From a virus, in IMG/VR virus record IMGVR_UViG_3300032287_001394: a DNA stretch of 64,000 nucleotides, one strand, 5' to 3'. A program made the position numbers and the translations under genes. This document shows, piece after piece, positions 1 through 64,000 of this stretch (positions within the stretch are counted from its first letter, which is position 1; the number at the start of each line of letters is the position of its first letter). The notes below the pieces were generated by a model that made no database searches, had not been told where the DNA came from, and saw only the letters and a list, made by a program, of their open reading frames with translations.

Positions 1-1
1 G

Positions 2-835
2 GGCGGAAAGTTAGCCGTTAACATTGCATTAGGAACTGCACGATATGCTTCTGGTCAAATTGCGAAGAACAATCCGCAGAGCGTGGCGATTAATACTCCT
101 ACGGCTACTGTCGCTGTCCGTGGTACAGACTTTACTGCTACTGTTGATGAGTTAGGTAGATCCACATTCATACTATTGCCTTCATGTCCAAAAGGTTGGA
201 TTGACATAGAAAAAGACTGTAAGACTGGTAAGATCGAAGTTATTACGGATGAAGGTAAGGTTCTATTAGATAAAGCATTCCAAGCTACGAGGGTAGATTC
301 AAAAGAAACAAGGCCATTCAAACCAGTCATCGTTAATCTGACAGAAGACATGATTAATAACCTATTGGTATTATCTCCTCCAAAAGAACTAAGAGAGACT
401 GATAAAGATAGACAGCGAAATAGAGAATCTGCAAAGGGAGCACTTGATGTTGACTTCCTTGCAGAGAATAAACTAGTAGACGTACTAGCTAAAGAAGAGA
501 AAGAGATGTACCAAGATAAGTTATCTCGTAACCTGTTAGATAATGACTTCCTTGCAAACGTATTAGACATCATTAATGCGCAACTAGCAGCACAACTAGA
601 TTTACTTGGTAAGACAAAGACAGGTTTATTACCTGATTATGTACCAACTTCAGGTGTTACAGTTGAGGTCGATGATTTACAAGTTACATTATGTCGTGAG
701 GCTGGTGGAGATACTCAATGCATTACGACTCCAAAAAACCAAAATACTACTGTGACACAGACACAAGGTCCAGTAGAAATTAAGAATAGGATTAATAACG
801 GTGGCGGCACTACTATCAATACTACTCAGAATTAG
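2..835 (+). CDS. FecR-domain protein (5' end outside window)
   Basis: The frame is open from base 2 (GGKLAVNIALGTARYASGQIAK...). INTPTATVAVRGTDF is the typical FecR-domain motif. Confidence 0.8.
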   Translation, partial: GGKLAVNIALGTARYASGQIAKNNPQSVAINTPTATVAVRGTDFTATVDELGRSTFILLPSCPKGWIDIEKDCKTGKIEVITDEGKVLLDKAFQATRVDSKETRPFKPVIVNLTEDMINNLLVLSPPKELRETDKDRQRNRESAKGALDVDFLAENKLVDVLAKEEKEMYQDKLSRNLLDNDFLANVLDIINAQLAAQLDLLGKTKTGLLPDYVPTSGVTVEVDDLQVTLCREAGGDTQCITTPKNQNTTVTQTQGPVEIKNRINNGGGTTINTTQN

Positions 836-2069
836 TCTTGTATTCTTATTAATATTTAGTACTGTGGCTCAGGCTATAACTTACTCTCCTAATGGGACAT
901 CAGGATTAAATCTTGTTTATAATGGTAATGATGATGATAATTCTTATACTGTCAATCTGCCTTGGTCAATTAATTTTTTAGGTACTAACTATAGTTCTGT
1001 TTATGTTGGTACAAATGGATATATCACTTTATCCTCACCTAATTCTACTTACTCAGGATTCTCTCCTTCCAATCCAGCTGGTCCACATATAAGCATATAT
1101 CCCGCAGATCGTAGACTATATAAATTGTATTATGCGCAAATAGATGCAGGTACTGCTCAAGCACGATTTGTTATCAGAGCGCAGGGTGTTGATTATTCTA
1201 ATGCCGCGGTCACCTATATATGGGAGGTTCATTTTTATCCAGGTTCATCATATTTTGATATCTACTTTGTAGATGCACCATCATCAGGCAACGCTGGAAC
1301 TACAGGTATTAGTAATGGATCTACTTATGTTTCAACGTTTACCACAACTGAATTAACAGGTATTCGTATTAATGCTAATGGAACACTTGATACCGGTGCA
1401 CCAGCGTATAGTTCATCTATCACTATTGCACAACAAGCACGTAAGAACTCTGAGACTGCTCAAAGGACATCTCAATCTGGTAATGAAATACAGATTGAGC
1501 AGATAGGTGATAATAACAACATTACGATAAGACAAGGTGTTAACGTTACTGGTAAGAATAGGATTGAGTTATACTCTAATGGTAATTATAATACGCTTAA
1601 CTTAAATCAAGGTTATACTACAACAGGAACAGTATCAATAGGAGATAGTAATAACCATTATCTTAATTTAAACTTAATAGGCAATAATAACACAGTAACA
1701 AAACAACAGACTGGTACAAATAACTTTTTAGAGACAACTATAAGTGGTAACAATAATAATGTTACTAATCTTCAACAGGGTACTAGTGGTAAGATATTAT
1801 TTCAGAGTGTGAGTGGTAATAGTAATACAGTGACTACTAATCAGAAGGATTCTGGTCAGCATTACTTGGATCTTAAGTTAACTGGGAATGGTCATAATGT
1901 AGGTGTAACTCAACAAGGAACAGGTAACCACGCTGCTACGATTGACTTGACTAATTCAGGCGGTGCAGCAACACTTAACCTTAACCAGTTAGGATCTACA
2001 AATCAGATATATAGTATACAACAAAGCTGTGTTAATGCTGCAGGCTGTTCAACAAACATTAGCCAATGA
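801..2069 (+). CDS. Secreted protein with a NIDO-like N-terminal domain and curlin-like repeats
   Basis: Signal peptide ending AQA; DDD...LPWSINFLGTNYSSVYVGTNGYI (nidogen-like); C-terminal Q-x-G-x-x-N repeats (IEQIGDNN, QQTGTNN, QQGTGNH, NQLGSTN). Confidence 0.7.
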   Translation: MAALLSILLRISLVFLLIFSTVAQAITYSPNGTSGLNLVYNGNDDDNSYTVNLPWSINFLGTNYSSVYVGTNGYITLSSPNSTYSGFSPSNPAGPHISIYPADRRLYKLYYAQIDAGTAQARFVIRAQGVDYSNAAVTYIWEVHFYPGSSYFDIYFVDAPSSGNAGTTGISNGSTYVSTFTTTELTGIRINANGTLDTGAPAYSSSITIAQQARKNSETAQRTSQSGNEIQIEQIGDNNNITIRQGVNVTGKNRIELYSNGNYNTLNLNQGYTTTGTVSIGDSNNHYLNLNLIGNNNTVTKQQTGTNNFLETTISGNNNNVTNLQQGTSGKILFQSVSGNSNTVTTNQKDSGQHYLDLKLTGNGHNVGVTQQGTGNHAATIDLTNSGGAATLNLNQLGSTNQIYSIQQSCVNAAGCSTNISQ

Positions 2070-2127
2070 TTGACCATGCCAAGATTAATGCGCCTAATGC
2101 TAATAAAAGTTCTAAAGTATATAACAT
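2059..2127 (-). CDS. Putative 22-aa hydrophobic membrane peptide MLYTLELLLALGALILAWSIIG
   Basis: Read by eye on the minus strand. AAAGGAGA Shine-Dalgarno 5 nt before the ATG; TATAAGTA late-promoter variant at 2147-2154 (minus). Confidence 0.55.
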   Translation of the reverse strand: MLYTLELLLALGALILAWSIIG

Positions 2128-2207
2128 GTTATTCTCCTTTCTATATTACTTATAGGAATAATATGTGTTTCTTTATATTATGTTTTTATAAGCTTATTCC
2201 AGGAATG

Positions 2208-2215
2208 TATAAATA
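2208..2215 (+). promoter_or_regulatory. T4-type late promoter TATAAATA
   Basis: Exact gp55 consensus 6 nt upstream of the ATG at 2222. Confidence 0.65.
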
Positions 2216-2221
2216 AACAAA

Positions 2222-2965
2222 ATGAAAAAGTATAAAACCATTTGCATTTCCGATACACATCTTGGTTCTAAGGATGCAAAGGCTGATTTACTTAATAACT
2301 TCCTTAAGAACCATGAGTGTGATAACCTATTTTTAGTAGGCGATATCATAGATGGTTGGAAGATCCAACAGAATAAATGGAAGTGGAAGCAAAGTCATAC
2401 TAACGTTATCCGTAGGATATTAGGTTATGCTAAACGCGGAACTAAAGTTACGTATGTGACAGGTAATCATGATGAGTTTATTAGACCATTTGTTAATCAA
2501 TTTTCTCTTGGTTCTATTACTATATGCAACCAAGCAGAGTACAGAGGCATTGATGGAAATCTATTCTTAGTAACACATGGCGACATGTTTGATGGCATTA
2601 CAAGAGTTGGCAAATGGATCGGGTTTCTTGGCGATACAGCTTATGACTGTGTATTATGGATCAACACTAAGTTTAATTACATAAGACATAGGTTAGGGTT
2701 TGGTTATTGGTCGTTAAGTAAGTTTCTTAAACATCAAGTAAAGAAAGCGATAGATTTTGTATTCAAATTCGAAGAAAACCTTGCAGGATACTGCGAACGA
2801 AAAAACTTTGACGGAGTTATTTGCGGGCATATCCATACTGCATCGATTAAGTCTATCAATGGAATAATCTATATGAACGACGGAGATTGGGTAGAATCAT
2901 GTTCAGCTCTAGTAGAACATGAAGATGGTAAATGGGAAATAATTTATTGGAATAAAATAATATGA
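2222..2965 (+). CDS. Metallophosphoesterase, PlcP/LpxH-like (probable phospholipase C)
   Basis: Motifs SDTHLG, GDIIDGW, GNHD, HGD, GHIH and NDGDWVESC; next to an Agt-like GT4. Confidence 0.8.
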   Translation: MKKYKTICISDTHLGSKDAKADLLNNFLKNHECDNLFLVGDIIDGWKIQQNKWKWKQSHTNVIRRILGYAKRGTKVTYVTGNHDEFIRPFVNQFSLGSITICNQAEYRGIDGNLFLVTHGDMFDGITRVGKWIGFLGDTAYDCVLWINTKFNYIRHRLGFGYWSLSKFLKHQVKKAIDFVFKFEENLAGYCERKNFDGVICGHIHTASIKSINGIIYMNDGDWVESCSALVEHEDGKWEIIYWNKII

Positions 2966-3093
2966 AAGTAAAAAAATTAGTACGCAAGATGTATCTAGCA
3001 TGTGTTAGACACCAAAAGAAGAAGCAAAAGAAACTTTGGTTTAAAGCATTGAAGAAAAGTTTACAACATAAGAAGACGCAAATCATACAATGA
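2962..3093 (+). CDS. 43-aa Lys-rich peptide MKVKKLVRKMYLACVRHQKKKQKKLWFKALKKSLQHKKTQIIQ
   Basis: Fills the gap exactly, with ATGA overlaps at both ends (translational coupling). Confidence 0.6.
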   Translation: MKVKKLVRKMYLACVRHQKKKQKKLWFKALKKSLQHKKTQIIQ

Positions 3094-4082
3094 AGATATT
3101 AATAGTAACAGACAATTTAAGAGATCAAGTCAATGGCGTTGTCACCACATACAAAAATATTGAGGATCATGCTGTTTCTGCTGGCCATAGTATTGTTTAT
3201 TTTGATCCCCGGCAGTTCCGTCATATTGATTGTCCTTTTTATCCTGAGGTCAAACTTTCCATTCCTTCGTACTTTATCAGTAAGATTAAGAAGATGGGTG
3301 CGGATCGCATTCACATCGCGACAGAAGGTCCGCTAGGACTATTTGCAAAGTTCTACTGTGACGCAAACAAGATACCATACACCACAGCGTATCATACTAA
3401 GTTTCCAGAATTCTTAAAAAAATTACTATGGATACCTACATCTATCACATATAGGTATCTTAAATGGTTTCACAAGTATTCTAAGGCTACACTAGTCCCT
3501 TCACAATCAATGAAAGATGAGCTAGAATCAAAAGGATTTAAAAACTTAGTTACTTGGACAAGAGGTGTATCACACGAACTAATAACTAAGAGGACTACTT
3601 CTAAAAACAATCAACCACTAAAAGTATTATACGTAGGGCGCGTATCTAAAGAAAAGAACTTAGAAGACTTATGTAAGTTACAAGATGTCTATGATATCAC
3701 TATTGTAGGTGATGGCCCAACATTAAATGATTTAATTCGCAAGTATAGAAAAGTTTATTTTACTGGATATAAGTTTGGAGAAGAGTTATCTAAGATCTAT
3801 TCTGAGAACGATGTATTTGCCTTCCCATCTTTAACAGATACATTTGGTATAGTCATCATTGAAGCAATGTGTAATGGATTGCCAGTGGCAGCATATAGAG
3901 TAACCGGTCCACAGGATATAGTCGAGTATGGAGTTACAGGATACCTAAGTATGTATGGTAATGGGTTAGATTCTTCTATAGAAAAGTGTAGGTCATTAGA
4001 TAATATTAAAGTCCAAGATCTATCTGTTAATAAGTGGACGTGGAAAAACTGTTATGATATATTCATTAACACAATAAAATAA
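3090..4082 (+). CDS. GT4 glycosyltransferase, Agt-like (glycolipid synthase)
   Basis: MKILIVTD...QVNGVV, IHIATEGPLG, YHTKFPE, YVGRVSKEKN, FPSLTDTFGIVIIEAMCNGLPV. Confidence 0.85.
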   Translation: MKILIVTDNLRDQVNGVVTTYKNIEDHAVSAGHSIVYFDPRQFRHIDCPFYPEVKLSIPSYFISKIKKMGADRIHIATEGPLGLFAKFYCDANKIPYTTAYHTKFPEFLKKLLWIPTSITYRYLKWFHKYSKATLVPSQSMKDELESKGFKNLVTWTRGVSHELITKRTTSKNNQPLKVLYVGRVSKEKNLEDLCKLQDVYDITIVGDGPTLNDLIRKYRKVYFTGYKFGEELSKIYSENDVFAFPSLTDTFGIVIIEAMCNGLPVAAYRVTGPQDIVEYGVTGYLSMYGNGLDSSIEKCRSLDNIKVQDLSVNKWTWKNCYDIFINTIK

Positions 4083-4083
4083 T

Positions 4084-4112
4084 TTTACTTTAATTAAATA
4101 TAATAATATAAT
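4084..4112 (+). promoter_or_regulatory. Early/middle sigma70-like promoter TTTACT-N17-TATAAT
   Basis: Member of a 9-copy motif family in this window; lies just before the cyclase ATG. Confidence 0.55.
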
Positions 4113-4118
4113 ACTATT

Positions 4119-6131
4119 ATGAAAAAAATATTACTAAGCCCATGGTTGGCTCTATTAACGTTAACATTATTAATAGCGATCAGAGTTACTGACCCATCAT
4201 TTGTAGAGTCAGTTAGACTAAGATACTTTGATACATTAATTACAAGTAAGCAACAAACTATTTCAAAACAGGTTCATGTCGTAAACATTGATGATAAGTC
4301 AATTGAACGACTAGGGCAATTCCCATTTCCAAGGACACAATATGCAAATATTATCGAAGATCTTTATGCTCGTGGCGCTGGCCTCGTTGTTTTTAATCTG
4401 TTTATGCCTGATAGTGATAGGTTTAGACAAGATGCTGGACTTGCTGATACCATCGCTAGACACCCTGTGGTCTTACCTCAGGTAGCTACATCAGACAAAC
4501 AAAAACCTGGTGCATTTAGACCAGGAGTTTCAGAGATTGGTGGTAAAGCTTCTGACTTTGCAGTAAATTATCCAGGCATTCAAGCCAATATATCATTATT
4601 TAACAGCAAAGCTGCTGGAATAGGAGTCGTAAATGTATTACCTGAAATTGATGGTGTTGTTCGTCGTATCCCTATGGTCGTTGCAAGTGAAGGCCAACTG
4701 TACCCAAGTATCAGTCTTGAAACAATGCGTGTTGCAGTCGGAGACCCAAGTTTCCAAGTTAAATCTACCGATGCAGGAATCGAAGCTGTTCGAATCCCCA
4801 AGTTCGCAAAGATTACCACTGACACCGTTGGCCGAATATGGGTCGACTGGTCGTCTAATCCAATTGAACACTCCGTTGTGGACCTCCCAAAATCATTCAA
4901 CGGAGGTATCGTCATCGTTGGGCTTACCGCTCGGGGACTTAATAACCCAGTCGCAACTGCCAGAGGTGCAATCTATCCGCATTATGTACAAGCTTCTGTA
5001 CTAGATACACTAACATCAGGCACCAGCATATCACGTCCTGACTGGGCAGATGGTGCTGAGATATTAGGATTAGTATTACTTTCTATCATATCAATTTTAT
5101 TAACAAGGTGGACATATGGATTTATTCCTGTCATTGCTATTCTCGGTGGTGTTTATTTCGGCAGTAGGTATATTTTCCAAGGACATTCGCTTTTACTGGA
5201 TGTTAGCTTTCCTATTATTGGGCTTGTGTTGGTTTACTTACACAGCTATACAGTTAAGTTCCTTAGCGAGTTAAGCCAGAAGTTACAGATCAAGAAACAG
5301 TTTGGTTCTTATGTAAGTCCTATCATCGTTGAACGTTTACAAAAAAATCCAGATCTTATTAAACTAGGTGGTGAAGAGAAGATGCTGACCGCAGTCATGA
5401 CTGACATGCGTAACTTTACTGGACTTGGCGAGAAGTATGGTGCAGACGTAGAAGGTTTTACTGCTATCATGAACCAATACATGACAGCGATCGCTCAACC
5501 GGTATTTAAGAATGATGGATGTTTAATTAAGTTTATTGGTGATGCATCACTACATATTCATGGTGCTCCGTTAGATGATGATAAACATGCATATCATGCA
5601 GTTAAGACGACGCTTGAAATGATTGAAGCAGTCGAAGAGTTTAATAAGCATTTAGAATCTATTGGCAAACCTCCTGTCGGTATGGGTGCTGGTGTCAATA
5701 CAGGTAAGATCTTAGTAGGTAACATCGGATCTGAAGGTAAGATGGGCTATGACGTGTTAGGTGATCCTGTCTCAGTAGCTGCACGATTAGAGAGTCAAAC
5801 AAAATCATATGGCGTATTGATGATCCTTGGTCCTGATACAGCTGAAGCAGTTAAAGATGACTTTGATGTCGTATGGTTAGATAACATCGCTGTTAAAGGT
5901 AAGACAGTTGGATTAGACATCTACACAGTCGGTAAGACTATCAAACATAAACATGAAGAGTATAAGAAAGAGTATACTCGCGGTAATTGGAAACGTGCCA
6001 CAGAATGGGCATTAGAACTCATCGACGATAAAGACGTCACCATCAAAGACTATTATCATAAGATGATAGAGAGAATGAATCAAGGTCTCCCAGCTAACTG
6101 GGATGGCACTTATCACGCTACCTCTAAGTAG
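4119..6131 (+). CDS. CHASE2-domain class III adenylate/guanylate cyclase
   Basis: N-terminal TM, CHASE2 (VVNIDDKSI..GQFPFPR; DGVVRRIP), three TM helices, then cyclase motifs TDMRNFT, IKFIGDA, GAGVNTG, YDVLGDPVSVAARLES. Confidence 0.9.
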   Translation: MKKILLSPWLALLTLTLLIAIRVTDPSFVESVRLRYFDTLITSKQQTISKQVHVVNIDDKSIERLGQFPFPRTQYANIIEDLYARGAGLVVFNLFMPDSDRFRQDAGLADTIARHPVVLPQVATSDKQKPGAFRPGVSEIGGKASDFAVNYPGIQANISLFNSKAAGIGVVNVLPEIDGVVRRIPMVVASEGQLYPSISLETMRVAVGDPSFQVKSTDAGIEAVRIPKFAKITTDTVGRIWVDWSSNPIEHSVVDLPKSFNGGIVIVGLTARGLNNPVATARGAIYPHYVQASVLDTLTSGTSISRPDWADGAEILGLVLLSIISILLTRWTYGFIPVIAILGGVYFGSRYIFQGHSLLLDVSFPIIGLVLVYLHSYTVKFLSELSQKLQIKKQFGSYVSPIIVERLQKNPDLIKLGGEEKMLTAVMTDMRNFTGLGEKYGADVEGFTAIMNQYMTAIAQPVFKNDGCLIKFIGDASLHIHGAPLDDDKHAYHAVKTTLEMIEAVEEFNKHLESIGKPPVGMGAGVNTGKILVGNIGSEGKMGYDVLGDPVSVAARLESQTKSYGVLMILGPDTAEAVKDDFDVVWLDNIAVKGKTVGLDIYTVGKTIKHKHEEYKKEYTRGNWKRATEWALELIDDKDVTIKDYYHKMIERMNQGLPANWDGTYHATSK

Positions 6132-6196
6132 CATATATCCTCCAGTCCGTGCTGTCCCAGGAGCTCCCGGGCATACCCAAAACAAAGTCTAATATA

Positions 6197-6229
6197 ATCA
6201 ATAACTTGCATAATACGTAAGTTATTGAT
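6197..6229. repeat. 11-bp inverted repeat ATCAATAACTT-N11-AAGTTATTGAT
   Basis: Perfect arms at 6197-6207 and 6219-6229 in the intergenic region. Confidence 0.7.
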
Positions 6230-6260
6230 CCATATACAATATTTATTTTCAGCAGGCCTA

Positions 6261-6289
6261 TGTACTTTAATTAGCTAATCCGGTATAAT
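6261..6289 (+). promoter_or_regulatory. Early/middle promoter TGTACT-N17-TATAAT
   Basis: Recurring motif with exact 17-nt spacing. Confidence 0.75.
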
Positions 6290-6321
6290 GGTTATATTAA
6301 ATCAAACAACGGAGAGAAACA

Positions 6322-6600
6322 ATGAAAAGCTTACAAGAACAAATCAAATGGGAAATGCAATGTTACGGTATGACAAAGGACCAATTAAAACGTATGGTTA
6401 AAGAGCAATCATTTCCAGGTACTGAAATCATGTTCGCGGCGGGATTATTAAGTGACGCACAAGAAGTTATCGGTGCTGACTTAAATGGTGCTAACGAAGG
6501 TTGGGTTTCACCTCAACAAGCTAATGAAGCTCGTCAATTCATCAACTGTGCAAAGGCAATTATATTTGAGTTGATGGAATCACGTAAAGAGCCAATCTAA
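6322..6600 (+). CDS. Hypothetical protein
   Basis: ORF with GGAGA SD downstream of a promoter. Confidence 0.7.
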   Translation: MKSLQEQIKWEMQCYGMTKDQLKRMVKEQSFPGTEIMFAAGLLSDAQEVIGADLNGANEGWVSPQQANEARQFINCAKAIIFELMESRKEPI

Positions 6601-6603
6601 GCA

Positions 6604-6632
6604 TGTACATTAATTAACTAATTTGGTATAAT
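6604..6632 (+). promoter_or_regulatory. Early/middle promoter TGTACA-N17-TATAAT
   Basis: Recurring motif. Confidence 0.75.
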
Positions 6633-6638
6633 AACATT

Positions 6639-6803
6639 ATGGAAAATCAAGATAACATTAAACTAAACGTAAAAGGTCTTAAGAGGGGTTACATGTATTC
6701 TACTCCAGACCCTATCGACTATGATGATCTCATAGAAGACGAACGTGAACTTTTAAATGCCATGGCCGATCCTCACTTTAACGGTCCTGGCTTTGACGAA
6801 TAA
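6639..6803 (+). CDS. 54-aa hypothetical protein (MENQDNIKLNVKG...GPGFDE), probably leaderless
   Basis: Read by eye; the ATG lies 6 nt after the -10 box. Confidence 0.55.
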   Translation: MENQDNIKLNVKGLKRGYMYSTPDPIDYDDLIEDERELLNAMADPHFNGPGFDE

Positions 6804-6952
6804 GACTCTACGCCACTTAATACATATATGCGGACTATGTCGACTCAGCTTCCGCGGGTCAGTGTGGATACGCACGCTGTAGAGTCTTTTTTAAAGTGCA
6901 TTAGAGAGGTCAAACTAAGGGTACCTCTATTTGATCTAATGCACTTTAAAAA
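6802..6952 (+). ncRNA. Two adjacent stem-closed structured elements upstream of the tRNA
   Basis: 10-bp stem 6802-6811/6879-6888 and 18-bp perfect stem 6888-6905/6935-6952, each with internal complementarity. Confidence 0.45.
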
Positions 6953-7029
6953 GGGCCTATAGCTCAGTTGGTTAGAGCAGAGGACTCATAATCCTTTGGT
7001 CCATGGTTCGAGTCCATGTGGGCCCACCA
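6953..7029 (+). tRNA. tRNA with CAU anticodon, most likely Ile2 (lysidine type)
   Basis: Cloverleaf with acceptor GGGCCTA/TGGGCCC, D arm AGCTCAGTTGGTTAGAGC, anticodon loop CTCATAA, TTCGA and encoded CCA. Lacks the initiator GGG/CCC anticodon stem and resembles bacterial ileX. Confidence 0.9.
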
Positions 7030-7054
7030 TTTTTTTTAACTTGAAAGGTATATC

Positions 7055-7312
7055 ATGCAATTATTAGAAGAAGATCGTAAGAAAATCAAAGGCGCATTAG
7101 GCGAGATCTCTGATTCAATGACACGAGTCGAGGCTGAAAAAGACTTTGTTAAAGAAGTACTTAAGAACCTTTATGACGAATTTAAGATCCCTAAGAAAAC
7201 TTTAGCTAAGCTTGCTAATACGTATCATAGACAAAACTTCAATGAAGAAGTAGCTTTGAACGATGAGTTCGAGACTATCTATCAAACAGTTACGAACCAA
7301 GAAGCAGAATAA
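7055..7312 (+). CDS. dsbA: T4 DsbA-like dsDNA-binding protein
   Basis: Size and pattern (EISDSMTRVEAEKDFVKE...LANTYHRQNF) fit; it lies near rnh as in T4. Confidence 0.7.
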   Translation: MQLLEEDRKKIKGALGEISDSMTRVEAEKDFVKEVLKNLYDEFKIPKKTLAKLANTYHRQNFNEEVALNDEFETIYQTVTNQEAE

Positions 7313-7313
7313 T

Positions 7314-7342
7314 TGTACATTATTAATTAATTATGGTATACT
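7314..7342 (+). promoter_or_regulatory. Early/middle promoter TGTACA-N17-TATACT
   Basis: Recurring motif. Confidence 0.7.
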
Positions 7343-7348
7343 GCCAAT

Positions 7349-8443
7349 ATGAAAACTAAAAAACCTACCAAAGAATGGCAAGAAAAAGCTATCGCTAAAG
7401 GCAAAGGCGATGGTGCTCCTGTGGTAACACAAGACGAGTATCGTACATCTTTGATGAAAGCGTTAGGATACTATAATCTTAATATGGATAATAGCGAACG
7501 TGCTAAAGTCGTCCTTAATTATCTTAAGAAGACTAATAAGAAGTATTATGATGTCTTATCTAAAGCGCCTGACTATGAATTCTTGTCTTTAGGATCATTA
7601 ATAACTATCCTTAATAAAGGTGAATACTTATCTGACAAAGATCAAAAAGGTATGCAAGATAAGCTTGACTCTCTATATGAGTGTTACTCTTATAATCAGC
7701 CAGTAATAGATGATCGTCCTAAGGCTCAAGTGATATCTATCGAGAAGCGAGTCATTGATGCAGCACGTACAGCATCTGAAGACATCGACTATGCTATCGA
7801 TAAGTTTATGCATTCAAAGGTGTGGGACTTCAATACTAAAGCACATCTATTATCTAATAATGTGTCGGGTATGGTGGCCAAAAAGATTGGTGATTACTAT
7901 AAGCTTAACGTTGACGAGATCGATGAAGCTATGGCTGGTACTGATGAGCAACTTACTGAAGGCTATTCATTCCTTACTAAGACTGAACTTAAGAAGTTTA
8001 GAGCTGCTATCCAATCCATCGTAGATGATTGTGCCCAACATCAAGTTACAGTTAAGAAGCCTAGAGCTGTTAAGGTTAAATCTCCGGCTTTAGTGGTTAA
8101 GAAACTTAAGTATATGTTTAAGCATGATCTATTGAATCTTAAGTCTATCAATCCAGCAGACATCGTTGGTGCTAAAGAGTTGTGGGTCTATAATATCAAG
8201 TATAGAAAGCTTGTAGCTTATGTAGCTGACGACTCTGATAGCTTAACAGTTAAAGGTACAACCATCATCAACTATAGTATCGCTAAGTCTTGGGCATGGA
8301 CTCTTAGGAATCCTGAGAAGTTCTTTAAAGATACACAGATCGGTAAGCGTGCACTTAATGCTGCAGCAAAAGCTTTGACTACAAAGCCTGTAGCACCAAA
8401 TGGGCGTGTCAATGAAGAAACAATTTTATTAGGTGCATTTTAA
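7349..8443 (+). CDS. Conserved T4-like phage hypothetical protein
   Basis: 364-aa ORF coupled to rnh; C-terminus GRVNEETILL resembles the conserved gene upstream of rnh in marine and freshwater T4-like phages. Confidence 0.7.
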   Translation: MKTKKPTKEWQEKAIAKGKGDGAPVVTQDEYRTSLMKALGYYNLNMDNSERAKVVLNYLKKTNKKYYDVLSKAPDYEFLSLGSLITILNKGEYLSDKDQKGMQDKLDSLYECYSYNQPVIDDRPKAQVISIEKRVIDAARTASEDIDYAIDKFMHSKVWDFNTKAHLLSNNVSGMVAKKIGDYYKLNVDEIDEAMAGTDEQLTEGYSFLTKTELKKFRAAIQSIVDDCAQHQVTVKKPRAVKVKSPALVVKKLKYMFKHDLLNLKSINPADIVGAKELWVYNIKYRKLVAYVADDSDSLTVKGTTIINYSIAKSWAWTLRNPEKFFKDTQIGKRALNAAAKALTTKPVAPNGRVNEETILLGAF

Positions 8444-9336
8444 TGATCATATTAGATTATAGTCAGATAGCATTAAGTAATATCTTACCATTTCAGAAGG
8501 ATATAAAGAATCAAACTCCTGAAGAGATTAAGAACTTAATCCGTCATACTACACTATCAACCATCAAATCTTATAAGAAGAAGTACAAGGAATATGGTGA
8601 AGTGGTCATCGCGTGTGATGGTCCTTCATATTGGCGTAAGACAGTATTCCCTCATTATAAAGCACACCGTAAAGCTAATCGTGATAAATCAGATCTTGAT
8701 TGGAAGTTTATATTCGAGACTCTTTCTGAATTAAGACAAGACCTTATCGACTATTTCCCGTATAAAGTATTGATCAATGAAGGCGCAGAGGCAGATGACA
8801 TCATAGCTGTACTTACAGAGTTTACGCAAGAACACTTATTACATCAGAACGGGTTATTTCCTGAACCACAAAAAGTATTGATCGTCTCATCTGATAAAGA
8901 CTTCATTCAACTACAACGTAATAAGAACGTACGTCAGTGGTCGCCTATGCAACGTAAGTTTGTAGAAGGATCTCAGAAGGAAGTTCAAGAGTATACTATT
9001 CAGCACATCGTAAAAGGTGATAGCGGTGATGGTATACCAAACATCTTATCAAGAGATGATGTGTTTGTATCAGGTGATAGACAAAAGCCTTTCTCAGCAA
9101 AACGTTTACCTGATTTTTTTGAGAAGGGTATAGAAGCATGTAAGAACGATGAAGAGAAGAGAAACTATCAGCGTAATCAACAGTTAGTTAACTTTGACTT
9201 TATACCTGAACCATTAGCTAAGATTATCATATATACTTATGAGAATACTAAACCTAAAGGTGATAAGAATTCTATTATGGAATATTTAATTAAAAACCAA
9301 TGTCGACTACTACTCGACGAAATTGAGGACTTTTAA
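8443..9336 (+). CDS. rnh: RNase H / 5'-3' flap exonuclease
   Basis: IILDYSQ, YWRK..FPHYKAHR, EADDIIAVL, SSDKDFIQL, GDSGDGIPN. Confidence 0.92.
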   Translation: MIILDYSQIALSNILPFQKDIKNQTPEEIKNLIRHTTLSTIKSYKKKYKEYGEVVIACDGPSYWRKTVFPHYKAHRKANRDKSDLDWKFIFETLSELRQDLIDYFPYKVLINEGAEADDIIAVLTEFTQEHLLHQNGLFPEPQKVLIVSSDKDFIQLQRNKNVRQWSPMQRKFVEGSQKEVQEYTIQHIVKGDSGDGIPNILSRDDVFVSGDRQKPFSAKRLPDFFEKGIEACKNDEEKRNYQRNQQLVNFDFIPEPLAKIIIYTYENTKPKGDKNSIMEYLIKNQCRLLLDEIEDF

Positions 9337-9337
9337 A

Positions 9338-9757
9338 ATGGCAACAACATTTTTACCAGAGATACTTGAAGCGGTCAATAATGATCCTAAGTTATTAGGC
9401 ACCAAATATAGGGGTAACGCTGCGCTTCGCATAGTATTCGAATACGCATTCTTACCTGAAAAGAAGTTCCTTCTACCTGAAGATGAACCTCCTTATAGAC
9501 CAGATGCCGCACCTATTGGCATGAATCCAGCTATCCTTACACAAGAGCTTAGAAGGTTCTATGTATTCCTTAGAAAAGACTTGAAGCCTATCAAGCGAGA
9601 GGCATTATTCATATCTTTATTGGAATCAGTACATCCGACTGAGGCCAAATTAATCTTAGCTATCAAAGACCAAAAGATACCAAAGCTATATAAAAAGATC
9701 ACGCGTAAGCTTGTAGAAGAGGCAGGCTTCATCGCACCAGAAGCGCCCAAAGCATAA
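9338..9757 (+). CDS. Conserved T4-like hypothetical protein
   Basis: LPEDEPPY...KREALFISLLESVHPTEA pattern, typical of the gene after rnh. Confidence 0.7.
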   Translation: MATTFLPEILEAVNNDPKLLGTKYRGNAALRIVFEYAFLPEKKFLLPEDEPPYRPDAAPIGMNPAILTQELRRFYVFLRKDLKPIKREALFISLLESVHPTEAKLILAIKDQKIPKLYKKITRKLVEEAGFIAPEAPKA

Positions 9758-9850
9758 ATTTGCATAAATAGATAGTAAGCTATATATCAGACAGTTCATG
9801 AGTCTGGGTGCGTTTTAAATTGTCTTTATAATCAATAAGTTATGTTAGCA

Positions 9851-9879
9851 TGTACTTTAATCAAAGGATGTGGTAGTAT
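9851..9879 (+). promoter_or_regulatory. Early/middle promoter TGTACT-N17-TAGTAT
   Basis: Recurring motif; implies the downstream start is the ATG at 9887. Confidence 0.6.
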
Positions 9880-9886
9880 ATTAGGT

Positions 9887-10423
9887 ATGATAAGACAAAT
9901 ATTACTTTATAAAACAGATAAGATCTCGGTCTATTGCACCCCAGCAGTAAGACGCTTATCACCTCGCAGGCTTACTACGTTTGTAAAGCAATGCATAGCT
10001 GCTGAAAAAACTCTCATCAAAAGTATATCTAATAAGTATCCCAAAAAGTCAAATGATGTTAAGTATACATTCTTGTTTAAGAACTATAAAACTGATGAGA
10101 TGTTAGGTTCATGTGACCAAGAATATGATGACGATATCATGATCGAGCTTAACGCTAAGAATACATCTAACTTATGTAAGACTATAGCACATGAGTTAGT
10201 TCACGCCAGGCAATTTATATCTGGTCAATTGAAATATAATGTTAGGATCCAATATCTTACGTATGAAAACGATAACCATAGATACATATATCGTAGACAG
10301 CCGTGGGAACTTGAAGCCTATAAACTTGAGCAAAAAGGTGCACTTAAGATTAAGAAGTGGTTAATGGAACACCCACGCTTCTTACCTAAAATTGAAGATG
10401 AATATATTTTACCTAGATACTGA
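9887..10423 (+). CDS. Putative zinc metallopeptidase (HEXXH)
   Basis: TIAHELVHARQ...PWELEA. Confidence 0.7.
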   Translation: MIRQILLYKTDKISVYCTPAVRRLSPRRLTTFVKQCIAAEKTLIKSISNKYPKKSNDVKYTFLFKNYKTDEMLGSCDQEYDDDIMIELNAKNTSNLCKTIAHELVHARQFISGQLKYNVRIQYLTYENDNHRYIYRRQPWELEAYKLEQKGALKIKKWLMEHPRFLPKIEDEYILPRY

Positions 10424-10967
10424 TCCTAAAAAAGCAGCAGAATACCACGTAGATAAACACTGTGTCAAGATGATACTAGAATCTTGTCAACTATTATGTA
10501 CTGCACATCGAATATTAGATGGCGATCAATTTATCGGTAAGACTGCAACTGGTCGTAATATCAAACGTTGGTTATTATCTGACGAACGAAATGAAACATT
10601 GTATACTGCTACACATGTCAATCACCCATCTGCAGTATGGTGTAGACAAAACCGCGATAATTATTATTGGCTATGGTGTTTACTTAAAGAATTATGTGCC
10701 GAGTATACATATCGATATGGTAAGATCCACAAGTGTCAAGAAATTGGTTTAGTAGATAAACTAAAATGGTTTCCTAATAATCTACCACATGGAGAATTTA
10801 CGGATCCAACTCCAGCGATGCCTGATCAATATAAGATCCCAGGTGATGGTGTACAGTCATATCGCAACTATTATAACGGCGAAAAGCAAAGAATGTTCTC
10901 TTGGAAGAAAAGGCAAGTCCCAGGGTTTATAAATAAAACTACAGAGGAAAATTATGCCAACATATGA
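10398..10967 (+). CDS. Pyrimidine-dimer DNA glycosylase (DenV-like)
   Basis: MNIFYLD...DKHCVKMILESCQLL...THVNHPSAVW...EYTYRYGKIH...AMPDQY. Confidence 0.8.
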   Translation: MNIFYLDTDPKKAAEYHVDKHCVKMILESCQLLCTAHRILDGDQFIGKTATGRNIKRWLLSDERNETLYTATHVNHPSAVWCRQNRDNYYWLWCLLKELCAEYTYRYGKIHKCQEIGLVDKLKWFPNNLPHGEFTDPTPAMPDQYKIPGDGVQSYRNYYNGEKQRMFSWKKRQVPGFINKTTEENYANI

Positions 10968-11202
10968 TTTTAGAAACAAAGATACTGGTGAAGTATTTGA
11001 AAGAGTTATGAGTATCGCTGCAAAGGCAGAGTTCCTCGAAGCTAACCCAAATCTTGAGCCATTAATTACTGGCCTTAATCCATTAATAGATCCAGTTAGA
11101 TTAGGTATTCATAAAGCCGATAACGGATTTAAAGAAGTGTTACAACGAATCCACGAGAAGACTCCTGGAAGCATACTAAATAAAACAAGTAAATATATTT
11201 AA
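10954..11202 (+). CDS. FmdB-like small protein
   Basis: MPTYDFRNKDTGEVFE N-terminus; late promoter at 10928-10935. Confidence 0.65.
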   Translation: MPTYDFRNKDTGEVFERVMSIAAKAEFLEANPNLEPLITGLNPLIDPVRLGIHKADNGFKEVLQRIHEKTPGSILNKTSKYI

Positions 11203-11203
11203 A

Positions 11204-11242
11204 TATGGGCCTTGCTGAACCCCATAGCAATATAAGTTCAGC
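11204..11242 (+). promoter_or_regulatory. H-type RNA pseudoknot candidate
   Basis: S1 TATGGG/CCCATA and S2 GCTGAAC/GTTCAGC are interleaved; ends just before the SD of the next gene. Confidence 0.55.
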
Positions 11243-11262
11243 TGTTAATAAAGGAGAAACAT

Positions 11263-11406
11263 ATGTTAACAAACATTATCGTATTTTTAGTTGGTGCTCA
11301 TTTGGGTGCAAAATACCCACAAAAAGCAACACTAATCGTTGACACAGCTGTATCTTTTGCAAAAGCAGTATGGGCAAAAGTAACAGGATTAGTGGCTAAA
11401 AAATAA
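11263..11406 (+). CDS. 47-aa membrane peptide coupled to the endolysin (holin or lysis-regulator candidate)
   Basis: AAGGAGA SD; MLTNIIVFLVGAHLGAKYPQKATLIVDTAVSFAKAVWAKVTGLVAKK; TAATG overlap with the GH19 gene. Confidence 0.65.
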   Translation: MLTNIIVFLVGAHLGAKYPQKATLIVDTAVSFAKAVWAKVTGLVAKK

Positions 11407-12047
11407 TGGCATTCGAATTCGATTTTACTGAGCAAAAACTAGGCAAGATTCTCACGCGTAATAAGAACGTTCACGCGTGGTATGAAGCGATGGCTGTACA
11501 GTTACCTCAATTTGAAGTAACTACTGCAAAACGCGTTGCTGCTTTTGTAGCTCAGTGTGCTCATGAATCCGCGGACTTCACGACTCTACAAGAAAACTTA
11601 AACTACTCTGCTGACGCATTAAACAAACTATTTGGTAAGTATTTTGCTGCAGCTGGTAGAGATGCTGCTCCATATCATCGTAAACCTGAAATGATCGCTA
11701 ATGTAATATATGCGAATCGTATGGGTAACGGAGATACTGCAAGCGGTGACGGTTATAAGTTTAGAGGACGTGGTCCAATTCAATTAACAGGTAAGGCTAA
11801 CTATCAAGCGTTTGCTACAGACTTCTTTGAAGATCCTGAAACAGTGATAAATGATCCTGACCTCGTGACAGATGATGTACCAACTTCCTTATATTCAGCG
11901 CTTTGGTTTTGGAATAAAAACAAAATCAATAAGTATGCTGATGCAAGTGACATTAAAGGGATGACAAAGGTTATCAATGGTGGATATATTGGTTTAGAAG
12001 ACCGTATCAAACATTATAACCATGCAATCGAAGTCCTCGAAGCTTAA
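11406..12047 (+). CDS. Glycoside hydrolase family 19 endolysin
   Basis: AAFVAQCAHES, ENLNYS, YANRMGNG, GYKFRGRGPIQLTGK.NY, TKVINGG..GL.DR. Confidence 0.9.
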   Translation: MAFEFDFTEQKLGKILTRNKNVHAWYEAMAVQLPQFEVTTAKRVAAFVAQCAHESADFTTLQENLNYSADALNKLFGKYFAAAGRDAAPYHRKPEMIANVIYANRMGNGDTASGDGYKFRGRGPIQLTGKANYQAFATDFFEDPETVINDPDLVTDDVPTSLYSALWFWNKNKINKYADASDIKGMTKVINGGYIGLEDRIKHYNHAIEVLEA

Positions 12048-12048
12048 T

Positions 12049-12077
12049 TGTACTTTAATTAAGTCCTAATGTATAAT
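12049..12077 (+). promoter_or_regulatory. Early/middle promoter TGTACT-N17-TATAAT
   Basis: Recurring motif; overlaps the start of the 12069 ORF. Confidence 0.6.
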
Positions 12078-12605
12078 AAGAAAGTAGCGGTACTATGTAA
12101 TGGTCCCAGTCGGTCAGCCTATGATCCCAATAAAGAATATGCATACCGCATAGGTTGCAATATTCCTTGGACTAAGGTTGACTGCACTGTGATACTAGAC
12201 CCTCAGATGGTTAAAGTATTGGTCAAAGACATATCGCTCATAGACTGTGGTGTATACTTTAGTGAATCTGCATGGGATTATGTTGAAGAAGTTGGAGCTT
12301 CGTCTTTGTTTAACAGTTTAGGCATCATACAAAAGACTCGTAAAGGTTTATCAAGCGGTAATCTAGCATGTCTTAAAGCTATCGAGCTCGGTTATAAAGA
12401 CATAGATATATACGGAGCTGATGCATTTACTACAAAAGACATACGTAGTAATAATGTCAGTAAGAGTTATACAAGAAACTTCTTAGACTCAGATAGTATG
12501 AACATGTCTCCAAATTGGAGAACTAATTTTAATAAGATGATTAAAGATCATCCTAATGTTAAGTTTAATTTTATTGAAAGGAATGGAAATGTTAAATCAT
12601 TATAA
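12069..12605 (+). CDS. Hypothetical protein with a DUF115/sialyltransferase-like Rossmann pattern
   Basis: VAVLCNGPS...IGCN...SSGNLA...LGYKDIDIYGAD. Confidence 0.5.
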   Translation: MYNKKVAVLCNGPSRSAYDPNKEYAYRIGCNIPWTKVDCTVILDPQMVKVLVKDISLIDCGVYFSESAWDYVEEVGASSLFNSLGIIQKTRKGLSSGNLACLKAIELGYKDIDIYGADAFTTKDIRSNNVSKSYTRNFLDSDSMNMSPNWRTNFNKMIKDHPNVKFNFIERNGNVKSL

Positions 12606-12816
12606 AAATGAATTAATAACTATCGCTGTAGTATTTGGTTTATTAAGCTATACGATTTCTGTAGTTGCAGCTGAACCGGTTAAATCAAAACCTGTTATAG
12701 TTAAAGCTAAGAAGGAAGTCGCAAAGCCTGCTAAAGAAGTAAAACCTGCAGAGCCAGTAAAAAAAGATCCTAACCGTAAAAAACCTACGCTTAAGAAAAA
12801 ATACGCAGATAAATAA
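12589..12816 (+). CDS. Small exported or membrane-anchored Lys/Pro-rich protein
   Basis: Hydrophobic N-terminus followed by AEPVK/KPAKE repeats. Confidence 0.6.
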   Translation: MLNHYKNELITIAVVFGLLSYTISVVAAEPVKSKPVIVKAKKEVAKPAKEVKPAEPVKKDPNRKKPTLKKKYADK

Positions 12817-13467
12817 TTGAAGAACTTTATACATCATGAGTTTCCAGTGTTGCAACGAATTGATTCAGAACAGGGTCGAGTATATCAAACCCCATCTGGA
12901 GATAAATATCCTAGTGTAACACAAGTAACAGGTCTCTTAAATAAACAATTCATCGTCGAATGGCGTAAAAGAGTTGGAGAAGAAGAGGCAAATAGAGTAT
13001 CAACACTGGCTTCCGGTCGAGGTACTCGTATTCATGGACTATGTGAGGATTTCTTATTAGGGAATCCAACTCAAGCCGACATGTTCGACGTTGAGATGTG
13101 GAATGATTTACGACCAGTCGTGGATAAGATAGACAATATACATGCTCTAGAGAGCAAGTTATATTCCGATAAACTACAATTGGCAGGAACTGTTGACTGT
13201 ATCGGAGAGTTTGATGGATTACTTAGCGTCATTGACTTTAAGACATCCAAACGACCCAAAGATATTAATAATATAGATAATTACTTTATACAGGCAACTG
13301 CTTATTCAGTTATGTTCGAAGAACTTACAGGAATTAAAGTTCCAGACTTAACGATAATCATAGGAGTAGACGATGCAAAACCACAAATCTTCCAACAGAA
13401 GCGCAAGGGCTTCATCCATCAATTAGTTGATCTTCGTCAACAATTTAAAAAATTAAATTTACTTTAA
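12817..13467 (+). CDS. PD-(D/E)XK exonuclease
   Basis: YPSVT, RGTRIH, AGTVDCI, IDFKTS, YFIQATAY. Confidence 0.85.
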   Translation: MKNFIHHEFPVLQRIDSEQGRVYQTPSGDKYPSVTQVTGLLNKQFIVEWRKRVGEEEANRVSTLASGRGTRIHGLCEDFLLGNPTQADMFDVEMWNDLRPVVDKIDNIHALESKLYSDKLQLAGTVDCIGEFDGLLSVIDFKTSKRPKDINNIDNYFIQATAYSVMFEELTGIKVPDLTIIIGVDDAKPQIFQQKRKGFIHQLVDLRQQFKKLNLL

Positions 13468-13486
13468 TTAACAACTAAAGTATAAT
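13458..13486 (+). promoter_or_regulatory. Early/middle promoter TTTACT-N17-TATAAT
   Basis: Recurring motif. Confidence 0.7.
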
Positions 13487-13536
13487 ACTACTAAGCGCAT
13501 AAAAAGCTAAGTACTAATCGTAAGGAGAATATCCCC

Positions 13537-14064
13537 ATGAGAAAAACTTTCGCCGCAATATTGGCTATATGTTACCTGTGTTATTTTAATATAGCACATA
13601 CAGAAATAATACATCAAGAAATAAAACCACCAAAAAAACTAACTAAGGTGGAGAAACAACAAGTAGAATGTCTAGCACAGAATATGTACTATGAGGCTGG
13701 ATATGAACCTACTAAAGGACAGATCGCTGTCGCACTAGTGACTCTTAATAGAGTACACTCTGGATTGTATCCAAAATCTATATGTGGTACTATGACACAA
13801 AAGACCGAGTATACATGTCAGTTTAGTTGGTACTGTGATGACTATAAGAGAGTCAAAGCTACATCTTATAGATATACAAAGCATGAGAAAGAAGTATTTA
13901 ATAATATTAGATCTTTAGCTTTACATACATACTTAAACTATCAAACTATGCAAGATATTACGCATGGTGCATTATTTTTCCACACTAAGGATATTAATCC
14001 TAGATGGCAAAATGTTCGTGTAACAACTACTATTGGAAATCATATATTTTATAGAAAGGCTTGA
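13537..14064 (+). CDS. SleB/Hydrolase_2 cell-wall hydrolase with signal or TM segment
   Basis: CLAQNMYYEA..E...GQIAVA.VTLNRV, CQFSW, GALFFH, IGNHIFY. Confidence 0.88.
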   Translation: MRKTFAAILAICYLCYFNIAHTEIIHQEIKPPKKLTKVEKQQVECLAQNMYYEAGYEPTKGQIAVALVTLNRVHSGLYPKSICGTMTQKTEYTCQFSWYCDDYKRVKATSYRYTKHEKEVFNNIRSLALHTYLNYQTMQDITHGALFFHTKDINPRWQNVRVTTTIGNHIFYRKA

Positions 14065-14753
14065 TCGTGGCACAACTTGCAAATGAAAATCCAGCTAATA
14101 TATTTAGCGGACTACTTAATAATGTACATATCAATACGATCGAGTCTGTATATAGAACTCATGAAGTATTTCTTGATCAAGAGATAGAGGACCCTAGTAA
14201 GTATCGAGAGCTAGTCTCTCTGCTTATCAATGCATCCGAGAATGACAAGATCCACCTGTTTATCAATTCCCCAGGTGGTAACCTTGATTCTGCCGGAGCA
14301 ATCATATCAGGCATCCTCTCGTCTCAGGCAGAAGTGACTGCATTCCTAATGGGTGCATGTCACTCTGCTGCCTCTCTAATCGCCATGTATTGCCATGCTG
14401 TCCATGTATATGATACTGCATACATCATGATCCATACGGCATCATTCGGCTCTGCCGGTAATACACCAACAGTCAAGGCTCACACAGATTTTACAGTCAA
14501 ACAGTGTGAGAAGCTATTGATTGATGCATACGAAGGTTTCTTAAGCAAGGCAGAACTTGATAAGGTATTGAACGGTCTTGAATTGTGGTTCAATGCAGAA
14601 GAGATCAAGCCTAGACTAAAGAAGAGGTTTGAAGCTGTACAATTACAAGATAAGAAAGCTGCTGAGAAACAAAATGAGATCGTGGATCAACCAAAGCCTG
14701 CCGCCAAGAAAGCTAAAGTAAAAGTTAAAGTTGAGGACGGCGCAATCGATTAG
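14061..14753 (+). CDS. ClpP-like serine protease
   Basis: LFINSPGG, GACHSAASLI (catalytic Ser), IMIH (His), WFNAEE. Confidence 0.85.
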   Translation: MIVAQLANENPANIFSGLLNNVHINTIESVYRTHEVFLDQEIEDPSKYRELVSLLINASENDKIHLFINSPGGNLDSAGAIISGILSSQAEVTAFLMGACHSAASLIAMYCHAVHVYDTAYIMIHTASFGSAGNTPTVKAHTDFTVKQCEKLLIDAYEGFLSKAELDKVLNGLELWFNAEEIKPRLKKRFEAVQLQDKKAAEKQNEIVDQPKPAAKKAKVKVKVEDGAID

Positions 14754-14756
14754 TTG

Positions 14757-14785
14757 TGTACATTAATTCTTTATTATGGTATAAT
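14757..14785 (+). promoter_or_regulatory. Early/middle promoter TGTACA-N17-TATAAT
   Basis: Recurring motif. Confidence 0.75.
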
Positions 14786-14810
14786 ATATTTTTAAATCAA
14801 GGAAAGTGAA

Positions 14811-15068
14811 ATGAACGTGGCTCAACATATAAATCACAGTTATCAAACTGGCAATAAGCAAGAACTTCTCAGAGTCAAAGGTGAACTAGATAAACAACTC
14901 AAAGAGCTTGATGTATTCTTTGAAGAGTATCTTGAAGTATTCGACGATCAACTTAATGCATCAGATAAATCTTCTCCAGTATGGAAAGCGTATAATGATA
15001 AGTATAAAGTTTATGAGAACCTTAAGCATAGTTTTAAGATGACAGATTATTATTTAGGCATGCTATAA
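14811..15068 (+). CDS. Hypothetical protein
   Basis: ORF with SD, coupled to gene 33. Confidence 0.65.
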   Translation: MNVAQHINHSYQTGNKQELLRVKGELDKQLKELDVFFEEYLEVFDDQLNASDKSSPVWKAYNDKYKVYENLKHSFKMTDYYLGML

Positions 15069-15295
15069 TGGAAGGCAAGATATTTAAGACTACGAATGAG
15101 TTTGCCTTGTTTATAGAAGAACTGGTATCACACAAGCGAATATCTCATATGGATGCAGTCTTATTGTATTGTGAAAAGAACTTCATAGATCCTGAAGACA
15201 TCAGCAAACTAATCAATAAAAACCTCAAACAAAAAATCGAACTTAATATGATTGAAGCTAATTATTTACCCAAAAAGGGTACTCTTGATATATGA
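15068..15295 (+). CDS. 33: Late transcription coactivator gp33
   Basis: FALFIEELV...MDAVLLYCEKNFID...LKQKIELN; order 33-59-32. Confidence 0.85.
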   Translation: MEGKIFKTTNEFALFIEELVSHKRISHMDAVLLYCEKNFIDPEDISKLINKNLKQKIELNMIEANYLPKKGTLDI

Positions 15296-15897
15296 CAGGA
15301 TTTAAGGCATTTAGATACTATCTAGCCTTAAAGCTGCATTTCAACAATGATAAGTACAACGTATTTGAAAACAAAGGCAACATCAAGTACTCATATGAAA
15401 ACTTTAATTCTCGAAATGATAGGCATATATTTGAGAAGCTAGCCAGAAAGTTTGATACAGACAAGGACTTAATCCAATTCCTTGCGGCAAACTTTGCATA
15501 TGGTCATGACAACATGATATTTGCCATAGAAGAAGCTAACGAGTACTATCTCGAATGGCAAAAGAGAAAACAAAGTATTAGCCGTATATTTAAGGATGAC
15601 CTCAATACTATTGAGCTAGAATCTCAGAAGCATGCCTTATCTCTGGACCAAATAATTAATTTTACTTTAAATGAATATCCGAGTATAATTAAACTATACT
15701 TAGGAAAAAAGATAGCCATTGAGTCTGTATCAATACTTAATGACTTATTGGACTTTATACCCAAGTGGAAGCAGAACCAATCGGGCATGCTTATACTAGA
15801 GTCTGATATAAGAAAGATAGAAAAGCTTAAAGGGTTTGTTAAGTATGAGCAAGATAAAATTAAACCAATTTTTAACGAATTTATTGCAATCTTTTGA
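15292..15897 (+). CDS. 59: Helicase loader gp59
   Basis: YLALKLHF...FNSRNDRHIFEKLARK; synteny. Confidence 0.88.
   Translation: MTGFKAFRYYLALKLHFNNDKYNVFENKGNIKYSYENFNSRNDRHIFEKLARKFDTDKDLIQFLAANFAYGHDNMIFAIEEANEYYLEWQKRKQSISRIFKDDLNTIELESQKHALSLDQIINFTLNEYPSIIKLYLGKKIAIESVSILNDLLDFIPKWKQNQSGMLILESDIRKIEKLKGFVKYEQDKIKPIFNEFIAIF
15661..15689 (+). promoter_or_regulatory. Promoter TTTACT-N17-TATAAT inside gene 59, probably driving gene 32
   Basis: Recurring motif; a late TATAAATA also lies at 15907-15914. Confidence 0.6.
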
Positions 15898-15973
15898 TGT
15901 GGGTTGTATAAATAAAAATGAGTAGCAGTTATACTCTATACACATTTAATACTAAAAATATAAGGAAAATACG

Positions 15974-16897
15974 ATGGACATTAATACACTCCGCGCTTCG
16001 CGCAATCAAGACTTCGGTGCAATCGCATCAGCATTCGAAAAAGTAGCAAACCCACAACAATCAAACTCATATGAAGATGACCGTTTCTGGAAGATGGAAC
16101 GAGATAAAGCTGGTAATGCCACAGCAGTCATTCGCTTCTTACCACGTGTAGAAGGTGATGAACTTCCATGGGTAAAGATCTTCTCTCATGGCTTCAAAGG
16201 ACCAACAGGTAAATGGTACATTGAGAACTCACTCACTACATTAGGTCAGAACGATCCAGTTGGTGAACTCAATACAAAACTATGGAACTCTGGTTCAGAT
16301 GCTAACAAAGAGATCGCACGTCTACAAAAACGTAGACTACACTTCATCTCAAACATCTTGGTTGTATCAGATCCTAAACACCCAGAAAACGAAGGCAAAG
16401 TAATGTTATTCAAGTATGGTAAGAAGATCTTTGATATGATCATGAACAAGGCTCGTCCTACATTTGAAGATGAGAAACCAGTTAATGTATTTGATCTATG
16501 GGAAGGTGCAAACTTCAAGATCCGTATGCGTACGGTAGAAGGTTATCCTAACTATGACCAATCAGCATTCGCTGAGCCAACTCCAGTAGCACCAAGCGAT
16601 GAAGCTATCTTAGCTGTTGCTAATAGACAAGTTAAACTTGGTGAGTTCCTTGAAGCTAAAAACTTTAAGAGTTATGAAGAACTTAAGACTAAGTTGGATT
16701 CAGTATTAAGTGGCGATGGTCAAGTTCCTACAGCAGAACAGCTTACTAATGAGCCGTTACCTGTAGCAGCTCCACCATCATTTACATCAGCTCCATCTCC
16801 AACTTATGCTGCAGCACCAGCAGCTAAAGCCCCAGAGATTAATGAAGATGATGACGATGTCATGTCATTCTTTCAAAAGATAGCTGACGAAGCTTAA
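15974..16897 (+). CDS. 32: ssDNA-binding protein gp32
   Basis: DDRFWK...AVIRFLP...WYIENSLTTLG...GANFK...NYDQS; acidic C-terminus. Confidence 0.95.
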   Translation: MDINTLRASRNQDFGAIASAFEKVANPQQSNSYEDDRFWKMERDKAGNATAVIRFLPRVEGDELPWVKIFSHGFKGPTGKWYIENSLTTLGQNDPVGELNTKLWNSGSDANKEIARLQKRRLHFISNILVVSDPKHPENEGKVMLFKYGKKIFDMIMNKARPTFEDEKPVNVFDLWEGANFKIRMRTVEGYPNYDQSAFAEPTPVAPSDEAILAVANRQVKLGEFLEAKNFKSYEELKTKLDSVLSGDGQVPTAEQLTNEPLPVAAPPSFTSAPSPTYAAAPAAKAPEINEDDDDVMSFFQKIADEA

Positions 16898-16910
16898 TTA
16901 GATGTAAAAG

Positions 16911-16936
16911 AAAAGGGAGCGAAAGCTCCCTTTTTT
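16911..16936. terminator. Bidirectional rho-independent terminator
   Basis: AAAAGGGAGC-GAAA-GCTCCCTTTTTT between convergent genes. Confidence 0.9.
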
Positions 16937-18710
16937 ATGTGGCAAATCTGGAGTTATAATATTTTCTTATTGAATGGTCTTGATCCCTGACTGGGACATT
17001 TACTGCGGTATTCTGAGTTTGTTTACTTACAGTAGTAGGTGCATTTACTATAGTATTGGATGAGGCTGCATTACTTGGAGTCTTAGCTATAGCATTCTCT
17101 GAAGATTGTGCTGCAACTCTATCAGCATTATTAATTGCAGTCTTAATAGCTTTTATGTGTTGATCACCATCACTATTCTGTATCTTTTCATAATCCTTTT
17201 CACTTATCTCTTTTCCATTTACTGTATATTTTCCAGTAGCTGGATCATAACGCGCACTATAGTTATCTTTTTCTTTATAGGACATTGTTTCACTAGATGA
17301 TGATATAATTTTAGGTTTATCATCGCTAAAATATTGATCATAGGCACCTTTACCGGCACCAATTAATCCACCTACACCAGCACCGACAGCAGTACCAACT
17401 CCTGGAATTACAGAGCCTATCATAGCTCCATAACCAGCATACTTAGTTGCAGTACCGGCAACACCTACAGCTTTACCGGTCTTTTCATATCCAGCTTCTT
17501 TAAGTTTATCACCGCCCATTTGGATGCCTTCGCCAGCAAGACTAGCTATAGCTCCAATACCGAATCCTTTTGCTAATTTACCAACACCACCTACTTTAGA
17601 CAAATATCCAGCGCCTTTTTTAAGAATTGCGCCTTTGCCACCAACTAGATTGGAAGCTGCATTAGCTACACCGCCTAGAGCTCCTCCGCCTGATGTTTCA
17701 ATACCTTTAACAGCTTCAAGCAAATCAGTATCAGCTTTAGCTTTACGTTCGTTCTCAACTTTGGTGATATTGATTAATTCTTCCATAGGTTGAGATGCAC
17801 TCTCTATGGCTTGGAGTTGAGAAGATTCTTCTTCTGATACGTTTAGCTTATCATCAGTTGGACCAGCAAACTGAATAGCACCTTTCTTTTCACCCTGTAA
17901 TCTAGGATCTACATCGATAACTGCTTGACCGGCTTCTGCAAGTTTTTTAACTTGTTGTTTACCGCCAGTAGTTCTTTCATATTCTTCGTCTGATATACCA
18001 GCTTCTCTATACTTCTCTCTATTATATTCTTCTGATTGTAAACCGGCACGAGCCTTGATAGTATCTTGTCCACGTCTTTGATAATATTGTTCAACAGCTG
18101 CTTTACTACCAAACTGTTTTAAGTTCTCCATGCCAGCATTTGCTTCAGTCATGCGAGTAGCCGTTCTTAATCGTTCTTCACGGACTGCTAACTTATTGTC
18201 AATAAATCCACCTTCTTTGACAAGACCAGTGGTTTGTGCTAGACCTCTTAATGAACCTAATTTATAACGTAATGAGTTAGTGTCAAACTTATCTCCACCT
18301 CGGCCCATTATCTTTTCTTTAAACTGTTGGCCGATACCTCTATAGTCAAGCTTTTGCTTACCAGCAATCTCTTCAGCTCTATTAGCTTTTACTTTATTTT
18401 TACCTAATACAGAATCAGATATAGTCTTTGTTAACTTCTCTATGTTTGTAGTTAACTTCTTATTAGACTCTAATAGATGTTGTCCACTCTTTCTTTCTTC
18501 TTGTTTAGATTGAATTTCTTTAGAATCTTTAACGACTGGTTCCGCAAGTGTCTTAGCACTTATGTTATCAGCTGATATGCTTTTTGCAGATAGATTGTTA
18601 GTACGTAACTGTTGTACGACTTGTTGAAAAGCCTTAGGGTTCATAGTAGTACCCATACTTTTTTGAAAGTCTTGCTCTGTCTTAAAACTTAATCCAGGAT
18701 CTTTTGCCAT
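16935..18710 (-). CDS. Tape-measure / baseplate hub gp29-like protein
   Basis: 591-aa helical protein with a Gly/Ala-rich hydrophobic segment, directly downstream of 26/51. Confidence 0.55.
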   Translation of the reverse strand: MAKDPGLSFKTEQDFQKSMGTTMNPKAFQQVVQQLRTNNLSAKSISADNISAKTLAEPVVKDSKEIQSKQEERKSGQHLLESNKKLTTNIEKLTKTISDSVLGKNKVKANRAEEIAGKQKLDYRGIGQQFKEKIMGRGGDKFDTNSLRYKLGSLRGLAQTTGLVKEGGFIDNKLAVREERLRTATRMTEANAGMENLKQFGSKAAVEQYYQRRGQDTIKARAGLQSEEYNREKYREAGISDEEYERTTGGKQQVKKLAEAGQAVIDVDPRLQGEKKGAIQFAGPTDDKLNVSEEESSQLQAIESASQPMEELINITKVENERKAKADTDLLEAVKGIETSGGGALGGVANAASNLVGGKGAILKKGAGYLSKVGGVGKLAKGFGIGAIASLAGEGIQMGGDKLKEAGYEKTGKAVGVAGTATKYAGYGAMIGSVIPGVGTAVGAGVGGLIGAGKGAYDQYFSDDKPKIISSSSETMSYKEKDNYSARYDPATGKYTVNGKEISEKDYEKIQNSDGDQHIKAIKTAINNADRVAAQSSENAIAKTPSNAASSNTIVNAPTTVSKQTQNTAVNVPVRDQDHSIRKYYNSRFAT

Positions 18711-18847
18711 TACCTACTTTCCAGTTTTTGTTTTTCTTCTTCTAAATGCTTAACTAACATAGCTACATAAATTTCACGTTCAAATGGGAACATCTCTTCA
18801 ATCTCAGTCAACGAATACTTGTGGTATTGCATGAGAGCGAAGTTCAT
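18710..18847 (-). CDS. 51: Baseplate hub assembly protein gp51 (frame open upstream to the 26 stop)
   Basis: MNFALMQYHKYSLTEIEEMFPFEREIYVAMLVKHLEEEKQKLESR; not in the ORF track. Confidence 0.8.
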   Translation of the reverse strand: MNFALMQYHKYSLTEIEEMFPFEREIYVAMLVKHLEEEKQKLESR

Positions 18848-18885
18848 CTTATAATAGTTGGCTAAGCTCTCGTGACTGAGATTAA

Positions 18886-19599
18886 TTAAAAAAAACTTGC
18901 CAGACCCTCCATCGTCTTAACATGATGCTTATTACATACAGGACAATCATATTCAACTGTCTGCTGTAGCTTAGGCATAGTTAAGAAGAAGCTTTCAATC
19001 TTCTTAAATTGCTCTTGAGTTAAGTTCTCAAGGAAATCAATCACTTCTTGTTTAGTTTGATCTTTAGTATTAAACACTTCTTCTGTGGTATAGACTGATT
19101 CCATACAGTCAGCTACTACATCAAATATACTATTAATGTCACCTTCTTTTATCTTTTCTAACTTATCTAAAGTAGCAAGAGTAGGATTATTCATAACGAT
19201 ACCTACATCATCAAATAAAGATATTTTGTTATCATGTCCTTCTGGGAACTCAACTGCAAACTTAGAGATATCAAGGTTAACTTGAGCTTTAGCTTTATCA
19301 TCATCACATGTGTCACATAAGAATAATAACTCTACTATCTCGCCTACAGACTTTGCTCGTATCTGTGTAAACAAATACTCATAGTCAAACGTAGCTAACT
19401 TATCAACATCAACATTATCTACTATACAGTTTTCAATAATAGACTTAAGTGTGTTTATCATGACTTTTGGATCTTCAGACTGCTGAGCTAATAATAAAGA
19501 CTTCTCTTCTTTAACTAGGAACGGTCTAAACTTTACTTCCTTCTTTGTAGAAGGGATCGTCACGTTATATAATGGTGCATTCATCTTTGGTAATGCCAT
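18886..19599 (-). CDS. 26: Baseplate hub assembly protein gp26
   Basis: MALPK...VKFRPFLVKEEKSLL...IRAKSVGE...CPVC...GLASFF. Confidence 0.9.
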   Translation of the reverse strand: MALPKMNAPLYNVTIPSTKKEVKFRPFLVKEEKSLLLAQQSEDPKVMINTLKSIIENCIVDNVDVDKLATFDYEYLFTQIRAKSVGEIVELLFLCDTCDDDKAKAQVNLDISKFAVEFPEGHDNKISLFDDVGIVMNNPTLATLDKLEKIKEGDINSIFDVVADCMESVYTTEEVFNTKDQTKQEVIDFLENLTQEQFKKIESFFLTMPKLQQTVEYDCPVCNKHHVKTMEGLASFF

Positions 19600-19600
19600 A

Positions 19601-20035
19601 CTATTCTCCTTTATTCATGTCTTTAATCATCTTACTCAATTCACTTGTAGATCCCACAAATATTGCGTTATTATTAGTGACTTGTTTATTTGGTTGGCCT
19701 TCAGCGTTAGCTTTAGGTGCATCCAACTTTTGTTTACGTTCACTCAATGCTAGTAGCTGTTCGTTAGTGTCAGCTAGTTGTTTCATTAAGTTACCTACTA
19801 CTTCAAATGCTCTCGGATGCTCAGATTGTTTGGCTATCTCTAGTGCATGATACAATGCATCCTGTCCTTGATTCAATAGTTTGTGTAGATTATTTCTAGC
19901 AGAATCATAGTCATAGTTGACGTTCTCTTCTACCTTATTAGAAGCTGGGACAATCTCTTGTCCCGTGCTTGCAACTTCACCCTGTTTAAGAGGTTCTACA
20001 TCAAATATCTTTGATAAATTTTCATCAGACTTCAT
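19601..20035 (-). CDS. 16: Terminase small subunit gp16
   Basis: DYDSARNNLHKLL..GQDAL...SEHPRAFEV...NNAIFVGSTSEL. Confidence 0.8.
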   Translation of the reverse strand: MKSDENLSKIFDVEPLKQGEVASTGQEIVPASNKVEENVNYDYDSARNNLHKLLNQGQDALYHALEIAKQSEHPRAFEVVGNLMKQLADTNEQLLALSERKQKLDAPKANAEGQPNKQVTNNNAIFVGSTSELSKMIKDMNKGE

Positions 20036-20049
20036 AATATACCTTTATG

Positions 20050-20559
20050 TTACATAATCTTACGTGTTGGTGTTGCTCTAGCTGCAGGAGCAGCTGGTGT
20101 TTCTGATTCACTATAATCCTCTACACTTGGTGGTGCAGGAGGTGTTGGCTCTGATCTAGGAGCTTGTGATCTTAACGCCATTGGTTGCATAGGCGGCGGA
20201 ACGGCCGCTTCAGACTTTTTTGATGATGAATATGCATTAGCACCAAAGAAAGCTGCAACTAAAGCTGAGATAGCTACAAAGTATGTAGGAGCAATATTAC
20301 CGATAATAGTTGCTGCATCATCTACGTTTAACCATGAAGCAATAACGATCGTTACTGGATAGAGTAACATGCCCCATAGAGCGAACCATGTCATCTTACG
20401 CATAGCGTCGCGCTGAGCGTCTTGATCTTCAAGCTCTCTGCGTTTAAACTCTAGGTACATAGCTAGCTCTTGGCTACTTACATAGCCGTCACCATTTGTA
20501 TCTGCTTCTGCTAATTGTCTGTAAGCATTATCGCTTACACCTTGTTTTATATCTGCCAT
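20050..20559 (-). CDS. EF-hand membrane protein with 2 TM helices and a Pro-rich tail
   Basis: Canonical EF loop DTNGDGYVSSQE; two hydrophobic helices. Confidence 0.7.
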   Translation of the reverse strand: MADIKQGVSDNAYRQLAEADTNGDGYVSSQELAMYLEFKRRELEDQDAQRDAMRKMTWFALWGMLLYPVTIVIASWLNVDDAATIIGNIAPTYFVAISALVAAFFGANAYSSSKKSEAAVPPPMQPMALRSQAPRSEPTPPAPPSVEDYSESETPAAPAARATPTRKIM

Positions 20560-20568
20560 TTTATTTCC

Positions 20569-21312
20569 TTATATTTTTATGCTTCCTTGACCAACTGAAG
20601 CTGTTTCTGATGAGAATAATGAAGCCCTACCTTGCTCAAATGAGTTAAATCCGGTTTGATATTGATTAAAGTTTGTATAGTAAGTATCAGGTATTTCTGC
20701 CGTATCACCTAAATATTCATTAAGAGAATCTTGTGAATTGGAGAATAAATCACCAATACCTGAATTATTACTATAAGTATTTGTTGTGGCTGAAGATCTC
20801 CAATATTTGTAGTTCATAGCTACAACCATCTTCATGACTTCTTTATTTCCATAATCCATTTGCACTGGATTTAAAGCTTTAGGATAGCACTGATATAATG
20901 TAACTTGATAGCGACTCTTATCTGCAACATCAAATACATCTATTACAATATCCGTAGTATAATCTCTATAATAACTAAATGTTCTTGTCACTGGATCTTG
21001 TATTGCACCCATCCAATTATCAAATAATAACTTAACTGACATGGAGTTGTCTACATAGAATCCCATATTTATTGTATCAAATAATTTATTATGTGGCATC
21101 TCGCGAGCCTCGCCAAACGTCTTAGCCGCAGTAGTTTCTAGTGTAATACCTGGTAAATTTATATTATCACAATATAATAATACTTTTCTTAGGTCTCTGC
21201 TGTACTTACCTTCAACTATAGCATTTGGTAATGTGAACATGACAGCGAACCGCGAAGTTCGCATCAATCCTTCTCCAGCTACAGCTGATATGAATTCGTT
21301 TAATGTTGCCAT
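20569..21312 (-). CDS. 54: Baseplate tail-tube initiator gp54-like
   Basis: Tube-fold pattern (RTSRFAV...CDNINLPG...FDNWM...LYQCYPK); start MATLNEF. Confidence 0.7.
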   Translation of the reverse strand: MATLNEFISAVAGEGLMRTSRFAVMFTLPNAIVEGKYSRDLRKVLLYCDNINLPGITLETTAAKTFGEAREMPHNKLFDTINMGFYVDNSMSVKLLFDNWMGAIQDPVTRTFSYYRDYTTDIVIDVFDVADKSRYQVTLYQCYPKALNPVQMDYGNKEVMKMVVAMNYKYWRSSATTNTYSNNSGIGDLFSNSQDSLNEYLGDTAEIPDTYYTNFNQYQTGFNSFEQGRASLFSSETASVGQGSIKI

Positions 21313-21314
21313 TA

Positions 21315-21896
21315 TTATCCTATCGAGTCTTTCCAGACTTTTGCTTTTTGAGCTCCTACAAATTGTTCTACTGGCAACAGCATAGCCGTAGTCCAATCAG
21401 GAGCATCTATCTTCCTAAATGTAGATCTAACATGATCATTTAGGTAGTGTTTAACACATGGTTGGGCCCAATTAAACTTAGACACCCCGCCTATAAGTTT
21501 CCAAGAAAGCTTAAGACGAGTATTTTCAGTCAAGTTACTATCAGTAGCAAAATCCATTAATCTTTGTAATAGCATGACACGCATTTGGTATGGTATATAG
21601 TGCATGTTTAATCCCATAAATCCACCCGGAACTCTTTTAAATGGGAATACTAATGGAAATTTATCATAGTATGGTAAGGTATCTTTATGCTTAGGATCAT
21701 AGAAGAACATGTACAAACTGCCTGGAACGACCTGAGCTTTTACTTGTTTTGGATTTGAATTCATTACCTTTTGACGGGTAATATTCTGTCTACCAAGTAA
21801 GATAGCTTGTTGTTGAAACCATGCCCTTGACCTAAATGCAGCCTGCTTTAGTTCATATGGATTCTGTTTAAATACGTCTTTTAATTGCTGAGCCAT
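21315..21896 (-). CDS. 2: DNA end protector gp2
   Basis: MFFYDPKHKDTLPYYDKFPLV...GLNMHY...CVKHYL; late promoter at 21902-21909 (minus). Confidence 0.9.
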   Translation of the reverse strand: MAQQLKDVFKQNPYELKQAAFRSRAWFQQQAILLGRQNITRQKVMNSNPKQVKAQVVPGSLYMFFYDPKHKDTLPYYDKFPLVFPFKRVPGGFMGLNMHYIPYQMRVMLLQRLMDFATDSNLTENTRLKLSWKLIGGVSKFNWAQPCVKHYLNDHVRSTFRKIDAPDWTTAMLLPVEQFVGAQKAKVWKDSIG

Positions 21897-21911
21897 TTGA
21901 TTATTTATATG

Positions 21912-22349
21912 TTATTTCAGGCCTAATTCATTTTCTGTGATGATAACAAACTCATATCCTCTATCTTTACAATACTCTGTAGCGGCTTTCCATTTAGCCT
22001 GATTCTTAATAAAAGACATTGATTCTGTAATATAGTGTTTAGTCCTACGACCTGGATACTCTGGTGGCTGGGTTTGTTTAGCTGGTTTAACTTCAACAAG
22101 ATATGTTTTTGTTTGGTTATCTCGCGTCTTAACACGGATCTTAAAGTCTATGAAATATCTATGGAGTCTATTATCTGTAGGACATCTATATGGGACCACA
22201 GTCTCCTCAGAACACCATTTTAATATAGATGGGTTCTTATCACACCATGATGCAAAGCGGGTCTCCCAACTGGATCTCATGATTATGTTGGTAGGGTCTC
22301 CTTCATACTTCTCAGGAAACATTGGTTTGTATCTTCGTTTATGAAACAT
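21912..22349 (-). CDS. 4: Head completion nuclease gp4
   Basis: KYEGDPTNIIMRSSWE...HRYFIDF...EVKP..Q...NQAKWKAA. Confidence 0.9.
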   Translation of the reverse strand: MFHKRRYKPMFPEKYEGDPTNIIMRSSWETRFASWCDKNPSILKWCSEETVVPYRCPTDNRLHRYFIDFKIRVKTRDNQTKTYLVEVKPAKQTQPPEYPGRRTKHYITESMSFIKNQAKWKAATEYCKDRGYEFVIITENELGLK

Positions 22350-22363
22350 ATTCTTATTTATCA

Positions 22364-22371
22364 TATAAATA
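22364..22371 (+). promoter_or_regulatory. Late promoter TATAAATA
   Basis: Exact consensus at the divergence point of the baseplate operon. Confidence 0.75.
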
Positions 22372-22396
22372 ATAATAAACATATGCAGGAGCAAGT

Positions 22397-23578
22397 ATGG
22401 CACTAGGACCACAAGGATTAAATGCAGCTAATTTTGCATCAGGAGCAATGCCAACTCCACGTCAAATAGATGCAGCACGATTACCAAAATCAGAACAATC
22501 GAAAATAGGAGATTATTCAGGTAGCACTCTTTATAACAGTAGAGGTGGACCTGCTTCGTTTGACACTAATAAGTATAATATATCACAGCATTCATATCCT
22601 TATGATTTAATGGGTCCTGTAGGAGAGTATGGCGGCAACTATGTCATATTCTATATCAATGTTGCGGTTGATTCAAAACTTCTTAAAGATCCAAGTACAC
22701 AAACTGTAGAAGATAATACTCCAAGAGATAATGGAGATTTAACAGCTTTATCTAATAAGTATGATACTGGAGCATTGGGTGCTGTAGCTGCTCCTGCCGC
22801 TGTGGGTATTGGTGGAGCATTATTAGGTGGAGATAAAAAAGCTGCAGCGCAAGCTGCAGGTATAGCTGCTATAGGAGCGTTAGGTTTAGAAACTGTAGCA
22901 TCTACGTTCTCAGGTGCAAAGAAAAGATTAGCTACAGCAATCGCATTACACACACCAAACAATATGTCTACTACATATAGTATCAACTATGATGAAGAAG
23001 ATACTGACGTTTATGCTATGGGTTTGGCTGCAGCTGGTGGTTCTGCTGCTCTTGCTGAAGCAGTAAAACAAAATGGTTTAAGCGATACTGCGGCATCCTC
23101 AGGCAATGCTGTAGTAGCTGCAGCATTATCACAAGGTCTTAAATTGCCTGGTACCGGAGGAATCTCTAAGATTACTGGTCTTGCGCCCAATCCTAGAAAA
23201 GAACAAATATTTAAACATGTTAACTTTAGAAATTTTACATTTGACTATCAGTTCTATCCAAGAGACGCTAAAGAAGCAGAGAACGTATTAAACATCATAT
23301 ATGAATTCAAGTATCATATGCATCCAGAGTTTAAAGATGCGAATAACTTCTTATACATATATCCATCAGAGTTTGACATATTCTATTATAATAATGGCCA
23401 AGAAAACTTAAATGTTAATAGACATACGTCGTGTGTACTTACAGATATGGTAGTTAACTATTCTCCAAATGGACAGTTTGCCGCATTTGAAAATGGTATG
23501 CCAACACAAATTAATGTAACATTAACCTTTAAAGAGCTTGCAACCCTTACTAAAGAAAAAATACAGGATAGACTATAA
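22397..23578 (+). CDS. 48: Baseplate tail-tube cap gp48
   Basis: NPRKEQIFKHVNFRNFTFDYQFYP...YPSEFDI...CVLTDMVVNY...LTFKE. Confidence 0.85.
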   Translation: MALGPQGLNAANFASGAMPTPRQIDAARLPKSEQSKIGDYSGSTLYNSRGGPASFDTNKYNISQHSYPYDLMGPVGEYGGNYVIFYINVAVDSKLLKDPSTQTVEDNTPRDNGDLTALSNKYDTGALGAVAAPAAVGIGGALLGGDKKAAAQAAGIAAIGALGLETVASTFSGAKKRLATAIALHTPNNMSTTYSINYDEEDTDVYAMGLAAAGGSAALAEAVKQNGLSDTAASSGNAVVAAALSQGLKLPGTGGISKITGLAPNPRKEQIFKHVNFRNFTFDYQFYPRDAKEAENVLNIIYEFKYHMHPEFKDANNFLYIYPSEFDIFYYNNGQENLNVNRHTSCVLTDMVVNYSPNGQFAAFENGMPTQINVTLTFKELATLTKEKIQDRL

Positions 23579-24066
23579 TGTACTTCGAAAACTTCCCTAC
23601 ATTTTTATATGATTTTAAGATCAATGGTAAGACTGAATATAAGTTAGTCAAAGACATCTCACAAAACGTTCGTATTCGTAAAGAGATATTATCTAGCGTA
23701 ACTTTATATGATGAGTATGATATTAGAGACGGTGAGACCCCAGAGATCATATCAGAAAAAGTATATGGCACTCCTCTATATCATTGGGTGGTCATGCTAT
23801 GTAATGATAAATATAACTACGTTGATGATTTTCCATTACCAAGTTATGAATTAGAAAAACACATCACTAATAAGTATGGTTCTGGTAATGAATATGATAT
23901 ACATCACTATGTAAATGCAAATGGATTTATAGTAGATTCCAGTCAAGGCACTTCCGTATCTAATTATGATTATGAGGTTTCTGTAAATGAATCAAAGCGC
24001 AGGATCAAATTAATCACTCCATCATTATTAAACACTATCCTCAAAAACTTTAAAGATATTATATAA
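23578..24066 (+). CDS. 53: Baseplate wedge gp53
   Basis: MYFENFP...GETPEIISEKVYG...WVVMLCN...NESKRRIKL. Confidence 0.9.
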   Translation: MYFENFPTFLYDFKINGKTEYKLVKDISQNVRIRKEILSSVTLYDEYDIRDGETPEIISEKVYGTPLYHWVVMLCNDKYNYVDDFPLPSYELEKHITNKYGSGNEYDIHHYVNANGFIVDSSQGTSVSNYDYEVSVNESKRRIKLITPSLLNTILKNFKDII

Positions 24067-25358
24067 TGCCAGCTTATAATGAAGCCATACGTTTCGCAGG
24101 AGACGTTGCATTTGATGAAATTCGTATCATATCATCGAACGGGTTTGGTCAAGATGTAACCAATCAAGTAGTAGCTATAGAACTATATGAAGATCTATGG
24201 TCTCCATTCATGTCTGGTGTCTTAGCATTAAAAGATTCATTAGATCTTACAAACTTATTTCCTTTTGTAGGTGAAGAGTTTGTTAATATCAAGATACATA
24301 CGCCATCATTTGAAGGCAAAGACAAAACAATAAATGATCAATTCTATATCTATAAGATGACAAATAGAATTGCAAAGGGTGATAGGAGTGCTATATATGA
24401 ACTACATTTCATATCACGGGAAGCTATCGTCGACCTTAATAAAGCTACAAGTAAAGCTTATTCTGGAAAATGCTCAGACATAGCAAGAGCTATTATTACT
24501 GGAGTTGATGGGTTAGAATCTAAGAAATCTGCTATCATTGAAGAAACACCTAATGGCGTTAAGTTTGTAGCAAACTATTGGCCACCAGTAAAGAGTCTTA
24601 ATTATACAGCCGAGACTGCTTCAAATAGAGATGGTGCTGCTAATTACTTATTCTTTGAAAATAGGTTAGGTCTTAATTTTGTATCATTAGATTACCTATA
24701 TAAAGGCGATGTAATACAAGAGTTTGTGCAAGATAATTACATGAGAGACTTTACTGCAGATGGCAGAACATATAGAAATGTTGAAAAAGAGTATCAACGA
24801 ATCGTTGATATAACTATACCAGAAATATTTGATTATATGGATAAAGTTAGATCAGGTATGTATGCAAATAAGATGACTAACTATGACTTAGTAACTAAGA
24901 AGTACGTAGTTAAGACGTTTGATATGCTAGAAGACTTTAATAAGAATGCTCATTTAAATGAGTTTGCATCTGCATCAAACAAATCAATAAGAAGATTTAA
25001 TGCGATGGGTTTTACTTATCCCAAATATCATGGTAATTTTAATAACTTTGGTGATGTAACTAACTCTAAGACTATTCAAAAACGCATGTCGCAATTAAGA
25101 CAAGCAGAAGCAACTAAGATACAGATAGTAGTTCCTGGTCGAACTGACTATACTGTCGGCAAAAAAGTAAGAGTTAAACTTAATAAGTTCAACCCTATAG
25201 AAGGTGCAGATTCGCAACAAGACACAGTAGATAATATGTTCTCTGGAAACTATCTGATATCAGGTATCAATCATTTTATCAATAGAGAGAAGCACCAATG
25301 CCATATGGAATTAATGAAGGATTCATTTATAGTAGATTTAGATAAAGGTGGGAAGTAA
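24066..25358 (+). CDS. Baseplate hub protein (gp27-like)
   Basis: Lies between 53 and 5; IELYEDL...YLFFEN...VPG...SGNYLISGINH. Confidence 0.6.
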   Translation: MPAYNEAIRFAGDVAFDEIRIISSNGFGQDVTNQVVAIELYEDLWSPFMSGVLALKDSLDLTNLFPFVGEEFVNIKIHTPSFEGKDKTINDQFYIYKMTNRIAKGDRSAIYELHFISREAIVDLNKATSKAYSGKCSDIARAIITGVDGLESKKSAIIEETPNGVKFVANYWPPVKSLNYTAETASNRDGAANYLFFENRLGLNFVSLDYLYKGDVIQEFVQDNYMRDFTADGRTYRNVEKEYQRIVDITIPEIFDYMDKVRSGMYANKMTNYDLVTKKYVVKTFDMLEDFNKNAHLNEFASASNKSIRRFNAMGFTYPKYHGNFNNFGDVTNSKTIQKRMSQLRQAEATKIQIVVPGRTDYTVGKKVRVKLNKFNPIEGADSQQDTVDNMFSGNYLISGINHFINREKHQCHMELMKDSFIVDLDKGGK

Positions 25359-27775
25359 TGCATTTATATACAGGATGCGTAGAGAATAGACAAGATCCAT
25401 TAAAACTTGGTAGATGCCAGGTTCGTGTGGTAGGTCTACACAATAGTGATAAGACCCAGTTAAAGACAGAAGATTTGCCATGGGCATATCCTATGCAACC
25501 TATTACCTCGGCGGGTATATCAGGAGTAGGTCATACTCCGTTAGGTCCAGTTGAAGGTTCATGGGTCGTTATCATGTTCAGAGACGATGATGAACAACAA
25601 CCAATCATCTTAGGTACAATCGGCGGTATACCACAAGCACAGGGTACCATAGATCAAGACAATGATCAGATGATCCTCAAAGAAGATGGTATGCTCGCGG
25701 GTTCAGATGGTCAAACTACTACAAACACCAATGGCGATACTGTAACTAATACTTCCTCAACTCCTGGAGAAGAAGATGTTGGGTTAAATCTTGCAAGTAA
25801 GTATACTCCGTCGTCAGATGCGATAAACTTAATCAAACAATATGAAGGATTAAGACTAACTGCGTATCAAGACTCTGTTGGTATATGGACTATAGGCTAC
25901 GGCACTACAACTATTAATGGGGTTGCAGTCTATGAAGGTCAAACTATTACTCAAGCACAAGCTGACGAGTATTTGTTAGATCATATAGAGAATAATGTGT
26001 CTCCTATAATAAACACAAAAGTTAAAGCTCCAATCACCCAATCAATGTATGACGCACTATGTTGTTTTACATATAACCTAGGTTCTGGTAATTTAAGTAA
26101 GTCTACACTATTAAAAGAACTAAACACTACAAAATATCTAGATACCGCGACATCATTCTTAGACTATAATAAAGCCGGTGGAGTAGTATTAGCTGGTCTA
26201 ACTAAACGCAGGTCTGCAGAAAAAGATCTATTCTTAAAAGATGGTATACCTAGTATTTCAGGAGATCTAACTCCAGTACAAGGAGCCAATGCTCCTGTTG
26301 ATTCATCTAATACTAGTTCAGGCCTTAATAATGGCGGTGCTGCTGTTGTTATGGGATTTAAAGATCCTAAAGGCAAGTATCCATTATATCTAAATGAACC
26401 TGACACTAATAAACTAGCTAGACATGAAGACATCAAGAAGACTATAGTCTACAAGAAAGAATTAGCAAGAGAGAAAGCAGTGCTGACTGCCGCTGGTAAA
26501 ACTTGGGATCAAGCTCATATCCCTTACAATGCTTCATATCCTTATAATCATGTATTCATGACAGAGTCCGGCCATATCATGGAGTTTGATGATACCCAAT
26601 ACTCTGAACGCGTACACATATATCATAAGAGCGGCACCTTCACTGAGATAGATGCCAATGGCACACAAGTCAATAGGATAGTTGGAGATAACTACGAGAT
26701 ACTTGAACGAAACGGCCATGTATACATCAAAGGTACCATGGATGTCACTATAGATGGTGATCATAACGTTAAAGTTAATAATGCTATGAACCTTGAAGTA
26801 GTCGGTAATGTTAACATGAAAGTTACTGGAAACATGAATGTTGATGTAGCAGGCACATATAACTTAAAAGCTTCAGGAATTAACTTAGAAACGCATACTG
26901 GTCCAATGAATATAAAATCGGCCAATAGCATTAACGTACAGTCCGCCGCGGCACAAAGCTTTAAAGCTGGAGCAACATTTAATGTTGATGCCGTACGTGT
27001 AGACATGAATAGCGGAACAGCTGGAGATGCATCTGGTTCTGGATTAGATACACTTTCTGTTGCTACTCCAGAATTGCCAGAGTTTACAGACTTAGTAGTC
27101 ATAACTCGTGGGGCAGAGGCCGCCGCACATTATGAGACTCCAGAAGAGGGTGATGCTACCGCTTATACTGCTAAACAAATTAGCGATGGTACATTAAGAG
27201 CTGATGAGAAAGATTTTGGTACAGCACAAGGATCAGCGACAGCAAGTCCTAATGATGTGGCACCATTACCACAAAGCTGTAACTTAATTAGTAGTATGGA
27301 TAAGTTTACTCCAGACTTACAATTGTCAACACACTTTAATCTTGGATCATTAACTAAAAACGGCACACGCATGCCAGTCAATCAGCAAGGATTAACTGCA
27401 CAAGAGATAGTATGTAATCTTAAAGGTCTTGCTGAGAATTGTTTAGAGCCTATTATTAGGCTGTATCCAAGTATGATCATTACTTCAGGATTTAGAAGAC
27501 CTAACGATGTGGCTGCGTCTAGCAAGACATCACAACATTACCTAGGTCAAGCTGCAGACATTGTAATCCCAGGATTTAGTAGACAGAAACATTATGATGC
27601 CATTCAAGCTATACAACAATTAATACCATATGACCAACTAATACTAGAATATTCTGGTGCAAATACTGTATGGATCCATGTGTCATTTAAGTATACTGCT
27701 AATAGACAGATGGCATTTACCATGAGAGACCATACCAAAGTTGGTGATACAGGACAGTTTACGCTGATAGCATAA
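25358..27775 (+). CDS. 5: Baseplate spike gp5 with GH24 lysozyme and C-terminal peptidase M15
   Basis: OB fold (GCVENRQDPLKLGRCQVRVVG); lysozyme (IKQYEGLRLTAYQDSVGIWTIGYG...GLTKRR); beta-helix repeats; M15 (SGFR...SQHYLGQAADI...WIHVS). Confidence 0.92.
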   Translation: MHLYTGCVENRQDPLKLGRCQVRVVGLHNSDKTQLKTEDLPWAYPMQPITSAGISGVGHTPLGPVEGSWVVIMFRDDDEQQPIILGTIGGIPQAQGTIDQDNDQMILKEDGMLAGSDGQTTTNTNGDTVTNTSSTPGEEDVGLNLASKYTPSSDAINLIKQYEGLRLTAYQDSVGIWTIGYGTTTINGVAVYEGQTITQAQADEYLLDHIENNVSPIINTKVKAPITQSMYDALCCFTYNLGSGNLSKSTLLKELNTTKYLDTATSFLDYNKAGGVVLAGLTKRRSAEKDLFLKDGIPSISGDLTPVQGANAPVDSSNTSSGLNNGGAAVVMGFKDPKGKYPLYLNEPDTNKLARHEDIKKTIVYKKELAREKAVLTAAGKTWDQAHIPYNASYPYNHVFMTESGHIMEFDDTQYSERVHIYHKSGTFTEIDANGTQVNRIVGDNYEILERNGHVYIKGTMDVTIDGDHNVKVNNAMNLEVVGNVNMKVTGNMNVDVAGTYNLKASGINLETHTGPMNIKSANSINVQSAAAQSFKAGATFNVDAVRVDMNSGTAGDASGSGLDTLSVATPELPEFTDLVVITRGAEAAAHYETPEEGDATAYTAKQISDGTLRADEKDFGTAQGSATASPNDVAPLPQSCNLISSMDKFTPDLQLSTHFNLGSLTKNGTRMPVNQQGLTAQEIVCNLKGLAENCLEPIIRLYPSMIITSGFRRPNDVAASSKTSQHYLGQAADIVIPGFSRQKHYDAIQAIQQLIPYDQLILEYSGANTVWIHVSFKYTANRQMAFTMRDHTKVGDTGQFTLIA

Positions 27776-28314
27776 TGCCATTTAGTCCAACTACTACATC
27801 ATTAAACACGTTAAATGAGTTTAAGAATTTAAGTCATACTATAACGTATGTATCAGGAGGTGCTACAGGAGCTACAGGTGCTGGAGTTAGTTATCCAGTA
27901 ACTATAACTGCAGCTGAAAGCAATCCTACGATTACTATATCTGGAAATATTATATCTGGATATTACTCTGACGTATTTGTAGGAGAGATAGCATATAGGA
28001 CTATTGATGATCAGTTCATTACTGTTACAACTTGGCAAGCAATAGAAAATGCGGTTAATAATGGCACATTATCAGAGATATATTACTATTATGCAGATAC
28101 GCGGGTAAATTATGTTTATACATATACCGCGACTGCTAATGGAGAAACAAAAGCCTATACTATTACAGTTACTAATGATTGGACTTATGGAAGAGATCAA
28201 CTATTACGATATGTACATCCTTCACAAGTTTCTGGCATAGTATGGATAAATAACAGTGGACAACCCGTTACATGGAATAATGTTAATGGTAACACAATTA
28301 CTTGGAATAATTAA
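27775..28314 (+). CDS. Hypothetical virion protein
   Basis: Coupled ORF in the baseplate operon. Confidence 0.65.
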   Translation: MPFSPTTTSLNTLNEFKNLSHTITYVSGGATGATGAGVSYPVTITAAESNPTITISGNIISGYYSDVFVGEIAYRTIDDQFITVTTWQAIENAVNNGTLSEIYYYYADTRVNYVYTYTATANGETKAYTITVTNDWTYGRDQLLRYVHPSQVSGIVWINNSGQPVTWNNVNGNTITWNN

Positions 28315-28652
28315 TGACTATACCTAATACTCTCGCTAATTTATCAGGTTCGATACAACTATCGTTACTTGATGATAACTTTACATATTTAGATGCAGCA
28401 ATAGCAACCGCTGTAGTTGGTGCAACTAGCTTTGTAAACGTTGCAACCTTAGTAGCAGGTGCTGGCGCGACAGGAGCTACAGGCTCTATAACTGGTGCAT
28501 CATTTAAAACATCAAATTGGACAATTACTGGCGCATCAGGTGCCACAGGAGCTTTATACTTTTCAATTGGTGGTGTAAACAAAGCTAAGTTAGATATAGA
28601 TGGAAACTTTAGTGTAACTGGTGATGTCATAGCATTTGAGACTATTACTTAA
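28314..28652 (+). CDS. Hypothetical virion protein
   Basis: Coupled ORF; LDDNF and GNFSVTGDVIAF fibre-like motifs. Confidence 0.65.
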   Translation: MTIPNTLANLSGSIQLSLLDDNFTYLDAAIATAVVGATSFVNVATLVAGAGATGATGSITGASFKTSNWTITGASGATGALYFSIGGVNKAKLDIDGNFSVTGDVIAFETIT

Positions 28653-28654
28653 TC

Positions 28655-29677
28655 ATGGCTTTACCATCTAGCGGAAGAATTAAATTAAGTGATGTTAATA
28701 CTGAATTAGGATTATCATCTACTACACGTATAACTTTAGGTCAAGCTACTGTTAGGACTTTGACTGGTGTTTCTTCTGGTAGGATTAGGTTAGCTGCAGA
28801 TGGATATGGTAAATCTAATAGAGCAGTATTGAGTTATATTTTCTCTAGTAATACTACACAAACTACAATTAATCCAGCTGCTGTAGCTGGATATATAGCT
28901 GGAAAGACAGACTTAACCATAACAGTTAATAGTGGAGTGTATGTTTATTCTACAAATACATCAGTTGCTGGACTAACTATATCAGGATTCTCAGCTGGTG
29001 ATACTATTGCATTAGTGAATAATGGCTATATTATAGGCAGAGGTGGAAATGGTGCGACAGGTACAAGTAATAATTCTCAAAATAGCGGGTTATCCGGAGG
29101 ACCTGCTTTAAGTATATCATATAATGTTACTATAACCAATAATAGTTATATAGCTGGTGGCGGTGGTGGGGGAGGATGTTATGTCGTTGGCGGTGGAGGC
29201 GGTGCAGGAGGTGGAAATGGAGGTAATTCTTTCACGCAACCCGCTGGTCAAGGAATTGGAGGAGCTGGAGGTGGCCCAGGTGAAGTTGGGCAAAATAGTA
29301 TCCCACCCTATTCTAGCCCGCGGGCTAGTCCCGGCGGTGGAGCAGGAGGAGCCGGATCAGTTAATATGACATTTAACGGAAATAATGGATTCGGCGGTGG
29401 AGGCGGAGGTAGAATTTTACCTGGAGTTGGTGGGGTAGCTTACAGTGGATACTCCGACTGGCGTGCCGGTAATGGTGGTTCTGGTAACTCTCCAGGATCA
29501 AGTCCTCCATATTCTAGTAACTTTTGGTTTGCTGGTGCCGGTGGCGGAGGTTGGGGAGCAGCAGGAGGAAATGCCTTTGGAGCAGCAAGTGGAGGAGCAG
29601 GTGGTAAAGCTATAGCACTCAATGGATATTCAGTCACGTATGCAGTAACAGGCACAATTTATGGAGCAGTTAGTTAG
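28655..29677 (+). CDS. Glycine-rich virion or fibre protein
   Basis: MALPSSGRIKLSDVNTELG N-terminus and extensive GGGGG tracts. Confidence 0.7.
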   Translation: MALPSSGRIKLSDVNTELGLSSTTRITLGQATVRTLTGVSSGRIRLAADGYGKSNRAVLSYIFSSNTTQTTINPAAVAGYIAGKTDLTITVNSGVYVYSTNTSVAGLTISGFSAGDTIALVNNGYIIGRGGNGATGTSNNSQNSGLSGGPALSISYNVTITNNSYIAGGGGGGGCYVVGGGGGAGGGNGGNSFTQPAGQGIGGAGGGPGEVGQNSIPPYSSPRASPGGGAGGAGSVNMTFNGNNGFGGGGGGRILPGVGGVAYSGYSDWRAGNGGSGNSPGSSPPYSSNFWFAGAGGGGWGAAGGNAFGAASGGAGGKAIALNGYSVTYAVTGTIYGAVS

Positions 29678-29686
29678 GAGATAATT

Positions 29687-29893
29687 ATGGCAAGAAAATG
29701 GGCAGTACATAACCAAATTACAGGATTACAAGAAGAGCTTGATTCATTTGAAGCAATCAAGACTCGCAGGTTAGAGATCATTGAACAATCTCGCCTATTT
29801 GATATAACAGTTTTAGTACAAAACGAAGATGAAACATGGACACAAACATTAGCTGATGCCAATGGTGATCCAGTTCCACCACCAACAGAATAA
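29687..29893 (+). CDS. Hypothetical protein
   Basis: AGGAGA SD; coupled to the PAAR gene. Confidence 0.65.
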   Translation: MARKWAVHNQITGLQEELDSFEAIKTRRLEIIEQSRLFDITVLVQNEDETWTQTLADANGDPVPPPTE

Positions 29894-30177
29894 TGCCAGC
29901 AGCTACTAGATTAGGAGATGTTTGTACAGGACATGGATGCTTTCCTCCAAGAGTTAATGACGAGGCATCTGATAATGTATTCATCAATGGAATCGGTGCT
30001 CATCGAGTAGATGACCATTGGGTGACTCACTGCTGTACTATTATTTGTCATGATGGTGTGGCTGCAGAAGGCTCATCAACCGTGTTTATCAATGGAAAGG
30101 CTGCTGTTAGGATAGGTGATATGATTTCATGTGGATCAGCCTCAGCAGAAGGTTCTCCTAATGTATTCTTTGGATAA
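29893..30177 (+). CDS. PAAR spike-tip protein (gp5.4)
   Basis: MPAATRLGD.CTGH...VFING..AVRIGD..SCG...GSPNVF. Confidence 0.92.
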   Translation: MPAATRLGDVCTGHGCFPPRVNDEASDNVFINGIGAHRVDDHWVTHCCTIICHDGVAAEGSSTVFINGKAAVRIGDMISCGSASAEGSPNVFFG

Positions 30178-30194
30178 AAGCATATAAATAAGCT

Positions 30195-30587
30195 ATGGTA
30201 CGAAATACTAGGACATTCTCTGATTTAGACCTCAACTTTACTAAACACCCAGTAACGAAGGATGTCGTCCGTAAGTTTGATGAAGAAGCTATCAAGGCAT
30301 CAGTAAAGAACCTTGTCCTAACACAGAACTATGAGAGACCTTTCCATTCAGAGATAGGTTCACAAATTAGAGGGTTGTTGTTTGAGCCAGCCACCCCAAT
30401 GTTAAACGTCATGCTCAAGAGAGCTATAACTGACACCATAGTCAACTTTGAACCTAGAGTTAGACTTAATGAGGTATTAGTTACCATCTCTCCAGATAAC
30501 AATGAAGTGTATGTATCAGTATACTTTACTATCATAAACACTACTAAGCCATTGCAAGTGGATCTAGTACTAACGAGAACTCGATAA
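30195..30587 (+). CDS. 25: Baseplate wedge gp25
   Basis: FSDLDLNF..HP...AIKASVKNL...ERPF...FEPRV; late promoter at 30183-30190. Confidence 0.92.
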   Translation: MVRNTRTFSDLDLNFTKHPVTKDVVRKFDEEAIKASVKNLVLTQNYERPFHSEIGSQIRGLLFEPATPMLNVMLKRAITDTIVNFEPRVRLNEVLVTISPDNNEVYVSVYFTIINTTKPLQVDLVLTRTR

Positions 30588-32434
30588 TGTCAACAGCTAA
30601 TAAAATCATTAACACTACAGAGTTAGATTTTGATACAATTAAGTCAAACTTAAAAACATTCTTACAAGGACAATCAGCTTTTGCTGATTATGACTTTGAG
30701 GGTGCTGGCCTTTCGGTCCTTATTGACTTACTTGCATACAATACCCATTACAACGCTCTATATACAAACTTAGCTATCAATGAATCTTTCTTAGATTCTG
30801 CTAGCAAACGATCAAGCGTCGTTTCAAGAGCTAAAGAAATTGGGTATGTGCCTTATTCATCCTCTGCTGCCACTGCTGTTGTTAATATAGTCGTATCATC
30901 CACGACTACTACACCAGCCACTTTAACATTACCGGCTTATAGTTCATTTAGTACAAGTATAGATGGAGAACAATATACGTTTTATACTACAGAGAGTATA
31001 GTCTCTACTTTAGTAGGATCTACATATACATTCACAAATGTAAATATCAAAGAAGGTACACCATTAACATTTAAGTATACTGTAGCTGATGGTACCCAAT
31101 ACATAATCCCTAATCAAAATGTAGATATGTCTACCCTATCTGTCCGCATACAAGATAATGCGGCATCTTCTAATTTTGCCACATGGGTCAATCAAGAATT
31201 AATAATAAACTTAGACTCAGAATCTAAGGTATACTTTGTCAAAGAGATTGAAGGCCAATTCAATCAATTAGAATTCGGCAATGGAGTCATAGGTAAAGCT
31301 CTAGCAAACGGAAATCTAGTCAACCTCACATACTTAGTAACTAATGAGGATGCAGGTAATGGAGCTAGAGTATTCGCTTATACTGGTTCAACACTATTAG
31401 GTGGTTCTGTTGCAGTCACCACAGTCACTCCAGCTGTTGGAGGAGCTGTTGCAGAGACCATCGAATCGATTAGATACAATGCTCCTAGAGCTTATTCAGC
31501 ACAAAATAGAGCAGTGACAGTAGAAGACTATAGGACTATGATATTTAGACTCTATCCAGAAGCTCAGACGATCAATGTATGGGGAGGTGAAGATAATGAT
31601 CCACCTATCTATGGTAAAGTGTTCTTATCTATAAAACCCACAACTACGGATGTATTGACACAAAATCAAAAAGATTATATTAAAGACTCTATCTTAAAAG
31701 AAAAAAACGTTGTGTCTATAACTCCTGAGATTGTAGATCCAGAATTTATTAATATTAAAATAGAATCATCAATTTATTACAATCCTAGACTAACTGCTAA
31801 ATCCGAGAATACACTTAAATCATTAGTCGTTCAAACTATTAAAGACTATAACACAGATAACCTTAATTCATTTACTGGAGTATTTAGACATTCAAACCTC
31901 AGTGCATTGATAGATAATACTGAAGATTCTATCGTTAGTAATATTACTACTATAAAACTACATCGAGAAGTAGACGTACAGTACAATACTAATGCTAACT
32001 ATACAATTAATTTAGGAAATCCGATTTATGGATCTGGAGTTGCAGCACAATCCATCTTATCTACTGGATTTTATATAGCTGGTAATGATAATATAGTTTA
32101 TATAGAAGACCTCCCTACTGATGAACTTACAGGTCAGTTGCGCTTATGGTATTACAATAATGATATCAAGACTTACTTAAGAACTTTTGGTTCAGTAGAC
32201 TATCCTAATGGTATAATTAGACTAACAGAACTTGAAATCGTAGGTATCGATTTAACAGATGGCCCAATATTAGAGTTGATGATTAAGCCACAATCAAATG
32301 ATGTAGTTTCTATTAGAAACCAGCTCGTCACCATCCCAGATAATAATATTACAGTTAACGTAGTATTAGATAAAGTTTCTGTAGGTGATCCTGGAGGCGG
32401 AACTAATTATATATTCACTTCAAGTAGAAATTAA
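30587..32434 (+). CDS. 6: Baseplate wedge gp6
   Basis: ELDFDTIKSNL...DYDFEG...LLAYNTHYN...QNRAVTVEDY. Confidence 0.93.
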   Translation: MSTANKIINTTELDFDTIKSNLKTFLQGQSAFADYDFEGAGLSVLIDLLAYNTHYNALYTNLAINESFLDSASKRSSVVSRAKEIGYVPYSSSAATAVVNIVVSSTTTTPATLTLPAYSSFSTSIDGEQYTFYTTESIVSTLVGSTYTFTNVNIKEGTPLTFKYTVADGTQYIIPNQNVDMSTLSVRIQDNAASSNFATWVNQELIINLDSESKVYFVKEIEGQFNQLEFGNGVIGKALANGNLVNLTYLVTNEDAGNGARVFAYTGSTLLGGSVAVTTVTPAVGGAVAETIESIRYNAPRAYSAQNRAVTVEDYRTMIFRLYPEAQTINVWGGEDNDPPIYGKVFLSIKPTTTDVLTQNQKDYIKDSILKEKNVVSITPEIVDPEFINIKIESSIYYNPRLTAKSENTLKSLVVQTIKDYNTDNLNSFTGVFRHSNLSALIDNTEDSIVSNITTIKLHREVDVQYNTNANYTINLGNPIYGSGVAAQSILSTGFYIAGNDNIVYIEDLPTDELTGQLRLWYYNNDIKTYLRTFGSVDYPNGIIRLTELEIVGIDLTDGPILELMIKPQSNDVVSIRNQLVTIPDNNITVNVVLDKVSVGDPGGGTNYIFTSSRN

Positions 32435-34266
32435 TGACCGTTAGTTTAAAGAGCGTAGTATCTAAACAGATACCTGAATTTATCAGGTCTGACTATCCCC
32501 TTTTTGTTGAGTTCATAGAAGCATATTATGAATACCTAAATGTTAGATCTTTTACTAGCGCATCAAAAACATATCAAGGTGGGTATCAGCAAAGAAACCT
32601 AGAAGAACTGCGCGATCTAGATACTACTCTAGATGAGTTCATCCAGTATTTTAAGAATGAACTAGATATATTTGGAGATAATTATGAATTTATTGATAGA
32701 GCTTTCTTCCTAAGAAAAGCTAAACAAGTATTCACTGCAAAAGGTACTGAAGCATCTTATAAGCTTTTATTCAAGTTACTATATAATAAACCTGCTGAGA
32801 TTGCTTATCCATGGGATCAAGTATTAAAAGCTTCTGATGGTAAATGGCAACAAGAGATGTCTATATTTGTTGACATAGCTACGGGTAACGCCTTTAATCT
32901 GGTTGGTAATAGGATTAATTTAAATGGTACAAACCTTGCTATCAAGGTATTCGTTACTCGAGTAGAACTCTACAGCGGGACCATCTATCAACTATTCATA
33001 GACAAGAGTTATTATGGTACCATCCAAACTGGTTATACTATTAGTGATGATGGAGTTACGGGTACTATTATACCTACTACAGTAAAGTATGAAATACTTA
33101 ATAAAGGTATAGGTTTTAGAATTGGAACGTTTTTTGAGTCGACGACTATCTCTAATGGTCAAACTATCACTCAAAAATTAAAAGTTACTAGTGTTGATGC
33201 TAACGGAGGTATAACAGGATTAACCACTATCCAGTTTGGTGCAGGATATGCTCTTGACTTCTTTTCAACTAAAAACAACTCTGATGTAATATCAGATTCT
33301 AGTTTAACCATCGATAAGGATAGTACTAGACAGTTTTCTATCCCAAATGACACATTAATTGATAAGTATGTAGACTATGGTTACCTAATATCACCTATCT
33401 ATTCCGATTTAGATTATTCTGATAACACGTATGCTGGTGTACTACTTAATCAATGGTATCAAGAGACAGATGCAGGTTTAAATGAGGTAGCTGATTTTGC
33501 TATCATTAAGTTTACCATAGGAGCTGTAGCAAAGTATCAAGGACAATTCATCAATAATGATGGGTTCTTAGATGATGAGATCTATATCCAGGATAGTAGA
33601 TACTATCAAAAGTATTCATATGTTATAACTATCAATGAGAGTTTAACTAAATATAAATCTCTAATTAAATCATACATACATCCAGCTGGTACGGCTATAT
33701 TCTCTAATTATCAGATTCAGAATACTTTTGCGCCTACTGTTACTGCAACGTTTGAATTAGGAGAATGGATCTCCGGAGCTTCTGTAACTAACATAAATAG
33801 ATCTATTAGGGATATGTTTGTATATCCTGCTGATGCCGGTGGTGTAATTAGGATGGATGCCTATGATGTAGATTACTCTACTGCTGATCAATTCTATAAT
33901 CCTCCAAGAGCGTATAGATTCTTTGGAGATGCTAGAAATGTCTTAAGAACAACTGTTACTGTAGATGATTCTGGATCTGCTGCAGTTTCAATGATATTTA
34001 ATGCTGCTACCGCTGTTGATGATGCCCTTGAAACTATTACGTATGTAAATCATGGATTTGCTACTCAAGATGCTGTAGTATATAGAACAAATGGTGGAAC
34101 AGTAGTTGGTGGATTATCTGACCTAAATACGTATTATGTATATAAAGTAGATAATGATACTATTAAATTAGCAACTTCAGCATCAAATGCATTAGGCGCA
34201 ATAACAATTAATTTAACAGACGGTGTAGGAGCTAATCATACACTAACAAAAACAGAGATTTTTTAA
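32434..34266 (+). CDS. Baseplate wedge protein (gp7-like)
   Basis: QIPEFIRSDYPLFVEFIEAYYEYL...KGTEASYKLLFKLLY...IQDSRYYQKYSY...HPAG; follows gp6. Confidence 0.7.
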   Translation: MTVSLKSVVSKQIPEFIRSDYPLFVEFIEAYYEYLNVRSFTSASKTYQGGYQQRNLEELRDLDTTLDEFIQYFKNELDIFGDNYEFIDRAFFLRKAKQVFTAKGTEASYKLLFKLLYNKPAEIAYPWDQVLKASDGKWQQEMSIFVDIATGNAFNLVGNRINLNGTNLAIKVFVTRVELYSGTIYQLFIDKSYYGTIQTGYTISDDGVTGTIIPTTVKYEILNKGIGFRIGTFFESTTISNGQTITQKLKVTSVDANGGITGLTTIQFGAGYALDFFSTKNNSDVISDSSLTIDKDSTRQFSIPNDTLIDKYVDYGYLISPIYSDLDYSDNTYAGVLLNQWYQETDAGLNEVADFAIIKFTIGAVAKYQGQFINNDGFLDDEIYIQDSRYYQKYSYVITINESLTKYKSLIKSYIHPAGTAIFSNYQIQNTFAPTVTATFELGEWISGASVTNINRSIRDMFVYPADAGGVIRMDAYDVDYSTADQFYNPPRAYRFFGDARNVLRTTVTVDDSGSAAVSMIFNAATAVDDALETITYVNHGFATQDAVVYRTNGGTVVGGLSDLNTYYVYKVDNDTIKLATSASNALGAITINLTDGVGANHTLTKTEIF

Positions 34267-34276
34267 GGAGTAGTAT

Positions 34277-34984
34277 ATGTTACATTCAAGCGTAAAACTT
34301 ACAGGTAAGCTAGTCATCAAAAAGTTTGATGACGCTAATAAACTTGTATATGAGACAGAAGTAAAAAACTTAGTAGTAACCTCGGGTAAACAATTCATTG
34401 CATCTAGGATAGTAGAAAGCTCTGCTAATGTCATGGGTTTTATGGCTATCGGAGACGACGCTTCATCAGCTTCTACCATACAAACTACACTAGTCAACGA
34501 ACTAGCTCGTGTAGCTGTAGACTCTAAGACTGCTTCTGGAGTTAACTCAACATTCGTAGCTACATTCCCGGCTGGTACAGGTACCGGCAATATCGTTGAA
34601 GCTTCTATCACTAATACATCTGGAGCTTCTGTTATATCATTTGATGGAGACACCGCAGTAGATGATGCTGGTGACACTATCACTTACGTTGCTCATGGAT
34701 TTGTTACTGGCGACTTAGTTACTTATACTGATGGTGGTAATACAGCTATAACTAACTTAACAGACGGCGCACAATACTATATCATTAAAAGCACAAACGA
34801 CGTAGTTAAGCTTGCATCATCTTCAGCTAATGCAAGTGCTGGTACTGCAATAAATATTACAGGAACATCTGGTGCTGGACATAAACTTTCAAAAGGTACT
34901 ATGTTATGCAGAACAACGTTCCCAGTAATCGCTAAGTCATCATCTGAAACTTTAGCTATTTCATGGGTAATTACTGTAGGATAA
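34277..34984 (+). CDS. Hypothetical virion structural protein
   Basis: NLVVTSG...MAIG...GTMLCRTTF...ISWVIT, with an inserted beta domain. Confidence 0.7.
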   Translation: MLHSSVKLTGKLVIKKFDDANKLVYETEVKNLVVTSGKQFIASRIVESSANVMGFMAIGDDASSASTIQTTLVNELARVAVDSKTASGVNSTFVATFPAGTGTGNIVEASITNTSGASVISFDGDTAVDDAGDTITYVAHGFVTGDLVTYTDGGNTAITNLTDGAQYYIIKSTNDVVKLASSSANASAGTAINITGTSGAGHKLSKGTMLCRTTFPVIAKSSSETLAISWVITVG

Positions 34985-34990
34985 TAAAAT

Positions 34991-37945
34991 ATGGCAACAT
35001 CGTACGAAATATTCACGTCTAGGTTTAGCAAGACGATCATTGATTCAGTATATCAAGAGATCGTCTCTAAGACTGCTACGTACTATCATTGGTTTGGTAA
35101 AGAAAACTTATGGACTGACTTCTTAAGTCCGTTTATTCCATCTGGCGCTGTTGACAGCCCAGGTGCACCATCTTACAATTTTAGATATGAGTTGCATGTT
35201 CGACGTGATATATTAACTGCGAAAAAAATTAAACCATCTGACGTATCTTATGTTATAAGACGGATAGATTGGGAACCTGATACAGTATATGATATGTATG
35301 ATGATGCTATTGAGTCAGTTACTGGTGTAGGCTATGCTCCAGCACCATCTGGTGCTACTAAATTAGAAGATGCAAATTTCTACGTATTATCATCGCAATA
35401 CAATGTGTATAAGTGTATATGGAATAACGGTGCGGCGGCATCAACAGTGATGCCTACTGGTACTACACATCAGATCTTTACTACATCCGACGGTTATAAA
35501 TGGAAGTTTATGTATTCTCTTCCTATATCATTAAGGACTAAGTTTTTATCTACAGCATATATGCCAGTAACTACAGCTCTTAAAGCGCCATATTATTCTG
35601 GTGGATCTATCACATCAATTAATATTACTGCTGGAGGTATAGGCTATAATGCAACTACTACTACAGCATCCATTGTCGGCAATGGATATAAAGAAGAAAA
35701 TCCTTATGTTATTAATTCTATAACTATAAACGATGCCGGGGATTCATATTCCACCACTCCTACTATTACTATAGATGAACCATATTTTGCCAATGATTGG
35801 GCGTCTGCTGCTAGTATTAGAGTAGGATCTTACATTAAATATTTTAACTCGGCTACTCAAGATACTAATTACTATTATATTATTTCAGGTACACTATTAG
35901 GTACATCCGGCCCAACACATACGTCAGGTACTGTGACTAATGGTAGCGCACAATTAGAATACGTTGGCACACGAGCTAAGGCTTCTTGTGTATTAAGTGG
36001 AGCAACAATATCTACTGTAACGTTAGACAGTGCAGGCTTTGGATACACTAGTACTCCATTAGTGACTACATCGGCTGGTAAAACTAAAGATGCTGATTAT
36101 TCTACAAATAATGCGTTTAGTACTGGTCAAATTATAAAATCTGGATTAAGATACTACACAGTGACTACTGGTGGTACTACTGGAACTACAGCTCCTACAC
36201 ATACTTCTGGTGCTGTATCAAATGGAACTGCAATATTAACATATTTAGCTAGAGATGCAAATCTAACAACAGTTACGACAAAGACCGAAGCTGAGATAAC
36301 ATTAGAAATTAGTCCAGGAACTGATGCTGTATTTAGAGTAGATGTGACATCAGCTGGAACTAAATACAGTGAAGCTCCTACAATAACATTTACGGCTCCA
36401 TCAACTGCAGGTGGTGTTACTGCAACTGGTACAGTTGTCATTGGTGCTTCTGGTGCAGTATCATACGTCACTATAAATGACCCAGGTAATGGATATACTA
36501 GTACTCCTACATGTACTATAACTGCTCCAAATATTACATTCAATGGTGCTACTGCGGTTGATGATACTGCAGAAACCATTACATATAATACACATAAATT
36601 TGTTACTGGTGACTCTGTAACTTATAGTAATGGTGGAGGAACATCTATCACTGGATTAACTTCTGGTGCTACTACAGCAGGTTCATTTGTGACTGCCGGA
36701 AGATATATCATTAGGACTTTAACTGGTACTACGCAAGCACAATGGAATACAGCTGCTGGTACTAGTGGACTAACCTATATAGTAGGTGATATATTCACTG
36801 CAGCCGCGGCTGGAGCTGGAACCGGTACTGCTCAAAGAGTATACTATGTTATTCGCACAGACGCAAATACATTCAAGCTTGCTATTAATTCAGCTAATGC
36901 AACTGCTGGAACTGCAATTAACTTAACAGATGGTGTTGGCGCAGCACATACATTAACTCTCACAAATGGTGCAGCATTGGGTACAGTATACTTAGGTACG
37001 GGCGGTGAAGTGGTTGGTTATACTATAACTAATCCAGGCATAGGTTACACTACAGCAGACATTACAATAACTGATAGCTCTGGATCTGGATCAGGTGCTG
37101 CATTATCAGTCGATTTTGATATCGGTAATGTTAATACTTTACAATCAAACGTAGAACTCTTAGCAGTACCTGGATCTATAGAAACTGTAAAAGTTGAAGA
37201 TGGTGGGACTGGATATGGTGCTGCTACAGTATCTATTTTAGGAGACGGCCAAGGAGCTACAGCTACAGCTACAGTTAGTGGCGGTAAAGTAACAGCAGTC
37301 AACATTGTGAATGCCGGTTCTGGATATACCTGGACAGAGGTAGTTGTCTCAGGCGGAGCTGGTACTGGATGCTTAGCGCGGGCTATCATGTCACCATTAG
37401 GTGGTCATGGATTCAATGCAGTTGAAGAGCTATTTGCAAGATCGTTACAATTTTATACCGCTATGTCTAGAGATTTAAATCAAGGTATAGAAATCACCAA
37501 TGATTATCGTAAAGCTGGATTAATTAGAAACCTTAAGAAGTTTGGCACTAATCAAAGATTCTCAGATGAAATTGGTTCTGGATGTGTGTTAATTACTGGT
37601 CAGTTTGATAAGTTAAAATTATTTCAAGATATGTTATTGCTTAAGCAAGAAACTACTGGAATTAATTATAAGAAGTATCGTATAGTTGACTTTAATGATA
37701 CCCAAATCTTATTATCAGTATTCAATAACTTTACCATCAATGTTGGGGACATTATAGTAACTGATCCTACAAACGGAGGATTAGAAGCTAACCCAACAGT
37801 TCCAGTATCAACTATCACTGTAGAAAGTGTCTCAGAAAGAACTATTGATCAATTTTCTGGAGACTTTGTATTCTTTAGTGTTAGAGAACCATATGCACCA
37901 TCAGATGATCAAATTATTACCATAAGAACAACTTTAGCCTTATAA
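34991..37945 (+). CDS. Baseplate wedge gp8-like protein, expanded
   Basis: RRIDW...YDMYDD...FYVLSSQYNVYKCIWN...DGYKWKFMY, followed by many GxGY repeats. Confidence 0.8.
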   Translation: MATSYEIFTSRFSKTIIDSVYQEIVSKTATYYHWFGKENLWTDFLSPFIPSGAVDSPGAPSYNFRYELHVRRDILTAKKIKPSDVSYVIRRIDWEPDTVYDMYDDAIESVTGVGYAPAPSGATKLEDANFYVLSSQYNVYKCIWNNGAAASTVMPTGTTHQIFTTSDGYKWKFMYSLPISLRTKFLSTAYMPVTTALKAPYYSGGSITSINITAGGIGYNATTTTASIVGNGYKEENPYVINSITINDAGDSYSTTPTITIDEPYFANDWASAASIRVGSYIKYFNSATQDTNYYYIISGTLLGTSGPTHTSGTVTNGSAQLEYVGTRAKASCVLSGATISTVTLDSAGFGYTSTPLVTTSAGKTKDADYSTNNAFSTGQIIKSGLRYYTVTTGGTTGTTAPTHTSGAVSNGTAILTYLARDANLTTVTTKTEAEITLEISPGTDAVFRVDVTSAGTKYSEAPTITFTAPSTAGGVTATGTVVIGASGAVSYVTINDPGNGYTSTPTCTITAPNITFNGATAVDDTAETITYNTHKFVTGDSVTYSNGGGTSITGLTSGATTAGSFVTAGRYIIRTLTGTTQAQWNTAAGTSGLTYIVGDIFTAAAAGAGTGTAQRVYYVIRTDANTFKLAINSANATAGTAINLTDGVGAAHTLTLTNGAALGTVYLGTGGEVVGYTITNPGIGYTTADITITDSSGSGSGAALSVDFDIGNVNTLQSNVELLAVPGSIETVKVEDGGTGYGAATVSILGDGQGATATATVSGGKVTAVNIVNAGSGYTWTEVVVSGGAGTGCLARAIMSPLGGHGFNAVEELFARSLQFYTAMSRDLNQGIEITNDYRKAGLIRNLKKFGTNQRFSDEIGSGCVLITGQFDKLKLFQDMLLLKQETTGINYKKYRIVDFNDTQILLSVFNNFTINVGDIIVTDPTNGGLEANPTVPVSTITVESVSERTIDQFSGDFVFFSVREPYAPSDDQIITIRTTLAL

Positions 37946-37975
37946 ATATATAAAACATTGAAAGAGTAACCAGAT

Positions 37976-40900
37976 ATGTCACTTAATTTTAATATCAATC
38001 CATACTATGATGACTTTGATGATACCAAAAACTATCATCGAATCCTTTTTAGACCAGGATATGCTGTCCAAGCTAGAGAATTAACTCAGCTCCAAACACA
38101 ACTCCAAGACCAAATTAATAAGTTTGGTAAACATGTATTTGTTAATGGATCTGTAATACTAGATGGAGGTCGATCATTTGAGAATGATATCCTTTCTATT
38201 AAGTTAGACTCATCATTTTCTGGAGCTGGTGTAGATTATACAAAATTTACAGATACAATTATTACTGGTGCAACATCGGGAACAAAAGCAGTTGTTAAAT
38301 TAGCTGTAGCTGCTACAGGTACAGATCCAATTACTCTATTAGTTAAAGTTACATCTGGTTCAGCATTTACTGCCTCAGAAACTATTACTACTAATTCAAC
38401 CGTAGCTTTCTCAGCTAAAGTACAAACTACTAATCCATTCAATGATGCCATTATATTTTCAACTGATAGCGGTATATATTTTATTGATGGAAAATTTGTA
38501 TACGTTGAAGCACAAAAAATCGCAGTAGATAAGTACACAAATACATCATCAAAGAATATAGGTTTCTTAGTAACAGAGAGTGAAGTGGATTCAGATGATG
38601 ATGCCACATTATTAGATGGTTCACAAGGTACTTCAAACTATGCAGCCCCTGGTGCTAATAGATATGGCGTTACATTAACATTAAGAGCAAAAGATTTAGG
38701 TACTGTATTAGATAATTTCGTTGAGATTGCTAGAGTCGTAGACGGAGATCTTGTACTTAATAAAGATAAGACTATCTATTCAGAGATTGGTAAAGAACTT
38801 GCTCGTAGAACGTTCGATGAATCAGGCGATTATACAGTTAAGAAATGGCCAATACAAATATTAGATCATCAAGTTTCAGGAGCTACTGGCCCAAATCCAG
38901 CTAAGTTTACTGTTGCGTTAGATCCAGGAAAAGGTTATGTTAAAGGCTATGAGTATGAAACTATCAATCAAGAGTTCTTAACATTAGATAGAGCTAGAGA
39001 CACAGCTACTGCTACTGGTGTTAATGTCAGTCTTAACTATGGTAATTACTTAAATGTTACCGGGGTATTTGGCGTATTCACTACAAACGCTGCATCGAGC
39101 CCATATACAAGTATTGAATTGCATGGCACGACTAGAACATCATCTGTAACTGGATCAATTTCAGGTACTACTCTTACCGTAACTGCCGTTTCATCTGGGG
39201 TTTTAGGCGTTGGCACAATTCTTTCTGGTACAAGCGTTACTGGAGGTTCATACATTACGGCATTAGGTACAGGTACAGGTGGAGTTGGTACATATACTGT
39301 ATCTGCTTCATCTTCAGCAGGTAGTACAACTATCTCTGGCGTTGTAGGTGCTAATTCAAAACTTGGTACAGCTAGAGTTAGATTTATGAGATGGTTCTCT
39401 GGCACTGGTGCTAAGATAGATGATGTATATAGAATGTATCTATTTAATATTACTATGGATTCAGGAAAATTATTTAAAGATGTAGAATCTATTATTATTA
39501 ATTCAGCTTCTCCAACATCTGCAGCTAACATAGATGTATCATCAAAGATTGGTGGTTCAACACTTGGAGATGTATCCTTATCAGGTCAAGACGTTCCAGG
39601 TTTAGTATTCCCGCTTTCTAATCAATATATCGATTCTATAAGTTCTGTAGAATACAGGATTCAAAGAACATTATCACTAACATTTACTGCTGGAGTTGCT
39701 TATTCCACATTAAGTGCCAATGAACAATGGGTAGGTGCAGCTACTGTTAGCACACTTGATAAAGATACTCATTATCACATCGTATTCAACACTGTATCAG
39801 CGGCAGGTGGTACTGGAATGGCTGTAGGTTCTATCTTAGATATGACAGCTGCAGGAAGATCAATTACTATTAGTGGTACAGCTAATGTAAACCAACAAAT
39901 TACTGTCAATCTAAACGATGCTGCATTCGCTGGTACAGCAACACTTATTGCAAGTATTGATTTAAGTGCACAATCTTCTTCTACTAGAACTAAGACATTA
40001 TCTGGCTATTCTATCAAAATATTAGGCACTGGTTCTGCTGGAGGTTTAAATGTTACTACCGGTGGCAGAGATTCATTAGGTATATCGGATATCTATGATG
40101 TAGCAGCAATCTATAATACTACTACAACTAATCCAACTGCAGTTACAATTAATTCAACTACTGGCGTTCTTACATGGGGCGCTGTAGCTCGTACAGATGT
40201 TACTGCAAACTATAGTATCGATGATGGTCAACGAGCAGAGTTTTATGATCATGGTAATATCGTACTTACTGGAACTGCTCCAACTGCTACACACTATCTA
40301 TTAGTAGTATATAGAAACTTCTCTCATACTGGTTCTGGATTCTTATCAAGAGATTCTTATTCTATCGATTATGAAGACATCCCAACATTTACTGACCCAT
40401 CAACTGGATCTGAAATTGAATTAAGAGATGCTATCGACTTTAGGCCGAGACGTGATAATGGTGCAACTACACTATCAAACGGTGAAGTTCCTGATCCTAT
40501 TGCGACTATGGAAGCAACATATGATTATTACTTAGGTCGGTTTGATAAAATTATAGCTACATCAGATAAACAATTCATTATTAAAGAAGGTGTTCCTGCA
40601 GTATATCCACTAGTCCCAGCTGATGAGACAAATGGTATGACATTGTATATCTTAGCTATCCCTCCATATACATCATATATTGAAGATGTCCAAATTAAAT
40701 ACATCGATAATAAACGTTATACGATGAGAGACATTGGTCGTTTAGAAAAACGTATTAATAATCTTGAGTACTATACACAACTTTCTTTATTAGAAAAACA
40801 AGCTAAAGATACATCAATCCCAGACTCTACTAATCAAGAGAAGTTTAAAAATGGTTTTGCTGTAGATCCATTTACGTCACAAGACATATTCTATAACTCT

Positions 40901-43546
40901 GCTGCAGCATGGTCTGAAAGGCGATGGGGATGGTGGAATTCATGGTTTAATGGATCAAGCACATGGTCAGCAGGTGCAACTAACTATAATGAAAACTCAT
41001 TAGCTCAAGCAGCTAACGTAGACTTTAATGCAGCCATCGATCCGGTTAATCAAGAATTAAGAGCTCCATTTACCATAACATTTAATGAATTTGAAACTAG
41101 TACTTTAACAACTACTGAAAAGAGTGGAGACTTAGTAACACTAGAATACACTGAGTCGACAGCTATTAGTCAACTAGTTGCTACGACTTATATCAATATC
41201 AACCCATTTAATGTTATTAGATTCAATGGTTCTATTCTGCTTGAACCAGCATTTGATCAATGGGTAGATACACAATATTTACCAGCGGTTAATAAGATAG
41301 TTGATGTTCAAGTCCCAGATGCGGCTGACTCAGTAATTCAAAATATTAGTGGTAGCGGTAACAGAGTATCTATTACTAGTTCAACCACTACTATTCAAAC
41401 AAACATTATTAGCCAAAATACTTCTTCATTAGGAACTAATGTAGTTGATGTTCAATACATTCCATTCATTAGAGCTAATACTATTAGAGGTACAGCTAAA
41501 ACATTTAAACCTAATGCAAGACTATATCCATTTGTTGAGAATACCAGTGTTACTTCATATTGCCGTCCATTAACATTGATAGAAGTACAGAATCATATTG
41601 GAACTCTATTTGATCCTACACAAGGCGTATACGAATCTTTATCAATTAGATCTACTAGCTCTACTGGCACAGAATGCGGTACAGCTAAGACTGCTATCTA
41701 TACTCAACCATTAACTACAGATAGCACTAAAAGATATCTAACTGTATTTGATGAAGATGTAAGAGCAACTTCTACAACTAATAGCGCTTCTTCTGGATCA
41801 ACTGCATTGACTGCGACAACAGCTACTGGTACAATTAGAGTTGGTATGGTGGTCTCTGGTTCAGCAAATATCCCAGCTAATACAACAGTATCAGCTGTTG
41901 TTGGCACTGCGGTTACATTAAGTGCTGCAACTACAGGTGCAGTTTCTAATGCATCATTAATATTTAATGGTTTAGTTGTTGGCAAGTATGTGTTTGGTTT
42001 AACTGGCAGCGGTTCAGGTGTAATTACTGCTGTTACAACATACACTTTAGGTAATGCATTAATACCTGATGAATATGGTAACATTGGCTTTGAATTCCAA
42101 TTACCAGCTAACACATTTAAGACTGGCGAAAGAACATTTAGATTGATTGATAATTCAACTAATGATACTGAAGCACAAGAGTCTATAGGTGAATCTAAAT
42201 ACACCGCAATCGGTATGTTACAAACTAAACAAGAAACTCTATTAACCACACGAGCTGTACAAAATCAACGAGTAACAGTACAAACTGGTAATAGATTTTG
42301 GCATGATCCATTGGCAGAATCATTCTTAGTTGATGATCTTGCATATCCGCAAGGTATGTACGTATCATCAGTTGACATCTGGTTTAGAACCAAATCTTCT
42401 ACAGTACCAGTTACTTTAGAAATTAGACGTACTGTTAATGGTTATCCAGAATCCACAAGATCAATACCATTTGCAGAAGCTATATTACAGCCCGAACAAG
42501 TAAGTATTTCAACTAATGGTACTACAGCTACTACATTTAACTTTGCAAATCCAATCCATTTAAGTCCTGGAGAATATGCTTTAGTCTTAACATCAAACTC
42601 ACAAGATTATCAAGTATTCATCTGTGAAGTTGGACAAACTGAATTAAATGGTACACAAAAAGTTAATAAACAACCATACATTGGTTCATTGTTTAAATCA
42701 CAAAATGCATCTACATGGGAAGCAAACCAAAATCAAGACTTGAAGTTCTTAATTCGAAGAGCATCTTTTGTAACATCAGGTACTGCAGAGTTTAATATCA
42801 TTGATCCTGATGCAGTATCTAGTTATCAAACACTATTTGTTAAGACTTCTAATATATTACCGACTGGCACTAATATTAATTGGGCGGCGAAAGCATGGTA
42901 TGGATCAAGTTCATTTGATACAAACTGGATCCCTATTAATATTAATCAAGATCTTAATTATGGCGAACTTAGACAAATTGCTGCTGCTGCAAGTACAGGT
43001 ACAGGAGTTCCTAGTTTAAGATTACAAGCTACATTAACTACAGACAATACTGCTATATCTCCAGCGATTGACGTATCGGCCATGGCCGCAGTTACTGCTT
43101 TAAATAGTATTAATAACGACACTACTAATGAAGCTGGTTCAAAATCTGGAGGAAATGCTACTGCTAAGTATATCAGTAAACCGATTAGTCTAGCTGACGG
43201 TTTTGATGCATCTAATATATGCGTTACTGTAGATATTAATATGCCATCAGGAACTAATGTTTATGTGTACTATAAAACATTGGCTACAGAGAAACAAACG
43301 CCGATTGATGACGAAAGTTGGGTAGCCATGACTCAAGAGAAAGCTGTGCCTGTATCGACATCGGCTTTTGACTTTAAAGAATATAGATTCTTCCCGTCCG
43401 GTGCGTTTAATGCTTTTGGAGTACCGCAAGATAGTCCTATTACTACTAGATTTAATGCATTCCAAATTAAAATAGTCATGACATCTTCTAGTCAAACAGC
43501 TACACCTAGATTACGTGATCTTAGGATCATAGCTTTGGATAGTTAA
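37976..43546 (+). CDS. Large virion structural protein (DUF4815/VrlC-like)
   Basis: [32 protein letters not shown]; [14 protein letters not shown]; DPLAESF; late promoter at 37941-37948. Confidence 0.8.
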
Positions 43547-43547
43547 T

Positions 43548-43754
43548 ATGAAGATTAAAGTAGAAAATGAATCTTTAGTTAGGGATACTACTACTAATGC
43601 TATATTAGAAGTAGATACAACTAAGTTAAATAAGTATAGAGCTATCAGACAAAGTATTAAAGATAGAGAACATAAGATAGATTATTTAGCTGAAAGAATA
43701 AATAAATTAGAATTAATCATAGAACGGATGAACAATGGCGACAATATTACTTAG
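43548..43754 (+). CDS. Small coiled-coil hypothetical protein
   Basis: LVRDTTTNAIL pattern, typically found after the large virion protein. Confidence 0.7.
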   Translation: MKIKVENESLVRDTTTNAILEVDTTKLNKYRAIRQSIKDREHKIDYLAERINKLELIIERMNNGDNIT

Positions 43755-44913
43755 ACTAGGCGCAACAGGTGCAACGGGAGTTAAAAATTCTCCTCTAACT
43801 AATGCAGAAATAGATACTAACTTTAGTAATCTTAATACTGACATAGGTACTAGATTATTATCTAGTGATTATACGGCATCTGATGTTTTAACAAAGATTA
43901 AGACTGTAGACGGTACAGGTTCAGGATTAGACGCAGATCTATTAGATGGTCTAAACGCAGTATCAGGTGCTACTGGTGCTAGCATAGTATCTCGCGATGC
44001 TTCTGGTAACTTTTCAGCTGGTACTATTACTGCAACGTTTACTGGTAACGTAACAGGTAATACTAATGGCGTACATACTGGTGCAGTGACTGGTAATGTT
44101 ACTGGTAATACTAATGGCGTACATACTGGTGCAGTAACAGGTAATGTTACAGGTAATTTAACAGGTGATGTAACTGGTAATACCACTGGAAATCATAATG
44201 GTGCAGTAGGTAATGCTACTCCAAGCAGCGGAGCATTTACTACACTTAGCGCAGCAGGAATACTATCAGCAGGTGCCGCAGTTGTGTTAGGTGGAACATT
44301 AAGTGCAAATGGTTCTAATGGTAATTCTGGACAATATTTAAAATCAAGAGGTTTAAGTTTAACTCCAATTTGGGATACCGTATCAATTGACTTAGTAACA
44401 CAAGTTTCAAGTACACTACTAGCTGGAAATGGCGGCACGGGTTTAGCTTCAGTAGGTGCTAGCGGAAACGTATTAATATCTGATGGTACTTATTGGATAA
44501 GTGACCGTCTTACTGTAGTCGCTAATGATTTAAATGGAGATGCAACTGGGTCATTTCCAGCAGATGAACAAACTGGAACAGCTCCTATATTTGCTGCTCG
44601 GGCATGGGCACGTTTTGATGGAACTAAAGACACTACTAATGCTACATCTACATCAAATACAAATAGATTAATTAAAGCTAGTGGAAATGTTACATCTATA
44701 TTAAGAAATTCTATTGGTAATTATACATTAACATTTAGAACTGCTCTACCTAGTGCAAATTATGCAGCAATAGCATCTGGGTTCTTAAGCTCTGGTAATG
44801 CAGCTATAGTTACTACTGATAATTATACAACAACTACATTAACATTAAATTGTGTAGATTCTAGTAATGCTGAAGCAGACTTTTTAAATGTAAACGTTGC
44901 GATATTTGGATAA
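43735..44913 (+). CDS. Tail fibre protein
   Basis: SPLTNAEIDTNF, GSGLDADLLDG, TGNVTGN repeats, ARAWARFDG C-terminal domain. Confidence 0.75.
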   Translation: MATILLRLGATGATGVKNSPLTNAEIDTNFSNLNTDIGTRLLSSDYTASDVLTKIKTVDGTGSGLDADLLDGLNAVSGATGASIVSRDASGNFSAGTITATFTGNVTGNTNGVHTGAVTGNVTGNTNGVHTGAVTGNVTGNLTGDVTGNTTGNHNGAVGNATPSSGAFTTLSAAGILSAGAAVVLGGTLSANGSNGNSGQYLKSRGLSLTPIWDTVSIDLVTQVSSTLLAGNGGTGLASVGASGNVLISDGTYWISDRLTVVANDLNGDATGSFPADEQTGTAPIFAARAWARFDGTKDTTNATSTSNTNRLIKASGNVTSILRNSIGNYTLTFRTALPSANYAAIASGFLSSGNAAIVTTDNYTTTTLTLNCVDSSNAEADFLNVNVAIFG

Positions 44914-44922
44914 GGATATTAA

Positions 44923-46023
44923 ATGGCAAGCTTAACACTACGAAGCATTAAAGGATCTCCTCTAACACTGGCAGAGGTAGATGCAAATTTTACTGCATTA
45001 AACACTGAACTTGGAGAAAAAGTAGCTACTACATCATACACCGCAGCAGATGTGCTTTCAAAACTATTAACTGTTGATGGAGCAAGTTCCGGTTTAGATG
45101 CGGACTTTGTTGACGGTTTAAGTCCATCTGCAACAAATGCTGGTAATAGTTTAGTATCTAGGAATTCTTCAGGTAACTTTGCAGCAGGTACTATTACTGC
45201 AACACTAACTGGAAATGTAACAGGTAACTTAACTGGCAACGTAACAGGAAACTTAACTGGTAATGTAACAGGCAATACTAGTGGTTCAGCTGGTACTCTT
45301 GCTAATACAAGAACTATTAGTATAACTGGTGATGGTTCATGGACTACATCATTTGATGGATCAGCAAATGTAACCGGTGCTTTTACACTAACAACTAGCG
45401 GTGTAGCTGCTGGAACATATACTAAGATTACTGTCGATGCTAAAGGCAGAGCTACTGTTGGTGCATCATTGAGCGGAACAGATGTTACTACAGCTTTAGG
45501 TTATACTCCATGGCATTCAGGTAATGATGGATCTGGATCTGGATTAGATGCAGACTTATTAGACGGATATAACTCAGCTACTGCTGCTACGGTATCTACT
45601 GTAGCTGTGCGAGATGGTTTTGGCGACTTAACGGCAAATGTATTTAAAGGCACAGCAACTTCTGCAAGATATGCAGACTTAGCAGAAAAATATACTACAG
45701 ATAAAGAATACTCGGTTGGTACTGTCATTGTCATCTCTGATAAAGAAGATTCTGAATGCACAGCATCAGACTATATAGGACAACATGCTATAGGAGTTAT
45801 ATCAGAGAATCCAGCATTCTTAATGAATTCAGAATCATCTGGTCAAGCAGTTGCTATCAAAGGAAGAGTGCCTGTTAGAGTAATTGGTCCAATCAGAAAA
45901 GGTGAATCTGTTTGTGCAGCTACTAATGGTCAAGCTATATTAGGTCAAGTTAATGCAATTGCTGTCGCATTAAAGACAGATTTAACACATGAAGAAAAAT
46001 TAGTGGAGTGCTTTATATTATAA
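44923..46023 (+). CDS. Tail fibre protein with C-terminal ADLAE chaperone-like domain
   Basis: N-terminus paralogous to the 43735 gene; ATSARYADLAEKY...GVISENPAFLMN...GRVPVRV. Confidence 0.75.
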   Translation: MASLTLRSIKGSPLTLAEVDANFTALNTELGEKVATTSYTAADVLSKLLTVDGASSGLDADFVDGLSPSATNAGNSLVSRNSSGNFAAGTITATLTGNVTGNLTGNVTGNLTGNVTGNTSGSAGTLANTRTISITGDGSWTTSFDGSANVTGAFTLTTSGVAAGTYTKITVDAKGRATVGASLSGTDVTTALGYTPWHSGNDGSGSGLDADLLDGYNSATAATVSTVAVRDGFGDLTANVFKGTATSARYADLAEKYTTDKEYSVGTVIVISDKEDSECTASDYIGQHAIGVISENPAFLMNSESSGQAVAIKGRVPVRVIGPIRKGESVCAATNGQAILGQVNAIAVALKTDLTHEEKLVECFIL

Positions 46024-46523
46024 CACTTAATGAAGTTGTTGAATTTATTCACAACCCTTTGTCATATAAGCAACATTTAGTTTCAATAATAAATGACAGG
46101 GGGATACAAATCCCCCTTAATCATTCTAGCGAGCTGTATGAGGATAAGCCTAAGACTATTAAGGTCGAAGGGATGGAACGATATTCTAAAGTAATTTGGG
46201 ATAAGTGCTGTGAATTTGCAGATGAATATAATCATCATGGTCCTGTGACATGTCATGCATTTATAGCTCAAGCAAACTCCCCATCTTTTGATATGCATAC
46301 TGATCCAGATGATGTCATCATAGTATGCTGTGAAGGTAAGAAAACCATGATGGTGAATGGCACATATATAGTATTAGAGGCTGGAGAACATGTTTATATC
46401 CCAGTTAATACTCCACACCAAGCATTAAATGAATATGCAGCACTAACGTTAAGCTTTGGTTTAGAAAACTATTTGAAGGATAAATCTCGTAATGAATTGG
46501 ATGTTTTACCTAAAGACGACTGA
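46008..46523 (+). CDS. JmjC/Cupin_4-like Fe(II)/2OG oxygenase
   Basis: SFDMHTDPDDVIIVCCEGKK (HxD) ... LEAGEHVYIPVNTPHQA (distal His). Confidence 0.78.
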   Translation: MLYIITLNEVVEFIHNPLSYKQHLVSIINDRGIQIPLNHSSELYEDKPKTIKVEGMERYSKVIWDKCCEFADEYNHHGPVTCHAFIAQANSPSFDMHTDPDDVIIVCCEGKKTMMVNGTYIVLEAGEHVYIPVNTPHQALNEYAALTLSFGLENYLKDKSRNELDVLPKDD

Positions 46524-47532
46524 GACATGTAACTTAAATTGTCGCCATTGTTTTACTAATGGTATAAATGGTGCAAAGGTATATTGGGATCATAATAAAG
46601 TAATAGATTGGATTCATAGATTTTCCAATTATGCATCTAAAAGTGATACATTACATTGTGAATTTCATGGAGGTGAACCATTCTTAGTGCCAGTATCCCA
46701 GATGTATGAGGTATGGGATAAGTGCAAGGCTTTGTTTACTAATTCCAGTTGGGGTGCAACAACCAATTTGGTATTTAAATTATATCAAGAACATATAGAT
46801 TTAATAAAAGGTCCATTTAACGGTAGAATTGGAACTTCATGGGATCCAAAGATAAGGTTTGATAATAAGAAACAAATAGATCTTTGGCGCAATAATGTAA
46901 AGACACTGTTGTCTGAAGGCATAACAGTAAGATTGTTTATAAGTGTCACAAAAGATACTATAGCTATAGACCCAATAGTTTTATTAAGATGGATAAGAAG
47001 ATTGGGAGTTCAAGAGGTATCATTTGAACGATTGACTAATAACGGAAGCGCTAAGAAGTTTCCAGAGATATTTCCATTTAATAAAGATCAAGATGCATGG
47101 TTTTTAAAAATGCACCAACAATCTGAAAAATATGGTGCCAGACATTGGTTTGAGAATGATTTTTTAGAAACAATTTATTCTAAGTTTGAAACTGGTTTTA
47201 CTAAAGGTGGTACATTTTGTAGGGATTGTGAAGAAAAGATTTTCACATTAAATGCTGATGGAACCATTTCAGGTTGTCCAAATTCAGCACCAGAATTTCA
47301 ATTTGGCCACATAGATGACGATATAAATAACCTTATAAATAGTCCTATACGCCTAGAAAATATGGCGTGTGAGAGGTCTAGAAACCCATTATGTTATTCT
47401 TGTGATGTGTTTCAATATTGCGGTGGTGATTGTCACCAGTTATCTTGGCAAGATGAGATATGCGGGGCTCCCAAAAGTTTAATGAGAGAGCTTTCTAAGA
47501 AAAAGAAGATATTTTCTATAATACATGTATAG
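46492..47532 (+). CDS. Radical SAM/SPASM enzyme 1
   Basis: CNLNCRHC, FHGGEP; C-terminal CRDC...GTISGC...CYSC...CGGDC...C. Confidence 0.92.
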   Translation: MNWMFYLKTTETCNLNCRHCFTNGINGAKVYWDHNKVIDWIHRFSNYASKSDTLHCEFHGGEPFLVPVSQMYEVWDKCKALFTNSSWGATTNLVFKLYQEHIDLIKGPFNGRIGTSWDPKIRFDNKKQIDLWRNNVKTLLSEGITVRLFISVTKDTIAIDPIVLLRWIRRLGVQEVSFERLTNNGSAKKFPEIFPFNKDQDAWFLKMHQQSEKYGARHWFENDFLETIYSKFETGFTKGGTFCRDCEEKIFTLNADGTISGCPNSAPEFQFGHIDDDINNLINSPIRLENMACERSRNPLCYSCDVFQYCGGDCHQLSWQDEICGAPKSLMRELSKKKKIFSIIHV

Positions 47533-47550
47533 ATAGATAAAGAGGATTTT

Positions 47551-48078
47551 ATGGCAACAGTTGGCACCGTAGTAACAAAACAGAATATCATTGATGATTT
47601 TGTTAGTGCTGTAATGGTCCCAGAACAAACTAGGACCAGATGGCACGCAACTAATAGACCTACGTATATTGCAGACGTATTAGTTGACGCGAGTGTTGGT
47701 ATGGCCAATCCTATCGCATCAAACTTTACAGAAGCAATTACAGCAAGTAACATTGTGTCAGTGCTTAGAGACTATGCTTATGGTACTACGAGAGTAAGAT
47801 TAGTTAGAGCTGGAATTTACTACGAATTTCCGGCTGGTCCTGGTACAATAGATGAACAAGTTGCTTACGCTCACTTAAATGATACCTATTTAAGAACAAA
47901 TCCATTAAGTGTTTCAGGTCCAGTTGTTAATGATATCATTACTGCAGATCCATTAAATACCTTTTATACTTCATTAAGATTAGCATCTAACACAGATACT
48001 TACGGAGATATCATAGATCTTCGAATTTGCCACTCATCATGTCATTCAGCATGTCATAGTTCTAGAGGAAGAAGATAA
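47551..48078 (+). CDS. Putative modification substrate with C-terminal CHSSCHSACHSSRGRR
   Basis: AGAGGA SD; Cys-free 159-aa body followed by a triple CHSx repeat; lies among radical SAM genes. Confidence 0.7.
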   Translation: MATVGTVVTKQNIIDDFVSAVMVPEQTRTRWHATNRPTYIADVLVDASVGMANPIASNFTEAITASNIVSVLRDYAYGTTRVRLVRAGIYYEFPAGPGTIDEQVAYAHLNDTYLRTNPLSVSGPVVNDIITADPLNTFYTSLRLASNTDTYGDIIDLRICHSSCHSACHSSRGRR

Positions 48079-49124
48079 TGTTTCATTTATTTAACTCAGT
48101 TTATTTACATTTTGATTTTAATTTTGAACCGGCTGGAAAAGACTTTATATTAGCATCAGATATTTATGGCAACAAGCCAATGATAACGGTGCAAAATAAT
48201 GAAGTTTATCAATCTCAACCATCATTTGAAGATTTAATTAAGTATCCATTTAACGGTGACGAAGAAAATTTCTGGACTAATTTAATTGCTCGTAATAAGA
48301 AAGTTGTGGTATATGTTAATCCATCTCAACTTTATAAGTTGCAAACTAAGTATTTAAAGAGCATCTTTAAACATGCATCTATTCAAGATTTACATAGAAT
48401 TCATGTCTCATTTGTTGAAAGTACTAGATTAAGATCTTACTTTGAAGCTTCCACTGGGCCAGATATACGTAAACATAAAACACTTACTACTATTAATCCA
48501 TTATCATTAGAACAATTTGAAGAATTATATAATTCAACAGAAGTTTCTAAAGCCTTACAGAGCTTAGATAAAACCACATTATCATTCGAATATCTTTTAG
48601 CTGATTATGTTTATAACAAAAATAGCCAATATAAATCAGCCCTATTAGCTAAAAGTGAGGTAATGATTTGGGATAATTGGTTCAATGAACTTGAATATTT
48701 ACGTTATGAAACTATATTTGGTTCATTAGATCTTAATAAATTAGACCCTAATATTGAATTAGGTATTGGTACAATTGAAGAAGCACTTGCACAAAGTGAA
48801 TTACTAAAGTGGATTGTTGATCCAGACTTTGCATATAACAGAGAATATATTAAAACTAATTATGATTATAAAACATTTAGTTCACTGTGGGATAAAATTT
48901 ATAGTTTATATGGCGTGTCTGAAGATATGTCAGAGACAAATGAATTAATTAATACCGACATGTATGAAGAATTATTAAATCGTGATATTAATCGCGGATT
49001 TGGTTGCACTTATACAGGTGAAATGTTTAAAGAAAAAGCCAATCACGTGTTTGCATCATATTGCTATAATATTGCACGCACAAATGATACATCATCGCTA
49101 GCTCCATATAGATTGACTTCTTAA
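48078..49124 (+). CDS. Hypothetical protein (radical SAM cluster)
   Basis: 348-aa ORF coupled by TAATG to the substrate candidate. Confidence 0.7.
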   Translation: MFHLFNSVYLHFDFNFEPAGKDFILASDIYGNKPMITVQNNEVYQSQPSFEDLIKYPFNGDEENFWTNLIARNKKVVVYVNPSQLYKLQTKYLKSIFKHASIQDLHRIHVSFVESTRLRSYFEASTGPDIRKHKTLTTINPLSLEQFEELYNSTEVSKALQSLDKTTLSFEYLLADYVYNKNSQYKSALLAKSEVMIWDNWFNELEYLRYETIFGSLDLNKLDPNIELGIGTIEEALAQSELLKWIVDPDFAYNREYIKTNYDYKTFSSLWDKIYSLYGVSEDMSETNELINTDMYEELLNRDINRGFGCTYTGEMFKEKANHVFASYCYNIARTNDTSSLAPYRLTS

Positions 49125-49152
49125 TATTATTAGGTGAAGTGTTTATTATACT

Positions 49153-50277
49153 ATGAATATATTTAGTAATGAATTTAATGTTATTTATTTAAGAGTCGTA
49201 CAAGGGTGCAATTTAAACTGCACTCATTGTTTTACTCTTGGTAATAAAGATCCTTATATGGTTACTGACCTTAACTATATTGAGGATTTTTTGTCATCTA
49301 TAAAAGATAACGTCGACCCTCAAAAAGCTACATTTTATATACATGGTGGAGAAACTTTTCTTGCGCCATATTCACATTTAGCTGACGTTAATAAAATAAT
49401 CAGATCTAAGTTTGGTACTAAGAGGATAGACATAATTCCTCAAACAAATCTATTGTATACTATAGATGATGAGTTTATTAATTTTGTAAAGACCGAGTAC
49501 CGATCAACCATTGGTGTTTCTTGGGATGCTGACATTAGGTTTGGATCTATTGCAATTAATAAGAAGACTGATCAAGAAAACCTATTCTTTAGCAATTTAA
49601 AACAACTTCTTGCCAATGATATAAAAGTTCATATAGCAATTACTGCTCAAAAGCATTTGTTAAACTACGATCCTCTTGAGATTGTAAAAATGTTTGATGG
49701 AGTTGATTCAATTGACTTTGAATTATTAACTACATTTGATGAGAAAACTAGAAACTTAAAACCTAATAATAAAAAATGGGCTATATGGTTAGAGAAGTTA
49801 GTAGATTATTATCAGTATAATAAAACTACTTGGTGCTTACCACAAATAGATCTTTTTACAAAGGCGTTAATTACAGGTAATTTATTCGACTGTAAGTGTA
49901 ATTGTTGTGATAAACGCACTTTTACTTTAAATCCAAATGGTACTGTTGGGTTATGTCCAGATAAAACTTATGTTGAACCATTTTCAACTACTACTGAAAT
50001 GAAACAAGATTGGGCTACATTCCAAAATAAATCACTCGATGTAATAATGAAAAAGTTAGTTGAAATGGATCAACATACTATGTGTTTTGAATGTGAACAT
50101 TATGACATATGTGGCGGTAATTGTGATGCAAGTTTGTTTGATGATTCCGATGAATGTCCATTATCTAAAAGTGTTATAAGTAAGATTAGAAATAATAAAG
50201 AAGTTTTTATAAAACTGTATGAAGATAAAGCTAAAAACAATTTAACTGAATTAAGGAATGATTATGACATACATTGA
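49153..50277 (+). CDS. Radical SAM/SPASM enzyme 2
   Basis: CNLNCTHC, IHGGET; CKCNCC...GTVGLC...CFEC...CGGNC...C. Confidence 0.92.
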   Translation: MNIFSNEFNVIYLRVVQGCNLNCTHCFTLGNKDPYMVTDLNYIEDFLSSIKDNVDPQKATFYIHGGETFLAPYSHLADVNKIIRSKFGTKRIDIIPQTNLLYTIDDEFINFVKTEYRSTIGVSWDADIRFGSIAINKKTDQENLFFSNLKQLLANDIKVHIAITAQKHLLNYDPLEIVKMFDGVDSIDFELLTTFDEKTRNLKPNNKKWAIWLEKLVDYYQYNKTTWCLPQIDLFTKALITGNLFDCKCNCCDKRTFTLNPNGTVGLCPDKTYVEPFSTTTEMKQDWATFQNKSLDVIMKKLVEMDQHTMCFECEHYDICGGNCDASLFDDSDECPLSKSVISKIRNNKEVFIKLYEDKAKNNLTELRNDYDIH

Positions 50278-50980
50278 TACAATTGCCCCTATTCCAATTG
50301 ACTGTATTAAAGAATATTTTAAAGATAAAAATATAATGTTTTTAATTGACTATGAAAATAGTAAACTTGAAAACAAAGTCTTTTTGACGTATTTGTCAAA
50401 CCTTGACGTTCCTTGTGACATTAAATTAGATTCTTTAAGCACAGAAAAGAAGTTGGCTTTATTAGAAGCATATTTAAATATTAAAAATATTACCAATGTT
50501 CCTGCTTTGAACATCATGATGGCGCAAATCATTTTACATATGATTGGATCAGATCCATCAATGTTGTTTAAAACACTATCTCTTACACCTGAAGAGTGCG
50601 ATACATTCATAGAAAAAAATAAATTAGAGATTGAAAGATGGTTGATCTTCTTAGATTCAACTATGGTTTTCTTAATCTATTCTTATAAAGATTTAAATGA
50701 GAAAATTAAAGTAGAAGAAACTTTCCCTATCATTGACGATGAAAACTTTGTTGGTTTAAACGTTATTAATCTATTAAAGATTCCTGCATTCTTAGAACTT
50801 TACTTTGCCGCAGATAAACCAGTAGCACTATACTACTTTAAACGTCACTTTGAAGTATACATGTTTAAGGGCAAATCATTCTTTGAGTATTATAATAACG
50901 AGTGTAATGCATTCATTCCATTACTTAAACAATTAATTTCAAAAGAATTACCATTAACTCCTCCAAATTTCGAGGTTTAA
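50264..50980 (+). CDS. Hypothetical protein (radical SAM cluster)
   Basis: ORF overlapping the upstream stop; no recognised motif. Confidence 0.7.
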   Translation: MTYIDTIAPIPIDCIKEYFKDKNIMFLIDYENSKLENKVFLTYLSNLDVPCDIKLDSLSTEKKLALLEAYLNIKNITNVPALNIMMAQIILHMIGSDPSMLFKTLSLTPEECDTFIEKNKLEIERWLIFLDSTMVFLIYSYKDLNEKIKVEETFPIIDDENFVGLNVINLLKIPAFLELYFAADKPVALYYFKRHFEVYMFKGKSFFEYYNNECNAFIPLLKQLISKELPLTPPNFEV

Positions 50981-50981
50981 T

Positions 50982-52085
50982 ATGGATGCATATTTAACTT
51001 CAGGTAATCTGAACGAATCTAATTCTTATTATTTCAACCTTAATTTTGAATTTTTAAATGGATGTCAATTTAGTTGTAAAGGTTGTCATGTAAACAAGAA
51101 TGGTTCTGCGCCTATTAATGATGAAAGTTATCTTCAGCTTATGAAGATTATGAATTCATTTACACCTGAAAATTCATATAAACCATTCATTGCCTTTATT
51201 GCTCCAACAGATTTTCTATCTGCAACTAATACGTATTCAGTTTTAACAGATAAACGTATTATTGAAATCCTTAATAAGTTTAAAAGAATATCTCTCCAAA
51301 CTACGTATCTTAATATGGATAAGGCGAGTCTTATTGCTGATGTATTAAAAGAACACTATAGTAATATGGAATTAGAAATCAATGTTATCATAGAACCAGA
51401 AAAGATTGAGAATGAAAAGTATTTAAGCATTCTTAAAAAACATCAAGATAAAATGATTGATCTTTTAGATTGGCCTATACCAGTAAGATCATTTGGTATT
51501 ATGAATGTATTTGATTATGATTCTACTAAACTTGCAGAGATATTAAAAGATTACGACCATTTACATAAGAAAGTTCAACATCTATTTCAAACTACTATTG
51601 ATTTTAATTTTTCTTTAGGTAGAAAAGACGAAAACTTAACACACGAAGAATTTAAAAGTGCGACCAATAGAATTAAAACTATGTTCAATAGTTCTGTTGT
51701 TTCTGGTGAGAAAAGCGGCTACCTTAGATTTTCATTTGGTAAACTAAATGATTCTCTAATTGAACGACAATATAACTGGAAGAACGGCGAGTTTTATTAT
51801 TCACCTCTCCTTTATGAACGATATGTTTCTTTTATTGATGGATTAAAAATGAACATAGAAGACTATAGTGCAAAAGAATTTGAAAAGTTTGAAGAAGACG
51901 TTCAATTACAGCAATACCTGAATGTATCGAATAAAACTGAATGTGAAGATTGCATTATGTTAGGATCTTGTGTTGATCGTGGTATCTTACATCTAATGGA
52001 TGTTCATGGAGTTAAAGATTGTTTAGTTGCTAAAGATGCAATGCTAACAGTCAATAATCTAAAAATTTCAGGCCATCCTGCATGA
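50982..52085 (+). CDS. Radical SAM-like enzyme 3 (divergent)
   Basis: CQFSCKGC; no clear GGE motif; C-terminal CEDC..LGSC...C. Confidence 0.75.
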   Translation: MDAYLTSGNLNESNSYYFNLNFEFLNGCQFSCKGCHVNKNGSAPINDESYLQLMKIMNSFTPENSYKPFIAFIAPTDFLSATNTYSVLTDKRIIEILNKFKRISLQTTYLNMDKASLIADVLKEHYSNMELEINVIIEPEKIENEKYLSILKKHQDKMIDLLDWPIPVRSFGIMNVFDYDSTKLAEILKDYDHLHKKVQHLFQTTIDFNFSLGRKDENLTHEEFKSATNRIKTMFNSSVVSGEKSGYLRFSFGKLNDSLIERQYNWKNGEFYYSPLLYERYVSFIDGLKMNIEDYSAKEFEKFEEDVQLQQYLNVSNKTECEDCIMLGSCVDRGILHLMDVHGVKDCLVAKDAMLTVNNLKISGHPA

Positions 52086-53143
52086 GTGAATTCTTAAGAC
52101 ATGTTTTAAAAGATAAAATGCCAGACTCAACTGAGATTGAGCTGCATCTATTTGAGTTCTGTAACTTAAGCTGTGCTTTCTGTGGACAAGATCACGACTC
52201 TACAGAAGGTATGAACACTATTGAGGAAAAAGCTTTACAAGTTACAGACTTTATGAAAAAGTCTAATATGAATAGCCATATCGTTAATATTATGGGTGGG
52301 GAAATATTCAATGATTTAGTACCAGACGATACGTTTGAAAGCTATATAAAATTTTATAACATTATCAATTCTTGGTGTGACGACAATAATCATACAGTAA
52401 GATTTAATTGGGTTACTAACTTAATATTCTTAAAAATACAACGTATAAAAGACTTCATTAATACATTAAGAGCTATTAAACCTAATTCATATATTTCAAC
52501 TTCATATGACTTTGCTGGTCGCGGATTGAATTTAAATCGAACGTTACAATTTGAACACAACATTAAAAGCTTTAAAGATATTATTACAGTAGTTGGATTT
52601 GTATTAACTAAACAAGCAATTAAAAGGATACTAACTAAGACTGACAAATTCTTTAAAGATTATCTTTATGAGAACTATACCCTATACTTTGATTATTATG
52701 TTCCAGAAGCAAATGCAGAAAAAATGATGCCAACTGAGCACGAAATGTTGGATTGCATGTTATTCATTGCTAAGAATTACCCTGAGATTTATCCAATAAA
52801 AGATCTTATTGTTAATGAACGAAATAAGATGACTTGTTATTCCATGAATAAGACGACAATCCTTCCAAGCGGAAGAGAAGTCACATGTCGTTACATGGAT
52901 TATGATCCTATCACTTTCATAAATAAGATTGACTATAAATCAAACAGTAATATTATCCAATCGCATTTAGATAGAAACCAATGTTTATCATGTAAATGGT
53001 TTGATCGTTGTCAGTTTAGATGTTTTGTTCAAGCCGATTGGGCAAAACTAGAAAGAACACACGACTGTCTATTTAGAGAGTTCTTCAATAGAATGGAAAG
53101 TGAGAATCTATTACAATATGGATCTAATAATAAAACCGACTGA
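52082..53143 (+). CDS. Radical SAM enzyme 4
   Basis: CNLSCAFC, IMGGE; C-terminal CLSCKWFDRCQFRC...C. Confidence 0.88.
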   Translation: MSEFLRHVLKDKMPDSTEIELHLFEFCNLSCAFCGQDHDSTEGMNTIEEKALQVTDFMKKSNMNSHIVNIMGGEIFNDLVPDDTFESYIKFYNIINSWCDDNNHTVRFNWVTNLIFLKIQRIKDFINTLRAIKPNSYISTSYDFAGRGLNLNRTLQFEHNIKSFKDIITVVGFVLTKQAIKRILTKTDKFFKDYLYENYTLYFDYYVPEANAEKMMPTEHEMLDCMLFIAKNYPEIYPIKDLIVNERNKMTCYSMNKTTILPSGREVTCRYMDYDPITFINKIDYKSNSNIIQSHLDRNQCLSCKWFDRCQFRCFVQADWAKLERTHDCLFREFFNRMESENLLQYGSNNKTD

Positions 53144-54191
53144 GAAGTGCAACTTTAAATGCACATTCTGTTCTAGTACATATATCACTGAAGATAAAAC
53201 TGCCGAGTTAGATCATCAGTATATCTTTGACTTCTTAAAGAGGTTCCCGGAAACTAAGACAATTATAGTCAATGGTGGCGATCCATTGATGATGGAACCT
53301 GAATACTATTGGAAGATTATAGAACATTTAGATGAAATAGGTTCTGATGCTACCATATCATTTACTACTAACTTATGGCCGTTCTATAAGAATCCTAATA
53401 GATGGAAAGAGCTCTTTAATCATTCAAGATTAGGTATAACTACATCATTCCAATATGGAGGAGGTAGGCTTAAAGGCGACTTGACAGAGTTTAGTGAAGA
53501 AGACTTTTGGAAGTGTTCAGATGCTATGTTAGAGCATTGTGGATATAGACCAGACTTTATTGCAGTTATTACTGAAGAGAATGAGCATGACGCTATAAAA
53601 AACGTCGAATTAGCTAAGAAGATGGGTGTAGAGTGTAAACTTAATTATGCATTCTCATCAGGACCGCCAGTCAAGTTTAAGAATATAATCATGGGTCAAG
53701 AAGGTAAGCCATACTTGTTAGCGGACATATATGAGATATATGTTGAGATATGGAAAAGAGGTTTGACTGAATGGGAATATAATACTAAACAAATGGTTAA
53801 ACGTCTAAAGGGTGAAGGTACTACATGTCCACAGAATAGGGATTGTGATAGCGGCATTAGGACTTTACAACCATCTGGAGACTACTACTCTTGTGGTGCA
53901 TTTGGAGATGATAGACAGTATCCAATAGACTTTAACAAAGAAATGACTGGTGAAAAGATACATCCTATTAAGTTTCAATCTGAACTGCAGAGTTTAAAAC
54001 AATCATGCTATATTTGTCCTATGTTTGAAATATGTAATGGATGTAAGAAGACTATAACAGACCTTAAGAATTATAACTTAGTTGAAGAGCATTGTTATAA
54101 GATGAAGCAACTTGCTCCTGATATAATCAAAGCCAATGGATTAAATTTAGAACCCACTCCGTATGAGAGGGAATATGATTATATCAATTAA
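53118..54191 (+). CDS. Radical SAM/SPASM enzyme 5
   Basis: IIKPTEKCNFKCTFC, NGGDP; CPQNRDC...GDYYSC...CYIC...CNGC...C. Confidence 0.92.
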   Translation: MDLIIKPTEKCNFKCTFCSSTYITEDKTAELDHQYIFDFLKRFPETKTIIVNGGDPLMMEPEYYWKIIEHLDEIGSDATISFTTNLWPFYKNPNRWKELFNHSRLGITTSFQYGGGRLKGDLTEFSEEDFWKCSDAMLEHCGYRPDFIAVITEENEHDAIKNVELAKKMGVECKLNYAFSSGPPVKFKNIIMGQEGKPYLLADIYEIYVEIWKRGLTEWEYNTKQMVKRLKGEGTTCPQNRDCDSGIRTLQPSGDYYSCGAFGDDRQYPIDFNKEMTGEKIHPIKFQSELQSLKQSCYICPMFEICNGCKKTITDLKNYNLVEEHCYKMKQLAPDIIKANGLNLEPTPYEREYDYIN

Positions 54192-55113
54192 TCCATGGTA
54201 TTATTGTAACTTTAAGTGTGACTTCTGTTACTTAACTAAAGAACAATTAGACGACAAGACTCTATTAGATTTAAGAGTATTAGAAAAAAGACTTGATGAA
54301 GTCATGTCTATTGATGAGATTGGTGGGATAGATTTATATGGCGGTGAAATAGGATTACTACCTGAAGATTATGTAGAAGAATTATGTGCTATAGTTAAAT
54401 CGCGAGGCATTGATGATATAAACATAATCACTAATCTAAGTATGGTCAATAGAGTTATAACCAACCCAGATTTATATGTATCTGTTAGCTATGACTTTGA
54501 ATGTAGAGAACAACATGATCGTGTATGGGACAATATGTTTGCTCTTAATAATCCATTTTCTATATTAATCTTAGCCAGTAAAGATCTAATAAATAAAGAT
54601 GTAGGTGAGATGATATCTCAGTTAAACCTATTAAGTAACTTAAGTTCTGTAGAGATTAAACCGTATAGCATAAATCAAGCAAATTGCCACTCGGTCAGCC
54701 ATAAAGACTTTGAGTTATTTGTACAAAAATGGTTGGATAATGATATACAAATGAGGTTTGAGTTTGTCAATGAAAACAATATTCAAGCGACTTTGGATGG
54801 GTCTCGTAATGCATTCAGTAATGACCATGTGTATATTACTCCAACTGGACAATTTGCAGTCCTTGAGTTTGACCTAAATGATAAAGAATACTTTAAGACT
54901 TTGGACTCAATACAAGATTATAAAGATTGGGCATTAAATGAACCTAATAAGAACGTAAGTGATATATGTAAGTCATGTGACTATTATGGTAGATGTTTAA
55001 CAGAGCATTATCGATATGTTAAAGATTTGGATAATGGATGTAATGGATATAAAGGACTAATTGATTGGTATAAACATGGAAGATTGGAAGATAAGACAAG
55101 AGCTCTATCATAG
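54175..55113 (+). CDS. Radical SAM enzyme 6
   Basis: CNFKCDFC, LYGGE; C-terminal CKSCDYYGRC...GC. Confidence 0.88.
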   Translation: MIISINPWYYCNFKCDFCYLTKEQLDDKTLLDLRVLEKRLDEVMSIDEIGGIDLYGGEIGLLPEDYVEELCAIVKSRGIDDINIITNLSMVNRVITNPDLYVSVSYDFECREQHDRVWDNMFALNNPFSILILASKDLINKDVGEMISQLNLLSNLSSVEIKPYSINQANCHSVSHKDFELFVQKWLDNDIQMRFEFVNENNIQATLDGSRNAFSNDHVYITPTGQFAVLEFDLNDKEYFKTLDSIQDYKDWALNEPNKNVSDICKSCDYYGRCLTEHYRYVKDLDNGCNGYKGLIDWYKHGRLEDKTRALS

Positions 55114-55480
55114 ACTAAACACTGTCCATGATGATGACTTAAATGATAAGAATATAGAGATCACTGACAATATAGTGGCGGATGCTGTTAGGTATTTTAC
55201 CGAAAAAGACATAGGATGGATCTATCCATCTAAAAGTTATATGGTTGCTATATGTTATGCTAAATGGCTTTCTGAAGAGTTTGGCGGCAATCCTATAGAC
55301 TATTTAAATGATATAGATTTACTATTTGGCAATGACCCATATTTCATAATATATGATGAAGATGCTGTTACATATAACCAGATATTAGACCGTATAGGCG
55401 AATGGAAGTTTGATCAAACTAAAGGAATGGTTCCTGATGTTAAGAAGTATTTTATAGAGGAATTTATGATAGATGTTTAA
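55076..55480 (+). CDS. Hypothetical protein (end of radical SAM cluster)
   Basis: ORF overlapping enzyme 6. Confidence 0.65.
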   Translation: MEDWKIRQELYHRLNTVHDDDLNDKNIEITDNIVADAVRYFTEKDIGWIYPSKSYMVAICYAKWLSEEFGGNPIDYLNDIDLLFGNDPYFIIYDEDAVTYNQILDRIGEWKFDQTKGMVPDVKKYFIEEFMIDV

Positions 55481-55535
55481 GACTTTTACACCCCGGTCTA
55501 TAGAACCTAACTCAATCCTATTATAAATAATAGAT

Positions 55536-55676
55536 ATGGCAGCTATAACAAATTTCTACATAGACACTGGATCCACTTTTGGGGCAGTAATTACAGTCAA
55601 AGGATCTGACGGTCTACCGTTAAACTTGACTGGATTCACAGTAACATCATATATGGACTTTAATTATTATAAATAG
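55536..55676 (+). pseudogene. Truncated paralogue of the 55680 gene
   Basis: MAAITNFYIDTGSTFGAVITVKGSDGLPLNLTGFTV matches the N-terminus of the next gene, then diverges and stops; has its own TATAAATA at 55522-55529. Confidence 0.8.
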
Positions 55677-55679
55677 TAA

Positions 55680-56015
55680 ATGGCTGCGATAACAAATTTA
55701 TATGTAGACGCTGGATCAACTTTTAGCGCTATTATTTCGTGTAAAGGATCAGATGGGGTTCCATTAAACCTTACAGGATATACAGTTGCAGCACAGATTA
55801 GAAAATCTTATGCGTCAACAACAGCTTATAGTTTGAATGCTACCATATATTCAACTACAGCAGGTAAAATAAGAATAGCACTTTCACACACCGAGTCATC
55901 AGCTATAAAAGCTGGAAGATATATGTATGATATTGAGATAACTTCTGGATCAGGAGAGAGAAAAAGGGTGTCTGAAGGTATAGTAATAGTAACACCAGAG
56001 ATTACAAAGATTTAA
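55680..56015 (+). CDS. Virion-associated protein (BppU-N-like adaptor)
   Basis: PLNLTGYTVAAQIRKSY...GRYMYDIEI...EGIVIVTP; TATAAATA at 55668-55675. Confidence 0.7.
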   Translation: MAAITNLYVDAGSTFSAIISCKGSDGVPLNLTGYTVAAQIRKSYASTTAYSLNATIYSTTAGKIRIALSHTESSAIKAGRYMYDIEITSGSGERKRVSEGIVIVTPEITKI

Positions 56016-56016
56016 T

Positions 56017-56241
56017 ATGGCAGATGATATTTACGTAACCGTCGAAACTGAACAATTAGCAGAAGTCACTGCAGTTGGCATTCAAGGCCTTTCTGCGACT
56101 TCAAATAATTTGGCAGACATCAATGATGTCGATTTATCTATATTAACCAACGGTTCTTTATTGATTTATGATACTACAAACCTTAAATGGAAATCATCAA
56201 TATTTTTAGAACAGCAAGACATAACCGGGGGACAGTATTAA
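56017..56241 (+). CDS. Small fibre-associated protein
   Basis: LADINDVD...NGSLLIYD...KW...ITGGQY. Confidence 0.65.
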   Translation: MADDIYVTVETEQLAEVTAVGIQGLSATSNNLADINDVDLSILTNGSLLIYDTTNLKWKSSIFLEQQDITGGQY

Positions 56242-58572
56242 ATGGCAGCAATAATTAGAATAAAAAGATCAGCGACAGCAGGAAACCCTACAGTACTGGC
56301 GGCCGGTGAGTTAGCGTACTCGGCACTTGGTAATAACGACTCTAATGGTGGTGATCGTTTATACATTGGTATCGGTACAGAAACCGCAGGCGACGCGGCC
56401 AATCATATAGTTGTTGGTGGTAAGTACTTCACTGATCTACTTGATCATACTCGTGGTACACTAACAGCTAGTTCTGCACTAATCACAGATTCTAGTAGCA
56501 AGTTAGATAACCTTAAAGTTGATAACCTCGACTTAAACGGTAACACAATCTCTTCTACCGACACCAACGGTAATATTACTCTTACACCAAATGGTACTGG
56601 TAAATTAGTTCTTAATAATGTTTACATTAACGGAACTTCTGATACTCTTGCTGAGTATATCTACGATACAGTTGGTGGTGCAGTAACTGGTGGTACTGGC
56701 ATTACTATTACTAATGATGATGGTGGTAATACTTCTACTGTTTCTATTACTAATACAACAGTAACTGGTGCAGGAACTCCTGTTGGTTCTTCTACAGCTA
56801 TTCCAGTTATTACGTACAATGCACAAGGTCAATTAACTGCTGTATCAACTGCATCTATCAGTACTACTCTTGGTATTGCAGGCGACACTGGCACAGACTC
56901 TATTGCTCTTGCAACTGATACTCTAACATTTGCTGGTGGCGAAGGTATTGATACTGCTGTCAATTCTTCTACAAATACTGTAACCATTTCTGCAGAAGAT
57001 GCTTCTACATCTAATAAGGGTGTTGCTTCTTTTGCTGATGCAGACTTTAATGTAGCATCTGGAGCGGTTGAATTAAAAGACACAGTTGTTAAAACTGTTA
57101 CTACAGACTCTGGCGCTTTAACTCCTGCTACTCATGGATTCTCTATCCTTGGTGGAGAAGGTATTGATGTAACTCACGCTAGCTCAACTATTACTGTTGC
57201 TGGTGAAGATGCTTCTACAACTAATAAAGGTGTTGCTTCTTTCGCTGATGCGAACTTTACAGTTACTTCTGGTGCTGTCTCTACAAAGAATATTACTCTT
57301 GGTTCTTCAACTTTAACTAATGGTTCTACCACAACTGCTATTGCTGGTATTACTGAATTTACTGTTGACAATTTAAACTTTAATGGTAATACAATTACCT
57401 CAACAGATACTAATGGCGATATTATTTTATCTCCAAATGGTACTGGTAAAGTTGATGTTTCTGGTTCTATTATCACTGGATTAAATGAACCTGTAAATCC
57501 TACTGACGCCGCAACAAAGAACTATGTTGATACTGTTGCTGAAGGATTACATGTTCACGAAGCTGCACACGCTGCAACTACAAATACTCTTGCAGTATTA
57601 TCTGGTGGCACAGTAACATATAATAATGGTACGTTAGGCGTTGGCGCAACACTTACTCTTTCTGCCGGTTTATCTGCGATCGATGGACACACACTAACTA
57701 ATGGTGATCGCATCCTTGTTAAAAATCAAGCAAACCAAGCACATAACGGTATGTATGTTCGTACCAGTGCGACTGTTCTCACTCGTGCTTCTGACTTCGA
57801 CACTGCTGCAGAAATCGGTGGTGGTGACTTTACTTTTGTTGAAAATGGTACTTTATATGGAAACACTGGTTGGGTTCAGACAGTTGAAGTATTAACTGTT
57901 GGTACAGATAATGTTATCTGGCAACAGTTCTCTGGTACTGGTACATTTACAGCTGGTAATGGTTTAACGATCACTGGCACAGAGTTTAATGTTGTAGGTA
58001 CTGCTGATAGAATTACAGTAAACCCAGATAGTATTGACATCGCATCAACATATGTTGGTCAATCAACTATCACTACTCTTGGCACAATCGGTACTGGTGC
58101 TTGGCAAGGCAGTGTTATTGCTGGTGAATATGGTGGCACTGGTGTAGCGAATACTGGCAAGACTATCACTATTGGTGGTAACTTTACACATAGTGGCGCT
58201 CATACCTTAACACTAACCACTACTGCAAACACTGGCGTAACACTTCCAACTACTGGAACTTTAGCTACTTTAGCAGGTTCTGAGACATTCACCAATAAGA
58301 CTATTACTGGTGCGACTATCACTACTGGTAGTATTAACAATACTCCAATTGGTGCTTCAACTGCTAATAGTGGTGCATTTACAACTCTTGCAGCTTCTGG
58401 AGCCGTAACATTTACTTCTACTACTGATGCTTCTAATTTAACCACTGCAGCTGTTATTCTTTCTGGTGGTTTATCAGTTACCAAAGCAATGTATGTTGGT
58501 ACTAATATTACTGGGTCAGGTGCAGCAACTTCTACTCTCGATGGATTTAACATCGATGGTGGTACTTATTAA
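56242..58572 (+). CDS. Tail fibre / virion structural protein
   Basis: IRIKRS...LAAGELAY; DAATKNYVD; DRILVKNQ...NGMY; ends IDGGTY. Confidence 0.8.
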   Translation: MAAIIRIKRSATAGNPTVLAAGELAYSALGNNDSNGGDRLYIGIGTETAGDAANHIVVGGKYFTDLLDHTRGTLTASSALITDSSSKLDNLKVDNLDLNGNTISSTDTNGNITLTPNGTGKLVLNNVYINGTSDTLAEYIYDTVGGAVTGGTGITITNDDGGNTSTVSITNTTVTGAGTPVGSSTAIPVITYNAQGQLTAVSTASISTTLGIAGDTGTDSIALATDTLTFAGGEGIDTAVNSSTNTVTISAEDASTSNKGVASFADADFNVASGAVELKDTVVKTVTTDSGALTPATHGFSILGGEGIDVTHASSTITVAGEDASTTNKGVASFADANFTVTSGAVSTKNITLGSSTLTNGSTTTAIAGITEFTVDNLNFNGNTITSTDTNGDIILSPNGTGKVDVSGSIITGLNEPVNPTDAATKNYVDTVAEGLHVHEAAHAATTNTLAVLSGGTVTYNNGTLGVGATLTLSAGLSAIDGHTLTNGDRILVKNQANQAHNGMYVRTSATVLTRASDFDTAAEIGGGDFTFVENGTLYGNTGWVQTVEVLTVGTDNVIWQQFSGTGTFTAGNGLTITGTEFNVVGTADRITVNPDSIDIASTYVGQSTITTLGTIGTGAWQGSVIAGEYGGTGVANTGKTITIGGNFTHSGAHTLTLTTTANTGVTLPTTGTLATLAGSETFTNKTITGATITTGSINNTPIGASTANSGAFTTLAASGAVTFTSTTDASNLTTAAVILSGGLSVTKAMYVGTNITGSGAATSTLDGFNIDGGTY

Positions 58573-58652
58573 TTTGAACTAAATATCTGGTGGGTGAAAT
58601 TCCCACCCCAGTATATACTGGTTTGTTTTAATTCTACATAGAATAGGTTATA

Positions 58653-60047
58653 ATGGCTAATAAAGTCGTTCTCAAACGAAGTGCCGTACCAGGCAGAAAT
58701 CCGGGTGCAAGCGATCTTGCGCTTGGAGAGTTGGCACTCAACACATACGATGGTAACCTATTCTTTAAAAAAGACAGTGGAACTGCTTCCATTGTTGCAG
58801 TTACTACATTAGATGGCACACAAACCCTTACAAATAAGACTTTAACAAGTCCAGCAATAAGTAATCTTACAGTTACTGGCACAATAACTGCTGGTGGTGG
58901 TGTTGGAACAAATGGACAAGTTCTTGCTTCTACTGGAACAGGTGTTCAGTGGATATCTGTTGGCTTAGGATCTGGTGCTACAGGTGCCACAGGTGCTGCA
59001 GGTGTAAATGGTGCTACAGGTGCTAACGGTGATGCAGGTATAAATGGTGCCACTGGTGCTGCAGGTATAAATGGTGCCACTGGTGCTGCAGGTATAAATG
59101 GTGCCACTGGTCCTCAGGGTGCATCTGGTGTAGGTGCTACTGGTCCTCAGGGTCCTGCTGGTGCATCTGGTGTAGGAGGTAGTGGAGATGGTGCTACCGG
59201 TGCTACCGGTCCTACCGGAGCAAGCGGCGTTGCGGGTGCATCAGGTTATATAGGTTCTGACGGCGCTACTGGTCCTAGTGGAGCTGCTGGTGCGACAGGT
59301 ATTCAAGGTCCTGCTGGTGCATCTGGTGTAGGAGGTAGTGGAGACGGTGCTACTGGTCCTCAAGGTCCTGCTGGTGCATCAGGTTCACAGGGTGCATCTG
59401 GTGTAAGTGGAGGATTAAGCCCATGGGCGATCATATCATCTAATACAACAGCTGCAGCTGGAAACCAATATTTAGTTGACACCTCTGATGGCGGGTTTAT
59501 CATAACACTGCCAGCTTCTCCATCTGTTGGAGATCAAATCACTATTGCTGACAATGCAGATTTTAGTGTTAATAACTTAACGATAAGTGGTAATGGTCAA
59601 ACGATCGGTGGTGGTTCTACAACATTAATAGTTAATGAAGCTGAAGTAATACTTAATTTAGTATACAATTCAGTTACATGGAAATTATGGAAAAATAACT
59701 TCATAGTAGCAGCTTGGGATTATGAAGGTGATTTACAAACATTAACCGGATCAGAAGATCTAGATACTGGAACTGGAACGGTAGATTTAAATCTTGATAT
59801 TGGATCAGAAGATCTAGATACTGGAACTGGAACGGTAGATCTAAATACTGGAACTGGTACAGAAGATTTGAATCAACTCACAGGATTAGAGGGAGATTTA
59901 TTTTCATTGACTGGAGCAGAAGATTTGAATCTTGGCACAGGAATATTGGATCTAAATGAATTCCCAGGGTTAGTAGGAGATTTATTATCATTGGCTGGAA
60001 CAGAAGATTTGAATTCTGGAAGCGGCTCAAGTGACTTATCAAATTAA
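58653..60047 (+). CDS. Collagen-like fibre protein with acidic C-terminal repeats
   Basis: VLKRS...LALGELALNTYDG; Gly-X-Y tract (GAT/GAS/GPQ); YLVDTS..ITLPASPSVGD domain; EGDL..LTG.EDLN.GTG repeats. Confidence 0.8.
   Translation: MANKVVLKRSAVPGRNPGASDLALGELALNTYDGNLFFKKDSGTASIVAVTTLDGTQTLTNKTLTSPAISNLTVTGTITAGGGVGTNGQVLASTGTGVQWISVGLGSGATGATGAAGVNGATGANGDAGINGATGAAGINGATGAAGINGATGPQGASGVGATGPQGPAGASGVGGSGDGATGATGPTGASGVAGASGYIGSDGATGPSGAAGATGIQGPAGASGVGGSGDGATGPQGPAGASGSQGASGVSGGLSPWAIISSNTTAAAGNQYLVDTSDGGFIITLPASPSVGDQITIADNADFSVNNLTISGNGQTIGGGSTTLIVNEAEVILNLVYNSVTWKLWKNNFIVAAWDYEGDLQTLTGSEDLDTGTGTVDLNLDIGSEDLDTGTGTVDLNTGTGTEDLNQLTGLEGDLFSLTGAEDLNLGTGILDLNEFPGLVGDLLSLAGTEDLNSGSGSSDLSN
59748..59840 (+). 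repeat. 39-bp direct repeat (59748-59786 and 59802-59840)
   Basis: GGATCAGAAGATCTAGATACTGGAACTGGAACGGTAGAT occurs twice. Confidence 0.85.
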
Positions 60048-60138
60048 AAAAAATTAATTTACAGTATGAATATCGAGCATTAATTTTGTATAAATAATAA
60101 TAAACAGTACTGTGTATATTTAACAGAGGAAAATAAAA

Positions 60139-63100
60139 ATGCCAAAAACGCTACAACACAGAAGAGACACCACAGCAAATCTAGCATCGGTTACAGGTGC
60201 AGCTGGTGAGATTTTTTACGATACAACTAAAGATACTCTTGTTGTCATGGATGGAACGACTGCCGGTGGATTCCCACTAGAAAAAGAAGGTGCTGGTACA
60301 GGTGCAACAGGTATTCGTGGAGCTTCTGGTGTGCAAGGTGCTTCTGGTGTGCAAGGTGCTTCTGGTTCAACAGGATTAACAGGATCCACTGGTGCACAAG
60401 GTCCTCAAGGTAACTTTGGTGGTGCAACGTTTGATTACACATTTGATTCATCTACTACAGCATCAGATCCTGGTACTGGTAAGATACGCTTTAATGCGGC
60501 AGTGTCATCTGCAACAGCTATGTATATCGATGCTGCTAATGATGCAGCTACAAACATATCCTCATTCTTAAGTACTATTGACGACTCAACTTCAACTATC
60601 AAAGGTCATTTTAGAATATCTAAGAAGACTGATGAATCGGCATTTGCATTATACACAATAACATCATTAACAGACAATACAGGTTGGTTCACTGTTAATT
60701 GTTCATACGTTTCAGGTAACTCAACCTTTTCAAACTCAGATGACATCATCGTCACATTCCAACGTACTGGTGACAAAGGTGATACAGGTTTAACAGGTGC
60801 AACAGGTTCTGCTGGCACAAATGGTGCTACAGGTTCTGCTGGCACAAATGGTGCTACAGGTTCTGCTGGAGCTAACGGTGCTACTGGTGTAACTGGTGCT
60901 TCTGGTGTTGGTGCAACTGGCGTTGCTGGTGCATCTGGTGCAGACTCAACGGTTGCTGGTGCAACTGGTCCTGCAGGTGCTAACGGTGCGACTGGCGCTG
61001 CCGGTGCTTCAGGTGCTGGTGCAGCTGCAATATTTAATCAATGTGGCACACGTAATATAATTTCATGTTTGAGTCGCAGTACTACTGGTAACGACAACTT
61101 CTTCTCTGGTCGTTGTGCTGGTGGGGCAAGTGCCACTGGCAATTACAACAATCTAATGGGCACTTACGCTGGTACTAATTTAACCAGCGGCGCGGGAAAT
61201 AACTTCTTTGGTCGAAGAGCTGGTCAATCCGATACCACCGGCGGTTGCAATAACTTCCTTGGAGTAAGTGCTGGATTTTCCAGTACCACCGGCTCTGAAA
61301 ACAACTTCTTTGGTCGATTATCTGGTTACTATAACAGTAGTGGTAGTTATAACAACTTCTTTGGCCTATATGCAGGACACTGTAACACTGCTGGATGCCA
61401 TAACAACTACTTTGGTAAAATGGCTGGACGTTGCTCTAGAAACTCTAGTCATAATGTCTTCATTGGTATGTGTGCAGGTTACTACAATACCAGTGCTTGC
61501 AATAACATCTTTATGGGTTATTATGCTGGTAAGGGTACTACTGCTATCACAGGTAGCAACAATATCGCTCTAGGCTGCTACGCTGGGTGTGCTTTATCTA
61601 CTGGATTCAGTAACGTTATATTTGGTTATGCAGCTGCTATGGGGTTAACCTCTGGCTCCAATAACTTCATTTCAGGTAATTCAGCAGCTCAATTAATGAC
61701 CACTGGTTGTTATAACACTATAATCGGTAATAATGCTGGACGCAACACAACTACTGCTAGCCATAACATCTTCATTGGTATGTGTGCGGGTAATAAAACT
61801 ACCTCAGCAGTAAATAACATCTTCTTAGGTCGAGTGGCTGGTTTCTGTAATACCACTGGTGCTTGTAACTTCTTTGCTGGACACTATGCTGCTTATAAAA
61901 ATACCACTGGTAGTAATAACGTCTACATTGGTTACTTAACTGGTGGATGTAATACTTCTGGTAACTATAATACTGGGCTTACATCTAATGCTCTTTTCTC
62001 TAACACCACTGGTAACTATAATACAGCCATTGGTCAAAAAGCTGGTTACTGTAATACCACTGGTAGTAACAACGCCTTCTTTGGAATGTGTGCTGGTTAC
62101 GCTAATACTACTGGCACTAATAACATATTTATAGGTTGCACTGCTGGTCTATGCAATACCATTGGCACTCAAAACATTTTCTTAGGTGATGATGTTGGTT
62201 TCCGCAATACCACTGGCAACAACAATATCTTCATTGGTCAATGTGCTGGTTGTTGTAACGTAACAGGTAGCAGTAACTTAATCATCGGAGCATACACAGC
62301 TGGTGGTAATATAAACAACACTATCTTCTTGAAAGCAGGCACTAACAACCTACAAGTATGTGGCAGTGGCTGCTTGTTAGTCAACGGTTCTGCCGTAGGT
62401 GGTGGTGGCAGTTCAGTATTCGTACAATGTGGCACAGCTAACATCACCAGTTGCCTAAGTGGCACCGGTGCATCTGGCACAGATAACATCTTGATTGGAT
62501 GTTCTGCTGGTTTCTGCAATACCACTGGTAGTTGCAACTTCTTCGCTGGTTTCTGTGCTGGCTTCAAGAATACCACTGGCAGAAATAATACCTTTATTGG
62601 CTCTCAAACTGGGTGCAGTAATACTGTTGGTAGGGATAATTTCTTCGTTGGCTCAAATGCTGGTAGATCAAATACTTCTGGTGGATACAACAATTTCTTT
62701 GGTGTAGAAAGTGGAAATTGTAATACCTCTGGCAGCCATAACAATTTCTTTGGTCGTGGATCTGGACGATGCAATACTAGTGGCGGCTGTAACTTCTTCT
62801 CTGGTTACTATGCTGGCTTCAATAATACCACTGGCGACAACAACATCTTCCTTGGTTGTTATGCTGGTAAATCCAATACTGGTGGTTATGCTAATATAGC
62901 AATTGGCGGGTGCAGTGGGTGCGGATTAACCACTGGTTGCTTTAACACCGTAATTGGATGTAAGGCAGGTCAACGTCTACAGACTGGCAGTCATAACTTT
63001 TTAAGTGGATTTGCTGTCGGTGTATACGGACAAACTCAATCTCATACTATTGCTATAGGTTTTTGCTCCGGCGCATATACTGGCCAGTCAGGAACTCCAC

Positions 63101-64000
63101 AGGATAATATATTCCTTGGAAGATGTAGTGGTTATAAAACTACATCAAGTTGTCATAACATATTTGTTGGTAGCTGTGCTGGTTTCTGCAACGTTGATGG
63201 CGCTAATAATATATTTTTAGGACAGAATGCTGGTATAGATCTTTCTGCATCATGTTCAAATCAAATTGTATTGAAAGCAGGTACTAATGAACTTAAAGTA
63301 GATTCAGGTGGTTGCTTAACACTTAATGGCTCAGCTGTAGGTGGTGGTGGTAGTAGTGTATTCCTCCAATGTGGTACCCGTAACATCTCTAGTTGCCTAA
63401 GTGGCACCGGTGCATCTGGCACAGATAACATCTTCATTGGTTTCTGTGCTGGTTTGAACAATACCACTGGCAGCAACAACAACTTCTTTGGAAAATGTGC
63501 TGGTGGTTTCTGTGCTGGCAGCGACAACAACTTCTTTGGTTGCTATGCTGGTAAAGGCAACTATGGCAATAACAACACTTTCATCGGTGCGCGTGCTGGC
63601 ATGTCCAATACCACTGGCGCTGACAACTTCTTCGTTGGTAAATATGCTGGTTACCTCAATAACATTGGTAGGAGGAATACCTTCATTGGTTATCAGGCTG
63701 GCTACAGTAATACCACTGGCTGCAGTAACACCTTCATTGGTTATCAGGCTGGCTACACTAATACCACTGGAAATAACAACACATTCATTGGTTGTGCTGC
63801 TGGTAAGTACAATACCACTGGCAGCCGCAATAACTTCTTTGGTAACTATACTGGTCGCAGCAATACCACTGGTAACCAGAATAACTTCTTTGGCGGTTCT
63901 GCTGGCTTCAGTAATACCACTGGCAGTGACAACTTCTTCGGTGGAGATGCTGCAGGTTATAACAATACCACTGGCAGCAACAACAACTTCATTGGTTTTC
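60139..64000 (+). CDS. Very long Cys-rich tail fibre/adhesin (3' end outside window)
   Basis: TATAAATA at 60089-60096 and AGAGGA SD; MPKTLQHRRDTT...GEIFYDTTKDTLVVMDG.TAGG (Mtd-N-like); collagen-like tracts; then many N-x-F-x-G-x-x-A-G-x-x-N-T-T-G repeats. No stop seen by eye; absent from the ORF track, presumably because it is unterminated. Confidence 0.85.
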   Translation, partial: MPKTLQHRRDTTANLASVTGAAGEIFYDTTKDTLVVMDGTTAGGFPLEKEGAGTGATGIRGASGVQGASGVQGASGSTGLTGSTGAQGPQGNFGGATFDYTFDSSTTASDPGTGKIRFNAAVSSATAMYIDAANDAATNISSFLSTIDDSTSTIKGHFRISKKTDESAFALYTITSLTDNTGWFTVNCSYVSGNSTFSNSDDIIVTFQRTGDKGDTGLTGATGSAGTNGATGSAGTNGATGSAGANGATGVTGASGVGATGVAGASGADSTVAGATGPAGANGATGAAGASGAGAAAIFNQCGTRNIISCLSRSTTGNDNFFSGRCAGGASATGNYNNLMGTYAGTNLTSGAGNNFFGRRAGQSDTTGGCNNFLGVSAGFSSTTGSENNFFGRLSGYYNSSGSYNNFFGLYAGHCNTAGCHNNYFGKMAGRCSRNSSHNVFIGMCAGYYNTSACNNIFMGYYAGKGTTAITGSNNIALGCYAGCALSTGFSNVIFGYAAAMGLTSGSNNFISGNSAAQLMTTGCYNTIIGNNAGRNTTTASHNIFIGMCAGNKTTSAVNNIFLGRVAGFCNTTGACNFFAGHYAAYKNTTGSNNVYIGYLTGGCNTSGNYNTGLTSNALFSNTTGNYNTAIGQKAGYCNTTGSNNAFFGMCAGYANTTGTNNIFIGCTAGLCNTIGTQNIFLGDDVGFRNTTGNNNIFIGQCAGCCNVTGSSNLIIGAYTAGGNINNTIFLKAGTNNLQVCGSGCLLVNGSAVGGGGSSVFVQCGTANITSCLSGTGASGTDNILIGCSAGFCNTTGSCNFFAGFCAGFKNTTGRNNTFIGSQTGCSNTVGRDNFFVGSNAGRSNTSGGYNNFFGVESGNCNTSGSHNNFFGRGSGRCNTSGGCNFFSGYYAGFNNTTGDNNIFLGCYAGKSNTGGYANIAIGGCSGCGLTTGCFNTVIGCKAGQRLQTGSHNFLSGFAVGVYGQTQSHTIAIGFCSGAYTGQSGTPQDNIFLGRCSGYKTTSSCHNIFVGSCAGFCNVDGANNIFLGQNAGIDLSASCSNQIVLKAGTNELKVDSGGCLTLNGSAVGGGGSSVFLQCGTRNISSCLSGTGASGTDNIFIGFCAGLNNTTGSNNNFFGKCAGGFCAGSDNNFFGCYAGKGNYGNNNTFIGARAGMSNTTGADNFFVGKYAGYLNNIGRRNTFIGYQAGYSNTTGCSNTFIGYQAGYTNTTGNNNTFIGCAAGKYNTTGSRNNFFGNYTGRSNTTGNQNNFFGGSAGFSNTTGSDNFFGGDAAGYNNTTGSNNNFIGF

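Follow-up and report, generated by a model that had tools for sequence, protein, structure and literature searches.

Closest described systems

Several rSAM-SPASM maturases are well characterised: anSME converts a sulfatase Cys or Ser to formylglycine, QhpD introduces thioethers into QhpC, PapB and SCIFF represent the ranthipeptides, and YhhB and XyeB are triceptide cyclophane synthases. In the bacterial HXS antiphage system, the effector HxsA is matured by the radical SAM enzymes (rSAMs) HxsB and HxsC with HxsD (Li et al., Nat Commun 2026, PMC13128918). Multi-rSAM regions have been described in marine T4-like viral genomes and linked to Fe-S metabolism (Nishimura et al. 2017, PMC5332604), and the genome papers of the jumbo phages FLC6 and S13 list orthologous cupin, rSAM and 2OG oxygenase genes (PMC8066314, PMC11898562). 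These regions are the same kind of gene block as the cassette analysed here, but in the three papers the genes are listed or tied to Fe-S metabolism, with the tail protein, substrate and function unmentioned. Our literature search likewise found no published function or description of the cassette, in line with the initial annotation, which knew of no assigned function for this architecture.

The window, i.e. the whole 64,000-nucleotide stretch analysed, is marine T4-like phage DNA in which the cassette is placed behind tail-fibre genes. Judged from sequence comparison, the cassette probably modifies a virus-particle protein chemically, and HXS is its closest published analogue, although the HxsB model scores only 24.9 bits (cut-off 370) and the HxsC model 30.8 bits (cut-off 267.9). 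As proposed, the cassette resembles HXS in that several rSAMs mature a protein rather than a short peptide, the modified site lies within a His-x-Ser-type repeat with basic surroundings, one rSAM is partnered by a small helper protein, and the system acts at the phage-cell interface. Unlike HXS, a bacterial defence with a peptidoglycan-binding periplasmic effector, the cassette is phage-encoded, its tail protein (g03) has no Pfam peptidoglycan-binding domain, and it has invariant Cys, a C-H-x-x repeat, a terminal RGRR, and four to nine rSAMs plus oxygenases where HXS has two rSAMs.

With the rSAM-SPASM maturases, the cassette enzymes share the N-terminal CxxxCxxC, the C-terminal 7-Cys SPASM, a length of about 350 aa without an RRE domain, weak full-length profile matches and a periodic Cys-rich substrate. 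The C-x3-C spacing of the tail is presumably that of SCIFF, and H-x-S is a motif that we take to be a possible three-residue cyclophane site. However, the cassette enzymes reach only 5-15% of the family cut-offs, the proposed target is the C-terminal tail of a folded protein associated with the virion, and four core rSAMs with a JmjC cupin have no counterpart in the anSME, QhpD, PapB/SCIFF and YhhB/XyeB systems.

An eleven-gene block among tail-fibre genes

The 11 tightly coupled genes of the initial annotation were all located by an ORF check, on the + strand at 46008-55480, with overlaps or gaps of at most 28 nt between neighbours (Table 1). The block consists of one JmjC-type cupin, six proteins with an N-terminal CxxxCxxC, three unknowns and one tail protein. 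As had been claimed, the three unknowns (g04, g06 and g11) could be assigned to no family in Pfam or NCBIfam, and profile searches against both collections found no match to transporter, peptidase, nucleotide or cofactor pathway families in the block, which agrees with their noted absence.

Table 1. Coordinates and predicted nature of the cassette features in the window.
Feature	Coordinates	Strand	Description
g01	46008..46523	+	171-aa JmjC-type cupin; core
g02	46492..47532	+	346-aa radical SAM/SPASM enzyme; core, constant block
g03	47551..48078	+	175-aa; predicted compact folded body (1-159) and flexible C-terminal tail; proposed cassette substrate
g03 tail	48028..48075	+	C-H-S-S-C-H-S-A-C-H-S-S-R-G-R-R, then stop codon
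g04	48078..49124	+	348-aa, unknown family (phrog_36207); accessory, variable module
g05	49153..50277	+	374-aa radical SAM/SPASM, g02 paralogue; accessory, variable module
g06	50258..50980	+	240-aa, unknown family (phrog_20767); core
g07	50982..52085	+	367-aa radical-SAM-like protein (phrog_31457); accessory, variable module
g08	52082..53143	+	353-aa radical SAM/SPASM; core, yet part of variable module
g09	53100..54191	+	363-aa radical SAM/SPASM; core, constant block; the cassette's most conserved gene
g10	54163..55113	+	316-aa radical SAM enzyme; core, constant block
g11	55061..55480	+	139-aa, unknown family (phrog_20737, E 1.4e-53); core, constant block

Upstream of the block lie a DUF4815 giant protein and two fibre-like proteins, and downstream a 111-aa fibre-assembly-like protein, a 776-aa fibre-like protein and a collagen-repeat protein, which bears out its described setting between fibre genes. 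T4-like relatives typically have the cassette in this position, but there are exceptions: one cassette (L095) is located among small non-structural genes, and Bdellovibrio-like genomes carry chromosomal copies. We counted both against the proposed function.

T4-type late-promoter motifs were found at 37941, 55522, 55668 and 60089, and the scan of the window found none directly before g01. The GTG start of g01 overlaps the 3' end of the upstream fibre gene (44923-46023), which follows the late promoter at 37941. With this overlap and no late promoter of its own, the cluster would be expressed late.

The HxD...H cupin of the initial annotation was recovered in g01, which passes the cut-off of PF08007 JmjC_2 (35.4 bits, cut-off 22), matches Cupin_2 at 29.7 bits, and keeps H97-x-D99...H137 and K112 at least 95% conserved in 61 orthologues. 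It is a probable Fe(II)/2OG oxygenase. Of 94 loci, many of them truncated, 70 contain it. The placing of an O2-dependent cupin beside O2-sensitive rSAMs is a further point that we counted against the proposal.

Six radical SAM proteins, four of them core

CxxxCxxC lies within the first 35 residues of g02, g05, g07, g08, g09 and g10, and no other ORF of at least 150 aa in the window carries it, so the six proteins claimed are the sole carriers among these ORFs. Only g09 (41.1 bits) and g10 (31.0 bits) reached the gathering score of Pfam Radical_SAM; g02, g05 and g08 gave sub-cut-off matches and g07 a marginal one (E 0.052). SPASM-like C-termini had been ascribed to most of the six. This stands for g02, g05 and g08, which have the full spacing CX2CX5CX3C...C, and for g09 with the variant CX2CX5CX2C...C, but g07 and g10 have only the partial auxiliary motif CX2CX5C...C.

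In g02 (C13xxxC17xxC20; further Cys at 243, 246, 262, 301, 304, 310, 314 and 324), SPASM TIGR04085 scored 32.6 bits (cut-off 27), together with weak full-length PapB, DynA and anSME matches. Its paralogue g05 (C19xxxC23xxC26) matched YhhB (56.6 bits), anSME (48.4) and DynA (46.4) over the full length, all under the cut-offs. The motifs of the others are C27xxxC31xxC34 with SPASM Cys 301, 304, 310, 314 and 329 in g08, C28xxxC32xxC35 with auxiliary Cys 321, 324, 330 and 347 in g07, and C15xxxC19xxC22 with auxiliary Cys 269, 272, 278 and 293 in g10. In the PDB, a g09 profile picked up nothing beyond the rSAM core of MoaA.

An alternative is that the enzymes act on DNA, a nucleotide or a cofactor, as do QueE, viperin or MoaA-type rSAMs, and that the tail protein is incidental. 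Indeed, g08, g09 and g10 show weak N-terminal matches to viperin, MoaA, NrdG and QueE, and DHFR genes are inserted in the RSF1 cluster. However, the viperin, QueE, NrdG and MoaA models match the shared N-terminal cluster-binding region only, whereas g02, g05 and g09 have their best NCBIfam matches (PapB, YhhB, DynA and anSME) over the full length, with QhpD-type maturases also among the weak full-length matches of cassette enzymes. These matches support the maturase type first suggested, for which a grouping with QueE, NrdG or MoaA had been named as counter-evidence. The DHFR/HNH insertion is limited to the RSF1 group, the window block has no nucleotide-pathway gene, and the strict linkage to an invariant peptide tail is left unaccounted for, making this alternative extremely improbable. 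All NCBIfam matches, to maturases as well as to QueE, NrdG and MoaA, are far under family cut-offs; therefore, the chemistry is not transferable from those families.

A folded protein with an invariant C-terminal tail

The 47551 protein has the C-terminus CHSSCHSACHSSRGRR, exactly the ending first reported for it, and this tail is the only CH..CH match in the six frames of the window. In 46 homologues (alignment A1), C160, H161, C164, H165, C168, H169, R172, G173, R174 and R175 are invariant, while mean column identity in the body is about 29%. S163 and S171 are at least 90% conserved, giving H-x-S in repeats 1 and 3. At the nucleotide level, the 104 tails from the loci fall into 87 distinct sequences, in which each of the two Cys, two His and six Arg codons is used; therefore, it is the protein that is conserved.

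AF2 modeled g03 with a pLDDT of 90.2, the tail starting at 65 and dropping to 48, so the body is confidently predicted as an independent fold with a floppy tail. Structure searches with the model found no known fold. In relatives, bodies range from 125 to 517 aa, and some are fused to a fibre-type domain, as in P0111, where the glycine-rich fibre-type domain PF21722 is joined to body and tail.

A cassette recurring in over a hundred phages

Homologues of the tail protein with the same ending number 92 in metagenomic databases; IMG/VR contributes 142 loci, and the protein also occurs in the isolated jumbo phages RSF1/RSL2, FLC6/8, Atu_ph07, Phosso and DT01; the cassette recurs in over a hundred phages. 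The same rSAM set accompanied the tail protein in all of about 95 loci examined, as expected of the dedicated conserved system first claimed. Clusters lacking a CHxx-tail protein, which had been named as grounds for refutation, were absent from these loci; since the tail protein was present in every locus, the claim is not refuted on this point. The core set is the cupin g01, rSAM g02, tail protein g03, g06, the rSAMs g08, g09 and g10, and g11, and the order g01-g02-g03-g06-g08-g09-g10-g11 is common to RSF1, Atu_ph07, DT01 and about 90 metagenomic loci. The six-rSAM set thus holds for the window, but g05 and g07 are lineage-specific extras: true g05 orthologues (53-95% identity) are limited to about 10 loci, and g07 has orthologues in RSF1 and L005 (44-47% identity) and is distantly homologous to DT01 genes annotated radical SAM. 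Orthologues of g04 are confined to RSF1-type and Bdellovibrio-type loci and to some marine ones.

The tail might instead belong to an HXS-like phage effector, whose basic His-x-Ser tail, once matured, would attach to DNA or the envelope for superinfection exclusion or delivery of the phage's own genome. Bacterial HXS rSAMs mature a protein effector at an S-H-x-S-S motif, and basic HxS repeats in this effector bind DNA and keep phage DNA out of the cell (PMC13128918). The H-x-S repeats with an RGRR end fit this idea, as does the occurrence of copies in phages and Bdellovibrio-like bacteria, both breachers of the Gram-negative envelope. Against it stand the low HxsB and HxsC scores, the lack of a Pfam peptidoglycan-binding domain in g03, Cys residues that are invariant but outside the HxS motif, and g09 being found in only 2 of 151 sampled genomes of the bacterial order of the Bdellovibrio-like copies. 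We regard such an effector as quite unlikely.

Constant enzymes and a swappable module

Identities across loci correlate within {g01, g02, g09, g10, g11} (0.54-0.81) and within {g03, g06, g08} (0.28-0.73), and between the two blocks from -0.39 to 0.46. In the first block, g09 is 55-94% identical in most loci, unrelated jumbo phages included, with about 120 invariant columns in 29 sequences; its single outlier (40%, L012) is the locus with a variant tail. g10 is 44-93% identical between loci, g02, directly upstream of the tail protein in all loci, 35-93%, and g11 (66 of 94 loci) varies in step with g01, g09 and g10 (r 0.68-0.80). In the second block, g08 identity is bimodal, at 50-96% (window type) or about 30% (others), and correlates with g06 (r 0.73) and g03 (r 0.53). 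g06 was found in 83 of 94 loci, in most of which it starts a few bases from the g03 stop codon and is translationally coupled to the tail protein; its AF2 model (pLDDT 93.9) resembles no known fold, the top hits being Foldseek E 0.13 and VIA Z 4.8, the latter over residues 1-60 only.

Two sister phages (L045 and L032) match the window at 84-87% DNA identity on either side of a gap from 47558 to 53117; inside this gap nothing aligns, and they carry a replacement module with a B12-rSAM and 2OG oxygenases. By this comparison, the g03-g08 stretch is a swappable module.

Such variable, natural-product-like tailoring genes, which in relatives also include a halogenase-type flavoprotein, would suit a classical RiPP, in which the 159-residue body is a large leader and the 16-residue tail is modified, cleaved and freed at lysis as a bioactive peptide (signal, toxin or inhibitor). 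The precursor also adjoins rSAM-SPASM genes, and its C-terminal core is invariant while its N-terminal part varies. In RiPPs, however, the core is usually variable and the leader conserved, the reverse of the cassette. Moreover, the body is a confident globular fold of widely varying length, sometimes joined to a fibre-type domain, and neither a protease nor an exporter occurs in the block or its relatives. We consider a released peptide unlikely.

A tail-protein orthologue in virions

The claim that the modified protein is a virion component is supported by Atu_ph07 gp170, which is present in the purified-virion proteome with 8 unique peptides and 35% coverage (PMC6102473 Table S5), with the proviso that this is one distant orthologue in PEG-purified particles, where contaminants are possible. 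We confirmed gp170 as the g03 orthologue, 36.8% identical over the last 57 residues only. With a mass of 31.89 kDa, it peaks in gel band 1, the top one; other proteins of 29-34 kDa peak in bands 7-8. The neighbouring enzymes are absent from the virion list (PMC6102473 Table S5). A point against the claim is the RSF1 RefSeq record, in which ORF067 is annotated as a virion structural protein but the g03 orthologue ORF071 as hypothetical. The recovery of gp170 from virions also speaks against the released peptide.

It also bears on the idea that the three Cys and three His are a ligand set for a metal or Fe-S cluster, making g03 a metalloprotein, electron carrier, rSAM-serving scaffold or protein-derived redox cofactor site. 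Cys and His are invariant at a fixed 4-residue spacing, IscU/IscA-type genes adjoin the cassette in some relatives (L006), and Fe-S assembly genes accompany many rSAM genes in T4-like marine viral genomes (Nishimura et al., PMC5332604). Yet the protein is in virions from which the enzymes are absent, the tail is predicted to be flexible at the extreme C-terminus, the invariant RGRR would be superfluous for a metal site, and an electron carrier needs no fast-evolving body swapped with g06 and g08. A metal-binding role therefore seems distinctly improbable.

Proposed function

The functional evidence for the cassette is all comparative. The reading we favour, and hold to be moderately probable, is that this widespread, unpublished phage cassette modifies the invariant 16-residue tail (C-H-x-x)x3-R-G-R-R of g03, a protein that then becomes part of the virion. 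The constant enzymes (rSAM-SPASM g02 and g09, rSAM g10, cupin g01 and helper g11) would act on the constant tail, and the swappable module (the g03 body, g06 and g08, joined in the window by g04, g05 and g07) may serve body recognition or lineage-specific tailoring. By analogy with rSAM-SPASM maturases, the chemistry would likely be radical H-abstraction, leading to thioether or C-C links at Cys, His or Ser, or to Cys oxidation, and the JmjC cupin may add a hydroxylation. The product would probably belong to the fibre/baseplate region, as a component that is covalently stabilised or crosslinked.

An 11-gene cassette combines radical SAM enzymes with a Cys-His-tailed protein

The cassette (genes g01 to g11) consists of 11 open reading frames (ORFs) separated by gaps or overlaps of at most 28 nt. 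The initial annotation had described the block accurately: the 11 ORFs, their motifs and the tail were all recovered, and, as it had claimed, no match in the block to transporter, peptidase, or nucleotide or cofactor pathway families was found in Pfam or NCBIfam. Six genes (g02, g05, g07, g08, g09 and g10) encode radical SAM proteins with CxxxCxxC in the first 35 residues, and no ORF of at least 150 aa elsewhere in the 64-kb window carries this motif. The features are located in the table below.

Coordinates of features in the window and in related loci
Feature	Sequence	Coordinates	Strand	Description
Cassette, g01 to g11	Window	46008-55480	+	11 ORFs
Cupin gene g01	Window	46008	+	171 aa, GTG start
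Tail protein gene g03	Window	47551-48078	+	175 aa, ends CHSSCHSACHSSRGRR
Fibre gene upstream of g01	Window	44923-46023		3' end overlapped by g01
Pair of late promoter motifs	Window	47322-47341		3' part of g02
Repeated promoter and gene start	Window	55522-55700		Downstream edge of cassette
Antisense ORF	Window	44919-45275	-	118 aa
tRNA-Met (CAT) gene	Window	6953-7029		Single tRNA gene
Replaced segment	Window	47559-53116
Its counterpart	L045	10009-16542
Fe-S assembly genes	L006	17822-18509		NifU/IscU-type and IscA-type
Halogenase/monooxygenase-type gene	L096	9670-11193		Flavin-dependent
g10 orthologue	L002 (Atu_ph07)	11089-11976		Annotated CDS gp164 starts at 11281
HNH endonuclease and two DHFR genes	L001 (RSF1)	14639-15928		Between g08 and g09 orthologues
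Variant tail protein	L012	10001-10591		CHSSCHSNCHHR in place of ...RGRR

The phage is a T4-like myovirus with a gp5-type hub carrying lysozyme and with baseplate wedge proteins, one of them of the gp6 type. This gp6 shares about 41% identity with gp6 of Pelagibacter and Methylophilales myophages. Also encoded in the window are a giant DUF4815 protein and several fibre-like ones. A T4-type late promoter motif, TATAAATA, precedes structural genes at 37941, 55522, 55668 and 60089, and none was found in the window directly before g01. Because g01 lacks such a motif of its own and overlaps the end of a fibre gene, the cassette is probably transcribed late, together with the fibre genes.

About 215 nt ahead of g03, within g02, two copies of the motif overlap; they might serve as an internal late promoter from which the tail protein gene is transcribed, or might be there by chance in AT-rich DNA. 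Downstream of g11, the motif and the first codons of a 111-aa fibre-assembly-like gene are present twice, with ATGGCAGCTATAACAAATTT following the motif at 55522 and ATGGCTGCGATAACAAATTT following that at 55668. The copy at 55522 heads a short ORF only, and the arrangement suggests that a promoter, together with the 5' end of a gene, was partly duplicated. The antisense ORF, whose PVTLPVKF repeats mirror the GNxTGN repeats of the + strand fibre gene, is almost certainly not a gene.

Selection maintains the tail peptide of g03

The last 16 residues of the g03 protein, three C-H-x-x repeats followed by R-G-R-R, contain the sole CH..CH string across all frames of the window. In the isolates RSF1, Atu_ph07 and DT01, the gene after the first radical SAM gene carries the same tail (VCHSSCHSSCHGSRGRR, ICHTSCHTSCHSARGRR, FCHSSCHASCHNSRSRR), and the C-terminal tryptic peptide of the Atu_ph07 protein is 30 residues long, ending CHSSCHASCHNSR. 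A database search yielded 92 g03 homologues, which, with two exceptions, have three Cys among their final 20 residues. Across an alignment of 46 homologues, with a mean column identity of 29%, residues C160, H161, C164, H165, C168, H169, R172, G173, R174 and R175 are invariant, with conservation of at least 90% at S163 and S171. The tail pattern was found in 142 IMG/VR viral contigs and in 7 contigs among 185,579 species genomes, with one tail-bearing ORF, or two in tandem, at each examined locus. Since 104 tails are encoded by 87 distinct nucleotide versions, in which both Cys, both His and all six Arg codons are used, selection acts on the tail peptide. Like the anSME substrate motif C/S-x-P/A-x-R, the third repeat (C168-H-S-S-R172) places Arg at +4; position +2 is variable (S, G, A, N), and none of the tails listed has Pro there. 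A variant tail occurs on L012, a 208-kb contig labelled uncultured Gemella sp., where the g09 relative shows an identity of only 40% and several paralogues resembling g02 are found close by.

The g03 body (residues 1-159) is too divergent for tblastn, which gave no match against the phage collection; orthologues in isolated phages were therefore located by synteny. AlphaFold2 with the family alignment predicted a compact body of long helices and a long beta-hairpin (pLDDT 90.2, pTM 0.83) and a low-confidence tail (65 falling to 48). No related fold was found for g03 with Foldseek against PDB (best E 0.41), a wide VIA-align search (best Z 4.1) or the ESM Atlas (TM at most 0.33), and BFVD returned orthologues only. 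The g06 protein, also confidently predicted (pLDDT 93.9), likewise had no recognizable structural relative, with a best Foldseek E of 0.13 and a best VIA Z of 4.8 over residues 1-60 only; an Atlas feature search with g06 and g11 yielded no usable result. A c-type haem CX3CH site in the tail was considered and rejected, because no haem-attachment genes were found, the protein is cytoplasmic, and haem attachment needs no radical SAM enzymes.

Affinities of the radical SAM enzymes and the cupin

For the radical SAM superfamily (PF04055) we took CxxxCxxC together with the Pfam gathering cut-off of 29.5 bits. This was passed by g09 (41.1 bits) and g10 (31.0 bits); g05 (25.7), g08 (21.7), g02 (20.8) and g07 (14.2) scored below it and show homology among themselves or with annotated radical SAM proteins. 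The SPASM model TIGR04085 (C-terminal 7-Cys pattern with CX2CX5CX3C, at least 27 bits) was passed by g02 only (32.6 bits), with g05 (26.2), g09 (23.3) and g08 (15.2) below. The SPASM-like C-termini attributed earlier to these enzymes were borne out for four of them, with the spacing CX2CX5CX3C...C in g02, g05 and g08 and the variant CX2CX5CX2C...C in g09; g07 and g10 have only a partial auxiliary motif, CX2CX5C...C.

In NCBIfam, g02, g05 and g09 matched best, over the full length, to the peptide or protein maturases PapB, YhhB, DynA, anSME and QhpD, with every score far under the cut-off. Against PapB (NF047865, cut-off 340 bits), g02 scored 46.1 bits over residues 7-316; against the triceptide synthases YhhB (NF041707, 445 bits) and XyeB (TIGR04496, 450 bits), g05 reached 56.6 and g02 29.4 bits, and g02 18.5 bits, respectively; against anSME (TIGR03942, 349 bits), g05, g09 and g02 scored 48.4, 39.5 and 34.3 bits. 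Grouping with QueE, NrdG or MoaA, which the initial annotation had named as evidence against its proposal, was not found. Matches to the MoaA, NrdG, QueE and viperin models were confined to the cluster-binding N-terminus, and the best scores (MoaA 30.2, NrdG2 23.7, QueE 21.4 bits) were far below the equivalog cut-offs for MoaA (284 bits), NrdG (131 bits) and QueE (260 bits). PADLOC likewise gave weak viperin-core matches only. The g09 family is under very tight constraint, and about 120 columns are invariant across 29 sequences. Searches of PDB with g02 and g09, by sequence and by profile, reached only the generic radical SAM core, which for the g09 profile was MoaA residues 15-114.

The cupin g01 belongs to JmjC_2 (PF08007, 35.4 bits, cut-off 22). 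Its metal triad H97-x-D99...H137 and K112 are each at least 95% conserved; K112, 13 residues after the Asp of the triad, occupies what we take to be the 2OG-binding position of FIH-type enzymes. The proteins g04, g06 and g11 matched PHROG families of unknown function and no family in Pfam or NCBIfam.

The cassette is widespread and contains a swappable module

With megablast, the block as a whole matched none of 50,697 phage records, and relatives were reached by protein-level searches only, not by DNA similarity. The same genes in the same order were found in isolated jumbo phages, namely RSF1 and RSL2 of Ralstonia, FLC6, FLC8 and S13 of Burkholderia, Atu_ph07 of Agrobacterium, Phosso of Sinorhizobium and pPa_SNUABM_DT01 of Pseudomonas. 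Overall, cassettes of 8-15 kb occur in more than 100 phages of unrelated lineages, comprising marine T4-like phages and jumbo phages that include the phiKZ-related RSL2/RSF1 group and the Rak2-like Atu_ph07. Across most carriers g09 is 55-94% identical, which indicates strong selection.

To define the core, we compared the 11 proteins with 94 loci by tblastn. The canonical order is g01-g02-g03-g06-g08-g09-g10-g11; true orthologues of g04, g05 and g07 are present in a minority only (RSF1-type, Bdellovibrio-type and some marine loci). Relative to the window, g09 averages 71% identity, g02 67%, g11 57%, g10 56% and g01 46%; g03, g06 and g08 average 30-34%. Identities correlate within the first group (g01, g02, g09, g10, g11; r 0.54-0.81) and within the second (g03, g06, g08; r 0.28-0.73), with r of -0.39 to 0.46 between them. 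The conservation of the cassette is split into two blocks.

Two sister phages, L045 and L032, share the window's fibre genes, and their DNA is 84-87% identical to it up to 47558 (the first g03 codons) and again from 53117 (the g09 start), with no DNA alignment between these two positions. Their replacement module encodes a 190-aa tail protein, a g06 relative, a 393-aa unknown protein, a g08 relative, a B12-binding radical SAM protein and two 2OG oxygenases. L045 has two more oxygenases after g11, four 2OG-Fe(II) oxygenases in all; unlike most relatives, the window cassette has none (PF13759/PF13640). This swappable g03-g08 module, with its exact boundaries, is new here. From the two-block conservation and the exchanged module, we infer that the constant enzymes would serve the constant tail, and that g06, g08 and the accessory genes would pair with the g03 body. 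In most loci g06 starts at the g03 stop codon; a complex prediction for g03 with g06 scored 0.00 and was counted neither for nor against pairing.

Several loci depart from this layout. In six IMG/VR loci (L084, L082, L085, L087, L090 and L076), two small tail proteins of about 125-135 aa are encoded in tandem immediately behind a giant ORF, which in L084, the only one of the group with ORFs listed, is 3,140 aa long. Four or five g07-like radical SAM genes come next, and g09-g10-g11 are on the opposite strand; g01, g02 and g06 were not detected in these loci. Fe-S assembly genes in L006 and a halogenase/monooxygenase-type gene in L096 are attached to the cassette. In the RSF1 group, the HNH/DHFR stretch looks like a mobile insertion outside the system. 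The deposited gp164 of Atu_ph07 is probably 5'-truncated and misses the CxxxCxxC motif, as alignment to g10 begins upstream of the annotated start.

The seven species-genome matches are mostly contigs of metagenome-assembled genomes (MAGs), and two are credibly cellular. L009, a 78-kb contig of a Bdellovibrionaceae MAG, has FabH and acyl-CoA ligase genes adjoining the cassette. G137 holds, on a 299-kb contig, a complete but rearranged cassette (tail PCHGSCHGSCHGSRGRR) flanked by ABC-transporter genes and by a protein with a pilin-type N-methylation motif and a Peptidase_S74 fibre-chaperone domain. For these two, the FabH, acyl-CoA ligase and ABC-transporter flanks speak against phage DNA binned into MAGs, which is the likely origin of L010 and L012 (contigs over 200 kb). 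With g09 in 2 of 151 sampled genomes of L009's bacterial order, the cassette in Bdellovibrio-like bacteria is sporadic and no lineage trait.

The tail protein of Atu_ph07 is virion-associated

Purified Atu_ph07 virions have been analyzed by ESI-MS/MS, and Table S5 of that study lists gp170 at 31.89 kDa, with 8 unique peptides and 35.16% coverage (PMC6102473). The computed mass of the tail-bearing protein is 31.89 kDa, and those of gp176 and gp177 likewise equal the table values, so the gene numbering is identical. In the same table, gp170 is spread over gel bands 1-9 with peak abundance in band 1, which holds proteins of about 75-140 kDa; most 29-34 kDa proteins peak in bands 7-8, and tail-fibre proteins migrate above their monomer mass (PMC6102473). 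The enzymes, cupin and g06 orthologue (gp164-169, gp171 and gp172) are absent from this virion table (PMC6102473). On the strength of the Table S5 listing and the band 1 peak, the Atu_ph07 tail protein is virion-associated and forms a high-mass species after boiling in SDS, in one experiment on a distant relative. Such migration fits an SDS-resistant oligomer or a covalent adduct. A further hint comes from the long members of the family, among them P0111, a 461-aa protein in the same enzyme context in which a glycine-rich domain (PF21722) is fused to the g03 body and tail; such a domain has been described in the literature at the tip of a cyanophage tail fibre.

A probable modification system for a virion-associated protein

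Taken together, we consider it fairly probable that the cassette modifies the tail of a virion-associated protein. The initial proposal of a dedicated modification system for a phage, probably virion, protein is well supported by the comparative data and one published proteome; it is narrowed in that only four of the six radical SAM enzymes belong to the core and the cassette does not always lie beside fibre genes (locus L095). The remaining probability is divided among a RiPP that is released, a site for a metal or cofactor, an effector of the HXS kind and a substrate other than protein.

The nearest published analogue is HXS, a bacterial defence system in which the protein HxsA is matured by HxsB and HxsC at an SHRSS motif and binds DNA through its basic HxS repeats (PMC13128918). 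The likeness is one of mode of action, not membership. Against TIGR03976-03979, HxsB matched g02 at 24.9 bits (cut-off 370) and HxsC matched g09 at 30.8 bits (cut-off 267.9), both N-terminally only. Unlike the HXS effector, g03 shows no PG-binding domain, nor any Pfam or NCBIfam domain, and its repeats have the form C-H-x-x, in which Ser is nearly invariant in the first and third alone. Genome papers list orthologous cupin, radical SAM and 2OG genes without comment (PMC8066314, PMC11898562), and Nishimura et al. reported T4-like marine viral genomes with up to 12 radical SAM genes, which they tied to Fe-S metabolism (PMC5332604). Literature searches on the motif, phage RiPPs and viral SPASM enzymes turned up no account of it as a system, and the tail motif string gave chance matches only.

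Returning to modification of a virion protein, a more specific and rather unlikely form is that the radical SAM enzymes make a covalent 'staple' of the Cys-His tail, joining g03 to itself or to a giant fibre or baseplate protein, and that Bdellovibrio-like predators use the same device on a pilus- or fibre-type structure. The staple would account for the 31.9-kDa Atu_ph07 orthologue peaking at the top of a denaturing gel.

Radical SAM maturation is familiar from RiPPs, which are secreted peptides, from a small number of enzymes (sulfatases, QhpC) and from one bacterial defence effector (HxsA); to our knowledge, enzymatic radical chemistry on a viral structural protein has not been described. 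Five isolated phage groups with culturable hosts carry the cassette, and one virion proteome already includes the tail protein. An invariant 16-residue tag with dedicated enzymes could give new peptide chemistry or a protein-tagging tool. The staple, if true, would amount to a crosslink between proteins of a virus particle that is made by enzymes and is not a disulfide and, if shared with Bdellovibrio-like predators, a common tool for attacking Gram-negative envelopes.

Follow-up and report, generated by a model that had tools for sequence, protein, structure and literature searches.

What is a phage protein with all its cysteines in a C-terminal tail of 16 residues for, and what does it have to do with the six radical-SAM (rSAM) enzymes encoded around it? 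The protein is encoded in a 64,000-nucleotide stretch of viral DNA, IMG/VR record IMGVR_UViG_3300032287_001394, to which we refer as the window. Small peptides are known to undergo radical-SAM maturation, as are a few proteins, namely sulfatases and QhpC. HxsA (PMC13128918) and CrpA (PMC13692751) are recent additions to the list of proteins matured in this way. We found no paper describing the cassette reported here, or radical-SAM maturation of a component of a virus particle.

The tail protein and its gene

The protein (Table 1) has cysteines only at positions 160, 164 and 168 and histidines at positions 32, 108, 161, 165 and 169. Translation of the open reading frame bears out what had been noticed from the sequence alone, that three of three Cys and three of five His fall within the last 16 residues with a period of four; the ITAS and ITAD segments noticed in the body are also present, ITA being a family consensus. 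The gene has a ribosome-binding site (AAAGAGGA) 5 nt 5' of its ATG, and its TAA stop and the following gene's ATG share letters in TAATG, which indicates translational coupling to the gene of the 348-aa protein. In view of these two features and of hundreds of homologues, a gene-calling artefact was set aside. No terminator was found within the operon around the tail gene. Late-promoter-like motifs (TATAAATA) show no excess in the AT-rich window (13 found, 12.8 expected by chance), and the two copies inside rSAM1 are a lead only.

Table 1. Cassette genes in the window and the evidence for each of them.
Feature	Coordinates	Strand	Evidence and remarks
fibB, fibre protein, C-terminal domain like intramolecular chaperone	44923..46023	+	tail-fibre PHROGs; weak Peptidase_G2 IMC match
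cupin/JmjC-like Fe(II) oxygenase candidate	46008..46523	+	Pfam JmjC_2 35.4 bits (cut-off 22), Cupin_2 29.7 (cut-off 27.2); phrog_8014
rSAM1, radical-SAM/SPASM, without N-terminal recognition domain	46492..47532	+	CNLNCRHC at 13, GGE at 60; TIGR04085 SPASM
tail protein (175 aa)	47551..48078	+	alpha/beta folded body; module ~118-159; tail 160-175 CHSS-CHSA-CHSS-RGRR, then stop
348-aa protein, coupled to tail gene	48078..49124	+	phrog_36207; present in part of loci
rSAM2, radical-SAM/SPASM paralogue, optional in family	49153..50277	+	CNLNCTHC, GGE, SPASM-like Cys array
240-aa partner protein	50258..50980	+	phrog_20767; AF2 pLDDT 90
rSAM3x, atypical radical-SAM-like	50982..52085	+	phrog_31457; CQFSCKGC, no GGE, four-Cys twitch-like C-terminus
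rSAM4, core cassette radical-SAM, SPASM-like Cys array	52082..53143	+	phrog_1802; CNLSCAFC, GGE, CxxCx5Cx3C
rSAM5, core cassette radical-SAM/SPASM	53100..54191	+	Pfam Radical_SAM 41.1 bits (cut-off 29.5)
rSAM6, core cassette radical-SAM, four-Cys twitch-like C-terminus	54163..55113	+	Pfam Radical_SAM 31 bits (cut-off 29.5)
139-aa protein closing cassette	55061..55480	+	phrog_20737; 3' of rSAM6 in many loci

The AF2 model of the tail protein has a pLDDT of 89, with 52-59 in the tail, where a short helix is drawn at residues 162-168. Residues ~118-159 form a helix plus a strand, a C-terminal module common to other body families. Searched with this model, Foldseek found no match in the PDB at E<=0.001, while VIA-align wide (best Z 4.2) and the ESM Atlas fold search (TM<=0.34) gave nothing informative, BFVD returned only the protein's own family and all scores of an ESM Atlas feature search were below 0.9. 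Heme attachment through the C-x3-C-H arrangement was considered and set aside: the protein is without a signal peptide, the context is that of cytoplasmic phage assembly, and the neighbours are always rSAM and not cytochrome-maturation genes.

Conservation of the Cys-His tail

An exhaustive profile search showed that 815 clusters (50% identity) match the tail-protein profile. In an alignment of 38 diverse homologues (A1) the sole invariant columns are C160, H161, C164, H165, C168, H169, R172, G173, R174 and R175, while mean column identity is 28%; the tail is invariant and the body is not. As judged from these alignments, no part of this large protein family is better conserved than the tail. 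Inspection of C-termini found the full three-repeat tail in 90 of 92 homologues collected by word search and the exact tail in 128 of 140 new representatives from the exhaustive search; the remaining 12 keep CH repeats (nine of them all three) and have a variant or truncated end. The sequence-only reading had named lack of tail conservation among homologues as grounds for abandoning it, and this is clearly not what is seen. Chance origin of the tail is excluded because it is conserved.

The number of repeats is three in >98% of members, and tails with 2, 4 and 3+3 repeats also occur, as do tandem tail-bearing paralogues, some with different bodies. Among distinct tails Ser occupies positions 4, 8 and 12 in 91%, 72% and 90%, respectively, so that His-x-Ser is dominant; the middle repeat of the protein in this window is H-S-A, and the residues seen two positions after His are S, N, A, D, R, K and Q. 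The prevalence of His-x-Ser is in accordance with the link to H-x-S substrates proposed from the sequence, as the literature documents HxS proteins matured by rSAMs (PMC13128918) as well as His triceptides (PMC11499958). In the third repeat, position 3 is mostly Gly, Ser or Thr and only rarely Ala. At least two body types have in common only the last ~59 columns (BLAST clusters; hhalign against the 127-aa family, probability 99), and the tail with its short recognition-like module is therefore a portable unit. For the 44 tail genes with sufficient flanking sequence, residues at tail positions 4, 8, 11 and 12 showed no relation to which rSAM paralogues a locus contains. A tblastn search of cultured phages with the tail protein gave no match, probably as a result of divergence and low-complexity masking, and relatives were found through the enzymes instead.

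A tail of this kind could also be an unmodified metal or iron-sulfur site in which Cys-His pairs, perhaps contributed by the chains of a trimer, bind Zn, Fe, Cu or a cluster. In that case the protein would be either a metal-stabilised piece of the fibre or baseplate, or a scaffold or electron-transfer helper for rSAMs with another target. Cys and His are classic metal ligands, a period of four places them on one face of a helix such as the one drawn by AF2, and three repeats in nearly all members fit, together with the Cys-His pairs, a defined site. Binding of Fe or Zn by His residues is a feature of T4-type fibres and spikes. However, that helix is modelled at low confidence, repeat numbers of 2, 4 and 3+3 exist, and ligation leaves both the invariant R-x-R-R and the preference for Ser two positions after His unexplained. 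Tandem paralogues with different bodies also fit substrates better than cofactor carriers, and we consider an unmodified metal site rather unlikely.

Synteny and distribution of the cassette

The cassette sits within the late structural module and takes up ~9.5 kb of the phage structural region. The cupin gene overlaps the 3' end of the fibre gene and the 5' end of rSAM1. The core enzymes are rSAM1, rSAM4, rSAM5 and rSAM6, while rSAM2 and rSAM3x are extras in this window. Neither Pfam nor NCBIfam had a match for the 348-aa protein, nor had NCBIfam one for the 139-aa protein, and the 240-aa partner had no fold match despite the quality of its AF2 model.

Inspection of gene neighbours placed cassette rSAM genes <=5 kb away in 134 of the 138 tail loci with room. 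Loci typically run from the fibre gene through cupin, rSAM1, tail protein, 240-aa partner and rSAM4/5/6 to the 139-aa protein. The direct upstream neighbour is most commonly rSAM1 (92 of 191 tail genes) and the 240-aa partner lies directly downstream of 100 of the 191; the cupin is 5' of rSAM1 in most loci, rSAM4 was found in most loci with room, and in many loci a fibre gene precedes the cassette or immediately precedes the tail gene. In a variant cassette rSAM3x is multiplied 3-6 fold behind tandem ~127-aa tail proteins. Carriers include marine T4-like phages, jumbo phages such as RSL2 and Atu_ph07, and Bdellovibrionota chromosomes, with hundreds of marine and soil myoviruses among them, and the cultured phages RSL2, RSF1, SURPRISE13, Atu_ph07, Phosso and pPa_SNUABM_DT01. 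Homologues of rSAM5 in Bdellovibrionota were matched with E values of 1e-129 to 1e-136, and in these chromosomes gene order and strand are reshuffled while linkage is kept.

The rSAM cassette could nevertheless act on the fibre protein, a small molecule or DNA, with the tail protein a mere neighbour in a hypervariable host-recognition island. The cassette region is known for gene shuffling (PMC7029224), a dihydrofolate reductase gene lies inside the RSL2 cluster, and in other systems DNA hypermodification involves phage rSAM enzymes (PMC5889632). Against this, tail gene and enzymes occur together across unrelated lineages (T4-like, RSL2-like jumbo, Atu_ph07) and in bacterial chromosomes with reshuffled order; linkage of this breadth is therefore hard to explain without a functional tie. 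The tail protein is alone among the cassette products in having a conserved segment rich in Cys or His. Another target for the cassette thus seems to us very improbable indeed.

Class of the radical-SAM enzymes

All six rSAM paralogues carry CxxxCxxC at residues 13-28, and five of the six have GGE or GGD, which is absent from rSAM3x. The Cys arrays are CxxCx5Cx2-3C with flanking Cys in rSAM1, rSAM2, rSAM4 and rSAM5 and four-Cys in rSAM3x and rSAM6, features of the radical SAM superfamily with SPASM/twitch extension. The C-terminal array of rSAM1 is invariant and SPASM-like (C246, C262, C301, C304, C310, C314, C324), and this enzyme passes the TIGR04085 SPASM model with 32.6 bits (cut-off 27). 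Its profile (A4) aligns end to end with anSME 4K37 (13-318 to 13-332, E 2.5e-7) and also reached CteB 5WGG, as second match, and ChlB in the PDB; phmmer searches of the PDB with rSAM1 and rSAM2 were empty or spurious. The best full-length NCBIfam matches of the cassette rSAMs are PapB, DynA, YhhB and anSME. Judged by their motifs and best matches, the cassette enzymes are of the peptide- and protein-modifying kind.

In these profile comparisons the cassette rSAMs reach the cut-off of no named maturase family. The best match of rSAM1, PapB, scored 46.1 bits (cut-off 340), and that of rSAM2, the His-cyclophane synthase YhhB, scored 56.6 bits over its full length (E 1.9e-15, cut-off 445). Scores were 34-48 bits for anSME TIGR03942 (cut-off 349) and 18-30 bits for the other 3-CyFE families XyeB, GrrM/OscB, FxsB and AmcB (cut-offs 310-450), which places the enzymes outside these families. 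HxsB (24.9 bits, cut-off 370) and HxsC (30.8 bits, cut-off 267.9) matched on the generic N-terminal core only, and the NCBIfam models of HxsA and HxsD matched neither the tail protein nor its homologues and partners even at E<=1, so the cassette falls outside the HXS family. The short precursor, RRE and maturase family that define ranthipeptides and sactipeptides were likewise not found here. Against PADLOC defence models the enzymes showed only generic radical-SAM core matches to pVip (17-38 bits, mostly N-terminal), and the tail protein and partners had no match, which does not place the cassette in an antiphage defence family. As scores lie far below the curated maturase cut-offs, chemistry is not transferable by homology. 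When rSAM1 was modelled together with SAM, three 4Fe-4S clusters and tail-protein residues 110-175, the prediction gave no answer (score 0.01) and carries no weight either way.

Comparison with known systems

The closest precedents are HXS, Crp, the triceptides and anSME. HxsA (214 aa, tandem His-x-Ser) is matured by the rSAMs HxsB and HxsC with HxsD, is antiphage (Li et al., Nat Commun 2026, PMC13128918) and has a mapped modification of +8 Da on S-H-R-S-S (PMC13128918). Both systems have a full-size protein, tandem H-x-S, multiple rSAMs and a small partner, and a product that acts, or in the phage would act, as a protein; tandem His-x-Ser repeats in a protein of effector size are found in most members of the tail family. 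However, HxsA has a peptidoglycan-binding domain, undergoes N-terminal processing and lacks Cys in its motif, it is a bacterial periplasmic defence effector and not a phage particle protein, and the phage cassette has four to six rSAMs plus oxygenases. In Methanococcus voltae the SPASM rSAM CrpC puts thioether (ranthionine) links on CrpA at CAGM, CAVD and CPLV (PMC13692751). From that paper's description alone, the likeness lies in a protein-size substrate and in a Cys-to-i+3 geometry as in C-H-x-S. CrpC, on the other hand, has an RRE and N-terminal substrate-engaging domains while the cassette enzymes start at CxxxCxxC, and CrpA is broadly Cys-rich without His pairing, archaeal and without virion context.

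HaaB, YhhB and HtkB make His-C2 to X3-Cbeta crosslinks, that is three-residue cyclophanes (PMC11499958). The tail resembles their substrates in repeating an aromatic-X-X motif with His in a core, every residue seen two positions after its His has a beta-carbon to crosslink, and rSAM2 has YhhB as best match. Triceptide precursors, however, are short leader-core peptides without invariant Cys, and rSAM2 is outside the universal core of the cassette. The anSME enzymes (TIGR03942; PDB 4K36-4K39) are likewise minimal rSAM+SPASM proteins of ~350-370 aa which have no RRE and act on a folded protein, and the third repeat of the tail has Arg four positions after Cys, as in C-x-P/A-x-R. They differ in that position 3 of this repeat is only rarely Ala, the first two repeats are without Arg and there is no sulfatase. 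SCIFF/CteB and PapA/PapB share core Cys at every fourth residue and rSAM1 matches PapB and CteB, but those precursors are ~45 aa, with maturases carrying an N-terminal RRE, whereas the tail protein has 175 aa and a folded body, the cassette enzymes leave no room for an RRE, and the invariant His beside each Cys is without counterpart.

Virion association of a homologue

The homologue in Atu_ph07 (P0003), whose computed mass is that of gp170 (31.89 kDa), is listed as virion-associated: 8 unique peptides from PEG-purified virions covered 35% of it; its C-terminal peptide was not reported (PMC6102473, Table S5). The sequence-only reading had seen a likeness to small virion proteins in the ITAS and ITAD segments; fold searches gave no match to judge it by, yet this homologue is virion-associated by mass spectrometry. 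The sample was one PEG-purified preparation, in which RecA-like, SSB and RNR proteins were also present, and no cassette enzymes are listed in that virion proteome (PMC6102473). An rSAM helper would not be expected in particles without these enzymes, which is a further point against an unmodified tail with such a role. In the gel gp170 peaks in fragment 1, the top slice, while other proteins of 29-32 kDa peak in fragments 7-8 (PMC6102473). The loading buffer lists no reductant (PMC6102473), and the signal in the top slice could therefore be due to disulfides.

These data also bear on the possibility of a classical RiPP, in which the ~160-aa body is a large leader and the 16-residue core, once modified, is cleaved from it and set free as a small bioactive peptide, metallophore or cofactor. 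PqqA, MftA and SCIFF have the same layout, a conserved core at the extreme C-terminus with SPASM enzymes adjoining. One Bdellovibrionota cassette is flanked by two matrixin-like peptidase genes. Phage cassettes, however, are without a protease or exporter gene, the body is confidently folded and the cassette lies in a late structural module. The homologue from Atu_ph07 particles was moreover recovered as a whole-length protein, and release of the core appears very improbable to us.

Proposed maturation of the tail

With these results in mind we consider it probable, though far from assured, that the tail is a substrate of the co-encoded SPASM/twitch rSAMs and oxygenases and that the matured protein joins the particle. 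The 175-aa protein would be a late protein of a T4-like myovirus, probably virion-associated, and its 16-residue end, (Cys-His-x-Ser)x3 plus Arg-Gly-Arg-Arg, would be the dedicated substrate of the surrounding radical-SAM enzymes, with the JmjC-like cupin probably also acting on it. The helix-strand module before the tail would present it to enzymes that have no recognition domain of their own, perhaps with help from the 240-, 348- and 139-aa proteins. The enzymes would probably abstract a hydrogen from a side-chain carbon, after which a crosslink forms. By analogy this could yield four-residue thioethers from Cys-S to residue i+3, as made by CrpC on CrpA, or three-residue cyclophanes from His-C2 to Ser-Cbeta, as made by His triceptide synthases, or an HxsA-like change, given that S-H-R-S-S of HxsA maps onto C-H-x-S-C with Cys replacing the flanking Ser. 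The tail protein would be neither cleaved nor exported but would stay whole, built into the particle near the fibre or baseplate.

The sequence-only reading had proposed a RiPP-like C-terminal core on a full-size carrier modified by rSAMs, and this gains strong support from the invariant tail, the near-universal adjacency of SPASM-rSAM genes, the tandem paralogues and the repeat numbers of 2, 3, 4 and 3+3; the varied repeat number and tandem paralogues are as with repeat-core RiPP precursors. The modifications it had named, thioethers, His crosslinks or both, are candidates by analogy with the systems compared above. The ~9.5 kb spent, and recurrence in myoviruses, jumbo phages of plant-associated bacteria and predatory Bdellovibrionota, suggest that its function is conserved, costly and exercised where phage or predator meets the victim cell. 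The hypothesis can be tested directly in the cultured carriers; the tail, with its 16 nearly invariant residues, is a clean target for mass spectrometry, and new radical chemistry on Cys-His-Ser motifs could emerge.

It is more speculative, and in our opinion doubtful, that a host-contact protein is armed by the cassette with a "warhead", either covalent or metal-binding, which acts in the host envelope or periplasm during adsorption or DNA entry. In that case the Cys-His-Ser tail would be crosslinked by the rSAMs, possibly from chain to chain or with the fibre, and SDS-stable species of high mass would result, such as may be hinted at in the Atu_ph07 gel. The cassette would then be a phage- and Bdellovibrio-side counterpart of the periplasmic HxS effector used by bacteria to block DNA entry. 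If true, a protein of a virus particle would here for the first time be seen to undergo enzymatic radical crosslinking, and phages and predatory bacteria would share the tool. In Bdellovibrionota, a profile of the fibB C-terminus found no fibre genes beside the cassettes; in one of these genomes an unrelated Peptidase_S74 fibre-like gene is situated beside the cassette.

The tail protein and its cassette

The tail-protein gene is located in the baseplate/fibre module of a T4-like myovirus, together with genes for a hub-lysozyme resembling gp5, wedge proteins (gp6-like and others), a DUF4815 protein of 1856 aa and two short fibres. It is the third gene of a cassette of eleven, all in one orientation, overlapping or abutting and without a terminator, of which six encode radical-SAM proteins (rSAM1, 2, 3x, 4, 5 and 6). 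The two short fibres have a common N-terminal motif, SPLT..E.D.NF, and Gly-Asn-Val-Thr repeats; a chaperone-like C-terminus is found only in the second, and in many phages it is such a C-terminus that borders the cassette on the left.

Features of the cassette, its surroundings and the compared loci (L numbers)
Feature	Locus	Coordinates	Strand
First short fibre	window	43735-44913	
Second short fibre	window	44923-46023	
Cassette, whole	window	46008-55480	
Gene 1, JmjC-like cupin	window		
Gene 2, rSAM1	window		
TATAAATA pair	window	47322-47341	
Gene 3, tail protein	window	47551-48078	+
Gene 4, 348-aa protein of unknown function	window		
Gene 5, rSAM2	window		
Gene 6, 240-aa protein of unknown function	window		
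Gene 7, rSAM3x	window		
Gene 8, rSAM4	window		
Gene 9, rSAM5	window		
Gene 10, rSAM6	window		
Gene 11, 139-aa protein of unknown function	window		
Two further TATAAATA motifs	window	55522-55675	
RSL2 ORF073, dihydrofolate reductase	L001	16042-16578	
Peptidase_S74 fibre-like protein	L174	9765-11006	
Two matrixin-like metallopeptidases	L176	13426-15168	
Transglutaminase-elicitor-like gene	L178	13782-15344	
B12-binding radical-SAM gene	L179	7572-9311	

The ORF claimed for the tail protein by the sequence-only reading is genuine and encodes 175 residues. AAAGAGGA precedes it, and at its 3' end the stop codon and the start codon of the following gene overlap in TAATG. The product ends in CHSS-CHSA-CHSS-RGRR. 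As had been described, none of its three Cys (160, 164 and 168) lies outside the last 16 residues, which also hold His 161, 165 and 169 out of five His in total. AF2 models the protein confidently (pLDDT 89) and the tail as flexible (52-59); no matching fold was found for the model among solved or catalogued structures. Three BFVD proteins of 504-660 aa from one uncultured myovirus (A0A8S5USJ8, A0A8S5USJ7 and A0A8S5USV2) have the body fold in common with the tail protein, and the models suggest that these may be its long or fused forms. The 3' end of the rSAM1 gene contains two TATAAATA motifs at a spacing of 12 nt, some 210 nt ahead of the tail gene. Judged by sequence, the pair could be an internal late promoter that boosts expression of the tail protein; such motifs are no commoner in the window than expected by chance. 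Two more such motifs stand immediately past the cassette, ahead of the gene at 55680.

Conservation of the tail

Searching homologues for the C-terminal pattern, as had been proposed, established that the tail is kept: it was complete, with three repeats, in 90 of 92 homologues from a word-based search, and exact in 128 of the 140 newly listed representatives of an exhaustive profile search. The latter covered 1.84 billion representatives; 815 clusters passed at E<=1e-3, and 532 at the stricter E<=1e-10. The remaining 12 representatives retain CH repeats (all three in nine) and depart from the pattern by one inserted residue, an altered basic end or truncation. When 38 diverse members were aligned, mean column identity was 28%, and no column was invariant apart from those of the three Cys, the three His and R-G-R-R. 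Among 241 distinct tails, Ser stands two positions past the His in 91%, 72% and 90% for repeats 1-3, respectively, and is otherwise replaced by N, A, D, Q, K or R; the residue preceding the tail is V or I, which ends a strand-like alternating segment. The repeat number is three in more than 98% of members, with rarer forms of 2, 4 and 3+3. Four CHxS units were seen in two Bacteriovoracia MAG contigs, and an isolate assembly of Dysosmobacter segnis has a contig with two three-unit blocks parted by Val-Val.

By BLAST, at least two body families bear the tail, one of 180-200 aa and one of ~127 aa, the latter mostly as tandem pairs, and there are also tail-bearing singletons of 247-364 aa. Profile-profile comparison of the two main families revealed only the last ~59 columns in common, i.e. 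helix, strand and tail.

The cassette in phages and Bdellovibrionota

At least 120 IMG/VR contigs match a degenerate DNA pattern for the tail. In the compared loci, genes were called as plain ORFs and named after their BLAST matches to proteins of the window, so that absences there are weak evidence. Among the matches listed the recurrent order is DUF4815, fibB (the fibre gene directly left of the cassette), cupin, rSAM1, tail protein, 240-aa, optionally 348-aa, rSAM4, rSAM5, rSAM6 and 139-aa protein. A recurrent variant (L007, L032, L041, L072, L092, L144, L154 and others) has a giant fibre of at least 2000 aa with a fibB-like C-terminus, followed directly by a tandem pair of ~127-aa tail proteins and then by 3-6 copies of the atypical rSAM3x. 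The labelled upstream neighbour is rSAM1 for 92 of 191 tail genes and the downstream neighbour is the 240-aa protein for 100 of 191. Inspection of gene neighbours, also proposed earlier, placed a cassette rSAM within 5 kb in 134 of the 138 loci that had 3 kb or more of flanking sequence; the other four are all cut off downstream. Cultured carriers are the RSL2/RSF1/FLC/SURPRISE13 group, Atu_ph07, Phosso and pPa_SNUABM_DT01, with C-terminal ends such as CHSSCHTSCHGSRGRR in RSL2 ORF068 and CHSSCHASCHNSRSRR in Atu_ph07 gp170. In RSL2 the radical-SAM cluster is interrupted midway by a dihydrofolate reductase gene, with an rSAM gene on either side.

Searched against one genome per GTDB species, the tail DNA pattern gave ~40 true matches, ~27 of them in Bdellovibrionota, some on Mb-size contigs. 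In these ~27 Bdellovibrionota genomes the complete cassette, tail protein included, is chromosomal. Three of these genomes (G001, G003 and G004; loci L174-L179) carry rSAM1, 4, 5 and 6 and the 240- and 139-aa proteins, on both strands, and some also the 348-aa protein, cupin and 2OG oxygenases. Their cassettes are chromosomal rather than prophage-borne, since they lie between housekeeping genes (serine dehydratase, Mrp/NUBPL, SLT, DinG, SMC, LspA). Bdellovibrionota rSAM5 and rSAM6 closely resemble their phage counterparts (E 1e-84 to 1e-136), and the long form of the window, with rSAM2, rSAM3x and the 348-aa protein, is likewise found in some Bdellovibrionota loci. A Halobacteriovoraceae genome has a B12-binding radical-SAM gene right after rSAM4 and a transglutaminase-elicitor-like gene a few kb upstream. 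One Bdellovibrionota cassette is flanked by a fibre-like 413-aa protein with a Peptidase_S74 intramolecular-chaperone domain, and another by two matrixin-like metallopeptidase genes.

In each of the six rSAM paralogues CxxxCxxC falls within the first 35 residues, so that none has an N-terminal recognition domain. SPASM-like Cys arrays are complete in rSAM1, 2, 4 and 5, and four-Cys twitch-like arrays are present in rSAM3x and rSAM6; rSAM1 scored above the SPASM domain cut-off in the NCBIfam scan. Best full-length NCBIfam matches were PapB and DynA for rSAM1 and YhhB, anSME and DynA for rSAM2, all far under equivalog cut-offs. The rSAM1 profile aligned end to end with anSME 4K37, then partially with CteB and the triceptide synthase ChlB.

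The tail is probably a substrate of the cassette's radical-SAM enzymes, because it is invariant on interchangeable bodies behind a short common module, because its repeat number varies and tandem paralogues occur, and because its linkage to SPASM-type enzymes without a recognition domain of their own is near-universal and outlasts transfer among unrelated phages and bacteria. That the tail protein is an unrelated neighbour of the cassette is, given such linkage, very unlikely. An unmodified metal site is unlikely.

A tail-protein homologue in virions

The virion proteome of Atu_ph07 includes Gp170 (31.89 kDa, 8 unique peptides, 35.16% coverage; PMC6102473, Table S5). Proteome and sequence numbering are the same, because the computed mass of the tail homologue gp170 (P0003) is 31.89 kDa and the masses of gp176 and gp177 agree too. 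Gp170 was spread over gel fragments 1-9 with peak abundance in fragment 1, and fragments 7-8 are where the table's other 29-32 kDa proteins peak. Two caveats are that the particles had been purified with PEG and that no reductant is named for the sample buffer. Part 3 of Table S5, which ends at Gp197, does not list gp165, 166, 168, 169, 171 or 172.

A released RiPP is very improbable: within that part of the table the particles contain the protein without cassette enzymes, the phage cassettes have neither protease nor exporter gene, and the tail-protein gene lies inside a late structural module. For the same reasons the product of the radical-SAM enzymes would be a matured whole protein. We infer both the tail chemistry and the virion role of the protein.

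Comparison with known systems

Radical-SAM, cupin and 2OG-oxygenase genes are mentioned without function in papers on pelagimyophages, RSL2-like phages and Burkholderia jumbo phages (PMC7029224, PMC5468394, PMC8066314, PMC11898562), and our literature search found no paper on the tail protein. The cassette would work like known radical-SAM protein maturation, yet it falls in no named family. What is new is the Cys-His-x-Ser motif, a cassette of 4-6 enzymes plus oxygenases and the phage/Bdellovibrionota range, together with what would be a virion-protein substrate.

Candidate bonds in the tail may be of three kinds. The SPASM enzyme CrpC forms ranthionine links in the protein CrpA, within Cys motifs four residues long (PMC13692751); the Cys-to-i+3 geometry of these motifs suits the C-H-x-S of the tail. 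Triceptide-like bonds may form at His, as HaaB, YhhB and HtkB produce His-C2 to X3-Cbeta cyclophanes (PMC11499958) and H-x-S suits their motif. The third kind would be HxsA-like: HxsA, of 214 aa with five HxS repeats, is matured by HxsB/HxsC and HxsD, and its +8 Da modification was mapped to S-H-R-S-S (PMC13128918), which parallels C-H-x-S-C of the tail with Cys replacing Ser.
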